A stretch of DNA of 64,000 bases, taken from positions 1,607 through 65,606 of the forward strand of contig CAWCWZ010000063.1 in assembly GCA_963799395.1 (NCBI GenBank), given 5' to 3'. Origin of the DNA: an uncultured Actinomycetes bacterium (GTDB lineage Bacteria; Actinomycetota; Thermoleophilia; UBA2241). The notes under the pieces were generated by a model. It was not told the DNA's origin. It did no database searches and worked only from the letters and a program-made list of their open reading frames with translations. The translations under genes and the position numbers were made by a program. This document shows positions 1 through 64,000 of the stretch, one piece after another (positions within the stretch are counted from its first letter, which is position 1; each line of letters opens with the position of its first letter).

Positions 1-636
1 GTCGGCGGGGAAGAAGCCCGTGCCGTACATGGCCTCCTCGCGCACCAGCACCGGCGGCAGCACCGGCCGGTAGCCGCGGGCGGTGACGATGCCCAGGGCG
101 TAGTGCAGCAGGGCGAGCTCGAGCAGCACGAGGTCGCCTTTGAGGTAGGCAAAGCGCGAGCCGCTGGCCCGGGCCGCCCGCTCCATGTCGATCCAGTCGT
201 GGGCCACGCCCAGGTCGAGGTGGTCGCGGGGCTCGAAGGCAAAGCTCGGGCGCTCGCCGACCTCGCGCAGCACGAGCGCGTCGTCCTCGCCGCCGTCGGG
301 GACGTCGTCGGCCACGAGGTTGGGGATGTTCAGCAGCAGGTCGTGGAGCCTGGTCTCGGAGGCGGCCAGCTCGACCTCGAGCGCCTTGATGCGGTCGCCG
401 AGCTCGCGCGTGGCCGTCATCTCGGCGCTCGCGTCCTGCCCGGCCTTCTTGCGGGCGCCGATCGCATCGCTCGCCCGCTTGCGCTCGGCGCGCATCGACT
501 CGACCTCGGTGGTGAGCGCCCGGCGGCCCTCTTCGACTTCGAGGAACTCGTCGAGCGGCGACGTGGCTGCGCCCCGCCGCTGCAGCGAGCGGCGCACCAG
601 GTCGGGGTTGGCGCGCACCATCTTCACGTCGAGCAT
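1..636 (-). CDS. serS: seryl-tRNA synthetase, N-terminal ~212 codons (3' part of the gene lies beyond the window start)
   Basis: Minus-strand translation from the ATG at 636..634 gives MLDVKMVRANPDLVRRSLQRRG..., then a coiled-coil arm and class-II core motifs (DHLDLG, GSRFAYLKGDLVLLELAL, EEAMYGTGFFP). It is absent from the ORF track because the frame runs off the window edge. Confidence 0.8.
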   Translation of the reverse strand, partial: MLDVKMVRANPDLVRRSLQRRGAATSPLDEFLEVEEGRRALTTEVESMRAERKRASDAIGARKKAGQDASAEMTATRELGDRIKALEVELAASETRLHDLLLNIPNLVADDVPDGGEDDALVLREVGERPSFAFEPRDHLDLGVAHDWIDMERAARASGSRFAYLKGDLVLLELALLHYALGIVTARGYRPVLPPVLVREEAMYGTGFFPAD

Positions 637-751
637 GGACTCACCTTTCGTCGGCCGGGCGGCCTGGTCGCTTGCCGATGCAGGGAGGCCGCCCGTACGT
701 ATCGTACCTTGTAGAATCATCGTTCGAGAACAACCGAGATGGGGAGTCGGC

Positions 752-1975
752 ATGGGCGCAGGCAGCGGGGGATTCGGCAAGCTCTGGTGGCGCTTCGCGG
801 CGCTGGTCGTGGTCGTCACAGTGATCGTCTGCGCGGCGGCCGCCGCCGTCGCCCGGGCCGACTCGCCGAGCGCCTCGCCCTCGCCCGAGGCCATCGCCTG
901 GACGGTGTCGCCGGCGGCGGTGGTCTACGGCCAGTCGGTCACCGCCCAGGGCACGGTCACGCCGGCGACGGCCGGCCTGACCGTCACGGTGGCCGTCGGC
1001 GGCGTCACCGTGGCGAGCCCCGTGACCGACTCAGGCGGCGCCTTCAGCGCGACCTTCGTGCCGGTGGCCGGTGGGAGCGTCACCGCGACCCTCGACGACG
1101 GCACGGCCGGCGCGCCCCAGACCCTGGCGGTCGCGCCCCTGCTCTCGTTCAAGCTCGGCGCCACCATGCCGTGGGGTCACACCAGGCTCACGATCGCCGT
1201 CTCGCCGGCGTCGTATACAGGTCTGGTTACAGCCGTCGTCTACCACCACGGCAAGAAGGTGGCCCGCGTCGCCGGCCACGCCGCCGGCGGCAAGCTCACC
1301 CTCTCGCTGCCGACGCCGGGCATCGGCAAGTTCCCGGTGCAGGTGACGGCCGCCGCCGCGGGCGCCTTCGCGGCCGCGCCGCTTGCCAAGACGACCCTGA
1401 GCGTCGGCTGGCGGCGCCTGGCCGTCGGCTCAAAGGGCCCCTACGTGCGCATCATGCTCAAGCGCCTCGCCGCGTTGCGCTTCCGGGTGCCGGGCATCTC
1501 GTCTGTTTTCTCTGTCGACGCCGGCGACTCGGTCGTCGCTTTCCAGAAGGCCTACGGCCTGGCCCGCACCTACGTCTTCGCCGGCGCCGACTGGCGCCGG
1601 CTCGACACGGCCCGCATCATCCGCGCCGTGCACAAGTCGCCGCAGACGCATATCGAGATCGACAAGACCCGCCAGATCCTCATGATCGTCAAGAAGGGTG
1701 TGCCCTACGGCATCCTGCCGGTCTCGACCGGGGCCACCGGCAACACCCCGGTGGGCACCTTCCACATTCTCCGCAAGGCGCCCTCGACGAGCACCTGGCT
1801 GGGCTCGGCCATCCTCTGGCGCACGATGGACTTCTACGGCAACTTCGCCATGCACGGCTACCCCGACGTGCCGCCCTACCCGGCCAGCCACGGCTGCGTG
1901 CGCGAGCCCATCTGGGTCGCCAACTGGACCTACGTGCACTCCTGGGTGGGCGAGACCGTCTACATCCACTACTGA
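752..1975 (+). CDS. L,D-transpeptidase (YkuD domain) with N-terminal membrane anchor, Ig-like repeats and a PG-binding-like segment
   Basis: In frame with ORF 185..1975. The ATG at 752 follows GGGGAG. The product has a TM segment LWWRFAALVVVVTVIVCAAAAAVA, a Thr/Val-rich beta-repeat region, and a C-terminal catalytic region (...HGCVREPIWVANW...). Confidence 0.8.
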   Translation: MGAGSGGFGKLWWRFAALVVVVTVIVCAAAAAVARADSPSASPSPEAIAWTVSPAAVVYGQSVTAQGTVTPATAGLTVTVAVGGVTVASPVTDSGGAFSATFVPVAGGSVTATLDDGTAGAPQTLAVAPLLSFKLGATMPWGHTRLTIAVSPASYTGLVTAVVYHHGKKVARVAGHAAGGKLTLSLPTPGIGKFPVQVTAAAAGAFAAAPLAKTTLSVGWRRLAVGSKGPYVRIMLKRLAALRFRVPGISSVFSVDAGDSVVAFQKAYGLARTYVFAGADWRRLDTARIIRAVHKSPQTHIEIDKTRQILMIVKKGVPYGILPVSTGATGNTPVGTFHILRKAPSTSTWLGSAILWRTMDFYGNFAMHGYPDVPPYPASHGCVREPIWVANWTYVHSWVGETVYIHY

Positions 1976-2081
1976 GGTTCGAGCACGGGAGGGGCGGCGG
2001 GACGGGCCGGGGCGGCGGGCGATTGTTCGCCCTTGCCGCCGCCCCGACTTGCCGCCGCCCCGACTTGCCGCCGGTGCGCCG

Positions 2082-2777
2082 TCAGGCGAGGGCCTCGACG
2101 ATCGCCGCTCCCAGCTCGGCCGGCCTGGTGAACTGCGGCCAGTGCCCGGTCGGCAGATCGACGAGCCGCGCGTTGCGCACCGCGGCGAGCTCCGCCAGAT
2201 ACGGGTGGCCCTTTGCCATCCACTCGCGCAGCTTGGCGGACGGGAACTCGCAGGTGATCACCGTGATCGGCACGTCGTAGCGGCGCGGGTCGCGCAGCAC
2301 CTGGCGATCGGTCGCCACCGCCGCCGGCTCGGGGATCGCCGTCGCCCGGAACCGGCGCCTCAGCTCGTCGTCCAGGTCGATGAGGTCCTCGCTTGTGAAC
2401 ACCGACCAGTCGGGCAGCGGGATCTCGCCGTCGACGACCGGCAGCTCGGCGTTGATCACGCCGCCGTCGCCAAGCGGCAGCGAGTCGACGTACACGACGC
2501 GGGCGACCCTGTCGGGCCGGGCGTCGACCGTCGCGTGGGCGATCGCCCCGCCGCCGCTGTGACCGACCAGCGCCACCGGCGCCTGGGTGGCGTCGACGGC
2601 CGCGACGACCGCGGCGACGTGATCGGCGAGGCCGATGCCGGCGCGCTCGTCGTCGATCGCGGCGAGGCCGGGCAGCGTCAGCGCGCGCGCCCGGTGGCCG
2701 GCGGCCGCAAGCGCCGGGACGATGCCGTCCCACGAGGCGGCGTTCAACCAGAATCCGGGGATGAGGATGACGTCCAT
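2082..2777 (-). CDS. alpha/beta-fold hydrolase
   Basis: Internal Met (MDVILIPGFWLNAASW...) of ORF 2082..3077 taken as the start. It has a GHSGGG nucleophile-elbow motif. The upstream 100 codons of the ORF are Arg/Pro-rich filler. Confidence 0.7.
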   Translation of the reverse strand: MDVILIPGFWLNAASWDGIVPALAAAGHRARALTLPGLAAIDDERAGIGLADHVAAVVAAVDATQAPVALVGHSGGGAIAHATVDARPDRVARVVYVDSLPLGDGGVINAELPVVDGEIPLPDWSVFTSEDLIDLDDELRRRFRATAIPEPAAVATDRQVLRDPRRYDVPITVITCEFPSAKLREWMAKGHPYLAELAAVRNARLVDLPTGHWPQFTRPAELGAAIVEALA

Positions 2778-2785
2778 ATCGGGCC

Positions 2786-3313
2786 TCACTGCGTCGGTGT
2801 TACGGGGTAGCGGATGATGGTCTTCATCTGCCTGGCGTCGGGCTTGGTCAGGTACTCCTCTTCGTGGGGCCTCGCGATCTCGTAGCCGCTCTCGGCCACA
2901 AAGGTGTGCAGCCGGGCGACCGTCGCGGGCTCGTCTGCGTAGGGCCCCAGGTGCAGGATGTGGGCCATGGTGCCGTACTCCCAGGTCTCCAGGCCGACCG
3001 GCACGTCCGGCACCGTCTGGGGCAGCTCGTCGGGGGCGAGGTCGTCGGGCACGGGAATACCCCACAGGCTCACCCACTGCTCGCGGGGCGTGTCGAGCGG
3101 CAGCGGCCAGCGCGCCCGCGGGGCGCTCACCTTGAACTCCGCGCCGCGCGGCTTGAGCACCTTGAACTTGAGCGTGTAGAGGGCCCCGAACAGGGCGGGA
3201 AAGACATCGGGGCCGACCTCGTTGGGGTCGCCCAGCGAGCGCACCACCGCCGTCTTCTGGGCGGGCATCTCAACGATGGCCGGCTTTTGACGGACGCCGA
3301 ACGGCAGAGCCAT
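2786..3313 (-). CDS. GyrI-like small-molecule-binding domain protein
   Basis: 175 aa ORF whose C-terminus (...MKTIIRYPVTP) and overall pattern are typical of GyrI-like effector-binding domains. It is tightly packed with the upstream GNAT gene. Confidence 0.5.
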   Translation of the reverse strand: MALPFGVRQKPAIVEMPAQKTAVVRSLGDPNEVGPDVFPALFGALYTLKFKVLKPRGAEFKVSAPRARWPLPLDTPREQWVSLWGIPVPDDLAPDELPQTVPDVPVGLETWEYGTMAHILHLGPYADEPATVARLHTFVAESGYEIARPHEEEYLTKPDARQMKTIIRYPVTPTQ

Positions 3314-3314
3314 C

Positions 3315-3776
3315 CTAGTCGGCCTGCAGGCGCTTCTCCAGGACGATCATCTCGGGCCGGTCGGGGGCGGGCTGCGGCACGAAGGCGTGGCCGCGGTAGA
3401 GGTGCTGCGAGCGCTCGTCGGCGGCCGGCACCAGGGCCCGCAGCCGGGCGCGGCGCTCGGCGAAGGCCAGGCCCTCGACCCAGTCCATCAGCTGGTGGGC
3501 CACGGCCTGGGCCTCGAAGGCGGGGTTGACGCACAGGCAGCGCACCTCGAGCGCCTCGGGGGCGCGCTCGACGGCCACGTAGCCGGCGATCTCGCCCTGG
3601 GATTCGGCGACGAACACCGTCGCCTCGCCGAACAGCGCGATCAGATCGCCGGGATCGTAGCGTTCGGGGTGGCCGGCGCCGGCGGCCAGGGGGTGGAGGG
3701 TCTCCTCGGCCAGGAAGAGGAGCATGCTCTCGTCGCCGTTCTGCATGGTGCGGATCTCGACCTTGACACGTGTCAT
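3315..3776 (-). CDS. GNAT family N-acetyltransferase
   Basis: 153 aa ORF with a GNAT motif-A-like segment (VRCLCVNPAFEAQAVAHQLMDW). Its stop is 2 nt from the next gene's start. Confidence 0.75.
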   Translation of the reverse strand: MTRVKVEIRTMQNGDESMLLFLAEETLHPLAAGAGHPERYDPGDLIALFGEATVFVAESQGEIAGYVAVERAPEALEVRCLCVNPAFEAQAVAHQLMDWVEGLAFAERRARLRALVPAADERSQHLYRGHAFVPQPAPDRPEMIVLEKRLQAD

Positions 3777-3809
3777 GCGGACCCTCCGGCACTCTCGGAG
3801 ACGCTCGGG

Positions 3810-4865
3810 TCACCCTTGAGCGATCATGTCCTCTTCCTCATGGATTGTATACCGCAGAGTGACCCAAACCAGCACGCTGACCGTGAGCCCGACGAGGGCT
3901 TCGAGCTGCTCTATATAGAAGGCGAAGACCTGGCCGACGAAGATCGACACGAGGGTCGCCCGCAAAAACCAGCGGTACGCCTCGAGGCGCGAGTGGCGCA
4001 GCACGACGATGCCCACGACCACCAGGACGCCGACCACGAGCGAGGCCACGAGCGAGCCCGCCCGGGCGAACTGCAGGGCGTTGCGGGCGGCGCTGCTCAG
4101 GCTCTGGTCGGGGGTCTCGGCGAGCTCGGCGACGCGCCGCACGGCCTCGACCGAGGCCACCAGCGAGGCCGCCACGAAGCCGGCCACGACCAGGCGCCCG
4201 AACCAGGGGCGGCCGACGAGGCGGCGGTAGGTCTGGTCGAGGGAGCGGCGCGCCTGCACCACCCAGTGCGGCGAGGGCGGCGGCGCCGCATCGATGCGTT
4301 CCAGGGCGGCCGTCAGCGCCGTCACCAGCGGGTCGTTCTGGTCGCAGCGCGTGAGCAGCAGCAGGGCGCGCCGTTTCTCGTCTGTGTCGAGGTCGCGGAT
4401 GACGGCCTCTTTGGTGAGCTCGAGGGCGCCGGCGAGGTTGGCCGCCGGCGAGCGCCGGGCGCCGGCGGCGAGGCGCCGGAAGACGAGCACGAGTACCACA
4501 AAGATGATGTAGATGAGGGCCACGGTGGGCCGGTAGAAGTAGTTGTTGTCGCGGCTGATGACCTTGCCGAGCTCGTCGATGAACACCCCAAAGCCGGCGC
4601 CGCCCATGACGGCTGCGATCTCCGCCGACAGGCGGCTGACCGAGACCAGCAGCATGACGATGGCCGCCATCATGCCGAGGCCGCCCCAGAGCATGTGGGC
4701 GATGTGCAGGTGGGCGCCGCCGAGGCTCGGGTACTCGGTGACGGCGAGGATGAAGCGCACCACCAGGAACGAGGTCACCGCGGCCACCCAGAACGCCTCG
4801 AGCAGGCCGCCGGCGTCCAGGCGCAGGACGAGCATGTGGCGGCGGAAGGGGTTCAGGCCGGCCAT
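3810..4865 (-). CDS. integral membrane protein, unknown function
   Basis: 351 aa ORF with multiple hydrophobic helices at the N- and C-terminal ends and a hydrophilic central region. I could not assign a family. Confidence 0.55.
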   Translation of the reverse strand: MAGLNPFRRHMLVLRLDAGGLLEAFWVAAVTSFLVVRFILAVTEYPSLGGAHLHIAHMLWGGLGMMAAIVMLLVSVSRLSAEIAAVMGGAGFGVFIDELGKVISRDNNYFYRPTVALIYIIFVVLVLVFRRLAAGARRSPAANLAGALELTKEAVIRDLDTDEKRRALLLLTRCDQNDPLVTALTAALERIDAAPPPSPHWVVQARRSLDQTYRRLVGRPWFGRLVVAGFVAASLVASVEAVRRVAELAETPDQSLSSAARNALQFARAGSLVASLVVGVLVVVGIVVLRHSRLEAYRWFLRATLVSIFVGQVFAFYIEQLEALVGLTVSVLVWVTLRYTIHEEEDMIAQG

Positions 4866-4881
4866 CGGGGCGGCCCGGCGC

Positions 4882-5725
4882 TCAGGCGGGGTAGGAGCCC
4901 AGCACCTTCAGCCAGGAGAGCTTGCAGCCGAGGCAGGAGAGCGCTTGGGCGATGGGCGGGTCGGAGCTGCGGCCCACCATGTCGATGAAGAAGATGTAGT
5001 CGCCGAGCCCCTGCTTGGAGGGCCGCGATTCGACCTTCGTCAGGTTGACGTAGCGGTAGGCGAACTCGGAGAGGATCATCAGCAGGCTGCCGGGCTGGTC
5101 CTGGGAGATGCCGCAGACGATGCTCGTCTTGAAGGTCTCGTCGGTCTCTTGCGGCGCCTCGTCGCGGCTCACGAAGACGAAGCGGGTGCGGTTCTCCTGG
5201 GCGTCGTCGATGTCGGGGGCGATCACCTCGCACTCGTACATCTCGGCCGCCAGGCGGGTGCCGATGGCCACCCACGGCCGGTCGACGCGGCTCACGCGGC
5301 GCACCGCTTCGGCGGTCGAGTCGGTGGCCTCGTGCTCGACGCCGTCCAGGTGCTCGCGGATGAACTCGCGGCACTGGCCGTAGGCGTGCGGGATGCTGAC
5401 GATCTTGGTGACGCGCTCGAACTCGAGCGGAGCGCCGGGCGATGAGCTGCTGGTGCACCTGCCAGGTGATCTCGCGCACGATGCGCAGCTCGTCGAAGCC
5501 GAAGGCCAGGCTGTCGAGGGTGACGACCACCGAGCCCTCGAGCGAGTTCTCGATGGGCACGATGCCCAGCGGCGCCTCGCCGGCCTGCACCGCCTTGAGC
5601 ACCTCGCGGATCGACGGGTAGGGGAACGGGTGGTAGGCGCCGATCGGCATGTTGGCCAGCAGGGCCTCTTCGCTGAAGGTGCCCTCGGGGCCGAGAAAGG
5701 CGATCGGCTGCGAGCCGGCGCTCAT
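4882..5725 (-). CDS. pheA: prephenate dehydratase (PDT catalytic domain plus ACT domain), reading frame broken by a 1-nt frameshift near 5432..5440
   Basis: The N-terminal PDT domain (MSAGSQPIAFLGPEGTFSEEALL...IVPIENSLEGSV...) lies in the frame of the composite ORF 4853..7579. The C-terminal part (APLEFERVTKIVSIPHAYGQCREF...ESRPS...VLGSYPA) lies in the frame of ORF 4882..5304. The span is 844 nt, which is not a multiple of 3. The start ATGA overlaps the stop of the upstream DUF4446 gene. Confidence 0.8.
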
Positions 5726-6402
5726 GCCGGCTCCTCCGGCCACGGCTCGTCGTCGGGCGGCGGCGGCGAGTGCGGCGACTCGATGGGGGCCAGAGGCGTC
5801 ACGGCGGGTGCCGCGGCCGGCGGCGCTGCCGGTTCGGCTGGTCTGGCGGCGGCGGGCCGGCCGGCGGCGGGCTCGGCTGCCGCCGCGGGCTTGGCGGCGG
5901 CCGGCTTGCCGGCCGCCACACCGACGAGCGCCTGCTCGACGACGTCGACCTCTTCGGGCGACAGCGCCCGGTCGGGCACCGAGCGGCGCAGCTGCTTGAC
6001 GTAGATGCGGGCGTAGTCGCGCGAGTGGATCATGCTGATGACGAGGCCCGAGGCGGTGTTGTCGAGCAGGGCGATCGAGGCGCTCTGCTCGCCGCCGATG
6101 TCGCGGAAGGCGTCGTAGCGCACGACGGCGCGGTGGGTGAAGGCGCGGTCGAGGTCGGTCTTGTAGCCGGTCAGCAGGCCGTCGAGGCCCTGCACCGCGT
6201 CGCGCAGGTTGCGCACCTGCTCCTCGAGGTCCTGGGCGTGGTCCACGAGGTCGCGCTCGCCGTGGGCGCCGAGCACGGCGAGCTGGGCCCGCCGCAGGCG
6301 GCGCTGCCCGCCGATGAGGCGCACCACGAGGATGAGCAGCACCACGGCGAGCGCGGCGGCGCCGAGCGCCAGGTAGGGGGCGATATCGCGCAGGGTCTGC
6401 AC
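5722..6402 (-). CDS. DUF4446-like membrane-anchored protein with Ala/Pro-rich C-terminal tail
   Basis: 226 aa ORF with an N-terminal TM helix and a conserved core (VRYDAFRDIGGEQSASIALLDNTASGLVISMIHSRDYARIYVK). Its stop overlaps the pheA start. Confidence 0.55.
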   Translation of the reverse strand: MQTLRDIAPYLALGAAALAVVLLILVVRLIGGQRRLRRAQLAVLGAHGERDLVDHAQDLEEQVRNLRDAVQGLDGLLTGYKTDLDRAFTHRAVVRYDAFRDIGGEQSASIALLDNTASGLVISMIHSRDYARIYVKQLRRSVPDRALSPEEVDVVEQALVGVAAGKPAAAKPAAAAEPAAGRPAAARPAEPAAPPAAAPAVTPLAPIESPHSPPPPDDEPWPEEPA

Positions 6403-6408
6403 GGACCG

Positions 6409-7512
6409 TTACTTGAGGACCGGGATGATGATGAAGCTCAAGCTGTTGTTGCTGAGGACCTTCTCGCCGGGCACGGGGCCGGCGATGACCTTGAGGTGCG
6501 ACGACTTGGTGATCGCCGTCGAGGGGATGTTGAGGCCCGTCACGTCGGCGGTCGCCGTCGCGCCCTTGGCGATCGAGGGGATGGTGGCGCTGTAGGTCTG
6601 GGGGGTGGTGCCGCCGGGGCCGGTCCAGGTGATCTTGACCGGCACGTTGGTCTCGGTCGAGCCGCCCGTGTTCTGGACCGTCGCGACGACGATGATGCCG
6701 ACCGACGCCTGGAAGTTGTTGGAGCCGCTGGTCGAGAGCGTCACCGTCTTGCCGTTGCTCTTGATGGCGACACCCGTGAGGGCGACGCCGTGCAGGCCGG
6801 TGAGCTTGGTCGACGACGCCACGGTCGCCAGGGCGGCGCTCAGGGCGCTCGGTGAGAAGACGTTGCTGGTCGCGAAGAAGCTGTGCAGCGCCGGCACGGA
6901 CACGTTGCTGACGCCGTCGTTCTTCAAGACGGTCTGGGCCTGCGTGTAGTAGAGCTGCTTGTAGTAGTCGTCGGGCCCGGTGAAGTAGCCCGACAGGGCG
7001 GCCAGCGCGCGGGCCGTGGTGTGGAGGTGCTTGCCGTTGAGGGCGGCCAGCAGCCCGCTGCGCACCTGTTCGACACCGGCCAGGCGCACCTGCTCGCCCT
7101 CGACCAGGACCTGCTGGAGGCTCTTGAGCTTGCCCGGGGCGTTGATGTGCTCGGTGCGGGTGGTGATCTCGTCCTGCTGGGCGACGAGAGCTTTGAGCGT
7201 GGACTGGAGCTGCGCGCGGCCGCTCTTTGTGGGGTCGGCGAGGAGCGCCGCGAGCGGCTTGCCGACCTTGTTGGTGGAGTCGGAGAGGACGTTCCCGACC
7301 TGGCTGAAGTACGTGCGGTAGGTCGCCTCTTTGGCGCTCTGCTGGCACGAGCGGATGACGAGGGCCAGCACGAAGACCAGCGCGAAGAGGGCGATCAGGG
7401 CGATCACGAGGCGCTGGATGCGCAGCCGGGAGCGGCTGCGCTTGCGGCGGGGGTGGCGAGGGGCCGGCGCCGTGACCTGCGTGATCTCTTGGTCGTCGTC
7501 GAAGAACGACAC
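6409..7512 (-). CDS. membrane-anchored protein with C-terminal CARDB/Ig-like beta domain
   Basis: 367 aa ORF with a basic N-terminus, one TM helix (LVIALIALFALVFVLALVI), a long helical region, and a C-terminal beta-rich domain (VVATVQNTGGSTETNVPVKITW). Confidence 0.5.
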   Translation of the reverse strand: MSFFDDDQEITQVTAPAPRHPRRKRSRSRLRIQRLVIALIALFALVFVLALVIRSCQQSAKEATYRTYFSQVGNVLSDSTNKVGKPLAALLADPTKSGRAQLQSTLKALVAQQDEITTRTEHINAPGKLKSLQQVLVEGEQVRLAGVEQVRSGLLAALNGKHLHTTARALAALSGYFTGPDDYYKQLYYTQAQTVLKNDGVSNVSVPALHSFFATSNVFSPSALSAALATVASSTKLTGLHGVALTGVAIKSNGKTVTLSTSGSNNFQASVGIIVVATVQNTGGSTETNVPVKITWTGPGGTTPQTYSATIPSIAKGATATADVTGLNIPSTAITKSSHLKVIAGPVPGEKVLSNNSLSFIIIPVLK

Positions 7513-7535
7513 TAGCGATCCCCCCTGCGTGGAGA

Positions 7536-7622
7536 TGGTGGGCGAGGCGGGATTTGAACCCGCAAGCTCTTGCGAGCACTAGGTCCTGAACCTAGCGTGT
7601 CTGCCAATTTCACCACTCGCCC
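7536..7622 (-). tRNA. leuT: tRNA-Leu (anticodon CAG)
   Basis: The reverse complement folds as a type-II tRNA: acceptor GGGCGAG/CTCGCCC, anticodon stem CTAGG/CCTAG with loop TTCAGGA, a long variable arm, T-loop GGGTTCAAATCCCGC, and an encoded CCA. leuT also sits upstream of fhaA in mycobacteria. Confidence 0.85.
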
Positions 7623-7729
7623 TCGCGGACCCCGAACAGGTTCAAGACTATACCATAGCGAATAGATGGCGACAGGGAGCCGAGAGCGCCCTTCGCGGAA
7701 GCAACGGAAACCGGGAGGCTCGTAGGTCC

Positions 7730-8842
7730 GTGCCCGCCTCGTCGTACGACCGCACACCCCTCTTCACCGACTGGCGCGACCGCTACGAGGTCGTGGCCAA
7801 GATCGGGGCCGGCGGCTCGGCCGAGGTCTACGAGGCCGTCGACCTCGAATCAGAGCGCGACGTCGCCCTCAAGGTCATCGACGAGCGCGGTGCCCTCGCC
7901 GGTCGTGTGGTGCGCGAGGTCGAGGCCGCCCGGGCCCTCGACCACCCCGGCATCGTCGCCCTGCTCGACTTCTTCTCCGACGGCCGCCGCAGCTTTCTCG
8001 TCTGGGAGCTGGTACGCGGCCAGTCGCTGGCCGAGCTCGCAGGCGAGCTGCGCGACGACGAGGCGGTGCTGGCCGCCGCCCAGCTCTGCGACGCCCTCGC
8101 CTACGCCCACGCCAAGGGCGTCGTGCACCGCGACGTCAAGCCCCAGAACGTCATGATCGACGGCCGCGGCGTGGTCAAGGTCATGGATTTCGGCATCGCC
8201 CACCTGTCCGGCGCCGACACGCTGACCGCCGAGGGCGAGCTCCTCGGCACCGTCGCCTACATGTCGCCCGAGCAGGCGGCCGGCCGCCGCGTCGGCCCGC
8301 CGACCGACGTCTACTCGGCCGCCGTGCTGCTCTACGAGCTGCTGGCCGGCAACAACCCCGTGCGCGGCGCCACCGCCGGCGAGACCGTCGGCAACATCAT
8401 CGGCGGCCGCATCGCCCCCCTCGAACAGCTCCGCCCCGACCTGCCGCGCGAGCTCTCCGACGTGGTGGCCGCCGCCTGCGCCACGCGCGCCGTCGAGCGG
8501 CCCTCGGCGGCCGAGACGGCCGAGGCCCTGCGGGCCCTGGCCGAGCGCGTGAGCGGCGGCGGCCGGCGGCTGCGCCCCGGCCGCCTGCTGGCGCCGCTGC
8601 GCCGCCTCGAGGTGGTCGCCAGCCGTGGCCTCGGCGCGGCCCTCGCCGGCGCCGGTCTCGCCATGCTCGTCGCGCGCCTGCCGGCCTACCCGCCGAGCTG
8701 GACGCTGCCGCTGGCCCTGGCGCCGCCGCCCTCTGGCTGGTCGTGCCGTCCGCCGGCCTGGCCTTTGCCCTGGGCGCCGGCGCCTTCCCGGTGTTCAACC
8801 TGTCGGGCTCGGCCGGCGTCGCCTACGTGGCGGTCGTCCTGA
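7730..8842 (+). CDS. Hanks-type Ser/Thr protein kinase catalytic domain plus one TM helix; the last ~50 codons of the ORF look out of frame
   Basis: Kinase motifs present: IGAGGSAEVY, VALKV, HRDVKPQN, DFG and SPE. After a putative TM helix (GLGAALAGAGLAMLVARL) the frame decays into a Pro/Trp-rich tail (PPSWTLPLALAPPPSGWSCRPPAWPLPW). Confidence 0.8.
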   Translation: MPASSYDRTPLFTDWRDRYEVVAKIGAGGSAEVYEAVDLESERDVALKVIDERGALAGRVVREVEAARALDHPGIVALLDFFSDGRRSFLVWELVRGQSLAELAGELRDDEAVLAAAQLCDALAYAHAKGVVHRDVKPQNVMIDGRGVVKVMDFGIAHLSGADTLTAEGELLGTVAYMSPEQAAGRRVGPPTDVYSAAVLLYELLAGNNPVRGATAGETVGNIIGGRIAPLEQLRPDLPRELSDVVAAACATRAVERPSAAETAEALRALAERVSGGGRRLRPGRLLAPLRRLEVVASRGLGAALAGAGLAMLVARLPAYPPSWTLPLALAPPPSGWSCRPPAWPLPWAPAPSRCSTCRARPASPTWRSS

Positions 8843-9438
8843 CCGTGTTTCTGGCCTTCCGCCGGCGGCCCCTCTACTGCGTCTGGCCGGTGCTGGCGCT
8901 GGTCCTCGTCCCCGTCTTCGGCACGCTGCTCGCCGTGTGTGCGGCGGCGGCCTTCGGCCGCCGCCGCGGCCCCCTGGTCGCCGCCTGGACGGCGATCGTC
9001 ACCTATCTCGTCGTGGCCCTGGCGGCGCCGGCGCGCTCGGCCTTCGCCGGCTATCAGGCGCCCGGCCGGCTGGCCGGCCGCCTGCTTGCCGCCGGCGACC
9101 CGCTCACGCTGCTGATCGCCGCCGGTCGCGCCGTGGTGAGCTGGCCCTGCCTGTTCCAGGCGGGGCTGTGGGCCGGCCTCGCGCTGGCGCTGGCCATGGC
9201 CCTGCGCCTGCCGCGCCTGGAGACGCGCCTGTGGCTGTGGTCTCTTACCTTCAGCGCCTTCTACATTCTTGCCCGCGCCGTGCCGGTCTCGCTGTGGCAC
9301 CTGCCGGCCGGCTCGCGCGAGCTCCTGCTGAACGTGCTGGTCGCGGCCGCCGCGAGCGCCGTCGTGCTGGTCGCGGTCTCGCCCGAGGCGGGCAGCGCGC
9401 CGGTGCCGGCCGGCGATCCGATCTGGGACGAAGCCTAG
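8743..9438 (+). CDS. polytopic membrane domain ORF (at least 5 TM helices), probably the C-terminal domain of the preceding kinase displaced by a -1 frame change near 8683..8692
   Basis: A hydrophobic helix-rich translation (…AAALWLVVPSAGLAFALGAGAFPVF…VLALVLVPVFGTLLAVCAAAAF…) is open in this frame from about 8683. It has no start codon of its own until the GTG at 8743 and overlaps the kinase ORF tail. Confidence 0.5.
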   Translation: MPSAGLAFALGAGAFPVFNLSGSAGVAYVAVVLTVFLAFRRRPLYCVWPVLALVLVPVFGTLLAVCAAAAFGRRRGPLVAAWTAIVTYLVVALAAPARSAFAGYQAPGRLAGRLLAAGDPLTLLIAAGRAVVSWPCLFQAGLWAGLALALAMALRLPRLETRLWLWSLTFSAFYILARAVPVSLWHLPAGSRELLLNVLVAAAASAVVLVAVSPEAGSAPVPAGDPIWDEA

Positions 9439-9512
9439 GGGCCTTTCGCACCTGTGGTAGTCTTCATGGTCGCACCTTTGTGCAGGCCGCGGCGCGGGCA
9501 GGGAGCCGTCGT

Positions 9513-10298
9513 TTGAACGTACTCAAGTCGATCGAGAAGCACATGGAGAAGATGGTCGAAGGCATCTTCGGCCGCGCCTTCAAGTCGAGCGTGCAGCCGG
9601 TCGAGCTCGCCCACAAGCTGGCCAAGGAGATGAGCGACCACAAGACCGTCAGCGTGTCGCGCGTCTACGTGCCCAACGAGTACGAGGTCTACCTGTCGCC
9701 CGGCGACTACGAGCAGCTCAGCTCGTTCGAGGGTCCGCTCGTCGAGGACCTGGCGAGCTACCTCGTCGCCTGCGCCAACCGCGAAAGCTGGACCCTCGTG
9801 GCGGCGCCGCAGATCAGCCTGCACTCCGACGCCGACCTCGCCCTCGGCGAGTTCGGCATCGCCGCCCACATGGCCGCGCAGGCCGCTCCCGACTCGGGCG
9901 TCGCCCTGGCGGCGCCGCCCATCGGCACCGTCTCCAAGCCGCCGGCCGGCCTGTCGCAGACGATCGTCTTTCAGCCGCCGGGCGGCGGCGCCGCGGCGGT
10001 CGCGGCGCCGCCCCGCCTGTGCGGCGTGCTCGTGCGCGGCGAGCGCGTCTACCGTCTCGACGCGCCGGTCACGGTGCTCGGCCGCAGCCGCCAGTGCGAC
10101 GTCGTCATCAACGACCCGAACGTCTCGCGGCGCCACGCCGAGGTGCGCCGCGAAGGCGACGGCTACGTCCTCGTCGACCTCGACTCGACCAACGGCATCA
10201 CGCTCAACGGCCAGGGGGTGAAACGCGCCGCGCTCGCCGAGGGCGACCGCCTGCAGCTCGGCACCACCGGCCTGCGCTTCGAGAACCGGCCGTGCTAG
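9513..10298 (+). CDS. fhaA: FhaA-like protein: DUF3662 domain plus C-terminal FHA domain
   Basis: A TTG start is preceded by GGGAG. The N-terminus (LNVLKSIEKHMEKMVEGIFGRAFKSSVQPVELAHKLAKEM) is DUF3662-like. The C-terminus is an FHA domain (…VTVLGRSRQCDVVINDPNVSRRHAEVRREGDGYVLVDLDSTNGITLNG). It occupies the position typical of the mycobacterial fhaA locus. Confidence 0.7.
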   Translation: MNVLKSIEKHMEKMVEGIFGRAFKSSVQPVELAHKLAKEMSDHKTVSVSRVYVPNEYEVYLSPGDYEQLSSFEGPLVEDLASYLVACANRESWTLVAAPQISLHSDADLALGEFGIAAHMAAQAAPDSGVALAAPPIGTVSKPPAGLSQTIVFQPPGGGAAAVAAPPRLCGVLVRGERVYRLDAPVTVLGRSRQCDVVINDPNVSRRHAEVRREGDGYVLVDLDSTNGITLNGQGVKRAALAEGDRLQLGTTGLRFENRPC

Positions 10299-10874
10299 AC
10301 ACCGTCCTCTTCGCCCTGAAGATCGCCTTTCTCGTTCTTCTGTTCCTCTTCGTGTTCTTCGTCGTACGGCGTACCGTGCGCGACGTCTCGGGCGACGCCG
10401 AACGGCCGGCGCCGGCGCCGCAGTCGCGCCCGGCGCCGCGGGCCGCCGCCGTCACCGCAGCGCCCGTCGCGGCGGCCGCCGCGAGCGTGCCCGAGGCGAC
10501 GCCGGCCGAGCGCCGCAAGCGCCGCGAGAAGCGCCAGACCGAGCGCACCATGCCGGGCGAGTCGCTCGACTTCCTGGCCGCACGTCAATCCGCGCCTCGT
10601 GGTCGAGGCCAGCCCCGTCCTGGCGACCGGCACCGAGGTCATGCTCGAGGGCTGGATCATGATCGGCCGCGCCCCGACCAGCGACCTCGTGCTCGACGAC
10701 CCCTTCGTCAGCCAGACGCACGCCCGCGTCGTGCCGCGCGGCCAGCTCCACTTCGTCGAGGACCTGGGCAGCACCAACGGCACGTTCGTGAACGGCCGCG
10801 AGGTGATCGAGGCGCAGCTCATGCTCGACACCGAACTGCGCATCGGCGAGACGATCTTCCGCTACGAGGAGTGA
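10292..10874 (+). CDS. fhaB: FhaB/FipA-like protein (N-terminal TM helix plus FHA domain), frames joined by a 1-nt shift near 10585..10598
   Basis: The GTG at 10292 overlaps the fhaA stop. The TM and linker part (VLDTVLFALKIAFLVLLFLFVFFVV...) is in the frame of ORF 10019..10885. The FHA part (RLVVEASPVLATGTEVMLEGWIMIGRAPTSDLVLDDPFVSQTHARV...EDLGSTNGTFVNG) is in the frame of ORF 10599..10874. Confidence 0.7.
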
Positions 10875-10881
10875 CCGGCGC

Positions 10882-12282
10882 GTGAGCCTCGTCGCCCGAC
10901 ACGCGGCGCTGACCGACATCGGCCTGCACCGCTCGACCAACGAGGACGCCTTCGTCGCCGAGCCGCCGCTCTTCGCGGTGGCCGACGGCATGGGCGGGGC
11001 GCAGGCCGGCGAGGTCGCCTCGCACCTGGCCCTCGAGGCGCTCGTCGAAGCCCTGGCCGGCGACGTCGACGCCGAAGCCGAAGCCGACGCCCGCGGCAAC
11101 GCCCGCGGCGACGTCGACGAAAGCGCCCGCGTCGACCTGGCCGACGCCGCCCTGGCCGCCAACGCCAGCGTCTATCAGCGCTCGCGCACCGACCGGGCCC
11201 ACACCGGCATGGGCACCACGCTCACGGCGGCGCTGCTCGGCGACGACCGCCTCGAGTTCGCCCACGTCGGCGACAGCCGCCTGTACCTCTGGCGCGACGA
11301 GCGGCTCGAGCAGATCACCGACGACCACTCCCTGGTCGGCGAGATGGTGCGCGCCGGCCACCTCACGCCCGAGGCGGCCCTGACCCACCCGCAGCGCAGC
11401 ATCCTGAGCCGGGCCCTGGGCACCGAGCCGCGGGTCGAGGTCGACTCGGGCGCGCTCGAGCTGCGGGCCGGCGACGCCGTCGTGCTCTGCAGCGACGGGC
11501 TCTACTCGATGATCTCCGAGGAGACGTTCGCGGCCGTCCTGGCGGCCGTCGACGACCCCTGGCGGGTCGCCCGCCAGCTCATCCGCGAGGCCAAGAACGA
11601 GGGCGGCCACGACAACATCACCGTCATCGTGCTGCGCTTCGACGAGGCCGGCGAGGGCGCCGGCGAGCCGGCGCTCGACGACGCTGCAACGGCGGTCCTG
11701 CCGGCGGTCGACGACGCCGCCACGACCGGCGTGCTGCCGGCGCTCGACGCCGGCCCCGAACAGCTGAGCCTCGACGTGCCGGCCGACGATTCCGACCCGG
11801 CTGAAGCGCCCGAGGCGCCGGCCGGCGAAGCCGCCGTCGCCGCGTCGCCGGCCGACGAGGCCGAACTCACCGATGCGGCGGCGGCTGCCGATACGGCCGC
11901 GGCTGCCGATGCGGCGGCGGCTGCCGATGCGCCCCCGGCCGCTGCCTCTGCCGACGCGCTGCCGCGGCGTCGCCGCCGGCGCCGGCTGCGGCTCGTCGTC
12001 GCGCTGATCGCCCTGCTCGCGGTCTGCCTGGTGGCCGGCGCCGTCGTCGCCGACGGCGTCTACTACGTCGGCGACCACGACGGCATGGTCAGCGTCTACC
12101 GCGGCCTGCCCCTGCGGGTCGCCGGGGTCGAGCTGAACCGCCTTTACCTGCAGACGACGACGCCGCTCAGCGCGGTCCCGCCCAACGTGCTCGCCCAGAT
12201 CCAGCGCCACGACCTGCACAGAAGGGCGGCGGCCATGGCGCTGGTCGACAAGGCCGACAAGGCCGAGGGCTTCCCGCCGTGA
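10882..12282 (+). CDS. pstP: PP2C-family Ser/Thr phosphatase with C-terminal membrane anchor (PstP/Ppp)
   Basis: Contains the PP2C motifs DGMGG, GTTLTAALL and CSDGL, then a long acidic Ala/Asp-rich linker, a poly-Arg stretch and a TM helix. It overlaps the rodA start. Confidence 0.85.
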   Translation: MSLVARHAALTDIGLHRSTNEDAFVAEPPLFAVADGMGGAQAGEVASHLALEALVEALAGDVDAEAEADARGNARGDVDESARVDLADAALAANASVYQRSRTDRAHTGMGTTLTAALLGDDRLEFAHVGDSRLYLWRDERLEQITDDHSLVGEMVRAGHLTPEAALTHPQRSILSRALGTEPRVEVDSGALELRAGDAVVLCSDGLYSMISEETFAAVLAAVDDPWRVARQLIREAKNEGGHDNITVIVLRFDEAGEGAGEPALDDAATAVLPAVDDAATTGVLPALDAGPEQLSLDVPADDSDPAEAPEAPAGEAAVAASPADEAELTDAAAAADTAAAADAAAAADAPPAAASADALPRRRRRRRLRLVVALIALLAVCLVAGAVVADGVYYVGDHDGMVSVYRGLPLRVAGVELNRLYLQTTTPLSAVPPNVLAQIQRHDLHRRAAAMALVDKADKAEGFPP

Positions 12283-13601
12283 GCCGCCGCAACACCGAGC
12301 TCCTGCTGCTGCTCCTGGTCGGTGTGGCGGCGACCATCGCCTACGTGTCGGTGTACGCGGCCCGCGTTCACGACCTGCGCCGCGACTCGGTCGTCACCGG
12401 CCTGATCTTCGCCGTGCTGTTCCTGGTCATCCACCTGGTCGAGCGTCGCTACCTGGCGCAGGCCGACCCCTACCTCGTGCCGATCGCCGCCCTGCTCAGT
12501 GCCACCGGCCTGACCGAGATCTACCGCATCGCGCCGGCGCTCGCCTGGAAGCAGGGCGAGTGGCTGCTGATCGGCGTCGGGCTGTTCGCGGCCACCGTGC
12601 TCGTCGTGCGCGACGTGCGCCGCCTCGACGCCTACCGCTACCTGTTCGGCCTCGCCGGCCTGCTCCTGCTGGCGCTGACCATCGTCGCCGGCACGAGCGT
12701 CAACGGCGCCCGCCTGTGGATCCGCGTGGCCGGCTTTTCGATCCAGCCGTCGGAGTTCGCCAAGATCGCCATCGTCATCTTTCTGGCCGGCTACTTAAAC
12801 CAGAACAAGGAGATGCTGTCGGTGCCGACGGCGCGCCTGCTGGGCGCCCCGGTGCCGCCCCTCAAGTACTTCGGTCCGCTGCTCGTGATGTGGGTGCTGT
12901 CGCTGCTCATGCTGGTCTTCATGAAGGACTTCGGCATGTCGCTTTTGTTCATGGCGACCTTCATCGCCATGCTCTACATGGCCACGACGCGGATCATCTA
13001 CGTGATCGCCGGCGCCCTGCTGTTTGCCTTTGGCGCTGGGGGCGCCTACCAGTACGTGCCCCACGTCCACGAACGGTTCGCCATCTGGATCGACCCCTGG
13101 AAGACGGCCGCCACCAGCGGCTACCAGCTCCTGCAGTCGCTGTTCGCCATGGCCGACGGCGGCCTCGTCGGCGCCGGTTTTGGGCGCGGCTACCTGCTCT
13201 ACGCGAACCACGTCCCGACCGTGCCCGACCTGCAGACCGACTTCATCTTCAGCGCCATCGCCAACGAGCTCGGCCTGGCCGGCGGCATCGGCCTGATCCT
13301 GCTGTTCCTGCTCTTTGCCTGGCGCGGATTCCACATCGCCCTGCACGCCTCGGACGGCTTCTCCAAGCTGCTGGCGGCCGGCCTGGCCACCGTGTTCGGC
13401 CTGCAGAGCTTCATCATCGTCGGCGGCGTCACCCGGCTCATCCCGCTGACCGGCATCACGCTGCCGTTCGTGAGCTACGGCGGCAGCTCGCTGACCGCCA
13501 ACCTGGTGCTCGTGGCGCTGCTGCTCATGGTCTCGCACCGCAGCCAGGTGGTCGAAGCCGGCAGCACCACCGAGCGCATGCGCCTGGCGGAGCTTTCGTA
13601 G
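12279..13601 (+). CDS. rodA: SEDS-family peptidoglycan glycosyltransferase (RodA/FtsW)
   Basis: A 440 aa polytopic membrane protein with conserved SEDS segments (GFSIQPSEFAKI, DFIFSAIANELG, PFVSYGGSS). Confidence 0.85.
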   Translation: MSRRNTELLLLLLVGVAATIAYVSVYAARVHDLRRDSVVTGLIFAVLFLVIHLVERRYLAQADPYLVPIAALLSATGLTEIYRIAPALAWKQGEWLLIGVGLFAATVLVVRDVRRLDAYRYLFGLAGLLLLALTIVAGTSVNGARLWIRVAGFSIQPSEFAKIAIVIFLAGYLNQNKEMLSVPTARLLGAPVPPLKYFGPLLVMWVLSLLMLVFMKDFGMSLLFMATFIAMLYMATTRIIYVIAGALLFAFGAGGAYQYVPHVHERFAIWIDPWKTAATSGYQLLQSLFAMADGGLVGAGFGRGYLLYANHVPTVPDLQTDFIFSAIANELGLAGGIGLILLFLLFAWRGFHIALHASDGFSKLLAAGLATVFGLQSFIIVGGVTRLIPLTGITLPFVSYGGSSLTANLVLVALLLMVSHRSQVVEAGSTTERMRLAELS

Positions 13602-13611
13602 GGGGCCGGCG

Positions 13612-15042
13612 ATGAATCGTGCCATCAGCCGCGTGTTCGTCGTCGGGGCGATCCTCATGGTCGCCCTCATGGTCAACCTCGCCTGGATTCAGGTCTTTCA
13701 TGCCAGGAGCCTGCGCGACGCTCCGCAGAACCACCGCGTCCTCGCCCAGCAGCTCCGCGTCAAACGCGGGCTCATTCAGGGCTTCGACGGCTCGACCATC
13801 GCCGGCGACGCCAAGCGCTCGGGCTTCTACTACCGAACCTATCCGCAGGGGCCGGTCGCTCCCCAGATCGTGGGCTACGACAGCGTGCGCTACGGGCAGA
13901 GCGGCATCGAGTCGTCGCTGAACGGCTACCTGAGCGGCAGCAAGGCCGGCACGCAGAGTCTCGTCGACCGCATCCTGGGACGTCAGAGCCCGGGCGCCAA
14001 CGTCGAGCTCACCATCGTGCCGGCCGTGCAGAAGGTGGCCCAGAGCGCCCTCGGCGCCCAGGTCGGCGCCATCGTGGCGCTCGACCCGAGCACCGGCGCC
14101 GTCATCGCCGCCGCTTCGGCGCCGAGCTACAACCCGGCGACCATCGACGTGAGCTTCAGGTCGCTCGCCGGGAACCCCGACGCGCCGCTCCTCAGCCGCG
14201 GCACCCAGGGCCTCTACCCGCCGGGCTCGTCGTTCAAGGTGGTGACCGCCACCGCCGCCCTCAACCTCGGCAAGGTCACGCCGACCACCCCCTTCGTCGA
14301 CTCGGGCGTCTACGACATCTACGGTGGCAAGGTCACCAACTACCACGGCGAGGTGTTCGGCGCCAACGACTTTACCCAGGCGCTGACCCATTCGATCAAC
14401 ACCACCTTCGCCAAGGTCGGCACCCTGATCGGCCAGGCGGCCCTGATCGCCCAGATGAAGGCCTACGGGTTCTACCAGGTGCCGCCGCTCGAGCTGCCGC
14501 CCGGCATGGTCCTGCCCAGCGGCCGCTACCAGGGCGCGGCGCTGCTGTCACCGGCCGCCGCGATGAACCCTCTCGACCTGGCCTGGGCGGCGGTCGGCCA
14601 GGAGAACGTGCTGGCCACGCCGCTGCAGATGGCCCTGGTGGCCGCCGGCGTGGCCGATGCCGGGCAGGTGATGAAGCCGTACCTCGTGCAGCGCATCACC
14701 AGCAGTTCGGGGAGCGTGCTGCAGGCGGCGGCGCCGAGGCTCTGGACGACGGCCACGAGCCCGGCCACGGCGCAGACCCTGAACGTCATGATGCAGCAGG
14801 TCGTGAACGCCGGCACCGGCACCGCCGCCGCCCTGCAGGGCATCCAGGTGGCCGGCAAGACCGGCACGGCCCAGAAGGGCTCGAGCAACGTCGCCTGGTT
14901 CATCGCCTTCGCCCCGGCCAACGACCCCAAGGTGGCGGTGGCCGTGACCATCGAGAACACGCTGTTCACCGGCGGCGACGTGGCGGCGCCGCTGGCCGCC
15001 CAGGTCATCAAGGCCGCCCTGGCGCAGCCCGCGCTGCCCTGA
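13612..15042 (+). CDS. pbpA: class B penicillin-binding protein (transpeptidase)
   Basis: N-terminal TM anchor followed by a transpeptidase domain containing SxxK (PGSSFK), SxN (SIN) and KTG (KTGTA). Confidence 0.85.
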   Translation: MNRAISRVFVVGAILMVALMVNLAWIQVFHARSLRDAPQNHRVLAQQLRVKRGLIQGFDGSTIAGDAKRSGFYYRTYPQGPVAPQIVGYDSVRYGQSGIESSLNGYLSGSKAGTQSLVDRILGRQSPGANVELTIVPAVQKVAQSALGAQVGAIVALDPSTGAVIAAASAPSYNPATIDVSFRSLAGNPDAPLLSRGTQGLYPPGSSFKVVTATAALNLGKVTPTTPFVDSGVYDIYGGKVTNYHGEVFGANDFTQALTHSINTTFAKVGTLIGQAALIAQMKAYGFYQVPPLELPPGMVLPSGRYQGAALLSPAAAMNPLDLAWAAVGQENVLATPLQMALVAAGVADAGQVMKPYLVQRITSSSGSVLQAAAPRLWTTATSPATAQTLNVMMQQVVNAGTGTAAALQGIQVAGKTGTAQKGSSNVAWFIAFAPANDPKVAVAVTIENTLFTGGDVAAPLAAQVIKAALAQPALP

Positions 15043-15093
15043 AGCCGGGCAGGACTCGGCGAGGGAGTGTGGTAACTTGAAATCGAGGAGCTC

Positions 15094-17041
15094 TTGACCG
15101 AAGCATTCGAACAGGGACAGGTGATCGCCGGCCGCTACCGCGTGCTGCGCCGGCTCGGCGTCGGCGGCATGGCCGACGTCTACCTCGCCGACGATACGAC
15201 CCTGGGACGCCAGGTGGCGGTCAAGGTGCTGCTCAAGCGCTACGCCGGCGACGCTTCGTTCGTCGAGCGCTTCCGCCGCGAGGCCCAGGCCGCCGCCCGC
15301 ATCAACCACCCCAACATCGTCAACATCTACGACTGGGGCCCGGTCGACGGCACCTACTACATCGTCATGGAGTACGTCGAGGGCGAGACGCTCAAGGACC
15401 ACATCCGCCGCGAGGGCCGCTACAACCCGAGCGAGGCGGTGCGCATCGCCCTCGAGCTCTTGGCCGGCGTCCAGGTGGCCCACGGCGCCCACATCGTCCA
15501 CCGCGACATCAAGTCGCAGAACATCCTGATCGACCGCGCCGGCACGGTGAAGGTCACCGACTTCGGCATCGCCAAGGCCGACGACACGCAGATGACCGAG
15601 GCCGGCTCCATTCTGGGAACCGCCCAGTACCTGGCTCCCGAGCAGGCCAAGGGCGAGTCCGTCGACGAGCGCACCGACCTCTACTCGGTGGGCGTCGTCT
15701 TCTACGAGATGCTGACCGGCTCGCTGCCCTTCCGCGGCGACAGCGCCGTCACCGTCGCCCTCAAGCACGTGAACGAGCAGCCGGCCGAGCCGGCCGAGCT
15801 CGTGCCCGGGCTGCCCTACTCGCTCAACCAGATCTGCCTGAAGGCGCTCGCCAAAGACCCCGACCAGCGCTACCGCACGGCCGCCGAGTTCACCGCCGAC
15901 CTCGTCGCGGCGCGCAGCGGCGGGCCGCTGCTCGCCGCCGCCTACGACCCGTCGCTCGACCGCACGCTGGTGCAGTCGCCGTCGGCCGGCAACGAGGGCA
16001 CGACCCGGGTGCTGCCCAGGGCCCCCGTGGCGGCGGCCGCCGGCGGCGCCGCGGCCGGTACGGCTGGCGCCGCGGGCGCGAACGGCGGGCGCGGCAGCAA
16101 GCGCAAGCGCTCGCCGTGGCCGTGGATCGCCCTTGTCGCCTTTCTCGTCATCGCGGCCGTCGCCGGGGTGCTGATCTGGCACTCGTTCTTCGGCGGCTCC
16201 ACGCTCACCGTCCCTTCGGTCGTCGGTCAGCCCCAGGCGGCCGCCACGACGCAGCTCCAGAACGAGGGCTTCGTCGTCAAGGCGCACGACGACTACTCCG
16301 ACCAGTACGGGGTGGGGCTCGTCACGAGGCAGCAGCCGACCGTCGGCGGCAAGCTCGTCAAGGGCGGCACCGTCGACATCTGGGTGAGCCGCGGCCCCGC
16401 CACCTCCACCCTGATCGATTTCAGCGGCTGGACGCCGTCGCGGGTGGCGGCCTACCTGGCCAAGTACGGCCTTGTCGGCAAGGAGCTCTTCGGCGCGTCG
16501 ACGACGGCGCCCAAGGGCACGGTCTTCAAGCAGAGCCCGGCGCCGGGGATCACGGTCACGCGCGGCGACACCGTCAGCTACTGGGTGAGCCGCGGCCTGC
16601 CGCAGGCGATCGTGCCCGACCTGTCGGGCCTCGACCAGACCCAGGCGACGGCGGCGCTGCAGGCGGTCGGTCTGGTGGGTATCTTCGCGCAGCAGACGAG
16701 CACCCTGGTGCCGGCCGGCCAGGTCACAAGCCAGAGCCCGGCGGCCAACACGGCGGTCCCCAAGGGCAGCACCGTGGACGTCGTGATCAGTACCGGCACA
16801 CCGACGCCGACCACCAGCCCCTCGAGCTCGCCGACCTCGACCGGCCACGCCGGTCGCCGTGCCGAGCGTGGTGACCATGCCCGAGACCCAGGCCGAGCAG
16901 CTCCTGAACAACGCCGGCTTCGTCGTGTCGGTCAAGCACGGCACGAGCACGCTGGGCTCGGGTTACGTCTACGACCAGTCGCCCGCGGCCGGCGACCAGG
17001 CGGCGCCCGGCAGCACCGTCATCATCTGGGTCACCAAGTAG
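15094..17041 (+). CDS. pknB: Ser/Thr protein kinase with four extracellular PASTA domains; the last PASTA domain is displaced by a +1 frameshift at about 16843..16848
   Basis: Kinase domain motifs LGVGGMADVY, HRDIKSQN and DFG, then a TM helix (PWPWIALVAFLVIAAVAGVLIW) and PASTA repeats 1-3 in the main frame. The fourth PASTA (PVAVPSVVTMPETQAEQLLNNAGFVV...IIWVTK) is in ORF 16859..17041. An extra C in a GGCC context explains the shift. Confidence 0.85.
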
Positions 17042-17128
17042 CGCCGCCGGCGGCGACCGCCCAAGGGCGTGTCGGGGTAGGGCGCCGGCGGCGCGTCGCC
17101 CGTGGCGGCCGGCGGGCGCGGCGCGCCG

Positions 17129-18124
17129 TCAGGCCTTGGCGATGAAGATCACGTAGACCAGGTAGAGCGCGTACATCGAGCCGGCCCCGCACAGCGTGAA
17201 CCAGGTGAGCTTGTGCCTGAGGCGCAGCTGCAGGTAGAACACCGTGCCCGAGACGAGCGCTAGCACGCCGCTGACGAGGCCCGTGCGCGTGAGCTGCCAG
17301 GTCGTGAAGAGCAGCCCGATCGACACCGGGAAGGTGCTCTGAAAGACCATCGCCCCGGTGATGTTGCCCAGGGCCAGCGTGTCCTTGCCCTGGCGCACCC
17401 AGATCACCGAGTTGAACTTCTCAGGCAGCTCGGTGGCGAGCGGGCTCAGGATCAGCGAGACGAGCAGCGGGTCGATCCCCAGTGAGGCGCTGACGTGCTG
17501 CACCTGGGTGACGAAGAAGCGCGCCCCGAGGATGATGCCCAGCGTCGCCACGCTGACCTGCAGGATGATGCGGCGCCGGTGGGGCATGACCGGGTGACGG
17601 TGAAAGTAGAGCGGCTTGGTCTCGCCCTCGAGCTGGCCGCCGACGCGCACCGTGCGCCAGACGTAGACGCCGTAGGCGACCAGCAGGCACGGCGACAGGA
17701 TCCACTTGACGTGGTGGTACGGCAGCACGCCGGCGATCATGGCGCAGGCGTAGGCGACGACGAAGAACGACAGGTCGCGACGCAGCACGGGCTCGTTGAT
17801 CGTGAACTCGAGTGGGCGCCGGCGGCGCAGGTAGAAGACGACGACGGCGCCGCCGGTGACGACCATGGTGAGGCTCGAGAGCATGAACGGGGCGCCGAGG
17901 ATGGCGCCGATGCCGATGTCCTTGGAGTCGGGGGCGTGGGTGAAGAGGATGGCGATGATCGGGATCAGCGTCTCGGGCAGGGCCGTCCCCACGGCCGCGA
18001 GCACGCTGCCCACCGCCCCCTCGCCGAGCTCGAAGCGCCGCCCGAACCACTCGATGCCGTTGGTGAACAGCTCGGCCGAGACAAGGATGATGGCCAGGGC
18101 GAGCAGGAGGTAGACGACGGTCAT
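17129..18124 (-). CDS. Ca2+/cation antiporter (CaCA / sodium-calcium exchanger family) membrane protein
   Basis: 331 aa with about 10 TM helices and two alpha-repeat-like segments (GTALPE... and SPLATELPE). Confidence 0.6.
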   Translation of the reverse strand: MTVVYLLLALAIILVSAELFTNGIEWFGRRFELGEGAVGSVLAAVGTALPETLIPIIAILFTHAPDSKDIGIGAILGAPFMLSSLTMVVTGGAVVVFYLRRRRPLEFTINEPVLRRDLSFFVVAYACAMIAGVLPYHHVKWILSPCLLVAYGVYVWRTVRVGGQLEGETKPLYFHRHPVMPHRRRIILQVSVATLGIILGARFFVTQVQHVSASLGIDPLLVSLILSPLATELPEKFNSVIWVRQGKDTLALGNITGAMVFQSTFPVSIGLLFTTWQLTRTGLVSGVLALVSGTVFYLQLRLRHKLTWFTLCGAGSMYALYLVYVIFIAKA

Positions 18125-18176
18125 GGTCCCGGCAGCTTACCACGCTGCCCGTGGCGCTCCGGCCGCGCGTCCGCCG

Positions 18177-19691
18177 CTACGTGTGCGACACCTCCTTGCG
18201 CACCTCGCGCGAGGCGAGCGCCCAGTAGACGAGGCCGCCGACGACGATGCCGATCAGCCAGCTCAAGTCGGAGCCCGACGTGCGCGAGGAGATCGGCCCC
18301 ACGTACGAGGGCACGTAGTACAGGGCATTGGTCCACATCATGGCGGCCGCCATGCCGAGGAGCTGGGCGATGACCGCCGGCCAGTGGAGGCCGCCATTGC
18401 GCCAGTAGAGGCCGCCGCGCTCCTTGGCGAGCGAGAGCGGGTCGTAACGCCCGCGTCGCAACAGGTAGTCGACCATCACGATGGCGAACCACGGGGCCAG
18501 CCAGACCACGATATAGAGCAGGAATCCCTTGAGGTCGGTGTAGAAGTCGCCCTTGAAGATGACCAGGGCGGTGACGATGGCCACGACCACGGTGTCAATG
18601 ATCACCGCCTGATAGCGGCGCACGGCGATGCCGATGGCCTGCAGGGTCACGCCCGAGGAGTACAGGTCGATCGTATTGATGGCGAAGAGCTGAGGCAGGG
18701 CGAGGATCATGTAGGGCCAGAAGAACCAGGCCGCGAAGGCCGCAGGGACGCCGGTCACGTCGAGGGTCTTGCTGCTGACGACAAAGGCGGCCGCGCCGAG
18801 CAACTCGAGCAGCAGCGAGGGGATAGCGGGGCCGAGCGTCGCCGCCCAGAAGGTCCTGGCCTTCGGCGTGGTGCGCGGCAGGTAGCGCGAGTAGTCGTTG
18901 CCGTTCTCGGTCCAGCCGAGCCCGCCGACCGAGATGATGACCACCAGCGCCGTCGTCCAGACGGCCCACGAGGCGCTCTGGTGCAGGCTGCTCAGATGAA
19001 CGTGGGGTACGATGAGGACGGCCATCACCGCAAAGACGGCGATGAACACGAACGACAGCCAGTGCAGCACCTTGGTGATCGTGGCGTGGCCGAGGAACGG
19101 CATGAGGAACTGCACGCCGACGGCGACCAGGATGAAGAGCACCTTGAGGCCGTTGCCGGCGGTCACGCCGCCGCGCAGGAACATCGCCTCGAACACCAGC
19201 ACGATGATGACGATGCCCTCGATCTCGAACCCGACCTGGGTGATCCAGTTGAAGAACGCCACGCCGCGGTTGGCGTTCTGCCCGAACGGCGCCCGGCTGA
19301 CCATGAAGGCGGTCGTGCCCGTGGCCGGGCCCTGCAGGCTGGCAAAGCCGAGCAGGATGTAGAAGACGTTGCCGGCGACGATGGCCAGCACCGCCTGCCC
19401 GAACGACAGCCCGAACGACATGATCAGCGCGCCGTAAACGAGGAACTCGACGTTCCATACCGCGCCGGCCCACAGCCAGAAGAGGCCGGCCGGGCGCATG
19501 GTGCGCGCCTCGTCGGGGATCAGCTCGATGCCACGCTGCTCGACCTTGAACGCGACGTTCTCGTCGGCCTGGTCCACAGGACCCGTGGGACTCGCGACGA
19601 CCGGCGTCTCTGCCACTGTCGCCCCCTTTCCGTGCTCGCTGCCGGGTACGGCCGTCGTCCGCCCCGCGCGGGGAGGCAATGACCGGGTCAC
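18177..19691 (-). CDS. NCS1-family (purine-cytosine / nucleobase) permease
   Basis: 504 aa twelve-helix transporter with NCS1-like segments. The true start may be an internal GTG or ATG about 25 codons downstream of the ORF start. Confidence 0.6.
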   Translation of the reverse strand: MTRSLPPRAGRTTAVPGSEHGKGATVAETPVVASPTGPVDQADENVAFKVEQRGIELIPDEARTMRPAGLFWLWAGAVWNVEFLVYGALIMSFGLSFGQAVLAIVAGNVFYILLGFASLQGPATGTTAFMVSRAPFGQNANRGVAFFNWITQVGFEIEGIVIIVLVFEAMFLRGGVTAGNGLKVLFILVAVGVQFLMPFLGHATITKVLHWLSFVFIAVFAVMAVLIVPHVHLSSLHQSASWAVWTTALVVIISVGGLGWTENGNDYSRYLPRTTPKARTFWAATLGPAIPSLLLELLGAAAFVVSSKTLDVTGVPAAFAAWFFWPYMILALPQLFAINTIDLYSSGVTLQAIGIAVRRYQAVIIDTVVVAIVTALVIFKGDFYTDLKGFLLYIVVWLAPWFAIVMVDYLLRRGRYDPLSLAKERGGLYWRNGGLHWPAVIAQLLGMAAAMMWTNALYYVPSYVGPISSRTSGSDLSWLIGIVVGGLVYWALASREVRKEVSHT

Positions 19692-19794
19692 CGAAAGCTA
19701 GACTCTAGACGGAATCCGGCGGCGAGAAAAGCAGCGGGGTCGGGGTCCGATCTGGTCGCCCCTTCCGACGGGCGAACGGCGTCGGCGGACACGT

Positions 19795-19823
19795 TTGACA
19801 GGCCCCGCCGCCGCCGATATCTT
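19795..19823 (+). promoter_or_regulatory. sigma-70-like promoter (-35 TTGACA, 17 nt spacer, -10 TATCTT) upstream of the MgtE-N/CBS gene
   Basis: Hexamers read directly: TTGACA ggccccgccgccgccga TATCTT, about 45 nt upstream of the GTG at 19868. Confidence 0.4.
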
Positions 19824-19867
19824 GAGCGGCTGCGCGACGCGCCAAGAGAAAGGACGACCACACCTTC

Positions 19868-21130
19868 GTGGATGCCGACCCCGGTCGATTAGCGCTTTCC
19901 GAACTCGAGTCGATGACGGTCGTCGACGCAGCCGGGGCCGAGCTCGGCGAGCTGCTCGACGTGCTCGCCTCACTTGCTCCCGAACCGCCCGCGGTCACCG
20001 CCTGCATCGTCGGCCGCGACGACGAGCAGCTGCGCGCCTCGTGGGAGCAGATCGGCGAGATCGACGTCGACGGCCGGCGGCTCGTGCTGACGGTGCCGGC
20101 GAGCGAGCTCGCGGCGGCGTCGCTGTCGGGCGAGGAGATCGCCCTGGTCGACGCCGTGCTCGACAACCAGGTGTTAGACGTCGAGCGCCGCAAGTTCATC
20201 CGCGTCCAGGACGTCCTGCTCGAGGTCGGCGAGGACCGCCTCGTGGTGGCCGGCGTCGACGCCTCGAGCGGCGCCGTCATGCGGCGCATCGGTCTGGGCT
20301 TTCTCTCGCGCCGCTTTGCGGCGCGCCCCGGCGACTTCGTGCCCTGGACCGACGTCAATCTCATCTCGGTGCGCCTCTCGCGCGTGAACTTCATCGAGGC
20401 CTTCACCGAGATCGCCAAGCTGCACCCGGCCGACCTGGCCGATGTCATCGGTCAGGTCGGACCCCGCCAGCGCGCCGCCGTGCTCGCGGCGCTGAACGCG
20501 CCTCTGGCCGCCGACACCCTCGAAGAGATGGACGACGAGCTCGTGGCCGCGGCGCTGGTCGAGATGCCGCGCCGCCGGGCCGCCGCCGTCATCAAGCACA
20601 TCGAGCCCGACGACGCCGCCGACATGCTGGCCGACCTCCCCGACGAGGTCGTCGAGGAGATCCTCGCCCGCCTGCCGGCCGACCTGGCGCTGGCGCTGCG
20701 CGGCCTCGCCAGTCACCCCGAGCACTCGGCGGGGGCGCTCATGACGACCGACGTGGTCGCCCTGCCGGGCGCGCTCGGCGCCGCCGCGGCCCTCGTGCGT
20801 ATCCGCGATCAGCAGCCGAGCGACACGGCCCTGGCGGCGATCTTCGTCGTCGACGACGACGGCCGCCTACTGGGCGCCGTGAGTCTCCCCGAGCTCGTGC
20901 TGGCGCCGCCCGAGCAGACCCTCGCGACGCTCATGAACCCCGACTGGCCGCGGGCCGCGGTCGACACCGAAGAGGACGAGGTCGGCCGGCTCATGACCAA
21001 GTACGACCTGCTGGCGCTGCCGGTGACCGACGCCGAGCAGCGCCTGATCGGCATCGTCACCCTCGACGACGCCCTCGACGCCATCGTGCCCGCCGACTGG
21101 AAGAAGCGCCTGCCGCGGCTCTTCCGCTAG
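19868..21130 (+). CDS. soluble MgtE-N domain plus tandem CBS domain protein (no transporter TM domain)
   Basis: 420 aa with an MgtE N-terminal-like acidic helical region (…AALNAPLAADTLEEMDDELVAAALVEMPRRRAAAVIKHIEPDDAADMLADLPDEVVEEILARLP…) and CBS pairs (…AIFVVDDDGRLLGAVSLPELV… and …LLALPVTDAEQRLIGIVTLDD…). Confidence 0.6.
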   Translation: MDADPGRLALSELESMTVVDAAGAELGELLDVLASLAPEPPAVTACIVGRDDEQLRASWEQIGEIDVDGRRLVLTVPASELAAASLSGEEIALVDAVLDNQVLDVERRKFIRVQDVLLEVGEDRLVVAGVDASSGAVMRRIGLGFLSRRFAARPGDFVPWTDVNLISVRLSRVNFIEAFTEIAKLHPADLADVIGQVGPRQRAAVLAALNAPLAADTLEEMDDELVAAALVEMPRRRAAAVIKHIEPDDAADMLADLPDEVVEEILARLPADLALALRGLASHPEHSAGALMTTDVVALPGALGAAAALVRIRDQQPSDTALAAIFVVDDDGRLLGAVSLPELVLAPPEQTLATLMNPDWPRAAVDTEEDEVGRLMTKYDLLALPVTDAEQRLIGIVTLDDALDAIVPADWKKRLPRLFR

Positions 21131-21787
21131 GCCGCGAAGGCGCCGGCGGGCGCCGGGCGGACGTTGCGGCCGGCGCGGGCGGTCGCTAGGCGGGGATGGT
21201 CGCCGGCGCGGCCGGGATCTCCTCGGCTGCTCGGCGGCGCGGCTGCGGCGCGGGGCGGCGATCAGCGTTTCGAGCTCGAGCCGGTAGCGGCCCACGTGGC
21301 CGGCCATGCGCAGCCGCGAAAAGCCGCAGCCTTCGAGGACGGGGGCGTTGAAGAGGTTGAGCTCGCGCAGGTAGCCGGTGAAGCGGTCGTCGGGGCTGGG
21401 GTCGCGCAGCGCGTAGGCTTCGAGGGCGACGATCCGCCGCAGCTTGAGCGCCGCTACCACGTCCTGCAGCAGCATCTGAAAGCCCGGCAGGAACTGCTCG
21501 TCGTAGAAGAAGGCGCAGGCCAGCAGGTAGGAGTCGGCCGACGGCGGTCCGGTCGGCAGGTCGCGCCGCACGAGGGCGGCCGGCGCCGCCTGCATCCAGC
21601 CGAGCACGGCGCCACCGTCGAGCAGGGCCCGGCCGAACATGCCGGCCTCGGCTTCGACTTCGGCCTCCCAGTCCCGCCGCACGGTGGGTTCGGCGGCGGC
21701 CGGGGTCGCCTGCTGCCACCAGGTGCACGCCGCGCAGTCCTGCGGCAGCAGGTCTCGGCTGGCCGCGTTCAGATCGACACAGTTCAC
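20867..21787 (-). CDS. hypothetical protein; Cys-rich N-terminus (CAACTWWQQ) and a GNAT-like core. The C-terminal ~130 codons of the listed ORF are probably not real.
   Basis: The N-terminal ~190 aa look protein-like (…GMFGRALLDGGAVLGWMQAAP…YLLACAFFYDEQFLPGFQMLLQDVVAALKLRRIVALEAYA…). The remainder is Arg/Pro-rich and overlaps the convergent MgtE-N gene by 264 nt. An alternative frame stops at 21186, so a frameshift near 21190..21280 is suspected. Confidence 0.3.
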   Translation of the reverse strand: MNCVDLNAASRDLLPQDCAACTWWQQATPAAAEPTVRRDWEAEVEAEAGMFGRALLDGGAVLGWMQAAPAALVRRDLPTGPPSADSYLLACAFFYDEQFLPGFQMLLQDVVAALKLRRIVALEAYALRDPSPDDRFTGYLRELNLFNAPVLEGCGFSRLRMAGHVGRYRLELETLIAAPRRSRAAEQPRRSRPRRRPSPPSDRPRRPQRPPGARRRLRGLAEEPRQALLPVGGHDGVEGVVEGDDADQALLGVGHRQRQQVVLGHEPADLVLFGVDRGPRPVGVHERREGLLGRRQHELGETHGAQ

Positions 21788-22131
21788 GCGCCGGGCGCGG
21801 ACTCCCAGACGATGTCGTCGACGTGCACGCCGATCTCGTCCAGGTCGATGCCCGTCATGCTGTGCAGGTACGAGCGCACGGCCCGGCGGATCTGCGGCAC
21901 GAGCTGGGGCAGCTTCGCCGCCGGCGTGATGACGATGTGGAGGTCGAGCACGCGACGCCCTTCGCGCTCATCGAGACGCACCGGCCCGAGGCGTTCGAAG
22001 TGCACGCGCTCGCCCAGCGACTGCAGCGTGCTGCGGTGGAGCTCGGCGAGGCCGGGCAGTTCCTTGATCGCGTCCCAGACGTAGGTCGAGATGACCTCGG
22101 GCGAGTAGCTCTTGTCGGCGTTCTCGGTCAC
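21784..22131 (-). CDS. Asp23/Gls24 family (alkaline shock protein 23-like) protein
   Basis: 115 aa (MTENADKSYSPEVISTYVWDAIKELPGL…GVHVDDIVWE). Its stop overlaps the start of the downstream hypothetical gene in an ATGA arrangement. Confidence 0.75.
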   Translation of the reverse strand: MTENADKSYSPEVISTYVWDAIKELPGLAELHRSTLQSLGERVHFERLGPVRLDEREGRRVLDLHIVITPAAKLPQLVPQIRRAVRSYLHSMTGIDLDEIGVHVDDIVWESAPGA

Positions 22132-22189
22132 GGGCGCCTCGCGGGCTCTCGGGCTGCTGGGCGGGCGTTGGGCTGTTGGGCGCCGGTCG

Positions 22190-22262
22190 TGCCGCCGGCG
22201 CCGTGGTCGGTGCCCCGATTATAGTCCGAGCCCGACGCTCGCGTGAACATGAGCGTCGGGCT
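22190..22262 (-). promoter_or_regulatory. putative asp23 promoter: minus-strand TATAAT hexamer (plus 22218..22223) overlapped by a 13 bp inverted repeat
   Basis: On the minus strand a perfect TATAAT lies about 90 nt upstream of the asp23 start, with a weak -35 (TTCACG) at a 19 nt spacing. The inverted repeat GAGCCCGACGCTC-N10-GAGCGTCGGGCT(T) spans the -35 and spacer region. Confidence 0.3.
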
Positions 22263-22290
22263 TGCCGACGAGCACAGGGGGTCGGCCGCG

Positions 22291-22400
22291 GATGGCGTCG
22301 GGCGAACCGTGCGGGGTGGCCCGCGGGTGGCGCCGGCCAGGCGGGTAGGGTGACTCGCGGGTGGCGCCGGGGAACCGTGTGGGGTGCGCGCTACCTTGGA
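22291..22400. repeat. mirrored X-Y ... Y-X short repeats (X=GAACCGTG[C/T]GGGGTG, Y=CGCGGGTGGCGCCGG)
   Basis: The two motifs occur once in the order X-Y and again about 20 nt later in the order Y-X. They lie immediately 5' of the large palindrome. Confidence 0.8.
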
Positions 22401-22435
22401 CAATTGGCCCAGATCTGGCCAATTGTCCAAGGTAG
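22391..22435. repeat. near-perfect 44-45 bp palindrome CTACCTTGGACAATTGGCC(C)AGATCTGGCCAATTGTCCAAGGTAG
   Basis: The 19 nt arms are exact reverse complements. They contain nested palindromes (CAATTG, TTGGCCAA) around a central AGATCT. The only asymmetry is a single extra C next to the centre. Confidence 0.9.
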
Positions 22436-22537
22436 CCGAACGCACACACGCCCTCGGCCGGGCGACCTCTCGTTCGCCTGCGGTCCCGCCCTGCCGCTAC
22501 GAACCAGCCGCGGCCGCCGAAGGCCACCCCGCCACCG

Positions 22538-22610
22538 ATCGAGCCCCGCCGCCGGTCGAGCCCCGCCGCCGGCCGAGCCTCGCCGCCGGGCGCCCGCCGC
22601 CCCGCTGCGC
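22538..22610. repeat. about 3.5 tandem copies of a 17 bp unit GAGCCCCGCCGCCGG(T/C)C
   Basis: The units are directly readable as consecutive degenerate copies. The block is intergenic. Confidence 0.75.
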
Positions 22611-22618
22611 CTCGCCGA

Positions 22619-22647
22619 TTGCCCGGCCGCAGGCCATGGCCTATACT
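22619..22647 (+). promoter_or_regulatory. sigma-70-like promoter for the amidohydrolase gene (-35 TTGCCC, 17 nt spacer, -10 TATACT)
   Basis: Hexamers and spacing read directly. The spacer contains the palindrome GGCCATGGCC. The predicted leader (about 120 nt) contains a CGGGCC-N7-GGCCCG hairpin and the CACATGAC repeats. Confidence 0.4.
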
Positions 22648-22721
22648 CACGGCTCGGTGGTCCGGGGCGCGCGCCACGGGCCATTTTTCGGCCCGTCGTC
22701 AGACCCCTTCTCGCGGACGGC

Positions 22722-22792
22722 CTCACATGACCGCTCTTCACATGACCACGCTCACCTCTCACATGACGGCTCTCTCATGACCTCGCTCTATC
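22722..22792 (+). repeat. four imperfect direct repeats of CACATGAC, the last overlapping the amidohydrolase start codon; together they encode a 17-codon uORF
   Basis: CACATGACCGCTCTT / CACATGACCACGCTCACCTCT / CACATGACGGCTCTCT / CATGACCTCGCTCTAT. The first three ATGs share a frame that translates to MTALHMTTLTSHMTALS, then a TGA that overlaps the main ATG (ATGA). Confidence 0.7.
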
Positions 22793-24211
22793 GCGCCGAA
22801 TGGCTGCTGCCCATCACCGCCCCGCCGGTCCGGAACGGGGCGGTCGCCGTCGACGGCGAGCGCATCGTCGCGGTGGGCACGCTCAACGACGTGCGCGCCG
22901 CCTGCCCCGACGCGGTCGAGGTCGACTTTGGCCGGGCGGTCGTGATGCCGGGGTTCGTCAACGCCCACAGCCACCTCGAGTACACCAGCTTCCGCGGCAT
23001 GTTCGACGACCAGCAGTTCGGCGACTGGATCATCAGCCTGATCGACGTCAAGGCCTCGCTCACCCCCGACGAGTACCTGTGGAGCGCCCGTCTCGGGGCG
23101 CTCGAGGCGCTCGCCTCGGGGGTCACGACCATCGCCGACACCACCTACACCGGCGAGACCCTCACCGCCTCGGCCGAAGCCGGCCTGCGCGGCGTCGCCT
23201 ATCTCGAGGTCTTCGGCGTCGACGACAAGCGTCTCGACGAGACCATCGCCGACCTGCGTCGAGCGCCTCGCGCGGGCCCAGGCGCTGGCGAACCCGCGCC
23301 TCGAGATCGGCATCGCTCCGCACGCGCCCTACACCGTCTCCAGCCGCCTGTTCCAGACGCTCGCCGCCTTCGCCCGCGAGCGTCACCTGAAGGTCGCGAG
23401 CCACGTGGCCGAAAGCAAAGAAGAGGTCGCCTACATCCGCTCCGGCTCGGGCAAGTTCGCCCACGACTACCGCGAGAAGATGGGCTGGGAGCGCATGCTC
23501 ATCCAGCCCTACGGGGTGAGCCCCATCAAGTATCTGCAGCAGTGGGGCCTCTTCGACGAGAACTTCCTGGCCGTGCACTGCGTGCACGCGAGCATCGACG
23601 ACATCCGCATCCTCAAGGCCAAGCGGGTGGCCGTGGCCCACTGCCCCAAGAGCAACGCCAAGACCGGCTGCGGCATCGCCCCGCTGCCCGACCTTCTGCG
23701 CCAGGGCGTGCGGGTCGGCTTCGGCACCGACAGCCCGGCGGCGAGCAACATCATGGACATGTTCGACGAGATGCGCACCGCGCTGTTCCTGCACCGCGGC
23801 GTGGAGCGCGACGTCAGCGTGCTGAACGCCGCCCAGTGCATCCGCATCGCCACGCTCGGCGGGGCCGAAGCCCTGGGCCTCGACGACCGCGTCGGCTCGC
23901 TCGACCCCGGCAAGCAGGCCGATCTGATCGCCGTCGACGTCTCGAGCTCGCACTTCGTGCCGATCGACGACCCCTGCTCGGCTCTCGTCTACGGCGCCAA
24001 TCAGGACGACGTGCTGTTCACCTGCGTCGCCGGCGAGCCGCTCTACCAGGAGGGCGGGTTCCCGCGGCTCGACGCCCACGCCATCCGCGCCGAGAGCCGC
24101 AAGGTGCGCGCCAAGCTGCAGGCCCGGGTGGGCGAGGGCAGGGTCCGGGTCGGCGCCGCCGAATCCGGCTGGTGGCACAACCCGGCCGCGACAGACAAGA
24201 GGGAGAGCTGA
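22777..24211 (+). CDS. amidohydrolase-superfamily deaminase (chlorohydrolase / MtaD-like), interrupted by a +1 frameshift near 23255..23262
   Basis: The N-terminal half (MTSLYRAEWLLPI...MPGFVNAHSHLEY...) is in the frame of ORF 22384..24918. The remainder (VERLRAGQALANPRLEIGIAPHAPYTVSS...HVAESKEEVAYIRS...HCVH...GTDSPAASN...) is in the frame of ORF 23405..24211. The total length is not a multiple of 3. Confidence 0.75.
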
Positions 24212-24868
24212 TGCTCCTCAACCGCCAACGCGTGAAGTTCTGGCAGAAGATCGTCTTCGGCTTCATGGCGGTCCTCATGGCCGGCTTCCTGATCTTCGGC
24301 TACTCGGGCGTCATCCAGGGCTGCAGCGGGAATACCGTGAACTCGGGCAACAGCTCGCTCGACAGCCAGGTCAAGGCCGCCCTCGCCAGCCTCAAGAAGA
24401 ACCCCAACGACCCCACGGCGCTGCTCGGGGCGGCACAGGGCTACCAGTCGGCCGGGGTACGTCCAGAACGGCCTGCCCTCACCCAAACAGTCGAACGACC
24501 TGACCAGGGCACTCGGCTACTACGATCGCTACCTGAAGCTGCCCGACTCGGTACTTGGGGCGGCGGCGGTGGGCCTGCGCGTCAAGGCTCTCCTGGCGGA
24601 GGCCCCGATCTACAACGAGCTCATCGACTACAAAAGCGCGGTCGCCACCTACAAGAAGATACTCAAGCTGGAGCCGGGCTACTCCGACGCCTACCTGGGG
24701 ATCGCCTCCAGCGACGTCGCGGCCGGCAATACCGCCGACGCGATCGCCGCCTTCACGAAGTTCCTCAAGCTCGCCCCGCACTCGCAGTACGCGACCGAGG
24801 TCAAGAACGAGCTCGCCCAGCTTCAGGCGGCGGCGTCGGCGTCGCCCTCGCCCAGCGCCACGCCCTGA
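24211..24868 (+). CDS. membrane-anchored TPR-repeat protein, interrupted by a +1 frameshift in a GGGG run near 24454..24457
   Basis: The ATG overlaps the amidohydrolase stop (TGATG). The N-terminus with a TM helix (MLLNRQRVKFWQKIVFGFMAVLMAGFLIFGY...) is in one frame. The TPR-like remainder (YVQNGLPSPKQSNDLTRALGYYDRYLKL...AYLGIASSDVAAGNTADAIAAFTKFLKLAP) is in ORF 24569..24868. Confidence 0.55.
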
Positions 24869-24914
24869 GGTGCGGGCACACGTCCGCCCCGCGGCACGAT
24901 AGAATGAGAGCACG

Positions 24915-25259
24915 ATGACCGACTTTTCTTCAGAACGCTCCGTAGCCGGCGACGGCCTTGGCGTGATCGAGCTCACCGGCGAGGTCGACCTCTACACCGC
25001 TCCGCGGTTCAAGGACGACCTCCTCGCCCTCATCGACGAGGGCGTCGTGCGCATCGTCATCGACCTCTCGCAGGTGACGTTCATCGACTCCACCGCCCTC
25101 GGCGTGATCATCGGCGGGGTCAAGCGCCTGCACGAGCACGACGGGCGCCTCGCCCTGGTCGCTTCGTCGCGGCCGGTCGAGCGCATCCTCGACATCACCG
25201 GCCTCGACAGGGTGCTGACCATCTTCGACACCCGCGAGGCGGCCCTGGCCGGCATCTGA
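24915..25259 (+). CDS. STAS-domain anti-sigma-factor antagonist (SpoIIAA/RsbV-like)
   Basis: 114 aa with a typical STAS fold signature (…LTGEVDLYTAPRFKDDLLALI…IDLSQVTFIDSTALGVIIGGVKRL…). A TAGAAT -10 hexamer lies about 9 nt upstream of the ATG, which suggests a leaderless transcript. Confidence 0.8.
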   Translation: MTDFSSERSVAGDGLGVIELTGEVDLYTAPRFKDDLLALIDEGVVRIVIDLSQVTFIDSTALGVIIGGVKRLHEHDGRLALVASSRPVERILDITGLDRVLTIFDTREAALAGI

Positions 25260-25482
25260 GGGCGGGCGCCGGCGCCCCGCGCGGGTGCCGTGGGAGCCTG
25301 TCCGGGGCGACGTCGGGGCCTGTTCGAGGCGACGTCGGGCCCGCCACCGGGTGAGGTCGGGGCGGCATCGGGGCATACCGTAGTCCGCCGCCGTCGTCGC
25401 CACCTGCATATCGACAAGCCGCCCGCGACGGTGGTACAAGTCGCCTACCCTTTCGTCAGAGCGACCAGGATGGATCCCGCCC

Positions 25483-27795
25483 GTGAGACTCATCGTCACC
25501 GAGAAAGACTCAGCCGCGCAGAAGATCGCCCAGATCCTGGGCGGCAGCGTGCGCGTCACCGAACACGGCCGCGGCCGCCAGCGCGTCAAGTCCTATGCCT
25601 TCGAGTGGGACGGCGCCCCGACCGTGTCGGTCGGGCTGCGCGGCCACGTCATGGAGACGACCTTCCCCAACACCTACCGCCGCTGGAGCCTCAAGTACCT
25701 GGATCAGATGATCCGCGAGCCCGACCTCGCCTGGGTGGTCGACGGCGACAGCGTCTCGACCGTCGCCGCCCTGCGCAGCGTCGCCAAGGGCGCGACCGAG
25801 ATCATCGTGGCCACCGACTACGATCGCGAGGGTGAGCTGATTGGCGAGGAGGCGCTGCGCATACTGCGCGGCGACGCCCTGCGGCGCCACCCCCACGACA
25901 AGCCCGAAAAGCCGGCCCGCGGCGCCAAGAAGGCGGCGGGGCGGGCGCGTCCCGCGCCCGCCCCGCCGCCCGACCCAGACGGCGACGGCGACGACGGCGC
26001 GGTGCGCCTCAAGCCGGCGGTGCCGCCGGCGGTCGTCGACCGCCATCACCGGGCGCGCTACTCGGCGCTCACGCCGGCCGAGGTCAAGCGCGCCTTCGCC
26101 AAGCTCGACACGCTCGACTTCAAGCTCGCCGACGCGGCTCACACGAGGCAGGACATCGACCTCATCTGGGGCGCCGTCCTCACCCGCTTCATGTCCCTGG
26201 CAAGCTACCGTTACGGCAGCGACTACCTGTCGATCGGGCGCGTGCAGACGCCTACCCTGCGCCTGGTCGTCGACCGCGAGCTCGAACGGCGGGCCTTCGT
26301 GCCGGTGCCCTACTGGGAGATCAAGGCCGAGCTCGAAGCCGGCAGCGGCGAGCGCTTCACGGTCGAGCACGCCAAGGGCCGCTTCCTGGCCGTCGCCGAC
26401 GCCGAGACGGCCCTCGCCGGCGCCCAGACCGACTCGGCCGAGGTCACGGCCTACGCCACCACGCCACGCTCGCTGGCGCCGCCGGCGCCGTTCAACACGA
26501 CGGCGCTCATGAGCGCCGCCTCGGGCGCCGGGGTCGCTCCCTCGCGGGCCATGAAGGCGGCCGAGTCGCTGTACCTCGACGGCCTCATCAGCTACCCGCG
26601 CACCGACAACACGGTCTACCCGCCGTCGCTCGACCTGCACGCGGTGCTGCACGAGCTGGCCCGCCACGGGCCGGTATCGTCGATCGCCGCCGAGCTCGCC
26701 GGCCAAGCGGCGCTCAAGCCGACCCGCGGCAAGAAGCGCACCACCGACCACCCGCCGATCTACCCGGTCGGCGTGCCCAGGAGCGAGCTGCACGGCGACC
26801 AGGCGCGCGTCTACGACCTCGTCGTGCGGCGCTTCCTGGCCACCCTGCTGCCGGCGGCGGTGATCGAGGGCCAGCGGCTCGACGTGCGCCTCGGCAGCGA
26901 GCCCTTCGTGGGCCGCGGCAGCCGCGTCGCCAGGCCCGGGTTCCTGCGCGCCTGGCAGCCCTACACCGCCGACCGCGAGCGCCCGCTGCCGCAGGCGGCC
27001 GTGGGCGACATCCTGGCGGTCCTGGGCGTGCGCCTCGACGCCAAAGAGACGCAGCCGCCGGCGCGCTTCGGCCAGGGGCCGCTGATCGAGAAGATGGAGG
27101 AGCTTGACCTGGGCACCAAGGCCACGCGCGCCGACATCATCCAGCATCTCTACGACCGCAACTACGTGCGCGACAACCCCGTCGAGCCGACCGAGCTCGG
27201 CATCGCCGTCATCCGCGCCTTCGACGCCGCCGTGCCCAGCGGGCCGCTCGACATCTCCTCGCCGGCGATGACCGCCCGGCTCGAAGAAGAGATGGACCGC
27301 ATCGCCCTCGGCGACCTGCAGAAGGAACGGGTCGTGGGCGACAGCCAGGAGCTGCTGGCCCAGGCCCACCAGGCCCTCGAGGGCCAGATCGAAGCCATCC
27401 GCGCCGAGATCAAGGGGGCCGTGCGCGAAGACATGACGCTCGGCGTCTGCGCCACCTGCGGCGGCGAGCTGCGCATCCTGCGCGGCAAGACCGGCAAGCG
27501 GTTTGTGGCCTGCGTGGGCAAGGAGGGCGACGAAGCGAAGGTGCCCGAGGGCGCGCCCGCAGGCACGCGGCCGCGGCGCGGCTGCGGGCAGACGTTCCCG
27601 CTGCCGCAGCGGGGTGCTATCATCGCCAAAGGGACCAACTGCCCCACCTGCGGTTGGCCCGAGATCACTGTGCTCACGTCGAGCGGCCGCGGGCGACCAT
27701 GGCAGCTCTGTCTGGATCCCGATTGTCCCACCAAGGTGAACTACAAGAAGCGGGCGTCCAAGCGGCCCGGCTCGCGGGGGGCGGCTTCTTCGTAA
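25483..27795 (+). CDS. topA: type IA DNA topoisomerase (Toprim plus topoisomerase core, two C-terminal C4 zinc ribbons)
   Basis: 770 aa with a Toprim N-terminus (MRLIVTEKDSAAQKIA...), a core region containing the probable active-site Tyr (...GLISYPRTDN...), and C-terminal motifs CATCGG…C and CPTCGWPE…CLDPDCP. The topA-tmk-holB order is common in actinobacteria. Confidence 0.75.
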   Translation: MRLIVTEKDSAAQKIAQILGGSVRVTEHGRGRQRVKSYAFEWDGAPTVSVGLRGHVMETTFPNTYRRWSLKYLDQMIREPDLAWVVDGDSVSTVAALRSVAKGATEIIVATDYDREGELIGEEALRILRGDALRRHPHDKPEKPARGAKKAAGRARPAPAPPPDPDGDGDDGAVRLKPAVPPAVVDRHHRARYSALTPAEVKRAFAKLDTLDFKLADAAHTRQDIDLIWGAVLTRFMSLASYRYGSDYLSIGRVQTPTLRLVVDRELERRAFVPVPYWEIKAELEAGSGERFTVEHAKGRFLAVADAETALAGAQTDSAEVTAYATTPRSLAPPAPFNTTALMSAASGAGVAPSRAMKAAESLYLDGLISYPRTDNTVYPPSLDLHAVLHELARHGPVSSIAAELAGQAALKPTRGKKRTTDHPPIYPVGVPRSELHGDQARVYDLVVRRFLATLLPAAVIEGQRLDVRLGSEPFVGRGSRVARPGFLRAWQPYTADRERPLPQAAVGDILAVLGVRLDAKETQPPARFGQGPLIEKMEELDLGTKATRADIIQHLYDRNYVRDNPVEPTELGIAVIRAFDAAVPSGPLDISSPAMTARLEEEMDRIALGDLQKERVVGDSQELLAQAHQALEGQIEAIRAEIKGAVREDMTLGVCATCGGELRILRGKTGKRFVACVGKEGDEAKVPEGAPAGTRPRRGCGQTFPLPQRGAIIAKGTNCPTCGWPEITVLTSSGRGRPWQLCLDPDCPTKVNYKKRASKRPGSRGAASS

Positions 27796-28472
27796 CCCTC
27801 GAAGGCATCGACCGCTCGGGCAAGACGACCCAGGTCGAGCGCCTCTGCGCGTCCCTCACCGCCCGCGGCCTGCCGGTGGGCGTGGTGGGCGTGCCGGGGG
27901 GCTCGCTGCGCGAGCCCGGCGGCACGCCCGCGGGCGAGGCCATCCGCGACCTCCTCCTGCACCGCGCCCACGACGTCGCCCCCTGGACCGAGGCGCTGCT
28001 CTACGCCGCCGCCCGCGCCCAGCTCGTGGCCGACATCGTGCGGCCGTCCCTCGAGAGCGGTCTCATCGTCGTGCTCGACCGCTACATCGACTCGTCGCTC
28101 GCCTACCAGGGCTTCGCCCGCGGCCTGGGGATCGACGAGGTGCTCGAAGTGAGCGTGCGCGCCACCGGCGGTCTTCTGCCCGACCTCACCCTGCTGCTGC
28201 GGGTCGACCCCGAGCGGGCGGCCCGCCGTCCCGGCGGGCCGCCCGATCGCCTCGAAGCCGAGGGCCGGGCGCTGCAGGAGCGCGTCGCCCAGGGCTACGA
28301 CGAGCTCGCGCGGCGCTACCCCGAGCGCATCGTGGCGCTCGACGGCGAGCGCCCGGCCGCCGCGGTCGCCGCCGACGTCGAGCGGGCGACACTGGCCGCG
28401 CTCGACGCGCTGACGGCGCCGGTGGCGCCGGCGGCGTCGCCCACAGCGCGGAGCGGACACGGTGTTCGCTGA
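27699..28472 (+). CDS. tmk: thymidylate kinase
   Basis: P-loop FFVTLEGIDRSGKTTQ, and the DRY motif (VLDRYIDSSLAYQG). The start is ambiguous: the ORF opens at 27654 and overlaps the 3' end of topA, and a G6 run at about 27775 makes an indel possible. I took the second in-frame ATG. Confidence 0.7.
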   Translation: MAALSGSRLSHQGELQEAGVQAARLAGGGFFVTLEGIDRSGKTTQVERLCASLTARGLPVGVVGVPGGSLREPGGTPAGEAIRDLLLHRAHDVAPWTEALLYAAARAQLVADIVRPSLESGLIVVLDRYIDSSLAYQGFARGLGIDEVLEVSVRATGGLLPDLTLLLRVDPERAARRPGGPPDRLEAEGRALQERVAQGYDELARRYPERIVALDGERPAAAVAADVERATLAALDALTAPVAPAASPTARSGHGVR

Positions 28473-29577
28473 CATCCCCGGACAGGCGCGGGCCAAGGCC
28501 TACGTGGCCGGAGCGCTCGCCCACGGGGCGGGCCACGCCTATCTGCTGGCCGGTCCCGAAGGGCTCGGCAAGCGCCGCTTCGCGCTCGAGCTCGGCGCCC
28601 ACCTGGTGGCCACCTGCGGCGGCTGCGGCGGCTGCGACGAATGCGACCGCCTGGCCCGCGGGGTGCACCCCGACCTCGTCGTGATCGAGCGCGAGGGCGA
28701 GTTCATCCGCATCGAGCAGATCGCCGAGCTCATCGCCGACCTCAGCCTCAAGCCGTTCACGTCGAGCCATCGCGCCTGGATCGTGGTCGAGCCCGAGCGC
28801 CTGAACGTCGAGGCCGCCAACACCTTTCTCAAGAGCCTCGAGGAGCCGCCCGACGACGTCCACTTCATCCTCGTGTCCGACGCGGCCGAGCGCGTGTTGC
28901 CGACCATCATCTCGCGCTGCCAGATGGTCGAGTTCCAGCCCGTGCCCGACGAGGACCTCTGCGCCTTTCTCGTCGCCCGCGAGGGCCTCGACGAGGGGCG
29001 TGCCGCGGTGCTCGCCCGGCTCGCCGGCGGCTCGCTCGAGCGGGCTCTGCGCCTGGCCGGCGACGACCGCGGGCCGCGGCACCGCGAGCGCTACCTGCGC
29101 CTGTCGGCCGGCATCGTCCTGCACGACCGCGACGCCGAGCGCGCCTTCGTCGACGAGGTCGGCAACGCCGAGGCCGCGGCGGCGGGCGATGTCGAGACCG
29201 ACATCGCCCGCCGCCGCGGCGAGCTCGAGCGCAGCGTGCCCGACGACCGCGAGCGCGCCTTTCACGCCCGCCGCCTCGACGCCCTGCAGCGCCGCGAGCA
29301 GGCGCGCGTCGCCCGCCTGGCGGCGCTCGACGCGCTCGACGACCTCGCGAGCTTCGTGCGCGACGTCTGGGCGGTCGGGCTCGGCGCGGCCGACGCCGTC
29401 GCCAACCGCGACCGGCTGGCCGAGCTCGAGCACGCCGCCGTCGCCCGGCCCGACATCTACGCCCGCCTGCTCGACTGCATGGGGCGCACTCGCCGGGATC
29501 TGTCCCTGAACATCGACCGCAGGCTCGCCCTGCAGGCCATGTTTGCCCGCTTCCAGGAGGTCTGGGAAAGTGCCTAG
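28462..29577 (+). CDS. holB: DNA polymerase III subunit delta-prime
   Basis: 371 aa AAA+ clamp-loader fold (HAYLLAGPEGLGKRRFA, zinc-module cysteines CGGCGGCDEC, SRCQMVEF box). Confidence 0.8.
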   Translation: MFADIPGQARAKAYVAGALAHGAGHAYLLAGPEGLGKRRFALELGAHLVATCGGCGGCDECDRLARGVHPDLVVIEREGEFIRIEQIAELIADLSLKPFTSSHRAWIVVEPERLNVEAANTFLKSLEEPPDDVHFILVSDAAERVLPTIISRCQMVEFQPVPDEDLCAFLVAREGLDEGRAAVLARLAGGSLERALRLAGDDRGPRHRERYLRLSAGIVLHDRDAERAFVDEVGNAEAAAAGDVETDIARRRGELERSVPDDRERAFHARRLDALQRREQARVARLAALDALDDLASFVRDVWAVGLGAADAVANRDRLAELEHAAVARPDIYARLLDCMGRTRRDLSLNIDRRLALQAMFARFQEVWESA

Positions 29578-30388
29578 GATCGTCAGCGTCGTCTTTGGTG
29601 ACGGCGGCAAGATCTACCATTTCGACCCGGGCTCCCTCGAGCTCGGGGTCGGCGACCAGGTCGTCGTCGAGACGTCCCGCGGCACCGACTTCGGTCGTGT
29701 CGTCGAAGGCGTCCGCGAGCTGTCCGAAGGCGAGACCCGCCAGGGACTGCGGCGGGTCACGCGGGTCGCGGGGCCGGCCGACCGCGAGCAGGTCGCCGCC
29801 AACCGCGAGCGCGAGGGCGAGGCGATGCTGCTGGCCCGCGAGCTCGCCGCCAAGGCCGGGCTCGCCCTGAAGGTGGTGTCGGCCGAGAGCACGTTCGACG
29901 GCCGCCGGATCACGCTGTCGTTCTTCTCCGAGGACCGGGTCGACCTTCGCGAGCTCGTCGGGACGCTCTCGGAGCGCCTCGGCCGCCGGGTCGAGATGCA
30001 TCAGGTGTCGGCCCGCGACGAAGCTCGCCTGGTCGGCGGCTACGGGCCCTGCGGCCGCCACCTCTGCTGCGCCAGCTTCTGCGGCGACCAGGAGCCGGTC
30101 TCGATCCGCATGGCCAAAGACCAGAACCTGCCCCTGAACCCCTCGAAGATCTCGGGCTGCTGCGGCCGTCTCATGTGCTGCCTCAAGTACGAGCACGGCG
30201 TCTACGTGTCGTTCAAGCAGCGGGCGCCGCGCCGGGGCGCCATCGTTACGACCCCGGCGGGGCGGGGAAAGGTCACTGAGCTCCTGGCGCCCGCCGACAG
30301 CGTCTCGGTCGATCTGGGCGAGGGGCGGGTAGTGACGTGCCGGCTGGCGGAGCTTTCCGCCGACACACCCCGCAAGGAGGGCGAATGA
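29570..30388 (+). CDS. PSP1 C-terminal domain protein (RicT/YaaT-like)
   Basis: GTG start overlapping the holB stop (VPRIVSVVFGDGGKIYHFDP…). Contains the Cys-rich PSP1 segment (GYGPCGRHLCCASFCGDQEPVSIRMAKDQNLPLNPSKISGCCGRLMCCLKYE). Confidence 0.75.
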   Translation: MPRIVSVVFGDGGKIYHFDPGSLELGVGDQVVVETSRGTDFGRVVEGVRELSEGETRQGLRRVTRVAGPADREQVAANREREGEAMLLARELAAKAGLALKVVSAESTFDGRRITLSFFSEDRVDLRELVGTLSERLGRRVEMHQVSARDEARLVGGYGPCGRHLCCASFCGDQEPVSIRMAKDQNLPLNPSKISGCCGRLMCCLKYEHGVYVSFKQRAPRRGAIVTTPAGRGKVTELLAPADSVSVDLGEGRVVTCRLAELSADTPRKEGE

Positions 30389-30618
30389 CCGCGACGAGGC
30401 ACATCGTGCTGAACGTGCCCGACGTCTCCTGCAACCACTGCAAGATGGCGATCGAGGGCGCCGTGTCGGGCCTCGCTGGGGTCGACCGGGTCGAAGTCGA
30501 GATCGCAAGCAAGAGCGTCGCCGTGTACTTGGACGACGCCGGCGACATCGGCGCCGTCCGGGCGGCGATCGAAGAAGAGGGCTACCCCATCGCCGGGGAG
30601 CACGAGTTCGCCATCTGA
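30385..30618 (+). CDS. heavy-metal-associated (HMA) domain copper chaperone-like protein
   Basis: Internal ATG (MTATRHIVLNVPDVSCNHCKMAIEGAV…) overlapping the ricT stop (ATGA). Carries the metal-binding motif CNHC (the family signature is MxCxxC). Confidence 0.7.
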   Translation: MTATRHIVLNVPDVSCNHCKMAIEGAVSGLAGVDRVEVEIASKSVAVYLDDAGDIGAVRAAIEEEGYPIAGEHEFAI

Positions 30619-30684
30619 AGGACGGCGCCGGCGCCGGGGTGGTGCCGCGCCCGGAGGGCTGGTACGATATCGCACCGTGTCCGT

Positions 30685-30760
30685 GGGCCGTTAGCTTAGC
30701 TGGTAGAGCAGGGGACTCTTAATCCCAAGGTCGAAGGTTCGAATCCTTCACGGCCCACCA
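30685..30760 (+). tRNA. tRNA-Lys (anticodon CTT)
   Basis: 76 nt: GGGCCGTTAGCTTAGCTGGTAGAGCAGGGGACTCTTAATCCCAAGGTCGAAGGTTCGAATCCTTCACGGCCCACCA. Cloverleaf with anticodon loop CTCTTAA and an encoded CCA. Confidence 0.9.
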
Positions 30761-30869
30761 CGACGTTCGACCACCTCCCAAGAGCTGTTGCCGTCGCCGG
30801 ATGCGCGATGCTAGTGTCAGGGCGACGCCGCCGACGCCGCGGCGACGCGGGAGAGCGAAGGGACCAGGT

Positions 30870-31670
30870 GTGAAGGGCAAGCTCAACCTGCGCGATTCGG
30901 GGATCGAGCTGACACGCTCGTGGCGCGGAGCGCTGCCCTCGGGGGCCCGCGACGCGCTGCGCCAGCTCTTCATCCTGCTCGCCTGCTATGCCGCCTACGA
31001 CGTGGCCAGGGTCGCGGTGCGCGGCCGCGACTCAGTGGCCATGGCCAACGCCCAGGGCGTCATCAACGCCGAGAAGGCCCTCCACATCTACGTCGAGCCT
31101 TTCATCCAGACCATGGCCAGCCACGTGCACGTGCTGGTCGAGTTCATGGACTGGTTCTACGCGAGCGTGCACCTCCCGGCGACGATCCTCATCCTCGTGT
31201 GGATCTACCTGTACCGCAACGAGACCTTCGCCTTCTTTCGCAACGTGTTCCTCACCATGAACCTGCTGGCGATGACGGTCTTCGCCCTGCTGCCCGTCGC
31301 GCCGCCGCGACTCGTACCGACCTCGGGCGTGGTCGACACGCTCTACCTGTACTCCACGAGCAACTACCGCAGCGGCGTCCTGTCCTTTGTCACCGACCAG
31401 TACGCCGCCCTGCCCAGCCTCCACATCGGCTACGCGCTGTTCCTCTCGCTCGCCATCTTCCTGCTCACCAAGAACCGCCTGGCGCGCGTGCTGGCGGCCG
31501 TGTACCCGGTCGTCGTGCTGGCCGCCATCATCATCACGGGCAACCACTTTCTGCTCGACGCGGTCGCCGGCGCGGTCGTGCTGGCCGTCGCCTTCGTCGC
31601 CAACTACGGCATCGCGCCGCAGGCCGCGCCCGAAGCCATCAGGGTGTACACACGCGGCGCCGACCGATGA
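30870..31670 (+). CDS. PAP2-superfamily membrane phosphatase (acid phosphatase / lipid phosphate phosphatase-like)
   Basis: Polytopic membrane protein with PAP2 motifs (…SLHIGYALFLSLAIF… and …TGNHFLLDAV…). The start is taken at an internal GTG; the ORF is open from 30801. It sits immediately upstream of the PIP synthase gene. Confidence 0.6.
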   Translation: MKGKLNLRDSGIELTRSWRGALPSGARDALRQLFILLACYAAYDVARVAVRGRDSVAMANAQGVINAEKALHIYVEPFIQTMASHVHVLVEFMDWFYASVHLPATILILVWIYLYRNETFAFFRNVFLTMNLLAMTVFALLPVAPPRLVPTSGVVDTLYLYSTSNYRSGVLSFVTDQYAALPSLHIGYALFLSLAIFLLTKNRLARVLAAVYPVVVLAAIIITGNHFLLDAVAGAVVLAVAFVANYGIAPQAAPEAIRVYTRGADR

Positions 31671-31677
31671 CCGGGGC

Positions 31678-32292
31678 GTGAGCCTCAAAGACTCCTACAC
31701 GGCGGGGGTCCGCCGGGCCGCGGTGCCGCTGGCCGGGCGCCTCGTTAACGGCGGCCGCGTCACGCCCAACGCCCTCACGCTCGGCGGCCTCGTCCTGAAC
31801 GTCGCCACCGTGCCGCTCATCCTCAGCGGGCACTTCATCTGGGCGGCCGTCGTGCTCCTGCTGGCCGGCGTCTGCGACATGCTCGACGGCGCCGTGGCGC
31901 GCCTCTCCGAGCAGGTCACGCCGTTCGGCGCCTTCCTCGACTCGACGAGCGACCGCCTCTCCGAGGGCGTCGTCTTCATGGCGATCGGCGTCTGGTTTGC
32001 CCGCAACGGCCACTACTGGGACCTCGCCGCCGTCTTCATCGCGCTCATGATGAGCTTTCTCGTCTCGTACACGCGGGCCCGGGCCGAAGCTCTCGGCCTC
32101 GAGTGCAAGGTCGGTCTGGCCTCGCGCCCCGAGCGCATCGTGCTGCTCCTGGTCGGCCTGGTCTTCGCCCGCTACGACGTGCTGGCCGTGATGGTCTGGG
32201 TGATCGCCGCGGCGACCACCTACACCGTCTTCCAGCGCATCCTCCACGTGCACCGCCAGCTCGCCGCCGGCAGGCGCGGGGCGACCGTCTGA
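31678..32292 (+). CDS. pgsA: CDP-alcohol phosphatidyltransferase (phosphatidylinositol-phosphate synthase, PgsA1-like)
   Basis: 205 aa with the CDP-OH-P transferase motif D(x2)DG(x2)AR…G(x3)D(x3)D (CDMLDGAVARLSEQVTPFGAFLDSTSDRLSE). It is adjacent to ino1, as in actinobacterial PI biosynthesis loci. Confidence 0.75.
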   Translation: MSLKDSYTAGVRRAAVPLAGRLVNGGRVTPNALTLGGLVLNVATVPLILSGHFIWAAVVLLLAGVCDMLDGAVARLSEQVTPFGAFLDSTSDRLSEGVVFMAIGVWFARNGHYWDLAAVFIALMMSFLVSYTRARAEALGLECKVGLASRPERIVLLLVGLVFARYDVLAVMVWVIAAATTYTVFQRILHVHRQLAAGRRGATV

Positions 32293-32481
32293 CGGTCGCC
32301 CGCCGGCGCCGCTCCGCGCCCGCTCGACGCGCGCCCGGCGCCCGCCCGCCCGGCGGGGGCGATACCCCGCTGTGGTATACTCCGCTGCATTCACGGGAGG
32401 TTCGCGCGGTCGCTCGGCGACCGCGCTTCCGATCACCGTCGGGCCGGTCTTGCCGGCCGCGAAGTGGAGGGGAGACATACC

Positions 32482-33585
32482 TTGACTAACCCGGTTCGCG
32501 TGGCCATCGTCGGCGTGGGCAACTGCGCGTCGTCTCTTGTCCAAGGCGTCGAGTTCTACAAGAACGCCAAGAAGACCGACTTCGTCCCCGGGCTCATGCA
32601 CCCGGTGGTCGGCGGCTACCACATCCGCGACATCGAGTTCGTCGCCGCCATCGACATCGACGCGAACAAGGTCGGCAAAGACCTCTCCGAGGCGATCTTC
32701 ACCACCCCCAACAACACCATCAAGTTCGCCGACGTGCCGGCCAAGGGCGTCACGGTCGCCCGGGGCATGACCCACGACGGCCTCGGCAAGTACCTGTCCG
32801 AGATCATCACGAAGGCGCCGGGCCCCACCGCCGACATCGTCGGCATCCTCAAGGAGACGCAGGCCGACGTCGTCGTCAACTACCTGCCGGTGGGCAGCGA
32901 AGAGGCGACCAAGTGGTACGCCGAGCAGGTCCTCACGGCCGGTTGCGCCATGGTGAACTGCATCCCCGTCTTTCTGGCCCGCGAGCCCTACTGGCAGAAG
33001 CGCTTCGTCGAAGCCGGCGTGCCGATCATCGGCGACGACATCAAGAGCCAGGTCGGCGCCACCATCGTCCACCGCGTCCTCACCCGCCTCATGCGCGAGC
33101 GCGGCGTCAGGCTCGAGCGCACCAGCCAGCTGAACGTCGGCGGCAACACCGACTTTCTCAACATGCTCGAGCGCGAGCGCCTCGAGTCCAAGAAGATCTC
33201 CAAGACCAACGCCGTCACCAGCCAGCTCGACTACGACATGGGCGCCGCCAACGTGCACATCGGCCCCAGCGACTACGTCAAGTGGCTCGACGACCGCAAG
33301 TGGGCCTACATCCGCATGGAGGGCCGCACGTTCGGCGACGTGCCCCTGAACATCGAGCTCAAGCTCGAGGTCGTCGACTCGCCGAACTCGGCCGGCATCG
33401 TGATCGACGCCGTGCGCTGCGCCAAGATCGGGCTCGACCGCGGTCTCGCCGGTTCGCTCGAGGCGCCGAGCTCGTACTTCATGAAGTCACCGCCGGTGCA
33501 GCACCCCGACGACGAGTGCCGCGAGCTCACCGAGGAGTTCATCAGCGGCGAGGGCCGCGGCGCCACGGCGGTCTGCCAGGGCTAG
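32482..33585 (+). CDS. ino1: myo-inositol-1-phosphate synthase
   Basis: TTG start preceded by a GGAGGGGAG ribosome-binding site (the ORF is open from the GTG at 32464). Contains the NAD-binding motif [18 protein letters not shown] and conserved MIPS core segments ([22 protein letters not shown]). Confidence 0.85.
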
Positions 33586-33745
33586 GGGCGGCGGCCCGCA
33601 GGGCCGCCGCACAGCGGGCGGCGCGGGCCGGGGAACGACGGGCGCTCCGCGAGGGGCAGGGGGAGTAGGGCCGGCCGGCGCTCAGCCGACACCGCGAGTC
33701 GTGGCCGGGCTTGGGGCAGTGGACGCAGCAGGCTACAGGATCGCG

Positions 33746-43825: not shown

Positions 43826-44201
43826 CATTCTCGGTTCACTCCTTGCGTCGGGTGGAACAGCTCGGCTGACGGGCGCGCCTGGGTCTGGCGGCACCCCATC
43901 GTGTCGCCCGGCGTGATCGTGCGCCGTGCGACACGGAGCGATAAGAAAGTAACGCGCCCTGGTCCGGAGAATCACCTCGCAGACGTGCTCGACCGGCGTA
44001 CCGGAGCTGTCGGCTGCGGCCCGCCCCGCTGCTCCGCTGGTGCGGAGCGTCAAGAGCCATGCGACTGGCGCAGGTAGTGTATCTCATTTTTTCCGGCCGC
44101 GTAGGTTGCGGCAGCGAATTTGCCGGTTCGGCAGCCGATTCGGCAACTGTCGCGCGCCGCGGCGCAGGAAACCGGCCGCTCGTGGGCTGGCGGTCTGTCT
44201 T

Positions 44202-45398
44202 TTAGCCGTCCGGCGGGAGCCCGGCGGAGCCGGGCTCCCGCCGGACGGCCGGGTCGTGGTCGGCCGCCGTCGGATCGACGGCGCCGATCTTCCAGCCTTC
44301 GAACCGCACGCGCGGGCGGAAGAACAGCCAGGATTCGCGAGCCAGCGGGATGAGCGGCACGGCGATGAACATGCCGACGATGCCGTGGAGCTGGTTGCCG
44401 ATCAGGACGGCGAACATGACGACCAGCGGATGCACCCGAAAGCGCGTGCCCATGATGAGCGGCGCGGCGATGTGCCCCTCGACCTCCTGGATGCCGACGT
44501 AGGCGAGGACCACCCACAGCGCGGTGACCGGCGAGTGCAGGAGCGCGACGATGACCGGCGGCACGGCGCCGAGCACCGGACCGAGGTAGGGGATGATCTC
44601 CGTGATGCCGGCCCACACGCCGAACGCCACGGCGTACTTCTCGCCCGACGGGAACACGCCGGTCATGCCCAGGACCCACATCGTGAGGCCGGTGCCGGCG
44701 CCGATCGCCGCCGACAGCAGGAGCTGGGCTTCGAGGTATTTGACGACCGCGCTCTGGGCGAGGGAGCAGAACGCGCGCCCGTCGTCGGCCGAACCGGTGG
44801 GGAAGTGCTCGGCGATGAACCGGCCGATGCGCCGCGCGTCGAGCAGCATGTAGATCGAGATGACGACGATGATCACGGTCACGGTGATGGTCCTCGCCAC
44901 CGAGACGCCGAGGCCGAGCAGGCTGCGCGAAGCGCCCAGGAGGTAGGTCGCGACCGACTTGGCGGCGCTCTGGAGATCGTTCGAGACGTTGATGCGCAGG
45001 TGCAGCCGGTCGGCGAGGCCCTGGAGTCCGTGCACGCCGGCGCGCGCGTGTTGGGCCATGCCCGGCAGCGCGTCCAGCAGAGCGCGGATCTGGTGCACGA
45101 GGGTCGGGATGATCAGGGCGATGGCGCCGCCCACGAGGCCGATGCCGACCAGATAGACGAGCGCCACCGCGAGCGGTCGCGGCACCTTCACCCGTTGCAG
45201 TCCGCGTACGAAGGGGTTGAGCACGAGGGCGAGCAGGGTGGCGACGATGAAGATGAACACCGCCTCGCCGATCAGCCCGAGCAGCAGCCAGGCGATGACC
45301 ACGAGCGCGGGCAGCACGCCGAGCTGCACCCAGCGCGGCACGGTGATCGTGCCCGTCGCGGCCTCCTGCGAGCGTGGCCCCCTGGCGTCCTCGGTCAT
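44202..45398 (-). CDS. AI-2E family transporter (PerM/YhhT, DUF20)
   Basis: Only the 3' 1.2 kb of the 2.7 kb ORF 44202..46874 is protein-like (MTEDARG…, 8 TM helices, …[17 protein letters not shown]…). The rest of that ORF is antisense to dnaK. Confidence 0.7.
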
Positions 45399-45480
45399 GG
45401 TCACCCGATTATAGCCGTCGGGAACGTCGCCGGCCGAGGCCGATGCCGCGGTTTGGCGCCGGTCGGCTCTCGGCAATAAC

Positions 45481-45509
45481 TTGACAAGACTCGACTCATA
45501 TTTTATGGT
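45481..45509 (+). promoter_or_regulatory. dnaK promoter (-35 TTGACA, 17 nt spacer, -10 TATGGT) within an AT-rich island, overlapping a degenerate HspR-type inverted repeat
   Basis: CTTGACA-AGACTCG-ACTCATA loosely matches the HAIR consensus CTTGAGT-N7-ACTCAAG. A second ACTCAT half-site lies 24 nt downstream. An AAGGAGG ribosome-binding site precedes the ATG. Confidence 0.4.
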
Positions 45510-45554
45510 TGGTCGAAACTCATTGTGTCGGAAGAACGCCAAGGAGGCACTCGC

Positions 45555-47463
<1,909 letters not shown>

Positions 47464-47572
47464 CGGCGCGCGCCGCGTGACGCGCGACTAAAAGGGAAGA
47501 ACACAGACCAGGGTCGACTGCCGCCGGGCCACGGGGGCCCGGCGGGCGAGACCAGAAAGGAGCGACGGCACA

Positions 47573-48031
47573 ATGGCTATCATCAGATGGGACCCCTTCC
47601 GCGAGATGACGAGCCTGCAAAGTCAGGTGAACCGCCTCGCGGACTCGCTGTGGTCGGGGCGTCAAGAAAGCTGGGTACCGGCGGTCGACGTGTTCGACAC
47701 CCAGGACGCCGTCGTGCTCAAGGCCGAGCTGCCGGGCATGAAGGTCGACGACATCCAGATCGAAGTCGACGACAACGTCCTCACCCTCAAGGGCGAGCGC
47801 ACCTTCGAGGAGAAGCTCGACGACGAGCGTTACTACCGCGTGGAGCGGCGCTACGGCTCGTTCCAGCGCAGCCTCGCCCTGCCGCAGGGCGTGAAGGCCG
47901 ACGAGATCCAGGCCACTTACGAGGACGGCGTGCTCCAGGTCACCGTGCCCAAGGCGGAGGCCGAAAAGCCCAGGCGCATCGAGGTCAAGGCGGCGCAGAA
48001 GACGGTCGAGACCACGGTCGCCGCGTCCTGA
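47573..48031 (+). CDS. Hsp20/alpha-crystallin family small heat-shock protein
   Basis: 152 aa alpha-crystallin domain (…PAVDVFDTQDAVVLKAELPGMKVDDIQIEVDDNVLTLKGER…GVLQVTVPK…). It is inserted between dnaK and grpE. Confidence 0.85.
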   Translation: MAIIRWDPFREMTSLQSQVNRLADSLWSGRQESWVPAVDVFDTQDAVVLKAELPGMKVDDIQIEVDDNVLTLKGERTFEEKLDDERYYRVERRYGSFQRSLALPQGVKADEIQATYEDGVLQVTVPKAEAEKPRRIEVKAAQKTVETTVAAS

Positions 48032-48089
48032 CGAGGCAGCCGACCTGGCGGCAAGAGATCCGGCGACCACGACAGAGAGCGATCAGAGC

Positions 48090-48800
48090 ATGACGACACC
48101 CCACGACAAGAAGGACCGGCGCACCCAGACCAGGCGCGGCCACGGGGCCGGCGCCTCCGGTCGGGCGACCGGCGCCAAGGCCGCCGACGCCGCGGCCCCG
48201 GCCGCCGCGGCCGCCGAGGCCGCCGACGCCGCCGCCCCGGCCGCCGAGGCTGCCGACGTCGCCCCGGGCCCCGAGGCCGTCGATGCCGCCACAGAGGCCG
48301 CGTCCGCGCCGGGTCTCGCCGCCGCCGAGCCCAAAGCCGCCCGCCGGCCCGACGACGAGCTGCGCGCGGCGCTTGCCGAACGCGACCAGTACCTCGACCA
48401 TCTGCAGCGCCTCAAGGCCGAGTTCGAGAACTACCGCAAGCGCGTCCAGCGCGACAACGAAGCCCTCGTGCTGCGCGCCGGCGAGGGCGTGATCGAGTCG
48501 CTGCTGCCGGTCGTCGACAACATGCAGCGCGCCCTCGAGTCGGCCGAGAAGCACGAAGAAGGGCAACTGATCAAGGGCGTGGAGCTCGTGGCCGGGCAGT
48601 TGCGCTCGGTGCTCGAAGGCCACGGCCTCGACCGGGTCGAGGCCGAGCCCGGCCTGCCCTTCGACCCCAACGTCCACGAGGCGGTCGTGGCCCAGGCCTC
48701 GGCCGACTACCCCGAGGGCATGATCACCGTTGTGCTCGAGCCCGGCTACCTGCTGCACGGCAGGCTGCTGCGGCCCGCCCGGGTGATCGTGGCGAGCTAG
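48090..48800 (+). CDS. grpE: nucleotide exchange factor GrpE
   Basis: Ala-rich N-terminus followed by the GrpE core (…LQRLKAEFENYRKRVQRD… and …DPNVHEAV…). Confidence 0.85.
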   Translation: MTTPHDKKDRRTQTRRGHGAGASGRATGAKAADAAAPAAAAAEAADAAAPAAEAADVAPGPEAVDAATEAASAPGLAAAEPKAARRPDDELRAALAERDQYLDHLQRLKAEFENYRKRVQRDNEALVLRAGEGVIESLLPVVDNMQRALESAEKHEEGQLIKGVELVAGQLRSVLEGHGLDRVEAEPGLPFDPNVHEAVVAQASADYPEGMITVVLEPGYLLHGRLLRPARVIVAS

Positions 48801-48803
48801 CCG

Positions 48804-49931
48804 ATGGCCGACTTCTACCAGACCCTGGGCGTGCCCCGCGACGCGTCGCAGGACGAGATCCGCAAGTCGTTCCGCAAGCTCGCCCGCAAGTACCACCCCG
48901 ACACCAACGCGGGCGACAAGGGAGCCGAAGAGAAGTTCAAAGAGGCCAACGAGGCCTACGAGACCCTCTCCGACCCCGACAAGCGCAAGCACTACGACGA
49001 GATGTTGCGCCTCGGCGCCTTCGACCCGCGTACGGGCCGGCCGGGCCAGGGCGGTTTTCAGGGCTTCGACCCGAGCATGTTCCAGCAGGGCGGCCAGACC
49101 TTCCAGATGGGCGACTTCGGCGACATCCTGGCGAACCTCTTCGGCGGCGCCGGGCAGCAGGGCCGCCGCGGCGGCGGCCGCGCCGCCCAGCGCGGCGCCG
49201 ACCTGCAGGCCGACGTCACGATCTCGTTCGACGAGTCGCTGGGCGGCGCCTCGGTGCGCGTGCCGGTCGAGACCAACGGGCCGTGTCCGACCTGTCACGG
49301 GTCGGGCGCGGCGCCGGGCACCACGCCGGCGATCTGTCCGGAGTGCCACGGGCGCGGCGTCATGGCCCAGAACCAGGGGCCGTTCGCCATCTCGGTGCCC
49401 TGCCCGCGCTGCCGCGGCAACGGCACCGTGATCGACTCTCCCTGCCCGACCTGCCACGGCGGCGGCGCGACCCGCCAGACCCGGCGCTACGCGGTCAAGA
49501 TCCCGGGCGGCGTCAAGGAGGGCACGAAGATCCGCCTCAAGGGCAAGGGCGAAGGCGGCGCCGGCGGCGCCCCGGGCGACCTCTATGTCGTCGTGCACGT
49601 CGAAGACTCGGACCTGTTCGATCGCCGCGGTGACGACCTCGTGATCGAGGTGCCGGTGACCATGGCCGAAGCCATGCTCGGCGCCACGGTGCGCGTGCCT
49701 ACTCCGGGCGGCGGCAAGGTGTCGCTCAAGGTGCCGGCCGGCAGCTCCGACGGACGGACGCTGCGCCTGCGCGGCAAGGGCGCCCCCCGCCTCAAGGGCG
49801 GCGGCAACGGCGACCTGCTGGCGCGCGTGCGTCTGGCGGTGCCGACCAAGCTGACCAAGGAGCAGAAGAAGCTCGCCGAGGAACTCGGCAAAACGGAGCC
49901 CGACCCGCGCGCGGCGCGCTTCGGGATGTGA
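48804..49931 (+). CDS. dnaJ: chaperone DnaJ (J domain, G/F region, four CxxCxG zinc-finger repeats, C-terminal domains)
   Basis: [10 protein letters not shown]…KYHPDTN…, then [24 protein letters not shown] and CPTCHGGG. Confidence 0.9.
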
Positions 49932-49970
49932 CTGATGAAGGACTGAGAAAGGTTCGGGCGGTGATACGCC

Positions 49971-50378
49971 ATGGTCCCAGGCGATGACCCCACAAGGCCG
50001 CTGTTCATGATCTCGATCGCGGCCGAGCTGGCCGCGATGCACCCGCAGACGCTGCGGCTCTACGAGCGTCGCGGGCTCCTGCAGCCGCGGCGCTCGGCCA
50101 AGAACACGCGCCTGTACTCACGAGCCGACGTCGACCGGCTGCAGCGTATCCAGGAGCTGACCGAGCTCGGTCTCAACCTGGCCGGCGTCGAGCGCGTGCT
50201 GGCGCTCGAAGGCCAGATGGCGGTCATGCGCGAGCAGATGGAGCGGCTCCAGGCCGAGCTCGACCGCGCCGCCGACGACCTGCGCGACCAGGTGCGCGAA
50301 GTCGAACGGTCGATGCGCCACGACCTGGTGCCGGTCAGCCACATGGCGGTCGTGCGCATCGGCAAGCGCCGCCGCTGA
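49971..50378 (+). CDS. hspR: MerR-family heat-shock repressor HspR
   Basis: MerR helix-turn-helix (…ISIAAELAAMHPQTLRLYERRGLLQPRR…), then a coiled-coil. Placed between dnaJ and clpB as in actinobacterial hsp operons. Confidence 0.8.
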   Translation: MVPGDDPTRPLFMISIAAELAAMHPQTLRLYERRGLLQPRRSAKNTRLYSRADVDRLQRIQELTELGLNLAGVERVLALEGQMAVMREQMERLQAELDRAADDLRDQVREVERSMRHDLVPVSHMAVVRIGKRRR

Positions 50379-50426
50379 CATGGCCGCCGACAATGCGAAG
50401 ACGACGAACCCACAGAGGATGAAGAC

Positions 50427-52859
<2,433 letters not shown>

Positions 52860-52940
52860 GGGAACGGCGGGGCGCGGGCCGCGCCCGGGGCCGCCCCCAG
52901 GGCGTTGCCCGCGCCTTTCGCTTTGGCCTATAGTGGCTGC

Positions 52941-53138
52941 ATGGCACGAATGCGCACCCTGTTCTTCGGCAGCATCCTGGGAGGCGCCGTGAGCGCCGTC
53001 CTGGCCCGCCGTCTCGCCGACCTGCGCTACCGGCGGCTGCTCGCCGCGCGCCACGGTCGCGCCCTGGCGGCCTTCGGCGGCGCACCGTGCACTCAAGAAT
53101 CCTGCGCCACGGGCGACAAAGAGACTGTAGAGGAATGA
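52941..53138 (+). CDS. possible small (65 aa) membrane peptide expressed from a leaderless transcript
   Basis: Internal ATG of ORF 52905..53138 (MARMRTLFFGSILGGAVSAVLARRL…). A TATAGT -10 hexamer lies 6 nt upstream of this ATG. One hydrophobic helix. Low confidence. Confidence 0.3.
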   Translation: MARMRTLFFGSILGGAVSAVLARRLADLRYRRLLAARHGRALAAFGGAPCTQESCATGDKETVEE

Positions 53139-53211
53139 CCGACGGTGGCCGCCGGCGAAGTCGCCGGTAAGCGCGGCCGCCCAGATCCGCCCGAAGGCTG
53201 AGGAGCGCGCC

Positions 53212-54366
53212 GTGGATTTCTTTCTGTATCAAGAGGAGAAGAGTGTGGACGACGAGCCGGTGATCGTGCGAACGGGTGATCTCGAGCACGAGTTCAAGGT
53301 CGAGATCGGGTTCCTCGAACGCGAGGTCGTGGCCTACAGCGGCGCCCTCAAGATCGTGGGCTACGCTCACTTCGGCGAGGGCGGGCGCACGTCGTCGCGG
53401 CGCTCGTCCGACCACCTGCGCCGCCTGAACGACCCCAAGCTGACGCTGTCGCGGGCGAGTATCTACAATGCGGTCAGCGGCGAGCTGATCGAAACGGCGC
53501 CCTTCGTCGTGATCAACCTCGACCGGGTCGACGTCGTCTACGCGCGCGACATCCCCGACGACGCCGAGGGCGCGTCCGACGCGGCGCCGGCCGACGCGGC
53601 GCCGGCCGACGCGGCGCCGCGGGGGCGCCGACGCGGGGCCGGCCGGCCGGTAGCCGGCGGGGGAGCAATGTACTCGGTCGACGTCCTGCTGCCCACGGCG
53701 CGCTTTGCCTTCTGGGTCGACGGCGGGCGGGTCGAGGTCGTGCCCGAGCATCGCTCGCCCGAGGGCTACGTCCTCTACGAAGAGGTCGCGGCCGAGCACC
53801 CGGTGGTCGGCATGACGACCTTTCCCAACACGGTGCTGCTGCGCGGCCCCAAAACGATCCTGGTCGACCCCGGCATGCACCTGCAAAACCAGCCGGTCGT
53901 CAAGGCGCTCGCGGCCCGCGGCCTGGGCGTCGACGACCTCGACTTCATCGCCCTCACCCATGCCCACCTCGACCACGCCGGCGCCTGCGCCGACGTGCCG
54001 GGGCCGGTCGTCGTCCACGAGCTCGAGCTCGACGACCCCGACCGGCCGATGGTGGCCGGGCTCCTGCCCCTCGAGCGCCTGCGCCTCTTGTCGGGCGACG
54101 AGGGCGAGCTCACCGCCGGCATCACCTGGGTACGCACGCCGGGCCACACCGAGGGCGGCGTGTGCTTCAGGGTCGAGACCGCCGACGGCCTCGTGGTGCT
54201 GACCGGCGACACCATCGGGCCGCTGCGCGACGACTACGAGCGGGTCGTCGCCGGCGTCGACTCGGGCCCCGACCCGACCCTGGCGGCCTCCTGGCGAGCG
54301 ATCGCGTCGTGGGGCGCGGCGCTGCTCATCGCCGGGCACGTGCCGCCCTTCGCCCCCCGACCCTGA
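53212..54366 (+). CDS. MBL-fold metallo-hydrolase with an N-terminal domain of unknown function (about 120 aa)
   Basis: GTG start preceded by GAGGAG. The N-terminal domain (MDFFLYQEEKSVDDEPVIVRTGDLEHEFKVEIGFLEREVVAYSGALKIVGYAHF…) has locally lower GC. Then an AAPADAAPADAAP linker and a metallo-beta-lactamase fold (…LTHAHLDHAG…TPGHTEGG…). Confidence 0.6.
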   Translation: MDFFLYQEEKSVDDEPVIVRTGDLEHEFKVEIGFLEREVVAYSGALKIVGYAHFGEGGRTSSRRSSDHLRRLNDPKLTLSRASIYNAVSGELIETAPFVVINLDRVDVVYARDIPDDAEGASDAAPADAAPADAAPRGRRRGAGRPVAGGGAMYSVDVLLPTARFAFWVDGGRVEVVPEHRSPEGYVLYEEVAAEHPVVGMTTFPNTVLLRGPKTILVDPGMHLQNQPVVKALAARGLGVDDLDFIALTHAHLDHAGACADVPGPVVVHELELDDPDRPMVAGLLPLERLRLLSGDEGELTAGITWVRTPGHTEGGVCFRVETADGLVVLTGDTIGPLRDDYERVVAGVDSGPDPTLAASWRAIASWGAALLIAGHVPPFAPRP

Positions 54367-54451
54367 CCCGACGCGGACGCGCGAGCCGACCGCCGGACGG
54401 CCCTGTGCTAGACTGAAACGCCGAGCCCAGACGAAGCCCAGGAGCAGGCCC

Positions 54452-54838
54452 TTGCCGATCTACGAGTACCGCTGCGACGCGTGCGGCCACACGCTCGAGG
54501 TCTTTCAGAAGTTCTCAGACGAGCCCCTCGAGACCTGCGAGGTCTGCGGCGGCCACCTCGCCAAGGTCCTGCACCCGGTCGCCATCCACTTCAAGGGCTC
54601 GGGCTTCTACACCACCGACTACGGTCGCGGGTCGAGCAAGGCCCGCGCCGCCGACGCCGGGGCCAAGGCCGACGCCGACGCCAAGGGCGACGGCACGTCC
54701 GGCGCCGAGGCCAAGAAGGCCGCCGAGCCCACGGCCAAGGCGGCGGGCAACGGCGATGGCGGAACGACAGGCAAGGCGGCGGGCGGCGGCGGCGAAGCCG
54801 CCGCCGCCCGCCGCTCGACCACCGACAAGGCCGGCTAG
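54452..54838 (+). CDS. FmdB-family zinc-ribbon protein with Ala/Lys-rich tail
   Basis: MPIYEYRCDACGHTLEV…CEVCGG (CxxC…CxxC), then a low-complexity KA-rich C-terminus. Confidence 0.7.
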   Translation: MPIYEYRCDACGHTLEVFQKFSDEPLETCEVCGGHLAKVLHPVAIHFKGSGFYTTDYGRGSSKARAADAGAKADADAKGDGTSGAEAKKAAEPTAKAAGNGDGGTTGKAAGGGGEAAAARRSTTDKAG

Positions 54839-54862
54839 GCCGGCCGCGGGGCGGGGGAGTCC

Positions 54863-56209
54863 ATGCCGGCGCACGACGACGAGGGCGTGATCGACAAGCG
54901 CGCGACCGAGCGCATCGCCCAGCAGGCGCGCGCCAACCTGCGCAACCTGGTGAGCGACGACACGCTCGCCCTGCCGTCGCTGCGAATGATCGCCGACGGC
55001 ATCCGCCTCGAGCTCGAGAAGCGCGGCGAGGTGGCCATCCTCTACGTCGGCCTCAAGCGCTACGGCCGTCTCGAGCGAGTGTTCGGCTGGCAGGTCACGT
55101 CCGACGTGCTCGACGCCTGCTCGAGCATCCTCCAGGAGATGGTGGGCACCTCGCTGCGCCGGCTCGACGTGCTGGCCGACTTCACGCTGTCCGACAACGC
55201 CTTCATCGTCGTGCTCTCGCCGCCGCGGCGGGCCAAGGAGATCGCCCGCGACGACCTCACGGCCATCAGCCGCCGCGTCTACGAACGTCTGCAGTCGATG
55301 CTCCTGAACGACCTCGCGCCGGGCGTCTTCGACCGCGTCCACCCGTTCGTCACGGTCGCCGTGCTGCAGGCCGGCGCCGAGCTCACCTTCGAGCAGTCGC
55401 TGCAGAACGGCGTCGCGGCGGCCATGCAGGCCGCCGAGCGCGAGTGGCTGATCTACGACGACGAGCTCGAGCGCACCCTGGCCGACGCCGTCGCCAACCA
55501 CAGCCTCGAACCGCTGTTCGACGCCATCGTCGACGTCGCCGAGCGCAAAGTGCTCGGCTACCACACCGCCATCCGCGGGCCGTTCTACTCGCCGCTGCGC
55601 CTGCCCGACGTGCTCGACGAGGTCGCGCGGCGCTCGCCGCTGCTGTCGAGCTACGGCATAGAGACGCGCGAGCTCGCGGTCACCAAGGCCGTCGGTCTGG
55701 GCCCCGAGGAGCTGCTCGTGCTTTCCTGCGAGTCGGTCGAGCTGCCCGGCGCGGCGGTGCTCGCCCTGAGCGAGTTCTACTCGTTGAACAAGGCGCTCGT
55801 GCCCCAGCACGTGGTGTTCGAGGTGCAGGTCGCCGACCTCGCCGCCAACGCCGCTTCGGCGCTGCGCGTGCTCGGGCCGGTGCACGAGATGGGCTTCCCC
55901 GTCTGCGTGGCCGGCGTCGGCAGCGGTCTCACGGCGTTCGACCTGATCATCCGGGCGCAGCCCGACTACCTGGCCCTCGACCCGGTGATCAGCGTGGGCG
56001 CCACCGACGATCCCACCTCCATGGACATCGTCCAGCTCCTGCTGCGCTTCGCCGCCCGCATCGACGCCCGCCTGATCGCCCCCGAAGTGGGGAGCGTCGG
56101 CCAGATGAAGGCCCTGCGGCGCGTGGGGGTCGAGCTCATGAGCGGCGACGTCTTCACCCGGCCCGACACGCGGCTGCCCAAGGTGGGGGTCTCGAAGCTG
56201 CCGGTCTGA
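54863..56209 (+). CDS. degenerate GGDEF-EAL tandem-domain protein (predicted catalytically inactive c-di-GMP-related protein)
   Basis: Preceded by GGGGAG. The GGDEF-like N-terminus lacks the GG(D/E)EF motif. The EAL-like C-terminus has degenerate signature positions (…VCVAGVGSGLTAFDLI… in place of DDFGTG; …APEVGSVGQ… in place of EGVE). Confidence 0.5.
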   Translation: MPAHDDEGVIDKRATERIAQQARANLRNLVSDDTLALPSLRMIADGIRLELEKRGEVAILYVGLKRYGRLERVFGWQVTSDVLDACSSILQEMVGTSLRRLDVLADFTLSDNAFIVVLSPPRRAKEIARDDLTAISRRVYERLQSMLLNDLAPGVFDRVHPFVTVAVLQAGAELTFEQSLQNGVAAAMQAAEREWLIYDDELERTLADAVANHSLEPLFDAIVDVAERKVLGYHTAIRGPFYSPLRLPDVLDEVARRSPLLSSYGIETRELAVTKAVGLGPEELLVLSCESVELPGAAVLALSEFYSLNKALVPQHVVFEVQVADLAANAASALRVLGPVHEMGFPVCVAGVGSGLTAFDLIIRAQPDYLALDPVISVGATDDPTSMDIVQLLLRFAARIDARLIAPEVGSVGQMKALRRVGVELMSGDVFTRPDTRLPKVGVSKLPV

Positions 56210-56222
56210 AGCCGGTCCGTAG

Positions 56223-60999
<4,777 letters not shown>

Positions 61000-61090
61000 C
61001 CCCGCTTAAGGCGCACTTAACACGCACTTAATCAGCAGCGGCGATACTACTTGTCGACCCCCCTCAAGGGCACCCCCAAGCCCTGACAGC

Positions 61091-61126
61091 GAGCCCCGCC
61101 CCCCGCGGGGCTCGTTGCGTTTGTGG
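61091..61126 (+). terminator. putative intrinsic terminator downstream of ligA
   Basis: GAGCCCCGC-ccccc-GCGGGGCTC perfect 9 bp stem, followed by GTTGCGTTTGTGG (U-rich). Confidence 0.4.
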
Positions 61127-61261
61127 GGTCGTTTCCCCACCGAAAGCCAGGCGACCACAAGGACGTGCCTCGCGAGGCCTGGCGGAAGGTCGAGTTCCCC
61201 AACGGCCGCCCCGACCCCGCCGTAGGCGCGTCTGCCGTGCGGGCGATAGACTACGCCGTAG

Positions 61262-61337
61262 GCCGGTGTAGCTCAGTTGGTAGAGCAGCTGTCTTGTAAA
61301 CAGCAGGTCGACGGTTCGATTCCGCCCGCCGGCTCCA
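61262..61337 (+). tRNA. tRNA-Thr (anticodon TGT)
   Basis: 76 nt: GCCGGTGTAGCTCAGTTGGTAGAGCAGCTGTCTTGTAAACAGCAGGTCGACGGTTCGATTCCGCCCGCCGGCTCCA. Anticodon loop CTTGTAA. The T-stem has one A-C mismatch. The antisense translation of this region gives the classic …LLYQLSYTG… artefact in ORF 61064..61696. Confidence 0.8.
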
Positions 61338-61344
61338 CTAGTTT

Positions 61345-61540
61345 CCCTGCAGAACGGCATGTCGCCCTGGCGCGTCACGGCGCCGCGCGTCTGCTCGAGC
61401 GCCGCCCGGACCTGAAGCTCGTCGCCGTCGAGGTCGACGTCTTCCCACAGCTCACACCTGGCAAACGACAGCCGAGCCCCCGTCCGAAGCAGAAAGGCCG
61501 CCCTCTCACACGGCTCCTCACCAGCTAGCCTAGGCGCAGC
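61345..61540 (-). pseudogene. tyrosine-integrase core fragment abutting the 3' end of tRNA-Thr
   Basis: Minus-strand translation …GARLSFARCELWEDVDLDGDELQVRAALEQTRGAV… resembles the integrase catalytic-domain entry motif (…LRWEDVDL..G.L.VRR…T.GG…). There is no N-terminal domain and no catalytic RHRY region; the fragment runs directly into the tRNA. Confidence 0.35.
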
Positions 61541-61604
61541 AACGGCCTTGTGAGCGCCACCATCCGGGTAGCACCATCCAAATGCCCCAGAAGGAGGTCG
61601 CTCA

Positions 61605-62239
61605 TGCACCGCATCACCCGGCTTCGGCCGTCCCCGCCATGATCGTCGCCATCGTCGCCCTCGTGCTCGCGCTCGGCGGCACGAGCTACGCGGCAATCAC
61701 GCTGCCGGCCGGCAGCGTTGGCACCGAGCGGCTGCAGAGAGAACGCCGTGATAGGTTCCAAGGTCAAGAACGGCTCGCTGACCTTGGCCGACATCAACGC
61801 CGCCAGCCTCTCCGGCCTGGGCAGGGTCGCGATGAACCACAGCTCTACAAGCTTCTCCGCCGGCGGCACTGGCACGGTCACGACCGTCACGCTGAAGGTG
61901 CCGGCCAAGGGCTTCGTGCTGGTCAACGGCTGGGTGGACTCCGCGTATCCGAACGCTGCCGTCGGCGTGACGGTCTGGGACGACACCACTAACACCGAGT
62001 CGTATTGGGAGAACGCCAACACGGGTGCGTCGACCGAGATCTCCTCGGGTCAGACGTATGTCTTCCCGGTCAAGCCAGGGACGTCGACCTTCTCGGTGAG
62101 GATCAGCTACGACACCTCCTCGTCCGGCTTCGAAGCCTATGGGACTATCACTGCGCAGTTCATCCCGTTCGGTTCGACGGGCAGTCGCACCGTTCTCGGC
62201 CCTATGACGGAGGCACCGGCGGCCGCGCAGCAGCACTGA
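61605..62239 (+). CDS. hypothetical exported/membrane-anchored protein in a lower-GC islet, spread over three frames (shifts near 61638 and near 61742)
   Basis: AGGAGG-N6-ATG start (MHRITRLRPSP), then a signal/TM segment (…AMIVAIVALVLALGGTSYAAITLPAGSVGTE…) in ORF 61582..61992, then the remainder (…NAVIGSKVKNGSLTLADINAASL…TITAQFIPFGSTGSRTV…) in ORF 61718..62239. Codon usage and GC differ from the flanking genes. Confidence 0.45.
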
Positions 62240-62277
62240 CCGCAAGGACGTGGTCTGCGGCCGCGCAGGTACGAGAC

Positions 62278-62309
62278 GAGGCCGGCCGCCCTCAAGGGCG
62301 GCCGGCCTC
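62278..62309. terminator. bidirectional terminator-like hairpin between the islet ORF and the convergent phosphatase gene
   Basis: GAGGCCGGCCGCCC-tcaa-GGGCGGCCGGCCTC, a perfect 14 bp stem with a 4 nt loop. Confidence 0.4.
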
Positions 62310-62453
62310 GTCCACGCGTCAGGCGATCGCCGAGTACCTGCGCGGCGCGTAGGGCCGGGGGGTGTCCACTCGCGCAGAACAGCCCCAGGCAGTGGCCGTC
62401 ATCGGCAGTCCCCGTCGGCACCGCAGCTCCCGACCTCCGCGCGTTGCCCGCTC

Positions 62454-63680
62454 TCAGGCGTTCGCCCCCGTCGCAAGCCTCAGAACCAGGACTTCGAGAT
62501 CGTCGCTGAGCCGGCCGGCGAAGGCGGTCGCCTCGTTGCGCACGCCGTCGGCGATCTCCTGGGGAGTCCGGTCGCGGAGCTTGGCGACGACCTCGACCAG
62601 CCGCGCCTCGCCGAACATCTCGCCGTCTCTCCGGGCCTCGGTGACCCCGTCGGTGTAGAACACGAGGCAGTCGCCGGCGGCGAGCGTCAGGTGGGAATCG
62701 AGATAGTCCGCGTTGAAGGCGCCCAGAGCGATGTGCTGCGGGGTCTCGAGCAGCCGGCACCCGCGGCGATCGATCACGACGGGCGGCGGGTGACCGGCGC
62801 TCGTGTAGGTCGCCCGCCCGGTCTCGCGGTCGAGAACGAGGAAGAAGGCGGCCACGTACTCACCCTCGGTCTCGCGCCGCAGCAGCAACTGGTTGGTCTT
62901 TCTCAGGATGAACGCCGGGGAGGAGTCGACCATGGCGAACGCTCGCACAGTGCTGCGTACCCGCTCCGTCAGACCGGCGGCGCGGATGCCCTTGCCGGCG
63001 ACGTCGCCGATGAGGACGGCGACGAGCGAGCCGTCGAGGACGAAGACGTCGCTGAAGTCGCCTCCCACGAGCTCGGGTTGGAACGCGGCCTGTGCCACGA
63101 GGCCCAGATCGAGCCCCTCGACCCGCGGCAGGGGGCTCATGAAGTTCTCCTGCAGGGCGGTGGCGATGCGGCGCTGCTCTTCGAGCAGCGCCGCATTCTC
63201 TATGGCGGCCTGTTCCGAGGCGAGCCTGGCGAGCGTGGTGTCGAACAGACCGGCGACCGCCAGGTAGACATCGAGGAGGGACTGGGACAGGGGGCCGCTC
63301 GCGCGGTGGCCGACGAGCAGCGCCGCGTGGCGCTGCTGGTCGCCGGCCAGGGGCAGGAGGGCGATCGCGTAGTCGCCGTCCGGCAGGGCGATCAGCTCGC
63401 TTGCAAGAAAGCCGCTGGCAAGGACCTGCCTCGCGGTCTCGCGGACCTGGTCGGCAAGACGATCGCAATCCTGCGGCGCCGACAGCGTGCAGTAGCGCGC
63501 GGCGATCGCGCCGTCGGGGCGGCGTTCGAGCAGGGTGACGAGGTCGGCATCGAAGAAGCGCACGAACACCTGCCCCAGCTCCCGCCAGATGTCGGCGTCG
63601 CGACGCAGCATCGCCAGGTACTGAGCCGTGCGCAACACCGCCGTGAGACCGTCGCCGCGCTGCCCGCCGACCTCACTCAC
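62454..63680 (-). CDS. PP2C-type Ser phosphatase of the SpoIIE/RsbU family with an N-terminal GAF-like sensor domain
   Basis: 408 aa. The C-terminal PPM domain (…GGDFSDVFVLDGSLVAVLIGDVAGKGIRAAGLTERVRS…FYTDGVTEARR…) is typical of the RsbU/RsbP/SpoIIE family. Confidence 0.75.
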   Translation of the reverse strand: MSEVGGQRGDGLTAVLRTAQYLAMLRRDADIWRELGQVFVRFFDADLVTLLERRPDGAIAARYCTLSAPQDCDRLADQVRETARQVLASGFLASELIALPDGDYAIALLPLAGDQQRHAALLVGHRASGPLSQSLLDVYLAVAGLFDTTLARLASEQAAIENAALLEEQRRIATALQENFMSPLPRVEGLDLGLVAQAAFQPELVGGDFSDVFVLDGSLVAVLIGDVAGKGIRAAGLTERVRSTVRAFAMVDSSPAFILRKTNQLLLRRETEGEYVAAFFLVLDRETGRATYTSAGHPPPVVIDRRGCRLLETPQHIALGAFNADYLDSHLTLAAGDCLVFYTDGVTEARRDGEMFGEARLVEVVAKLRDRTPQEIADGVRNEATAFAGRLSDDLEVLVLRLATGANA

Positions 63681-64000
63681 GAGTCGCCGTGGACCGCCGA
63701 GACCAGGGCGGCGATATTCTCCGGCCTGGCCTCGAGCGGGATCTCGCAGCCCGACGAAAGGATGAACCCGCCGCGATCGGCGAACAGCGCGACGAGACGG
63801 CGGCCTTCGGCGGCGATCTCGGGGGCCGCGCCCAGGACGAACGACAGCGGCAGGATGTTCCCGTCGAGGCAGGTCCGCTCGAGGATCTGCCCCGCTCGCA
63901 CCGGATCGACGTCGTAGTCGAGGTTGGCGATATCGACGCCGGCCTCGGGGTAGTAGCCGAGGATCGGTTCGGTCGCGCCGGCGATGTGCAGCCAGGTAGC
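63677..64000 (-). CDS. uroporphyrinogen decarboxylase (URO-D) family protein, C-terminal part (the 5' end of the gene lies beyond the window end)
   Basis: Minus-strand frame open to the window edge: …ATWLHIAGATEPILGYYPEAGVDIANLDYDVDPVRAGQILERTCLDGNILP…GGFILSSGCEIPLEARPENIAALVSAVHGDS*. Stop at 63677. Confidence 0.6.
   Translation of the reverse strand, partial: ATWLHIAGATEPILGYYPEAGVDIANLDYDVDPVRAGQILERTCLDGNILPLSFVLGAAPEIAAEGRRLVALFADRGGFILSSGCEIPLEARPENIAALVSAVHGDS

Follow-up and report, generated by a model that had tools for sequence, protein, structure and literature searches.

PASTA kinases such as PknB, PrkC and StkP combine an active-type N-terminal Hanks domain and a juxtamembrane linker with a single membrane helix and extracellular PASTA repeats. 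Mtb PknB (Rv0014c) is encoded in a cell-wall/division cluster with FhaA, FhaB, PstP, RodA and PbpA, and the second kinase of this fhaA-pknB cluster, PknA (Rv0015c), lies between pbpA and pknB and is also anchored by one helix. A different combination of a polytopic membrane domain with a kinase fold occurs in the mycobacterial MviN/MurJ-pseudokinase fusion Rv3910, in which an N-terminal 14-helix MurJ flippase is joined to a catalytically dead kinase fold; this protein belongs to the peptidoglycan pathway and has a functional link to FhaA. Intramembrane-sensing histidine kinases of the DesK and LiaS/BceS type have a sensor made up nearly entirely of membrane helices, with minimal loops on the outside. 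To our knowledge, the activating signals of bacterial Ser/Thr kinases have been established in very few cases, of which the PASTA kinases are the main one.

Within the 64-kb stretch of DNA analyzed here (the window), what is probably a single gene at 7730..9438 of the forward strand encodes a kinase which resembles PknB in its active-type N-terminal Hanks domain, its juxtamembrane linker, its anchoring in the membrane and its location in the same cell-wall/division cluster. It differs from PknB in having no PASTA repeats, practically no extracellular domain and about ten predicted membrane helices instead of one. The original prediction had read the locus as two ORFs of one gene, parted by a single missing base and encoding a kinase with a polytopic anchor rather than one helix plus PASTA. 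The comparisons presented below upheld each of these points, while the location of the missing base, the number of helices and the implied singularity of the architecture had to be revised. A literature search for a described polytopic Hanks kinase in the fhaA-pknB cluster returned nothing specific, and a bacterial kinase atlas preprint offers only a generic "C-terminal transmembrane region".

Gene Structure and Position of the Frame Break

As read, the kinase ORF extends from 7730 to 8842 and encodes 370 aa, while a hydrophobic ORF in the neighboring frame extends to a stop codon at 9436-9438. Both the ORFs and the third-position GC content (GC3) agreed with the earlier observation that the kinase ORF decays into Pro/Trp-rich residues while another frame opens a hydrophobic domain, as the GC3 signal exits the kinase frame and enters the membrane-domain frame with a change point at 8720. 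Alignment to the sibling contig L040 (98% DNA identity) revealed 32 substitutions and only one gap in 1709 nt. This gap follows position 8720, where the window reads CTGG-CGCC and L040 reads CTGGTCGCC. The WTLP-to-W spacing is 23 nt in the window and 24 nt (8 codons) in relatives, which encode LPAYPxxWTLP...W.V.P..GLA within one frame. The repair site originally proposed, CCGCC(C)GAG at ~8690-8695, was incorrect, since the L040 alignment places the missing base between 8720 and 8721, in the codon of residue 331 and in the middle of membrane helix 2. The junction peptide that had been proposed (...PPELDAAAGPGAAALW...) was also wrong, and every relative reads ...LPAYPPSWTLPLAL[V/A]AAALWLVVPSAGLAF... 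at this point. From 8721 to 8842 the kinase ORF merely runs on out of frame as a Pro/Trp-rich junk tail; over the stretch at 8722..8842 (...PPPSGWSCRPPAWPLPW...) GC3 falls in this frame and no relative has the sequence, which is not real protein.

With the missing base restored, the gene (GTG start at 7730, stop at 9436-9438) encodes 569 aa. A sibling protein of 569 aa, P0101, clusters with the window ORF at 90% identity and is unbroken, with identical start and end, and the base-restored window aligned without gaps to P0001, P0101 and 26 locus-derived sequences. The encoded protein would be tripartite, beginning with a cytoplasmic catalytic domain, continuing with an Arg-rich juxtamembrane linker and ending in an integral-membrane domain of ~ten helices.

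Related loci were compared at the level of GTDB species wherever the upstream region was available (31 loci), and were scored as fused when HRD, DFG and the membrane domain were found in one ORF. By this measure 29 of the 31 encode kinase and membrane domain together in an ORF of 518-612 aa, including all twelve loci with short-read-like contig names (NODE_, k141_, k87_, k117_, scaffold and similar). In the other two, both contig_NNNN assemblies, the kinase domain is in shifted pieces. A separate membrane-protein gene, which the original prediction had named as the contrary case, was found in none of the loci. A profile search with the membrane domain recovered 58 representatives, the full-length ones being kinase-fused, and the stand-alone matches, where examined, were contig-end fragments.

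The ORFs as read, together with the source annotation (P0012 and P0100), match an arrangement of two native genes, one for a single-pass kinase and the other for a polytopic protein independent of it, with ends overlapping by ~100 nt. This arrangement is very improbable when set against the fused loci and the fragmentary nature of the stand-alone matches examined, a break that interrupts a conserved membrane helix, and a kinase-ORF tail for which no homologue was found. Programmed ribosomal frameshifting could also join the two ORFs and would set short and long kinase forms in a regulated ratio; the frames do overlap and the new frame is without a stop. A programmed site would be conserved, however, whereas every relative, including the 98%-identical sibling, reads through the junction without a change of frame and has one base more there, and no slippery motif was apparent at CTGGCGCC, so that we give frameshifting almost no credence. 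Because 29 of the 31 loci are fused, among them all twelve with short-read-like names, both the separate-gene and the programmed-frameshift readings were rejected.

Frame Breaks Elsewhere in the Window

No special meaning of the frame break was supported; the window contains at least eight such breaks. At least seven more lie within conserved genes, namely pheA, fhaB, pknB, an amidohydrolase gene, dnaK, a HAD hydrolase gene and ligA. Domains are split between frames in pheA (Pfam PDT, 1-88 / 91-180), dnaK (HSP70, 1-391 / 390-599), the HAD hydrolase (Pfam domain, 1-118 / 120-178) and the amidohydrolase (Pfam domain, 1-82 / 95-343), and the N-terminal and adenylation domains of ligA are in different frames. 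The membrane helix and FHA domain of fhaB are likewise in different frames, with a break at ~10580 (FHA 1e-17 over 10599-10871; GC3 switch at 10576; 1-nt indel against L040 at 10580). For pknB, the Pkinase domain and three PASTA repeats share one frame while a full fourth PASTA repeat lies in the other, beyond a break at ~16841 with a 1-nt indel against L040, whose own pknB is intact at 689 aa. The 1-nt indels against L040 thus coincide exactly with 8720, 10580 and 16841. L040 carries different breaks of its own, and in a third sibling (P0099) the break lies elsewhere. Based on related contig names and this error pattern, the window is likely to derive from a long-read metagenome assembly.

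Given these seven or more further breaks in conserved genes, the break at 8720 is most likely an assembly indel error, and the missing base most probably reflects assembly or base calling and not biology. If the deletion were instead a real mutation in the strain, which we consider unlikely, the kinase would be truncated, representing a recent pseudogene or gene split. The truncated product would run from the catalytic domain through helix 1 to the middle of helix 2 and then end in the junk tail, and a separate membrane protein might restart at GTG 8743 or TTG 8791. A real mutation would agree with the absence of the base from the sequence as given, with these in-frame downstream starts, and with the source annotation, which has a 215-aa product from 8791 (P0100). 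It would also agree with the location of the indel outside any homopolymer run (GG-C versus GGTC) and with a break at ~5431 in pheA that is common to the window and a sibling contig, although this shared break may itself be genuine or stem from systematic miscalling of bases. Such a reading would, however, imply real frameshifts in dnaK, ligA, pknB, fhaB, pheA and others, which is implausible for a free-living bacterium. Moreover, the sibling assemblies (~97% identity) are intact at 8720 and broken at other places, and beyond the break GC3 shows no decay, remaining at 0.9-1.0.

We therefore consider it quite probable that 7730-9438 is a single gene for a receptor-type Hanks Ser/Thr kinase from which one base was lost in assembly. 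Gene callers working on the broken sequence would report a 370-aa kinase with a junk tail and a hypothetical membrane protein of 215-231 aa. For annotation, the locus is to be read as one gene and the split as one of many indel artefacts in the contig; gene-content and pseudogene statistics from this assembly and its siblings would be inflated by such breaks.

Kinase Domain

The catalytic domain (7784..8518, forward strand; residues 19-263) matched Pfam PF00069 at 1.2e-48 over profile positions 1-257 of 263, which identifies it as Hanks-type. All catalytic motifs are present in the window (GAGGSA, VALK, E63, HRDVKPQN, DFG and SPE). Across the 37 family members, the G-loop, VAxK, alphaC Glu, HRDxKPxN, DFG and SPE are invariant or near-invariant, with K, E, HRD, N, DFG and PE invariant in 36-37 of the 37. 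Conservation of all catalytic motifs in these members was counted in favor of an active kinase, and the enzyme is presumably active. The best sequence matches in the PDB were 9ymt/4eqm (annotated just as Ser/Thr or protein kinase), Mtb PknB, StkP and Mtb PknA.

The catalytic domain is 38% identical to that of the window PknB and scored 135 bits against Mtb PknB. It is therefore far more divergent than the window PknB, which scored 260 bits against Mtb PknB. Profile searches gave no match to PASTA in the protein, and the PASTA-kinase model NF033483 matched the kinase part only, at 249-335 bits, below its cut-off of 450, so that the protein is not classed as a PASTA kinase. Like PknA, the protein is the second kinase of its cluster, here in clusters without pknA. 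Identity as a PknA orthologue was rejected on the basis of position (upstream of fhaA rather than between pbpA and pknB), the polytopic anchor of about ten predicted helices rather than one, and similarity scores (125 bits against Mtb PknA, compared to 239 bits for the window PknB against Mtb PknA). By similarity Mtb PknA groups with the PknB lineage, and the kinase described here is probably an analogue and not an orthologue.

Membrane Domain

Family alignments define an Arg-rich cytoplasmic juxtamembrane linker at 8519..8620 (residues 264-297). This is followed by membrane helix 1 at 8621..8677 (residues ~298-316; GLGAALAGAGLAMLVARL), recognized by hydropathy and as an AF2 helix, and by the LPAYPxxW family signature at 8678..8701, in a predicted outer loop joining helices 1 and 2. 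Beyond the frameshift site (8720..8721), the remaining polytopic domain at 8722..9435 (residues 332-569) would complete helix 2 with its second half and continue through helices 3-10 to a short, acidic tail at the C-terminus. All of these features are on the forward strand. An AF2 model of the homologue P0001, built with 49 sequences, was all-helical (pLDDT 87, pTM 0.78). P0001 aligns to the window without gaps, and the AF2 helix beginning at P0001 residue 43 corresponds to window residue 288. Topology was predicted from the secondary structure of the model and the positive-inside rule, and the RRRP, GRRRG and RLPRLExR loops are on the predicted cytoplasmic side. By this model the C-terminal domain has about ten membrane helices. 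Membrane helices had been correctly anticipated, while the original count of "five or more" was too low.

Searches of the C-terminal domain against Pfam, NCBIfam and PDB folds gave no match to any described family, and 26 membrane domains scanned against Pfam at relaxed cut-offs produced chance matches only (Epiglycanin_C and AmoC, E>=0.01). Comparison to MurJ/MVIN models also gave no match. The protein is similar to Rv3910 in combining a polytopic membrane domain with a kinase fold, and in a presumed place in the peptidoglycan pathway with a link to FhaA, but here the kinase is N-terminal and its catalytic motifs are intact. No conserved set of charged or nucleophilic residues pointing to a ligand or an activity was seen in the family alignment. 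The conserved N-x-S in FNVS is a possible sequon; nothing else favors glycosylation.

The C-terminal signatures of the family (LPAYPxxW, P..GLA, FPxFN(V)S, RP...WP, GRxRG, GDP, LxQ and RLExRLWxW) are all found in the window. LPAYPxxW is nearly invariant in 26 close relatives and takes the form (L/I)P(F/A)YP..W in most distant ones. All family members found come from uncultured genomes. From these sequence comparisons the gene is real and conserved, and its architecture is typical across Thermoleophilia and more distant relatives of uncertain placement; it is the rule in these lineages and not, as had been implied, peculiar to this locus. We regard the protein as an uncharacterised form of receptor Ser/Thr kinase that is typical of its lineage.

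Gene Cluster

The gene order originally predicted, tRNA-Leu, kinase, fhaA-fhaB-pstP-rodA-pbpA-pknB, was confirmed by ARAGORN and Pfam. The tRNA-Leu gene (anticodon CAG; ARAGORN) is on the reverse strand at 7536..7622, divergent from the kinase gene. The genes downstream of the kinase are all on the forward strand: fhaA at 9513..10298 (TTG start at 9513; Pfam FhaA_N 3.7e-33, FHA 1.7e-20), fhaB at 10292..10874, the PP2C phosphatase gene pstP at 10882..12282 (Pfam PP2C_2 and PP2C), rodA of the SEDS family at 12279..13601 (Pfam FTSW_RODA_SPOVE 5.5e-78), pbpA at 13612..15042 (Pfam Transpeptidase and PBP_dimer_2) and pknB, with kinase and four PASTA repeats, at 15094..17041. Since only 51 nt separate pbpA from pknB (15042 to 15094), there is no pknA between them, as had been claimed. 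The kinase gene is the first of the kinase-fhaA-fhaB-pstP-rodA-pbpA-pknB series in the window, in 37 loci and in distant members, where FhaA in relatives rests on precomputed Pfam calls and the tblastn synteny table gives, for FhaA, no more than DNA-level collinearity. The same order was found around distant members with only 22-27% membrane-domain identity. Clusters with the kinase at their head, in Thermoleophilia and the distant relatives of uncertain placement, are without pknA.

Discussion

From the gene neighborhood and by analogy, the kinase would act alongside PknB and in opposition to the PP2C phosphatase PstP, and it would likely phosphorylate FhaA and FhaB, both FHA proteins, as well as components of RodA-PbpA wall synthesis. 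Input would be received from within the plane of the membrane through the helical bundle, while PknB by contrast senses through extracellular PASTA repeats. The bundle might respond to a lipid-linked precursor, to the membrane's physical state, or to contact with another membrane protein acting as its partner. The likeness to histidine kinases of the DesK and LiaS/BceS type suggests such a mode of action, in which an all-helix sensor reads a signal in the bilayer or from a partner membrane protein. These enzymes use His kinase rather than Hanks Ser/Thr chemistry, and no sequence or fold relation to them was detected. Both the substrates and the sensed signal are thus proposals drawn from gene neighborhood and analogy only.

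The conserved, unannotated membrane bundle is the only possible input domain of this kinase, whose gene has a fixed place as the first of the best-studied cell-wall signaling cluster of actinobacteria, in lineages without PknA. We tentatively suggest, as a rather speculative proposal, that the ten-helix domain may be a Hanks-kinase sensor of a new, intramembrane class, one that would read a lipid-linked wall intermediate or the state of RodA-PbpA and would take the place of PknA in deep-branching Actinomycetota. The protein offers a concrete target for asking if the cell also monitors wall synthesis from within the membrane. If this proposal is true, wall regulation by the ancestral actinobacterial cluster would have relied on a pair of sensors, the PASTA kinase facing outward and a sensor kinase within the membrane.

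Locus Organization and Restoration of the Reading Frame

In the ORF list, the kinase ORF extends over 7730..8842 (370 aa) and encodes a Hanks kinase (Pfam Pkinase 1.2e-48, residues 19-263), and a 231-aa hydrophobic ORF without a Pfam match occupies 8743..9438 in the neighbouring frame. A tRNA-Leu(CAG) was located by ARAGORN on the minus strand at 7536-7622. The genes which follow are fhaA (9513-10298, FhaA_N + FHA), fhaB (10292-10874, FHA domain), pstP (10882-12282, PP2C), rodA (12279-13601, FTSW_RODA_SPOVE), pbpA (13612-15042, Transpeptidase) and pknB (15094-17041, Pkinase + PASTA), with a gap between pbpA and pknB too small for a pknA. The gene order of the original prediction, including the lack of pknA at this position, was thus borne out by ORFs, Pfam matches and coordinates. 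ARAGORN also called a 93-nt tRNA-Gly with anticodon ACC at 18105-18197 (plus strand), overlapping the starts of the minus-strand transporter ORFs 17129-18124 and 18177-19691, which is probably a false positive given its unusual length and anticodon.

As the G+C content of the window is 70.7%, third-position GC (GC3) marks the coding frame clearly. GC3 values of 0.9-1.0 were observed in the kinase frame until about 8700 and thence in the other frame to 9438, and a change-point fit placed the switch at 8720, 122 nt ahead of the kinase-ORF stop. The membrane frame is open from 7726 and its earliest start codon is a GTG at 8743. In homologues of the membrane part, such as P0006, one frame continues across the junction (...LPAYPPRWTLPVALAAALIWLVAPRVGLAF...), and in the window the same junction is divided between LPAYPPSWTLPLALA in the kinase frame and AAALWLVVPSAGLAF in the other frame, with 23 nt in place of the 8 codons of relatives. 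The 370-aa ORF (P0012) shares a 90%-identity cluster with an intact protein of 569 aa (P0101), encoded on the sibling contig L040. Over the gene, the alignment of the window to L040 shows 32 substitutions and only one gap, where the window lacks a base after 8720 (CTGG-CGCC versus CTGGTCGCC), in agreement with the GC3 change point. Restoring this base gives a protein of 569 aa. That a single missing base separates the two ORFs, as originally predicted, was therefore upheld by this alignment, but the true break lies 27 nt downstream of the repair site which had been proposed, and the junction peptide derived from that site was consequently wrong.

Relatives were scanned using one genome per GTDB species, giving 37 loci, all from MAGs labelled Thermoleophilia, Actinomycetes or Actinomycetota. 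Six loci were truncated, the contig ending upstream of the membrane domain. Of the remaining 31, 29 encode the membrane domain together with the HRD and DFG motifs in one ORF of 518-612 aa, and these 29 include all 12 loci with short-read-like contig names (NODE_, k141_, k87_, k117_, scaffold and similar). In the two exceptions, L004 and L018, both of them contig_NNNN assemblies, the kinase domain is present in shifted pieces. The relatives thus carry a fused gene and not a separate membrane-protein gene, and a programmed frameshift was ruled out since both parts share one ORF in 29 of the 31 loci. We conclude that the two ORFs almost certainly belong to one gene, interrupted by a 1-nt indel.

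Origin of the Frame Break

At least seven more frame breaks were found within conserved genes of the window. These affect pheA (minus strand, about 4885-5740; break ~5431, PDT profile 1-88 in one frame and 91-180 in another), fhaB (~10580, FHA domain out of frame with the membrane helix), pknB (~16841, fourth PASTA repeat out of frame with the first three), an amidohydrolase (~23256, Amidohydro_1 1-82 / 95-343), dnaK (~46718, HSP70 1-391 / 390-599), a HAD hydrolase (~58490, HAD_2 1-118 / 120-178) and ligA (~59033, N-terminal and adenylation domains in different frames), and the frequency of breaks is roughly one per 6-9 kb. GC3 also switches, with no stop close by, at 24450, 41836, 40789 and 41054. 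The first part of the HAD hydrolase shares one open frame with a SurE domain (57057-58520, plus strand), which may represent two adjacent same-frame genes or a fusion.

An 18-kb comparison of the window with L040 gave 96.65% identity and numerous 1-nt indels within coding sequence. The indels at 8720, 10580 and 16841 match breaks in the window, L040 being intact at 8720 and 16841; the indels at 6433, 6686 and 7118 lie in a gene which is unbroken in the window and was not called in L040. From a third sibling only a 185-aa fragment of the kinase-polytopic gene was recovered (P0099). The contig_NNNN relatives in ENA are similarly shift-ridden, as in P0010, P0011, the C-terminus of P0003 and the L001 pknB, which is split in three. 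In these relatives (L001, L004, L018, L040; P0002, P0003, P0010, P0011; ENA ERZ250394xx-ERZ250395xx, MFD MAGs) many breaks were observed in the same cluster, for example pknB in three pieces, rodA and pbpA merged, and pstP uncalled. MFD names are common among related MAGs. As real frameshifts in dnaK, ligA and pknB would be implausible in a free-living bacterium, the break at 8720 is most likely an artefact; a real mutation at this position retains a small probability. The pheA break differs from the others in that the extra base relative to L001 is common to the window and L040, with no indel between them, which points either to systematic base-calling error that depends on context or to a real mutation shared by both contigs. 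The frame break at 8720 itself is ordinary. Protein databases drawn from these contig_NNNN assemblies consequently contain chimeric out-of-frame sequences.

Kinase Domain and Conserved Context

All active-kinase motifs are present in the window and conserved across 37 full-length members, and the activation loop carries TLT. The kinase domain is 38% identical to that of the window's PknB. It scored 135 bits to Mycobacterium tuberculosis (Mtb) PknB and 125 bits to Mtb PknA, compared with 260 and 239 bits for the window's PknB, scores which suggest that Mtb PknA groups with the PknB lineage and that the kinase-polytopic protein is a more distant branch. Judged by these similarity scores, the protein, as a more distant branch, is probably an analogue of PknA in role and not an orthologue.

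The order DUF4446 (minus strand), a conserved 340-380-aa membrane-anchored protein (minus strand), kinase-polytopic gene, fhaA, fhaB, pstP, rodA, pbpA, pknB was found in all 37 loci, FhaA being assigned from precomputed Pfam calls and not from the 37-locus order table; pknA was absent from all 37. In the window the membrane-anchored neighbour (6409-7512, minus strand) is 367 aa long and has a membrane helix at its N-terminus; as in the 37 related loci, it adjoins DUF4446 and is transcribed divergently from the kinase gene. This conserved neighbour had no Pfam match and only sub-threshold NCBIfam matches (FxLYD domain, anti-sigma factor). The same order surrounds the distant members P0104 (low G+C), P0096 and P0062, of which the membrane-domain identity is just 22-27%, so linkage to the genes for the FHA, PP2C, SEDS and PBP proteins and the PASTA kinase is both old and stable.

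The Membrane Domain

A structure model was obtained for the homologue P0001 (49 sequences), which aligns without gaps to the window's domain at 66% identity. The model (pLDDT 87, pTM 0.78) is entirely helical, with helices mapping to about 298-316, 322-338, 340-358, 360-377, 381-396, 399-409, 414-432, 472-493, 497-522 and 529-549 of the window protein; the sole longer loop of the domain holds short helices 447-454 and 458-469, and the missing base falls in helix 2. Given a cytoplasmic kinase, the basic stretches RRRP (378-381), GRRRG (410-414) and RLPRLETR (494-501) lie on the cytoplasmic side and the conserved LPAYPxxW, FPxFN(V)S and GDP on the outer side, from which we infer a topology of N-in, ten crossings and C-in. 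The outer-loop F-N-(V/L)-S at residues 356-359 (window about 8794-8805; alignment A3 columns 84-87) forms an N-x-S sequon, which is retained in most close members and is N-x-S/A in most distant ones.

The membrane domain has no match among described families: nothing was found in Pfam, even at E<=5 over 26 members, or in NCBIfam, and Foldseek against the PDB gave nothing better than E 1.3 (TM below 0.2). When 1.84 billion cluster representatives were searched exhaustively with a profile (E<=0.001), 58 proteins were returned, the full-length ones being of 544-596 aa with an N-terminal Pkinase; the family is small. Pro, Gly and Trp, along with a few Arg, make up most of the positions conserved across distant members, and no set of acidic, His, Cys or Ser residues is conserved, which suggests a structural or sensing module and not an enzyme.

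Proposed Role

In mycobacteria and corynebacteria, FhaA, FhaB/FipA and proteins of wall synthesis are substrates of PknA and PknB, whose phosphorylation is undone by PstP. By analogy with these established roles, the kinase-polytopic protein would be the second kinase of the module, phosphorylating FHA-protein ligands and wall-synthesis components and being counteracted by PstP. Since its extracellular surface is minimal and the conserved features lie within the bilayer or at its margin, the input would most likely be intramembrane, candidates being a lipid-linked precursor, bilayer state, or a partner such as RodA-PbpA. Taken as a whole this functional picture is tentative, with somewhat less than an even chance of being correct. 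No description of the protein was found in the literature searched, coverage of which was incomplete. These data establish a single gene at a fixed place at the head of the cluster, encoding an intact catalytic apparatus and a polytopic C-terminal domain, which is apparently a lineage-typical, undescribed variant of the bacterial receptor Ser/Thr kinases.

Follow-up and report, generated by a model that had tools for sequence, protein, structure and literature searches.

What is a long, nearly perfect palindrome doing between two divergently transcribed genes? The question arises in a 64-kb window (the whole stretch of DNA analysed here), where gene coordinates and the Pfam Asp23 assignment confirmed the position given in the preliminary description, between an asp23-family gene and an amidohydrolase gene. 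The features of the locus are as follows; the palindrome and its parts have no strand.

21784–22131, minus strand: asp23-family gene (Pfam Asp23), flanking the element
22218–22247, minus strand: predicted asp23 promoter, TTCACG-18-TATAAT; −10 box conserved in relatives, 193 bp from the palindrome centre
22301–22386, plus strand: repeats of a 34-nt unit, two full and an 18-nt partial third, duplicating the palindrome-side flank GGsGAACCGTGyGGGGTG
22376–22389: left flanking extension, CGTGTGGGGTGCGC, pairing with 22437–22452; semi-conserved family flank of the GGGTGTG type
22390–22409: left arm, GCTACCTTGGACAATTGGCC, one of a 100% complementary pair; unique in the window
22401–22406: CAATTG core of the left 16–18-bp sub-palindrome, TTGGACAATTGGCCCA
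22410–22416: central spacer, CAGATCT; 7 nt here, 8 nt in all other family copies
22417–22436: right arm, GGCCAATTGTCCAAGGTAGC, one G short of the family consensus GGGCC
22420–22425: CAATTG core of the right sub-palindrome
22437–22452: right flanking extension, CGAACGCACACACGCC, including the sGsAA and CACACC flank consensus
22527–22594, plus strand: 17-bp tandem repeat, about 3–4 copies, inside a lineage-specific intergenic expansion and absent from relatives
22619–22647, plus strand: predicted amidohydrolase promoter, TTGCCC-17-TATACT; −10 box conserved in relatives, 232 bp from the palindrome centre
22777–24211, plus strand: amidohydrolase gene, flanking the element and frameshifted by one extra G at 23256

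The palindrome had been described as near-perfect and 44–45 bp long, with 19-nt arms; an inverted-repeat search of the window upheld the palindrome and returned fully complementary arms of 20 nt each. As for the nested palindromes also reported, CAATTG is present in both arms, but TTGGCCAA does not occur in the window, which holds only TGGCCA, in the right arm alone. Both occurrences of CAATTG in the 64 kb are inside the arms. The 19-mer arm matches two places in the window, both in the palindrome (0.02 expected; none of 100 shuffles gave two or more matches), and no further palindrome copies or half-sites were found there. Upon folding, 22370–22456 formed an extended hairpin of −35.9 kcal/mol as DNA (z = −9.6) and −57.4 kcal/mol as RNA (z = −9.0). 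Both its length and its AT shift had been thought unlikely by chance. The AT shift is distinctive (stem GC about 50%); length alone is not, since the window contains at least eight other perfect hairpins with 17–23-nt arms, all of them GC-rich, terminator-like in appearance and closed by 2–4-nt loops. What sets the palindrome apart is its AT-shifted composition, its 7–8-nt centre and its membership of a multi-locus family.

Genome and metagenome scans revealed that the palindrome is one copy of a lineage-specific, undescribed family of intergenic 48-bp elements. The consensus is GCTACCTTGAACAATTGGCC-N8-GGCCAATTGTTCAAGGTAGC, continued at both ends by a weaker extension of the sGsAA / CACACCC type. 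Pooled over related genomes, copies occupy at least 11–12 distinct intergenic loci, and their hosts are uncultivated peat and bog Actinomycetota, sampled as MAGs and metagenomes of 67–72% GC. Representative MAGs carry at most three exact-arm loci each, and the window carries one copy. The GGCC-N8-GGCC spacing is fixed: the centre is 8 nt long in 34/34 full copies other than the window's, for example GGCCCAGATCTGGGCC, and the CAATTG cores are 20 bp apart, centre to centre, in all copies but the window's, where the distance is 19 bp. The asymmetry first attributed to one extra C is thus better seen as the lack of one G from the right arm, through either misassembly or a deletion private to the window. 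A homopolymer artefact, the cause proposed at the time, is plausible for the palindrome but wrong for the neighbouring amidohydrolase gene, whose extra G at 23256 is not in a homopolymer.

The genes flanking the copies differ by locus and include asp23/amidohydrolase, prfA, gatZ, cooF-cooS beside a Crp-like gene, GH18, a PQQ-type dehydrogenase, pfkB, a beta-propeller gene and GNAT/saccharopine dehydrogenase. Genes are divergent at loci A (that of the window) and C, tandem at several others, where about 100 bp separate the element from the −10 box that follows, and convergent only at locus K. Paired copies on one contig enclose housekeeping genes such as prfA, prmC and GH18. Many short contigs end less than 100 nt from a copy, and tandem repeats lie beside copies in the window, in L017, at the second L036 copy and in L033b/L067. 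The element fits no known family. There were no Rfam matches at the elements of 14 related loci (at the palindrome itself Rfam 15 gave only sub-threshold miRNA-hairpin noise), and literature searches for the motif matched primers only. Plasmid and phage collections gave no match, so that an origin from either was rejected; three viral-contig matches to the centre pattern were unrelated low-GC sequences.

Arm positions 7–21 hardly differ among the unrelated loci, and wherever both arms have been retained a change in one is matched by its complement in the other. The 6 nt at the centre and the outer 6 nt of the arms are free to vary, the centre often being asymmetric, and information content is high across the arms and at background about 6 nt beyond them. 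Orthologues at loci A, B, C, D, E, F and I keep 46–48 of the 48 nt while their flanks diverge. The preliminary description had tied a regulatory role to conservation in close relatives; at the asp23/amidohydrolase locus the palindrome is indeed kept in closer relatives (Asp23 94–95% identical) amid intergenic DNA that cannot be aligned, which supports a sequence-specific function. More distant relatives (L001, L002, L006–L016) lack the palindrome and keep both promoters.

Presence/absence polymorphism was observed at three orthologous loci, asp23/amidohydrolase and two others, with flanking proteins 86–91% identical. Compared with empty sites, the filled sites at A, B and C contain 150–310 extra bp of heterogeneous DNA, including tandem repeats. 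Some stably inherited copies are degenerate: the global palindrome is broken and the CAATTG-centred sub-palindromes are kept or improved (D, TTGAACAATTGATCAA; E, TGGGCCAATTGGCCCA). Flanks are common to certain unrelated loci, 31 nt between A and C and about 24 nt between F and K, which points to DNA copying and not to independent origin of the sites; copies therefore probably spread by copy-and-paste or recombination. The pair TTGGACA/TGTCCAA (‘G variant’) is common to the window (locus A), L065 (B) and L046/L067 (C). A reading of this as one concerted change across the genome was rejected: the L065 genome has an empty C locus and the gatZ gene of L046 is 98.6% identical to that of an A-variant contig, L033, and therefore cross-locus concerted evolution could not be shown. 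Also rejected was a hairpin extending generally into the flanks, as flank complementarity exceeded controls only at A, G and H and not family-wide.

A second motif accompanies the palindrome. Beside it, at most other loci, stand outward-facing GGTTGACGA 9-mers with a 20–23-nt period, the first of which lies 43–45 nt from the palindrome end at B, E, F, H, K, M and I, across a spacer of unconserved sequence. GTTGACG, a 7-mer of GGTTGACGA, occurs 3.4 times per kb in element flanks versus 0.17 per kb in the background. At the prfA locus, genomes have either both the palindrome and the 9-mer array or neither, and no arrays were found in relatives without the palindrome. The window copy has lost its intact 9-mers; the 34-nt-unit repeats at 22301–22386 are possibly decayed remnants of GGTTGACGA-type arm repeats. 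Two other explanations of the 9-mers were discarded. As −35 boxes of outward promoters they are followed by no −10-like signal after 16–19 nt, and for a structured RNA spanning 9-mer, spacer and palindrome RNAalifold gave only the inner hairpin on either strand.

Promoter distances were taken to −10 boxes predicted by consensus match. A −10-like hexamer lies 98–106 bp downstream of the centre at five of them: A (in L004), B, E, G and C, the distance at C (about 104 bp) having been counted by hand from the sequence. It lies at 132–136 bp at F and in one B orthologue, and, for A, at 192–266 bp in the window, L031 and L050, giving a range of 98–266 bp among locus A orthologues.

We propose that a sequence-specific DNA-binding protein occupies the element, probably as two dimers; this is our best reading, with a probability of roughly 45%. 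The element would act as double-stranded DNA, offering the protein a high-affinity docking site. Each arm can be viewed as a CAATTG-centred pseudo-palindrome of 16–18 bp with the half-site T[T/G]G-NN-CAA, and the two centres are separated by about two helical turns, a spacing compatible with a pair of dimers (a tetramer) on one helix face. The 9-mers stand off from the centre by about 7 helical turns and the −10 box by about 10, and this phasing suggests an upstream nucleoprotein complex that would modulate the adjacent promoter(s). The window copy, which sits between divergent promoters and appears to have been pushed to its present distances by local tandem duplications, may be a weakened or decaying member, given this displacement and its lost 9-mers. 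The symmetric substitutions could reflect hairpin-templated correction of one arm by the other, selection for dyad symmetry, or both. Among the options listed in the preliminary description (dimeric or tetrameric regulator, cruciform, recombination site, end of a miniature mobile element), the tetrameric regulator appears the best supported.

Tandem operators of dimer-of-dimers regulators, such as the paired ARG boxes of ArgR, QacR-type TetR operators and C-protein operators, resemble the element in having two adjoining 16–18-bp pseudo-palindromes with centres about two helical turns apart, a variable middle and strongly conserved bases where half-site contacts could be made. In contrast to such operators, the sites here are 48/48 identical across loci, have functionally unrelated target genes and lie at least about 100 bp upstream of the −10 box instead of overlapping the promoter. 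We know of no operator consensus that fits the half-site T[T/G]GNNCAA with a CAATTG core, and a literature search likewise returned no match. The DnaA box, the FNR/CRP, LexA and Rex sites and the dif arms do not appear to fit in either spacing or critical bases. No regulator gene is consistently adjacent to the copies; a Crp-like gene is found at D, ArsR-like and XRE genes in L020, and DeoR genes in L060 and L065.

Some observations agree with protein docking and others do not. At the divergent loci A and C the element is upstream of both promoters, in keeping with a role at the DNA level, and dispersal, sequence constraint, sub-site logic, fixed geometry, position relative to predicted promoters and co-occurrence with the 9-mers all suit a docking site. 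On the other side, the flanking genes form no coherent regulon, locus K lies between convergent genes with no evident promoter, the promoter distance at locus A is variable and the window copy is far from both of its promoters. Near-identity over 48 bp is unusual for the sites of one regulator and more typical of copied repeats, and strictly complementary substitutions are what a hairpin constraint predicts.

The main rival, possible though on balance doubtful, is a selfish or formerly mobile palindromic repeat of the REP/BIME or very small MITE type. Its hairpin unit would have been spread in trans by an HUH/RAYT-type or other transposase, or by recombination, and would persist between genes with no dedicated regulatory role; fork stalling, local tandem duplications and assembly breaks would be by-products. 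Such a repeat would account for near-identical copies at multiple loci, the polymorphism at three of them, the flanks shared by A/C and F/K, the purely complementary arm substitutions, the tandem repeats and contig ends that gather beside copies, and the single copy between convergent genes. It is harder to reconcile with the heterogeneous 150–310 bp that separate filled from empty sites without any target-site duplication, and with single-arm matches that comprise no full-length IS with these ends, only degenerate copies or chance matches in coding sequence. Copies seem to be few (one in the window, at most three exact-arm matches per representative MAG), and the plasmid, phage and viral-contig searches were negative. 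In addition, most copies are upstream of promoters and not downstream of genes, and both the fixed 43–45-nt spacing of the 9-mers and the stable inheritance of degenerate copies suggest functional selection.

Many dispersed copies with target-site duplications were the sign by which a MITE was to be recognised; neither such duplications nor a parent IS nor a clean 48-bp unit was found. Immediate flanks are inverted-complementary (…sCC|GCTACC…GGTAGC|GGs…) and not direct repeats, the only possible direct repeat being a doubtful GCCGAC hexamer at locus C. Arm pairs separated by an IS-sized interval were absent from the genome and metagenome scans. Neisseria Correia elements and enterobacterial ERIC/IRU sequences, 100–150 bp long with terminal inverted repeats and, for Correia, a TA target-site duplication, are likewise small intergenic repeats of palindromic form, present in some relatives and absent from others, and able to affect the transcription of nearby genes. 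They differ from the present family, in which the conserved unit is a central 48-bp palindrome without target-site duplication.

The comparison with REP and BIME sequences (Nunvar 2010, PMC2817692; Di Nocera 2013, PMC3733652) is closer in some respects than in others. Both groups are short, dispersed intergenic palindromes that form lineage-specific families with variable presence among relatives, and REPs often occur as tightly apposed inverted dimers foldable as one large stem-loop (PMC2817692, PMC3733652). Each arm here ends in GTAG (…CAAGGTAGC), reminiscent of GTAG-tagged REPs (PMC3733652). In REPs, however, a conserved GTAG or CGTC tag stands unpaired at the 5′ end of each unit (PMC3733652, PMC2817692), whereas here GTAG is at the 3′ end of the arm and paired with GCTACC of the other arm. 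The arms here are nearly perfect 20–24-mers, in contrast to the imperfect 5–13-bp stems of REPs. REP copy number usually exceeds 100 per genome, with some families at 20–100, and most REPs follow genes, in the intervals between unidirectional or convergent ORFs, and are associated with a RAYT (TnpA-REP) gene that has repeats on either side (PMC3733652, PMC2817692). The present copies are apparently few and mostly upstream of promoters, and the Pfam lists of the loci examined include no RAYT or Y1-transposase domain. None of the REP families covered in PMC3733652 is from Actinobacteria (0 mentions).

A more elaborate scheme is improbable in our estimation. The palindrome would be the core of an undescribed composite site of nucleoprotein assembly, in which a 48-bp core whose 8-bp centre varies is joined through a fixed spacer of 44 bp to phased GGTTGACGA arrays, the whole installed or maintained about 105 bp upstream of promoters by a domesticated transposase, recombinase or initiator-like protein with two DNA-binding specificities. 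Its effect might be a lineage-specific rewiring or insulation of housekeeping promoters.

It is very unlikely that the element works at the RNA level, as a transcribed 20–24-bp hairpin serving as bidirectional terminator or insulator, RNase III site or mRNA stabiliser. The hairpin is very stable, its variation is of the compensatory type with a free loop, and where genes are in tandem (B, E and F), as on one side of K, a transcript of the upstream gene would carry it in its 3′ region, after the 9-mers. At the divergent loci A and C, however, it is upstream of both −10 boxes, and at K a GC-rich terminator hairpin belonging to the convergent gene itself accompanies the palindrome, as read from the sequence around L042 4200–4320. 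Moreover, the stem sequence is conserved far beyond structural need, the genome's ordinary terminator-like hairpins are GC-rich with 2–4-nt loops, and neither an Rfam match nor a conserved structure in the adjoining 44 nt was detected. An intrinsic terminator in particular was rejected given the stem of about 50% GC, the lack of a T-run after the palindrome and the site between divergent promoters; a scan of 21900–23000 found no terminator-like site.

Next in order, and again with very little probability, comes a site-specific recombination site of the att, cer or lox type, in which inverted core sites would surround a variable 8-bp crossover and GGTTGACGA would provide arm-type or accessory sites for a tyrosine recombinase. 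Core-plus-arm sites, among them lambda attP, cer/psi with their accessory sequences and the 13-8-13 loxP, likewise have inverted arms, a site-specific 6–8-bp centre and side direct repeats at defined distances; here the arms are invariant, the 8-bp centre is locus-specific, arm spacing is fixed and a second motif class is present as direct repeats 45–200 bp to one or both sides. Known arms, however, measure 9–13 bp versus 20 bp here, and the many chromosomal copies lie by housekeeping genes, which also fill the interval between paired copies, and signs of an integrated element are lacking. The gene and ORF lists show neither an integrase nor a recombinase gene beside any copy, many compatible sites per chromosome would be destabilising, and the copies are orthologously stable.

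A unique, locus-specific operator of the asp23/amidohydrolase promoters, the leading idea of the preliminary description, would suit the position between divergent genes and the retention in close relatives, but it is already contradicted by the multi-locus distribution, since the genome and metagenome scans placed the same 48-mer at 11 or more other loci with unrelated genes, and it is further at odds with −10 boxes 193 and 232 bp away in the window, with distances that vary among orthologues and with relatives that keep both promoters without the palindrome.

If the family is the protein-binding module that we favour, it defines a regulon-like or architectural network in abundant uncultivated peat-soil Actinomycetota and provides a 48-bp bait for isolating the cognate protein. 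If it is a selfish repeat, it would be, as far as we could find, the first REP-like family described in this lineage, unusually perfect and promoter-proximal, and would show long palindromes seeding local tandem duplications and breaking short-read assemblies. Under either reading, the strictly complementary substitutions offer a clean natural case of concerted evolution of palindrome arms.

A minor observation concerns the CAATTG core. In 314 kb of related DNA, every CAATTG lies in an element; the one exception, in the unrelated contig L032, was rejected as a half-site or IS end because it is a chance match inside a 913-aa ORF (R-Y-L-E-Q-L-A). Avoidance of CAATTG through restriction-modification was likewise rejected: order-2 and order-3 Markov models expect only 1.1–1.5 occurrences outside the elements, and the pattern therefore reflects the general rarity of AATT.

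The palindrome at 22390–22436 reads GCTACCTTGGACAATTGGCC-CAGATCT-GGCCAATTGTCCAAGGTAGC, and a repeat search returned two 20-nt arms, 100% complementary and 7 nt apart; the near-perfect palindrome of the preliminary description is therefore confirmed, with arms of 20 rather than 19 nt. The CAATTG reported inside the arms is present, twice, and these are the only two in the whole window; TTGGCCAA, described as a further nested palindrome, is absent from it. Folded as a single strand, 22370–22456 forms an extended hairpin (−35.9 kcal/mol as DNA, −57.4 kcal/mol as RNA; z about −9). Elsewhere in the 64-kb window the 19-mer arm does not recur (0.02 occurrences expected), and neither the relaxed core nor the sub-site pattern has a match. 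As described, the element lies between divergent genes, in a 645-bp gap:

21784–22131, minus strand: asp23-family gene
22218–22223: TATAAT of the predicted sigma-70-like asp23 promoter
22301–22386: window-specific tandem repeat of 34-nt units, on one side of the palindrome
22390–22436: palindrome
22527–22594: window-specific tandem repeat of 17-nt units, on the other side
22642–22647: TATACT of the predicted sigma-70-like amidohydrolase promoter
from 22777, plus strand: amidohydrolase gene

Length alone does not set the palindrome apart, as the window contains at least eight other perfect, GC-rich hairpins with arms of 17–23 nt and loops of 2–4 nt. The following eight are likely intrinsic terminators, possibly bidirectional:

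42377–42426 (this one of the eight has A and T runs at its flanks)
29173–29220
44205–44249
58389–58430
54776–54814
25932–25970
62275–62312
37919–37954

Copies of the element are dispersed in related genomes. Scanning species-representative genomes with the pattern CTACCTTGRACAATTGGCC matched three peat Actinomycetota MAGs, bog_752 (three different loci), palsa_645 and MFD01476.bin.4.90, besides six single-arm chance matches in other phyla. The same pattern retrieved 29 contigs from JGI metagenomes which, save for a few chance single-arm matches, come from bog, peat or palsa and have 67–72% GC. A CAATTG census of 314 kb of related high-GC loci recovered two additional diverged copies; all but one of the CAATTG found there lie within palindrome elements, always paired 20 bp apart. 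Contig L032 was rejected as a family member, its CAATTG being a chance coding match on an unrelated contig. Sorted by flanks and neighbouring genes, the search for further copies proposed earlier thus yields at least 11–12 distinct loci, among them (handles beginning with L denote related contigs):

Locus A: asp23/amidohydrolase, the window's own
Locus B: upstream of prfA
Locus C: between gatZ and a gene led by a Moco riboswitch (Moco/tungsten riboswitch adjoining the copy at L046 2547–2670, minus strand)
Locus D: between a Crp-like gene and cooF-cooS
Locus E: between tag and a GH18 gene
Locus F: upstream of a PQQ-type dehydrogenase gene
Locus G: upstream of pfkB
Locus H: upstream of a putative NADP-oxidoreductase-like gene
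Locus I: upstream of a beta-propeller gene
Locus K: between convergent GNAT and saccharopine-dehydrogenase-like genes
Locus M: a further locus

At locus D, contig L019 encodes an anaerobic CODH (cooS-like) and a cooF-like ferredoxin (1361–4692) downstream of a Crp/Fnr-family regulator. The stretch separating the regulator gene from cooF holds a degenerate palindrome copy, and some 1.4 kb from this copy is a cobalamin riboswitch (5410–5581, plus strand). Many short-read metagenome contigs (L028, L035, L038, L044, L049, L020, L005 and L056) break off no more than about 100 nt away from a copy. The palindrome thus appears to break short-read assemblies and hence to be under-represented in binned MAGs. 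The family had no match in plasmid, phage or viral collections, in Rfam or, as a motif, in the literature, nor did we find a described family that fits it; the nearest known kinds are dispersed intergenic palindromes or operator-like sites.

Few Asp23 homologues were found, nearly all of them metagenomic. Where Asp23 is 86–90% identical (L001, L002, L006, L007–L016), gene order and both −10 boxes are kept, the gap measures just 210–240 bp and the palindrome is absent; at about 94–95% identity (L004, L005, L017, L031, L055, L050, L053 and L056) it is present, so that the conservation sought in close relatives extends to this group. In these, the first 12–30 nt of flank are conserved and farther sequence is unalignable. 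Their copies are perfect 48-bp palindromes, GCTACCTTGAACAATTGGCCCAGATCTGGGCCAATTGTTCAAGGTAGC, differing from the window by a complementary pair (left arm A against G in the window, right arm T against C) and by GGGCC in place of GGCC. All 34 of the other full copies have the spacing GGCC-N8-GGCC; the N7 centre is therefore private to the window, and its missing G is plausibly an assembly error. The window copy is an ordinary family member, possibly decaying; the main interest lies in the family architecture found through related loci.

Orthologous gaps with and without the element were compared at two further loci. At prfA, filled sites (L065, L033, L036) carry the palindrome and an array of a second motif in a 407–440-bp gap, and empty sites of the same synteny (L060, L061; PrfA 89% identical) have neither in 132 bp. 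The gatZ site is filled in L067, L046 and L033 and empty in L066 (same contig as L065); the extra 150–190 bp, tandem repeats included, starts just upstream of the resident GACGTTGCC −35 region. Flank is shared between loci A and C (31 nt) and between F and K (about 24 nt), which argues that copies arose by DNA copying rather than convergent evolution. Tandem repeats of 13–40-nt units also adjoin copies at L017 2590–2650, L036 13410–13530, L033 9790–9870 and L067 850–890; their recurrence across loci and genomes suggests a destabilising effect of the palindrome on replication nearby.

The second motif, the 9-mer GGTTGACGA, emerged from a k-mer screen of palindrome flanks and is oriented away from the palindrome. 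Its 7-mer core GTTGACG, used for counting, has a density of 3.4 per kb in the flanks and 0.17 per kb in background, and is found in eight locus classes. The first 9-mer stands 43–45 nt from the palindrome end at loci B, E, F, H, K, M and I (on both sides in the L037 copy of I), and more often follow every 20–23 nt, up to 6–7 at prfA. The 44-nt spacer is conserved in length and hardly in sequence; no consensus RNA structure was found in it, nor any −10-like signal after the 9-mers. Measured from the palindrome centre, strong −10-like hexamers are 98–106 bp away at A (L004), B, E and G, about 104 bp at C (hand count), 132–136 bp at F and one B orthologue, and 192–266 bp elsewhere at A. Within 400 bp of the window copy there is no intact 9-mer, and the window-specific tandem repeats flank it instead. 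Relatives lacking the palindrome have neither 9-mer arrays nor CAATTG, the latter absence reflecting the general rarity of AATT.

Within the element, arm positions 7–21 (TTGAACAATTGGCC[C/A]) are nearly invariant and, in copies retaining both arms, vary solely as complementary pairs: A:T to G:C at position 10 (window, L046/L067, L065), AA:TT to TT:AA at 10–11 (second L036 copy) and C:G to A:T at 21 (many copies). These substitutions may stem from hairpin-templated correction between arms rather than selection, and so do not decide between models. The outer GCTACC varies without compensation, and the central six bases vary, often asymmetrically (AGATCT, ACATCT, TGATGT, ACTTCT, GGATCT and others). 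In three degenerate forms inherited stably across species (D, E and the L037 copy of I), the global palindrome is broken and the CAATTG-centred 16-mers are kept or even perfected (TTGAACAATTGATCAA in D, TGGGCCAATTGGCCCA in E). Each arm is therefore itself a pseudo-palindrome with the half-site T[T/G]G-NN-CAA, the arm centres being 20 bp apart.

The element is thus lineage-specific, dispersed, strongly conserved, and gained or lost among relatives, with fixed internal spacing and fixed spacing to the second motif. Our best reading, at a probability of roughly 45%, is a double-stranded DNA docking site for a sequence-specific protein. It is favoured by conservation of the sequence itself beyond pairing, by the behaviour of the degenerate copies, by spacings that fit multiples of about 10.5 bp, and by the position upstream of both promoters at divergent loci. 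In its simplest form, each CAATTG-centred sub-site would bind one dimer, and the pair would belong to a phased upstream complex in which the 9-mers also take part.

The main rival, a REP/MITE-like selfish palindrome, would explain the near-identity of copies, the flank common to unrelated loci, presence and absence, complementary substitutions, adjacent tandem repeats and contig breaks. We nevertheless consider it less likely: copy number looks low, and the family failed on the 5′ GTAG tag, the parent IS and the location downstream of genes, as well as on the target-site duplication named earlier as the mark of a MITE, no clean one being seen between filled and empty sites. A survey of REPs covered eight phyla, Actinobacteria not among them (PMC3733652). 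Less well supported than either, an RNA hairpin is improbable, a recombination site marginally more so, and a unique operator scarcely credible.

Several minor features of the window stand apart from the palindrome. A perfect 12-bp inverted repeat, AGCCCGACGCTC-N10-GAGCGTCGGGCT (22229–22262), surrounds the predicted asp23 −35 box TTCACG, a position closer to that of a classical operator than the 48-bp palindrome's; it was not seen in L004. At the amidohydrolase start (22722–22787), four copies of a 14–21-nt unit with CACATGAC (CTCACATGACCGCTCT-like) face a single copy in relatives (…GGTCATGTGAC…), so this start-codon region is tandemly duplicated in the window genome. Relative to three orthologues, one extra G at 23256 (GACCT[G]CGTCG), outside any homopolymer, breaks the frame of this conserved gene; it is an assembly error, or else the gene has recently become a pseudogene. 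Downstream, a TPR-protein gene (24141–24868) seems split over two frames, which may be a second frameshift; the L002 and L007 orthologues are intact (217–236 aa). Among named homologues of the flanking proteins, the closest carry the label Thermoleophilia (71–81% identity). ARAGORN called a 93-nt tRNA-Gly(ACC) at 18105–18197, unusual in length and anticodon and overlapping the ends of long ORFs, which may be spurious or represent an atypical tRNA.

Follow-up and report, generated by a model that had tools for sequence, protein, structure and literature searches.

A tandemly repeated start-codon segment at the start of an amidohydrolase gene in one clade of uncultured Thermoleophilia

Results

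The amidohydrolase locus

The window, which is the whole 64,000-nucleotide stretch of DNA that was analysed, has a G+C content of 70.7% and belongs to the genome of an uncultured member of the Thermoleophilia (Actinomycetota). An amidohydrolase gene is separated from a divergently oriented Asp23-family gene by an intergenic region of 645 nt, and the promoter and repeats described here lie at the 3' end of this region (Table 1). Two other tandem arrays are found in the same intergenic region, a 17-nt repeat present in 3.7 copies and a 34-nt repeat present in 2.9 copies, and perfect short tandem duplications were also observed elsewhere in the window.

The amidohydrolase gene was assigned from Pfam and NCBIfam matches; no NCBIfam model reached its cut-off, and the family profiles aligned from residue 4 of the short form of the protein. 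Third-position G+C periodicity begins only at ∼22760 and is in the frame of the ATG at 22777. The reading frame is interrupted in the window by an extra G, which was placed at 23256 by comparison with five relatives and three sister strains, and the stop codon of the gene overlaps the ATG of the next gene within the sequence TGATG (24209-24213).

Table 1. Features in and around the leader of the amidohydrolase gene, numbered from the first letter of the window.
Feature	Position	Strand	Remarks
Asp23-family gene, divergent	22131 to 21784	−	5' neighbour of the intergenic region
−35 hexamer TTGCCC	22619-22624	+	Promoter scan
−10 hexamer TATACT	22642-22647	+	Exact in 78/78 orthologous loci
Conserved 5'-proximal RNA hairpin (GGTGGTCCGGGGC...GCCACGGGCCATT)	22656-22685	+	Near-invariant in the window, L001-L009 and L067
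CGGGCC/GGCCCG hairpin of the sequence-only reading	22677-22695 (arms 22677-22682 and 22690-22695)	+	Shares an arm with the conserved hairpin
Window-private single-base insertion	22704		C4 versus C3 (outgroups also C3); in leader
Shine-Dalgarno (SD)-like GGACGG	22715-22720	+	6 nt before ATG1; putative SD
Four imperfect tandem copies of the start-codon segment (TCAC ATGACC..GCTC)	22722-22787	+	Repeat comparison
17-codon upstream ORF as read in the window, MTALHMTTLTSHMTALS	22727-22780	+	TGA overlaps the main ATG
Window-private single-base insertion	22737		TT versus T; ATG1 frame joined to ATG2/ATG3
TT in the window, single T in L079, L080 and L081	22737-22738	+	Insertion of the preceding row
GACGG in unit 3	22765-22769	+	7 nt before the main ATG; identical in L079, L080 and L081
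Amidohydrolase gene (Amidohydro_1; MTA/SAH-deaminase-like or TRZ/ATZ-like)	22777-24211	+	Pfam and NCBIfam matches
Window-private single-base insertion	23256		Extra G; amidohydrolase frameshift
Window-private single-base insertion	24454		G4 versus G3; TPR gene frameshift

The promoter is conserved across orthologous loci

A sequence-only reading of this DNA had proposed a TTGCCC-17-TATACT promoter upstream of the amidohydrolase gene, and these elements are present as described. The two hexamers match the sigma-70-type consensus at 9/12 positions, their spacing fits the 16-18 nt requirement, and the pair is one of two promoter-like matches within 1 kb, where 0.0 were expected from shuffled sequence. 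When prokaryotic genomes were scanned at one per species, 77 orthologous loci (L001-L077) with 64-94% protein identity were obtained, originating from bogs, soils and sediments and nearly all labelled as uncultured Thermoleophilia, Actinomycetes or Actinomycetota. Promoters were compared at 78 loci, a set which includes two sister strains that were found later. The −10 hexamer was invariant throughout this set, and a −35 box beginning with TTG was located 17-18 nt from it in 77 of the 78, most often as TTGCCA (46 loci), with TTGCGC (15), TTGCCT (7) and TTGCCC (3) as variants. The 3' end of the spacer (GCTCcCC) was also kept across the loci, the leaders having otherwise diverged. The predicted amidohydrolase promoter was judged to be real because its hexamers are conserved across orthologous loci despite this divergence. 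Transcription would be expected to start at approximately 22653-22655, and the proposal that the leader is carried on the transcript is supported, its 5' end being placed from the position of the promoter.

A conserved hairpin near the predicted 5' end

The 30 nt that follow the −10 hexamer (GGTGGTCCGGGGCGCGCGCCACGGGCCATT) were retained almost unchanged in the ten closest species (L001-L009 and L067), and a conserved hairpin begins a few bases from the predicted 5' end of the transcript. RNAalifold predicted 11 pairs for this hairpin, with G-U, G-C and A-U exchanges; 96% of alignment cells were paired, compared with 35-53% when the pairing partner was slid along the sequence. Compensatory changes were present at two pairs, and the covariation score was reached by 3 of 500 shuffles. 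A run of T residues follows the hairpin at 22684-22688 (TTTTT in the window), of four to six T in most close relatives and absent from L007, L008 and the more distant group; terminator scans of the hairpin did not call a terminator. Rfam searches returned nothing relevant at E ≤ 1 between 21500 and 23500 and no match at the gathering score at 15 orthologous loci.

Some stem-loops at the extreme 5' end stabilise bacterial mRNAs, as in the ompA and aprE leaders, and the hairpin at 22656-22685 resembles these in beginning near the predicted transcript end. It differs from them in being followed, in the closest relatives, by a U-rich run, which gives it the appearance of an attenuator that nonetheless fails a simple terminator scan. 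The hairpin could be either a stabilising 5' stem-loop or an attenuator, both functions being putative. The promoter, kept across the orthologs, and this 5' hairpin, kept in the closest relatives, form the part of the leader that looks functional.

The sequence-only reading had described a different hairpin, CGGGCC/GGCCCG, which shares an arm with the conserved one. This structure can form and is present in the minimum-energy fold of the window; however, its 3' arm reads GGTCTG, GGTCG, AGTCC, CGTTCG and the like in relatives, so that on these alignments it is a clade-specific hairpin and is not conserved outside the clade, whereas the overlapping hairpin at 22656-22685 is. Folding energy gave no additional weight to a structured leader. 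Leaders folded no better than shuffled sequences (z = −0.2 for the window and −0.7 for L009), and the hairpins of 78 leaders barely exceeded those of background 48-nt windows (−18.3 versus −16.1 kcal mol−1), so that the stability of the conserved hairpin is ordinary for DNA of this G+C content; the argument from energy was dropped for these reasons. RNAalifold found no consensus structure for 29 leaders that included distant orthologs, and a subset of 12 leader sequences gave a weak hairpin with little covariation.

Four copies of the start-codon segment precede and include the true start

The direct repeats that had been noted at this position are present as four units of CACATGAC type. The 16-nt units, which resemble CTCACATGACCGCTCT, start at 22722, 22737, 22758 and 22772, giving spacings of 15, 21 and 14 nt in the window, and are 81-100% identical to the reference copy. 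Exact matches to the 8-mer CACATGAC number three in the 64-kb window and all fall inside 44 nt, against ∼1.1 expected for the whole window on both strands, and no further copies of the motif were found elsewhere in the window when one mismatch was allowed. Owing to its variable period, the array escaped Tandem Repeats Finder even when the lowest score threshold was set. Unit 2 (TCACATGACCACGCTC) matches the ancestral segment, as represented by L009 (TCACATGACCACGATC), at 15 of 16 positions; being a single base away from the ancestral sequence, it identifies the array as an amplification of approximately positions −4 to +12 of the gene itself.

Copy number was assessed in the 75 of 77 relatives for which the gene start lay on the fetched DNA. 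The start-codon segment (cgtCAC-ATG-ACC-ACC-ATC) was single in all 75, each with protein identity ≤94%, and neither a second CATGAC at the gene start nor an upstream ORF (uORF) was found in any of them. The start context GTCAC-ATG-ACC and the sequence CGGACGG, which directly precedes the one start codon of these species, were near-invariant in L001-L009 and L067, and by comparison with these ten closest species the extra bases of the window (∼50 nt) sit exactly at the start segment. GGACGG is thus probably the ancestral ribosome-binding site of the gene, as judged from its position and conservation. A second SD-like sequence, the GACGG in unit 3, could act as a weak SD from which ribosomes initiate directly at the true start.

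The conserved SD together with two copies of CACATGAC was also sought as a pattern in 241 million metagenome records. Only one contig was returned, which was unrelated and of lower G+C content; upstream of an ABC-transporter gene it carried GGCGTCACATGAC within each of four tandem repeats of 20 nt.

The array is shared by sister strains

Exact-protein searches with the Asp23-like protein and a 331-amino-acid membrane protein of the window matched no contig, which places the assembly of the window outside the collection searched. A protein search returned clusters with ≤94% identity, and sister strains were found among the cluster members. Proteins P0143 and P0134, which are 99.6% and 98.5% identical to that of the window, are intact at 477 amino acids and start with MTSLYRAEW, where other close relatives (82-94% identity) mostly have MTTIYRAEW. 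Three sister contigs were recovered, L079 being part of an ENA assembly and L080 and L081 of one NCBI assembly each, with proteins 98.5-99.6% identical to that of the window, and the four-unit array was present in all three. In each of these the first unit is one T shorter than in the window (GCTC-TCACATG), so that the spacings are 14, 21 and 14 nt and the extra DNA relative to single-copy relatives amounts to 49 nt. The array has not collapsed across ∼3-5% DNA divergence among the strains. On the sequences compared, it is confined to one species-level clade and would have arisen after the split from the 94%-identical lineage.

The occurrence of the array in three further independent assemblies indicates that it is real and is no assembly artefact. 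This also bears on the suggestion that the repeats were misassembled, or that the protein starts at ATG1 with an HMT(A/T)L extension masked by an indel error. The window does contain indel errors, and the third spacing, 14 nt, is one base short of being in frame. However, with the 49-nt insert of the sisters (3n+1) every upstream ATG is out of frame with the gene; starts are called at the fourth ATG in all three sister assemblies and give 477 amino acids, the length of the closest homologues, and the NCBIfam alignment begins at residue 4 of the short form. An artefact or a masked N-terminal extension is accordingly refuted by the sister contigs as far as sequence can do so, and is considered extremely improbable.

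Upstream reading frames and the extra T

In the window, the ATGs at 22727, 22742 and 22763 share one frame, which is closed by a TGA at 22778-22780 overlapping the main ATG at 22777-22779. The 17-residue peptide described from this sequence can therefore be read in the window; in the three sister strains it is split into ORFs of 5 and 12 codons. ATG1 of the sisters opens the 5-codon ORF MTALT, whose TGA overlaps ATG2, and ATG2 opens the 12-codon ORF, translated as MTTLTSHMTALS in L079, MITFTSHMTALS in L080 and MITFTSHMTALP in L081 (consensus M(T/I)T(L/F)TSHMTAL(S/P) followed by the stop). The TGA of this second ORF overlaps the true ATG in all three. The ATGA overlap between the last upstream ORF and the amidohydrolase start, which had been pointed out for the window, is thus common to 4/4 strains, and in none of the four does an upstream frame enter the gene out of frame, each closing exactly on an ATGA.

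The difference between the two arrangements is the extra T in the window, which is one of four single-base insertions private to it (Table 1). Two of these break conserved genes that are intact in the sister strains, the amidohydrolase gene in L079, L080 and L081 and the TPR gene in L080 and L081. For this reason the extra T is most likely a sequencing or assembly error, with the 17-codon uORF not the true arrangement; alternatively, it could be a genuine strain polymorphism. For the Microflora Danica MAGs, Nanopore reads were the sole input to assembly, and the sequences were polished once to reduce indels (PMC12313526).

The extra T also raises the question of phase variation, in which slippage in unit number or in the T run would switch translation of the deaminase. 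A tandem repeat with several ATGs at a translation start would suit such a locus, and a T run within the array is indeed 1 nt longer in the window than in the sisters. In contrast, the units are long (14-21 nt) and imperfect, at 81-94% identity, which makes them poor substrates for slippage, and exactly four are present in 4/4 strains. The 1-nt difference leaves the end of the last upstream ORF unchanged, and it accompanies three other private insertions, of which two are clearly harmful, a pattern indicative of sequencing error. Haemophilus influenzae lic1, with CAAT repeats at its 5' end, and Neisseria opa, with CTCTT repeats, are contingency loci that have several start codons; their repeats consist of many perfect 4-5-nt units whose number varies. 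The present array is similar in that a 5' tandem repeat sets which ATG is in frame, and dissimilar in the length, imperfection and constant number of its units. A phase-variable contingency locus is consequently regarded as very unlikely.

Variation within the repeat block

No difference separated the window, L079 and L080 over the segment from 22619 to 22700, which comprises the promoter and the hairpin. Within the 53 nt of the repeat block, four polymorphic sites (22746, 22751, 22756 and 22775) were present among four sequences, a number that gives an estimate of constraint little power. Site 22746 is the last base of the CACATGAC core of unit 2, which becomes CACATGAT in L080 and L081, and site 22775 falls in the CTC flanking unit 4, three bases before the main ATG, which reads CCC in L081. 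When read in the frame of the second upstream ORF, three of the changes are nonsynonymous (T to I, L to F and S to P) and one is synonymous. G or C occupies the third position in 12 of the 18 codons of the uORF, counting the stop (67%), compared with ∼95% in neighbouring genes. The peptide MTALHMTTLTSHMTALS contains at most two consecutive Thr residues, and its composition mirrors the repeated M-T-x-L start. No terminator or antiterminator between the uORF and the gene was found in scans of 22000-23000 and of L080, and the uORF abuts the start of the gene.

These data bear directly on the suggestion that the mini-ORFs form a regulatory leader, in which pausing or occupancy of ribosomes on one or more Thr/His/Met-rich peptides would sense an amino acid, tRNA charging or a metal and so set reinitiation at the deaminase ATG. 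The SD-like GGACGG lies 6 nt before ATG1, the ATGA overlaps tie the ORFs to the gene in 4/4 strains, and Thr accounts for 5 of 17 residues in the reading from the window. The mini-ORFs are, however, absent from 75 relatives that keep the promoter, the hairpin and the gene, an outcome that the sequence-only reading had itself named as refuting its proposal. The layout of the ORFs differs between the window and the three sister strains, the residues vary within the clade with no run of a single codon, codon usage is atypical, and there is no terminator/antiterminator or other alternative structure between the uORF and the gene, nor an Rfam match. Known sensing uORFs include the attenuation leader peptides encoded by trpL, hisL, thrL and pheL. 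Like these, the present arrangement has a short ORF downstream of an SD-like sequence and within a metabolic gene's leader; unlike them, it is limited to one species-level clade, has neither a run of regulatory codons nor a downstream terminator/antiterminator, and shows drift in its peptide between strains. The sensing leader peptide proposed earlier is on this evidence improbable.

The other function that had been proposed for the repeats, that of binding sites for a regulator, was considered in the form of iterated sites for a DNA- or RNA-binding factor recognizing the ancestral near-palindrome GTCACATGAC, where more sites would give stronger occlusion of the ribosome-binding region. The start motif is conserved in the closest relatives and forms a perfect palindrome in some loci (GTCATATGAC in L004 and L067, GTCACGTGAC in L033 and L039), and the unrelated metagenome contig carries its four repeats before an ABC-transporter gene. 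The spacings of 14, 21 and 14 nt are nevertheless irregular and not helically phased, the cores vary in both units 2 and 4 as described above, the 64-kb window holds no other copies with one mismatch allowed, and no candidate regulator gene was identified. Iterated operator sites are, like the sensing leader, judged improbable. A palindromic operator at the start site was also considered and rejected as a general feature of the orthologs, since the start context is not general and is quite different in many of them.

Discussion

A probably tolerated duplication of the start segment

The arrangement of the locus is probably best explained by a duplication of the start segment that was tolerated in one lineage, with the uORFs as by-products and not as a sensing leader peptide. 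According to this explanation, a segment of 14-21 nt spanning the start codon (about −4 to +12, TCAC-ATG-ACC-..-GCTC) would have been tandemly amplified to four imperfect copies in one lineage, and 49 nt would thereby have come to separate the ancestral GGACGG from the true start. Replication slippage or unequal recombination within a repeat-prone intergenic region is the probable cause. The mRNA, transcribed from the sigma-70-type promoter, would open with the conserved hairpin and continue into the array.

Much of the apparently designed layout would follow from the composition of the unit. Since every unit carries ATGA, units spaced by 3n+2 place the stop of an upstream frame on the following ATG. 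With 3n the protein would be lengthened, and 3n+1 is the only spacing from which ribosomes would enter the gene in the wrong frame. The coupled appearance of the ORFs would thus be largely inherent in the repeat, although selection against harmful variants may have helped. With the spacings of the sister strains, translation from ATG1 would yield MTALT and stop on ATG2, and the 12-codon ORF would stop on the real ATG; in the window, as assembled, the extra T would fuse the two mini-ORFs into a single ORF of 17 codons.

Expression of the enzyme was probably kept by termination-reinitiation at the ATGA overlaps, ribosomes loading at the old SD. Direct initiation at the fourth ATG by way of the GACGG in unit 3 may have provided a second or a joint route. 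We infer both the mechanism of duplication and which of the ATGs are used. The net effect on expression would be neutral or mildly dampening, neutrality being suggested by non-conservation alone. The closure of frames on ATGA in all strains and the recreated GACGG would be expected under selection for continued expression; a selected relay fits these observations too.

That the start cassettes are adaptive in this lineage is improbable. They would then act either as a relay of ATGA-linked mini-ORFs that passes ribosomes on from the ancestral ribosome-binding site to the true start and so tunes or gates translation of the deaminase, or as a multiplied operator for a factor recognizing GTCACATGAC. 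Were either the relay or the operator true, the locus would represent a new regulatory leader born from the duplicated initiation region of the gene itself.

Comparison with coupled genes

In bacteria, strict translational coupling is a common consequence of ATGA overlaps (Huber et al., 2019; PMC6728339). The putative upstream ORFs here resemble systems of termination-reinitiation coupling (PMC6728339) in that they end in a TGA overlapping the next ATG, and the stop codon of the amidohydrolase gene itself overlaps the ATG that follows in the manner of overlap-coupled pairs. The likeness does not extend to the partners, which here would be ORFs of 5 and 12 codons (17 in the window) derived from a duplicated start and not conserved protein-coding genes.

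The locus is a lineage-specific case of known phenomena, namely tandem duplication and small ORFs with overlapping stops and starts. As a regulatory discovery it carries small weight, the uORF being unconserved and its 17-codon form probably a sequencing error. Read as a tolerated duplication, it offers a natural example of how duplication of a start codon creates uORFs that are stop/start-coupled to the gene because the unit contains ATGA, and so illustrates a plausible way in which uORFs can originate and be tolerated. It also advises caution with long-read metagenome assemblies, in which readings that depend on frame can turn on single-base indels. Single-base indels of a like kind were observed in related long-read soil MAGs, for example those containing L009 and L004.

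Conservation of the deaminase promoter

The promoter of the amidohydrolase (deaminase) gene was compared across 78 orthologous loci (L001–L077 from relatives, L079 and L080 from sister strains; window 22600–22650). The −10 hexamer TATACT was invariant, and the −35 hexamer was TTGCCA or TTGCGC at a spacing of 17–18 nt. Conservation also covered the last bases of the spacer (GCTCcCC) and the nucleotide directly following the −10, and a further signal may reside in the sequence flanking the hexamers. Conservation of this kind is unusual for Thermoleophilia-type genomes sharing only 64–94% protein identity.

Structure of the divergent intergenic region

Upstream of this promoter lie the features listed first in the table. 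The −10 of the promoter facing the Asp23-family gene (GATTATAG on the plus strand) was unchanged in all nine aligned sequences. The distance from this −10 to the deaminase −35 is ∼370–400 nt in the window, as opposed to only 60–100 nt in most relatives.

Features of the deaminase locus (window coordinates unless a contig is named)
Feature	Position	Strand	Description
Asp23-family gene promoter	22218–22247	minus	TTCACG-18-TATAAT, divergent
34-nt tandem repeat	22286–22386		2.9 copies
Palindrome	22390–22436		47 nt, 20-nt arms 100% complementary, between the two divergent promoters
Palindrome counterpart, sister strain	L079 2629–2668		
Palindrome counterpart, relative	L001 3665–3707		
17-nt tandem repeat	22527–22594		CCCCGCCGCCGGTCGAG, 3.7 copies, directly upstream of the deaminase promoter
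Gene junction	24209–24213		TGATG, overlap of the amidohydrolase stop with the start codon of the TPR-repeat gene that follows

The palindrome, which is single-copy within the window, falls inside an insert of ∼370 nt that is missing from the relatives L002–L009. Its centre in L079 reads ATGATCAT as against CAGATCTG and is palindromic still, and in L001 the G-to-A and C-to-T changes are symmetric, affecting both arms. The element may be an operator, may form a cruciform or hairpin, or may be what is left of a small mobile element. The tandem arrays carry different indels in the window, L079 and L080, and the intergenic region upstream of the deaminase gene is therefore repeat-prone.

Reading frame and translation start

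Comparison with the three sister-strain contigs (L079–L081) identified four single-base insertions private to the window, at 22704, 22737, 23256 and 24454, which are probably long-read assembly errors. The insertion at 23256 shifts the frame of the amidohydrolase gene, which is intact in all three contigs, and that at 24454 shifts the frame of the downstream TPR-repeat gene, intact in L080 and L081. Caution is due for every reading of the window that depends on frame. The junction between these two genes is preceded by GGGAGAG and the gene calls of L080 have the same 1-nt overlap; the pair probably forms one translationally coupled operon.

In five orthologs (L012, L015, L016, L055 and L069), the stretch from the final in-frame stop (TGA) to the conserved ITIYR N-terminus, ∼40 nt before the match start, contains neither ATG nor GTG nor TTG in frame. 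The codons conserved there are GAG GCG GTC ATC ACG, and the ortholog L027 differs in having GTG in place of GCG. The sequence suggests a non-canonical start codon in these five orthologs, perhaps the ATC after GAGG.

Unrelated and oddly labelled contigs

Four 20-nt tandem repeats (GGTGGTCGGCGTCACATGAC) were found at 4960–5040 of L078 (Ga0180215_1002289), an unrelated metagenome contig of lower GC, upstream of an ABC-transporter ATPase gene. These repeats and the ancestral deaminase start region have GGCGTCACATGAC in common, which may be chance (∼0.2 hits expected, a rough estimate) or a recurring motif. Two contigs labelled 'Methanosarcinaceae archaeon' (L075) and 'Deltaproteobacteria bacterium' (L034) both carry the same Thermoleophilia-type locus, and are probably mis-binned in the MAGs so labelled.

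Follow-up and report, generated by a model that had tools for sequence, protein, structure and literature searches.

An apparently dead tyrosine-integrase fragment at a hypervariable tRNA-Thr flank in an uncultured Thermoleophilia-like actinobacterium: a probable integration scar

Genomic islands of the kind collected in Islander are defined by a tyrosine integrase, a regenerated tRNA gene and a displaced tRNA fragment at the far end (PMC4383910). The locus described here lies towards the end of the window, i.e. the whole 64,000-nucleotide stretch of DNA that was analysed, and shares some of these traits. An intact tRNA-Thr gene is followed by a short piece of integrase-like sequence, a gene for a membrane-anchored protein and a minus-strand operon. 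The most probable reading of this arrangement (with a probability of roughly 0.6) is that an element with a tyrosine integrase once resided at tRNA-Thr and is now reduced to an inert fragment, and that the adjoining gene is a separate and likely functional unit.

Layout and variability of the tRNA-Thr flank

The features of the locus are given in Table 1. ARAGORN and Rfam both find the tRNA gene, which lies directly before the integrase remnant as stated in the original prediction, and the Rfam scan of 60900-64000 gave no match other than this tRNA. The first ~16 nt (CTAGTTTCCCTGCAGA) of the lineage-specific segment are similar to the tRNA trailer in some relatives. The remainder is unalignable with L083, L087 and L088, the loci with which the window shares the leader of the exported-protein gene, and the segment stands in place of an upstream block (AGGTTGACG.T.TCC.GAGACGC) that is conserved in all three. 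The minus-strand operon encodes a B12-binding protein, a URO-D-family methyltransferase and the phosphatase; it fills the remaining variable block and extends past position 64000.

Table 1 Features of the tRNA-Thr locus, in window positions
Feature	Position	Strand	Basis or remark
tRNA-Thr(UGU), anticodon TGT	61262-61337	+	Intact, CCA encoded; ARAGORN, Rfam tRNA (68 bits)
Lineage-specific segment	61338-61528		Present only in the window and sister assembly L081
Tyrosine integrase fragment, ~52 codons, apparently dead	61379-61534	-	Subfamily profile, GC periodicity, phage tblastn
Leader and ribosome-binding site (GGAGG) of exported-protein gene	61529-61603	+	Common to L083, L087 and L088
Gene for 211-aa membrane-anchored protein	61604-62239	+	N-terminal TM helix, linker, then C1q/TNF-like beta-sandwich; interrupted in the window
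Perfect 18-nt inverted repeat (hairpin)	62275-62312		3' of exported-protein gene
SpoIIE/PP2C-type phosphatase gene	62454-63680	-	Last gene of minus-strand operon
URO-D-family gene, 3' part, cut by window end	63677-64000	-	No counterpart beside the tRNA-Thr of relatives

The order ligA then tRNA-Thr was found in 14 of the 14 relatives checked, and in comparisons with 11 relatives the DNA synteny stops at the 3' end of the tRNA (61337-61351). Nothing of the sequence from 61338 to 64000 occurs in the tRNA-Thr loci of syntenic relatives. Synteny returns at a conserved MFS leader 4,148 nt (~4.15 kb) past the tRNA, beyond the end of the window, where the sister contig L081 served for the sequence past position 64000. 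The comparison of this locus among relatives, as suggested with the original prediction, bears out a break at the tRNA end and finds the site filled with other genes in every relative, which differ from one to the next and include those for a GNAT, a radical-SAM/SPASM protein, a DUF389 protein, a TIG surface protein and MtbB. By these comparisons, this uncultured Thermoleophilia-like actinobacterium appears to have a hot spot of insertion, hypervariable in content, on the 3' side of tRNA-Thr(UGU).

The search for an attR, a second copy of the tRNA 3' end in direct repeat, was suggested with the original prediction and found nothing. The 25-mer of the tRNA 3' end has no second copy in the window at up to 3 mismatches, and the 12.3 kb of downstream sequence in L081 contain no piece of the tRNA end of at least 15 nt (up to 2-4 mismatches). 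At the distal border of the block, a 9-mer (CCGGCTCCA) was rejected as attR, as it lies inside the MFS leader common to the relatives.

The exported-protein gene and its hairpin

The fold of the gene product was approached through an AlphaFold2 monomer model of the homologue P0001, which is 89% identical to the intact protein of L081. The model has a pLDDT above 90 at residues 75-188 and a predicted 8-strand beta-sandwich that Foldseek matches to C1q, TNF ligands, Pgp3 and BclA/ExsFA (E about 3e-5, probability 1.0). On this model, the product is predicted to be a surface protein of the C1q/TNF-like type with a membrane anchor. Full-length homologues number more than 60; the gene family is uncharacterised and lacks a Pfam model, and its N-terminal module is common to many other proteins.

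In the window, the gene carries a -1 indel in a C run at 61632 and a +1 indel at 61739, which agrees with the two frameshifts originally predicted. The gene is nevertheless intact (211 aa) in the 98.7% identical sister assembly L081, as it is in the homologues L083, L087 and L088. As single-nucleotide indels abound in both the window and L081 (30 indel events in 11.5 kb, with different genes broken in each assembly, such as ligA in L081), both frameshifts are probably assembly errors. Between these two copies, 6 changes in the gene are synonymous and 2 are non-synonymous (K42E and Q43R), with Q43R falling on an invariant Gln.

A genuine and recently inactivated pseudogene in the window's strain is an explanation that we regard as rather unlikely. 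It would fit the loss of the upstream block seen in L083, L087 and L088 and the two indels together with K42E and Q43R, which are here described as a cluster at 61726-61739. The L081 gene, however, is intact despite an identical upstream truncation, one of the indels lies in a C homopolymer, and the density of indels is that of two otherwise nearly identical assemblies in which different conserved genes are broken. If the gene were a pseudogene, inactivation could have followed the loss of the upstream block when integrase-bearing DNA was inserted and then deleted.

Judged from its sequence, the exported-protein gene is most likely functional and a separate, self-contained unit of leader, open reading frame and terminator hairpin. 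Its interpretation as decayed cargo of an integrated element is not supported: four other copies are intact, and in L083 the gene follows tRNA-Thr with no integrase fragment between them. The gene had also been described as lower in GC and different in codon usage. Its GC content is indeed low, at 0.656 (3rd percentile) compared to a window mean of 0.707, but the claim of a different codon usage fails because GC3 (0.86) is near that of the neighbours (0.89-0.93) and the GC deficit is located at codon position 1. The lower GC content is due to amino-acid composition and not to codon usage.

The hairpin begins 36 nt past the stop codon, between convergent genes. Its perfect arms (62275-62292 and 62295-62312) are 18 nt long rather than the 14 bp first reported, effectively forming a 17-bp stem with a TCAA loop, and sit within a longer imperfect stem (62260-62279/62327-62346); a 125-nt fold around it has a z-score of -6.8. 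L081, L083 and L087 all have it conserved on the 3' side of the exported-protein gene, and in L087 it shows a compensatory A:T to G:C change. The stem is followed by CACGCGTCAGG with no U-tract, and a terminator consensus scan makes no call. Given its position and conservation, the hairpin is most likely the gene's own conserved, U-tract-less terminator. It does not bound the variable unit as had been predicted, since the non-syntenic block runs for ~4.15 kb. A search for it as a dispersed repeat led to rejection of that idea.

History of the locus

In the proposed history, an integrative element that encoded a tyrosine integrase would formerly have occupied the 3' flank of tRNA-Thr in the window's lineage, and nearly all of it would later have been deleted to leave about 150-190 nt. 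The remnant would be an inert and neutrally drifting piece of integrase that covers the entry of the catalytic domain only and has no present function. Its N-terminal side would have become joined to the truncated upstream region of the resident gene, while its other side lies 41 nt from the tRNA. We infer the arrival of the fragment by site-specific integration at tRNA-Thr as well as the order of insertion and deletion events, and this history requires a deletion that stopped just 41 nt short of the tRNA. The decayed stump of an element at the tRNA 3' end, as first envisaged, is favoured by the short distance between fragment and tRNA and by the synteny break at this point, whereas the lack of an attR speaks against it. 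Adjacency is the sole link between fragment and tRNA, because, in the 4 contexts sampled, the full-length integrases of the matching subfamily have no tRNA gene beside them.

Alternatively, and in our view unlikely, a piece of an integrase pseudogene could have been carried in with other DNA by ordinary recombination or illegitimate joining rather than by integration at the tRNA. The missing attR and the subfamily contexts just mentioned would agree with this, as would the illegitimate junctions at both ends of the fragment and the absence of integrases at tRNA-Thr in 14 relatives. A search of all 86 loci found no intact integrase near tRNA-Thr, which also counts against the preferred reading. 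Tyrosine integrases, however, usually target tRNA 3' ends (Islander definition, PMC4383910), and a fragment so close to a tRNA, at the point where the synteny of all relatives breaks, is the signature expected of integration. An apparent second remnant in L083 (SLDNVNLDG) was discarded; it proved to be the conserved block upstream of the exported-protein gene, read in antisense, and has no profile match.

It is also quite improbable that the whole ~4.15-kb block, comprising the integrase fragment and the exported-protein, SpoIIE phosphatase, URO-D and B12-binding genes, represents the remains of one element at tRNA-Thr whose attR was lost to decay. Ten relatives (L021, L002, L001, L003, L004, L005, L078, L007, L006 and L037) lack the entire block at their tRNA-Thr flank, and it starts at the tRNA and stops sharply at the conserved MFS leader, all in favour of a single island. 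Yet L083, among the closest relatives (LigA 90.6%), has only the exported-gene module, at 88% DNA identity, and lacks both the integrase fragment and the phosphatase operon; its homology stops at about 62315, exactly at the hairpin. As L083 has this module alone, the block is a mosaic in which three or more pieces vary independently. In addition, the block contains no mobility genes and no attR, and the GC content of the phosphatase gene is typical (0.703, compared to 0.692 for 61338-64000 and 0.707 for the window).

The ~790-nt exported-protein module (leader, open reading frame and hairpin) has different flanks in L083 and L087. Perhaps, although we give this very little weight, the tRNA-Thr flank could be a site of cassette exchange at which an integrase encoded elsewhere and acting in trans swaps self-contained modules. 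If this were true, the integrase fragment would be what is left of a recombinase that formerly resided there.

Identity of the integrase fragment and relation to known systems

The integrase fragment lies in a minus-strand frame open from 61600 to 61338, the translation of which contains ..AAFLLRTGARLSFARCELWEDVDLDGDELQVRAALEQTRG.., and the GC content by codon position (GC3 0.82-0.88 > GC1 0.72-0.80 > GC2 0.47-0.55 at 61300-61480) shows a coding periodicity in exactly the integrase frame and strand. From 120 integrases belonging to a single PF00589 subfamily, a profile was built and run against all 1,088 peptides (120,258 residues) in the six-frame translation of the window; it matched the integrase open reading frame alone. 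The E value of 1.6e-6 is somewhat optimistic because the subfamily was chosen through the match of one of its members to the fragment; the next best peptide has an E value of 4.1. The fragment scores 23.5-25.6 bits with this profile, and the peptide by itself reaches 25.6 bits, a score to be set against 5,000 shuffles of which none exceeds 2.9 bits. Collinearity with the fragment extends to 116 of the 120 subfamily members, at 35-55% identity. BLASTP against L086, a bona fide PF00589 integrase with HxxR and Tyr motifs, gave 19/34 identities, including TGAR, W.DVDLD and VRAALEQT. The Arg-I of the TGxR motif is present (TGAR, Arg at 61472-61474, aligned to TGlR of the profile), and the Glu conserved after this Arg in TGxR(xxE) is replaced by Phe. 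Among sub-threshold tblastn matches in phage genomes, 35 of 48 hit integrase genes, from 8 phage groups that are not related to one another, and these integrase matches are all located at query residues 32-86.

The generic database searches, by contrast, missed the similarity. Pfam, NCBIfam, PHROGs and PDB sequences returned nothing relevant for the fragment, the generic PF00589 model of Pfam had no match at E<=1, and neither a word-indexed protein search nor a scan of viral contigs gave any result. Exhaustive phmmer found no integrase and only cadherin/Big_9 repeat proteins by way of the DVDLDGD motif and through summed DxDxDG-type repeats; these matches were judged uninformative. Such silence, along with mixed tblastn matches among plasmids, would be expected if a short acidic motif in a non-coding spacer matched by chance. 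We consider this highly improbable in view of the similarity in register over ~52 residues, with TGAR upstream and VRAALEQT downstream of the motif, as well as the shuffles, the sole match in the window, the phage integrases and the coding periodicity. The resemblance to integrases appears to be beyond chance, though only targeted tests reveal it. The original prediction of a tyrosine-recombinase catalytic-domain entry on the minus strand is borne out in this way; its expectation of similarity in a database search holds for the subfamily profile and weakly for phages, but not for generic databases.

The fragment spans profile positions 46 to 97-99 of 241, i.e. the last helix before the catalytic domain and the first strands of that domain. 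The N-terminal core-binding (SAM-like) domain is absent, the match beginning at position 46, and the sequence upstream of the match belongs to the conserved leader of the exported-protein gene, which has the opposite orientation. The catalytic Lys, HxxR, His/Trp and Tyr nucleophile are all absent from the fragment. A six-frame profile search found no other integrase segment in any frame of the window, in line with the predicted remnant without N-terminal or catalytic segments. Within the fragment, the sister strain differs by three changes, each of them non-synonymous (E29G, R39Q and D60G). The fragment thus appears dead and evolving without constraint at the protein level.

An integron-like origin, with an integron-integrase remnant facing a gene cassette and the 3' palindrome as attC site, was rejected as hardly credible: the divergent orientation of fragment and gene, a ~100-nt imperfect palindrome after the open reading frame and a leader-gene-hairpin module with different flanks in L083 and L087 (in L088 only the upstream flank differs) recall such a system, but the core of the palindrome is a perfect G+C-rich 17-bp stem with no extrahelical bases, RYYYAAC/GTTRRRY core sites are lacking at either end, the module has its own conserved leader, the unit is single and followed by genes on the other strand, and full-length subfamily members score 32-44 bits against an NCBIfam integron-integrase cut-off of 265.

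The main value of these observations is in annotation and housekeeping. The tRNA-Thr(UGU) downstream of ligA can be marked as a likely hypervariable insertion point in this lineage, at which a very short integrase relic is recognisable only with a subfamily-specific profile. The single-base frameshifts of the window should not be taken for pseudogenes because many of the indels in the assembly are probably errors.

Regarding known systems, the predicted fold of the exported protein is like that of C1q/TNF-like jelly-roll proteins (the C-terminal domain of Chlamydia Pgp3, Bacillus BclA/ExsFA/BxpB and phage fibre knobs), but without sequence similarity (6-18% identity) and with an N-terminal membrane anchor where those proteins have a collagen-like or coiled-coil stalk. 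The hairpin, a predicted terminator, is presumably akin to the U-tract-less ('I-shaped') intrinsic terminators of high-GC actinobacteria, with which it shares a very stable, G+C-rich perfect stem-loop after a stop codon and covariation; as a difference, no T-run follows the stem. The fragment is collinear with the metagenomic PF00589 subfamily around L086/P0190-P0309 at 35-55% over 35-76 residues, covering the helix that bears the TGxR arginine as well as the beta-strands after it (W.DVDLD...VRAALEQT). It departs from this subfamily in the absent core-binding domain, Lys, HxxR, His/Trp and Tyr, and in the Phe in place of Glu. Some members of the subfamily carry an N-terminal PF14659 domain.

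The locus is best described as the scar of a past integration, decayed and of an ordinary kind, beside a tRNA gene whose flank is hypervariable. Unlike an Islander island, it has ~52 integrase codons left and no integrase gene, attR or other mobility genes, and its variable block is no single bounded island but consists of pieces that vary independently. As in such islands, the tRNA gene is intact and foreign DNA specific to the lineage starts at its 3' end, a tyrosine-integrase sequence adjoins the tRNA, and the gene content of the locus varies among close relatives.

Layout of the tRNA-Thr flank and identity of the integrase fragment

The 156 nt at 61379-61534 on the minus strand, 41 nt from the 3' end of tRNA-Thr, can be identified by similarity as a fragment of a tyrosine integrase gene. 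Over 61300-61480 the codon-phase GC (0.47-0.55, 0.72-0.80 and 0.82-0.88) follows the order of positions 2, 1 and 3, as expected of a minus-strand gene in the exact frame of the fragment.

Features of the tRNA-Thr locus in window coordinates
Feature	Position	Strand	Remarks
ligA (NAD-dependent DNA ligase)	59050-60999		tRNA-Thr starts 262 nt downstream
tRNA-Thr(UGU), intact	61262-61337	+	ARAGORN and Rfam
Open frame holding the fragment	61600 to 61338	-	reads RPPSGAFGWCYPDGGAHKAVAAPRLAGEEPCERAAFLLRTGARLSFARCELWEDVDLDGDELQVRAALEQTRGAVTRQGDMPFCRET
Exported-protein gene	61604-62239	+	GGAGG site, then ATG at 61604
Perfect inverted repeat, 18-nt arms	62275-62292 / 62295-62312		inside a longer imperfect stem
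SpoIIE/PP2C phosphatase gene	62454-63680	-	converges on the hairpin from the opposite side

Pfam, NCBIfam, PHROG and PDB sequences gave no relevant match to the fragment, and a word-indexed protein search returned none. Exhaustive phmmer against 1.84 billion representatives gave 69 matches; the eight scanned were bacterial cadherin/Big_9 repeat proteins, bar one small protein without a clear family, and the cadherin/Big_9 scores are sums of numerous weak alignments to the acidic motif DVDLDGD. Among sub-threshold tblastn matches in phage genomes, 35 of 48 were integrase genes from eight unrelated phage groups (Helicobacter, VWB, phiCTX/BR319a, Staphylococcus pseudintermedius phages, SF3, PS-1, Streptococcus satellites), all at query residues 32-86. 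A back-translated peptide scan of JGI metagenomes yielded one confirmed relative, L086, whose ORF clearly encodes the catalytic domain of a tyrosine recombinase (TGARRGE ... HALRHTHAS ... LGHASPSTTLSIYAH) and is identical to the fragment at 19 of 34 residues, including TGAR, W.DVDLD and VRAALEQT. At E<=1e-10 this ORF has 2,311 homologues, which are PF00589 proteins bearing the label integrase. When a subfamily HMM made from 120 of them was run against the whole 64-kb window in six-frame translation (1,088 peptides), the fragment ORF was the sole match (profile positions 47-99 of 241) at E 1.6e-6, a value that is somewhat optimistic because the subfamily was picked via a member matching the fragment; the second-best peptide reached E 4.1. 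By itself the fragment peptide scored 25.6 bits, against at most 2.9 bits for its 5,000 shuffles, and 116 of the 120 members aligned to it collinearly, with 35-55% identity among the alignments listed. The phage-hit enrichment is free of the subfamily-choice bias. The original prediction of an integrase remnant after tRNA-Thr is thus upheld by the phage matches, L086 and the subfamily HMM, although generic databases were silent.

The fragment covers the entry of the catalytic domain only, with Arg-I at 61472-61474. The subfamily HMM detected no further integrase parts in any frame of the window, which agrees with the earlier observation that N-terminal and catalytic segments are lacking. Relative to the sister assembly L081 there are three differences, all non-synonymous (E29G, R39Q, D60G), and these would fit neutral decay, though their number is small.

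The exported-protein gene and its hairpin

The frame of the exported-protein gene is broken twice in the window, where one C is missing from a C run at 61632 (relative to L081, the close relative L083 and the short metagenomic contigs L087 and L088) and one G is extra at 61739 (relative to L081). Both breaks had been noticed from the sequence, but their reading as genuine decay is probably wrong: the gene is uninterrupted (211 aa) in L081 and intact also in L083, again right after tRNA-Thr, L087 and L088, and the assemblies are indel-rich. Between window 52454-64000 and L081, 30 indel events were counted over 11.5 kb, mainly single-base and inside genes. Each assembly has whole ORFs where those of the other are split; ligA is whole in the window and split in L081, and window 54203-54835 and 54839-56206 correspond to a single 596-codon ORF in L081. 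Such reciprocity suggests errors of assembly, not biology, and frameshifts elsewhere in the window are to be regarded as possible errors of the same kind. With the two indels removed, the gene shows six synonymous and two non-synonymous changes relative to L081, and it is probably an intact resident gene and a separate unit.

Its GC of 0.656 (3rd percentile of the window) confirms the lower GC reported earlier but not the different codon usage, as GC3 is 0.86 versus 0.89-0.93 in neighbours and the deficit lies at codon position 1 (0.50 versus 0.75), because the protein is rich in Ser, Thr and Asn. More than 60 full-length homologues (40-89% identity) form its family, in which no Pfam domain was found. 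The first ~70 residues (window 61604-61810) form a module, a signal-anchor plus 'SVGTKQLKKNAV.GSKVKNGSLT.ADI', that is found again at 51-76% identity in many proteins of 116-361 aa whose C-terminal parts are unrelated; an uncharacterised family of surface proteins appears to share this N-terminal module for anchoring or as a stalk. In an AlphaFold2 model of the homologue P0001, which has 89% identity to the uninterrupted protein of L081, an N-terminal transmembrane helix and a low-confidence linker precede an eight-strand beta-sandwich with pLDDT above 90. The predicted sandwich resembles C1q heads, TNF-family ligands, Chlamydia Pgp3 and Bacillus exosporium proteins.

In alignments with L083, L087 and L088, homology begins at ~61529 with the leader and ribosome-binding site. 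These three carry an extra conserved upstream block (AGGTTGACG.T.TCC.GAGACGC), whose place is occupied by the integrase fragment in the window and L081. Homology with L083 stops at ~62315, right after the hairpin. The 125-nt region around the hairpin folds at -89.5 kcal/mol (z = -6.8 versus shuffles). The hairpin is conserved in L081, L083 and L087, the last with an A:T to G:C compensatory change, while the L088 contig ends inside it; no other copies occur in the window or other loci. As the hairpin is conserved 3' of the gene and homology ends after it, it is the predicted terminator of this gene and not the boundary of an element, as had been proposed. A consensus terminator scan was silent on it because it has no T-run. 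Its position could serve both convergent genes.

Variation of the tRNA-Thr flank among relatives

A ligA-based scan with one genome per species gave 80 loci, the nearest from uncultured Thermoleophilia/Actinomycetota MAGs. In all 14 relatives examined ligA is followed by tRNA-Thr(UGU), and in 11 of them DNA synteny extends from 50000 (or the start of the related contig) to 61337-61351 and then ends. The fragment, the plus-strand gene and the phosphatase are absent throughout the loci of the relatives examined. L081 was reached through an exact match of the phosphatase protein; it has 98.7% identity to the window over 11.5 kb and continues for 9.7 kb past the window end. Through it, synteny with relatives is seen to return 4,148 nt beyond the tRNA end, at a conserved MFS transporter leader. 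The interval between differs in every relative, both in length (~1.1-1.5 kb in L003 and L004, 3.3 kb in L005, 5.4 kb in L021, 6.3 kb in L083) and in its first genes (GNAT-type, radical-SAM/SPASM, DUF389, TIG/peptidase surface protein or dimethylamine methyltransferase). Gene content at the locus is therefore variable, as the original prediction implied. The direct repeat of the tRNA 3' end (attR) that it also anticipated was found neither in the window nor, in L081, over the 12.3 kb that follow; a 9-mer lying at the distal end of the block was rejected as such a copy, since it sits within the MFS leader common to relatives. Across 86 loci, the profile detected integrase sequence only in L086 and in the copy of the fragment that L081 carries.

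Several further observations concern this neighbourhood. In L001, ~4 kb is inserted between ligA and tRNA-Thr (12100-16075), which makes the tRNA's 5' flank variable too in at least one lineage. Short GAGCCGGGTGGCGAG-like tandem repeats at the ligA 3' end (window 60904-60963) encode an 18-residue Gly/Glu/Pro-rich tail beyond the BRCT domain, and the ligA frame is open upstream as far as 58804 (58804-60999); the start at 59050 is putative. In L083 the gene caller joined a HAD-hydrolase domain and LigA in a single 948-aa product (4523-7369), a possible HAD-LigA fusion. The MFS leader is conserved over ~190 nt (L081 ~8004-8200, ~4,150-4,340 nt past the tRNA-Thr end and beyond 64000) and is common to five genomes (L081, L004, L021, L005, L003), with the sequence CTGATGGGTTG..GGGAAAG..GGCAA..GCGGC..AGGCCAGGGAGAG; it had no Rfam match at E<=1 and may be an undescribed cis-regulatory RNA. 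Directly after tRNA-Thr in L006 lies a dimethylamine methyltransferase gene (12819-13880; Pfam Dimeth_Pyl, E 1e-116) with an in-frame TAG at 13878-13880, beyond which the frame runs on to ~14246; the TAG has the look of a pyrrolysine codon, here in an actinobacterial MAG. A comparable split occurs in L009, and a 103-aa Dimeth_Pyl fragment is present in L081 together with corrinoid-protein and URO-D-family genes. Elsewhere in the window, ARAGORN called a 93-nt 'tRNA-Gly' (18105-18197) whose length and anticodon (ACC) are both unusual, and which may be a false call or something else.

Origin of the fragment

The simplest reading combines a hot spot with a near-complete deletion. The tRNA-Thr 3' flank would repeatedly gain and lose DNA in this clade, and an integrase-bearing element formerly present in the lineage of the window would later have been almost entirely deleted. 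Of its integrase gene ~150-190 nt would survive, with the tRNA on one side and the shortened upstream region of the resident surface-protein gene on the other. In L083 the exported-protein gene again adjoins the tRNA, but the fragment and the phosphatase operon are both missing; the block from the tRNA to the MFS leader is thus a mosaic and not one island. Of the decayed stump originally proposed at the tRNA-Thr 3' end, the relic therefore stands but the single bounded unit does not. From the adjacency and the position of the synteny break, we infer that the fragment arrived by integration at tRNA-Thr itself; sampled full-length members of the matching integrase subfamily had no tRNA genes next to them. 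An integron-like arrangement was considered and rejected.

The fragment is an ordinary relic, without function, in a tRNA flank that varies. Islander (PMC4383910) recognises a tRNA island by three features, namely an integrase, the regenerated tRNA and a displaced piece of that tRNA, and the locus resembles such an island in its tRNA alone.
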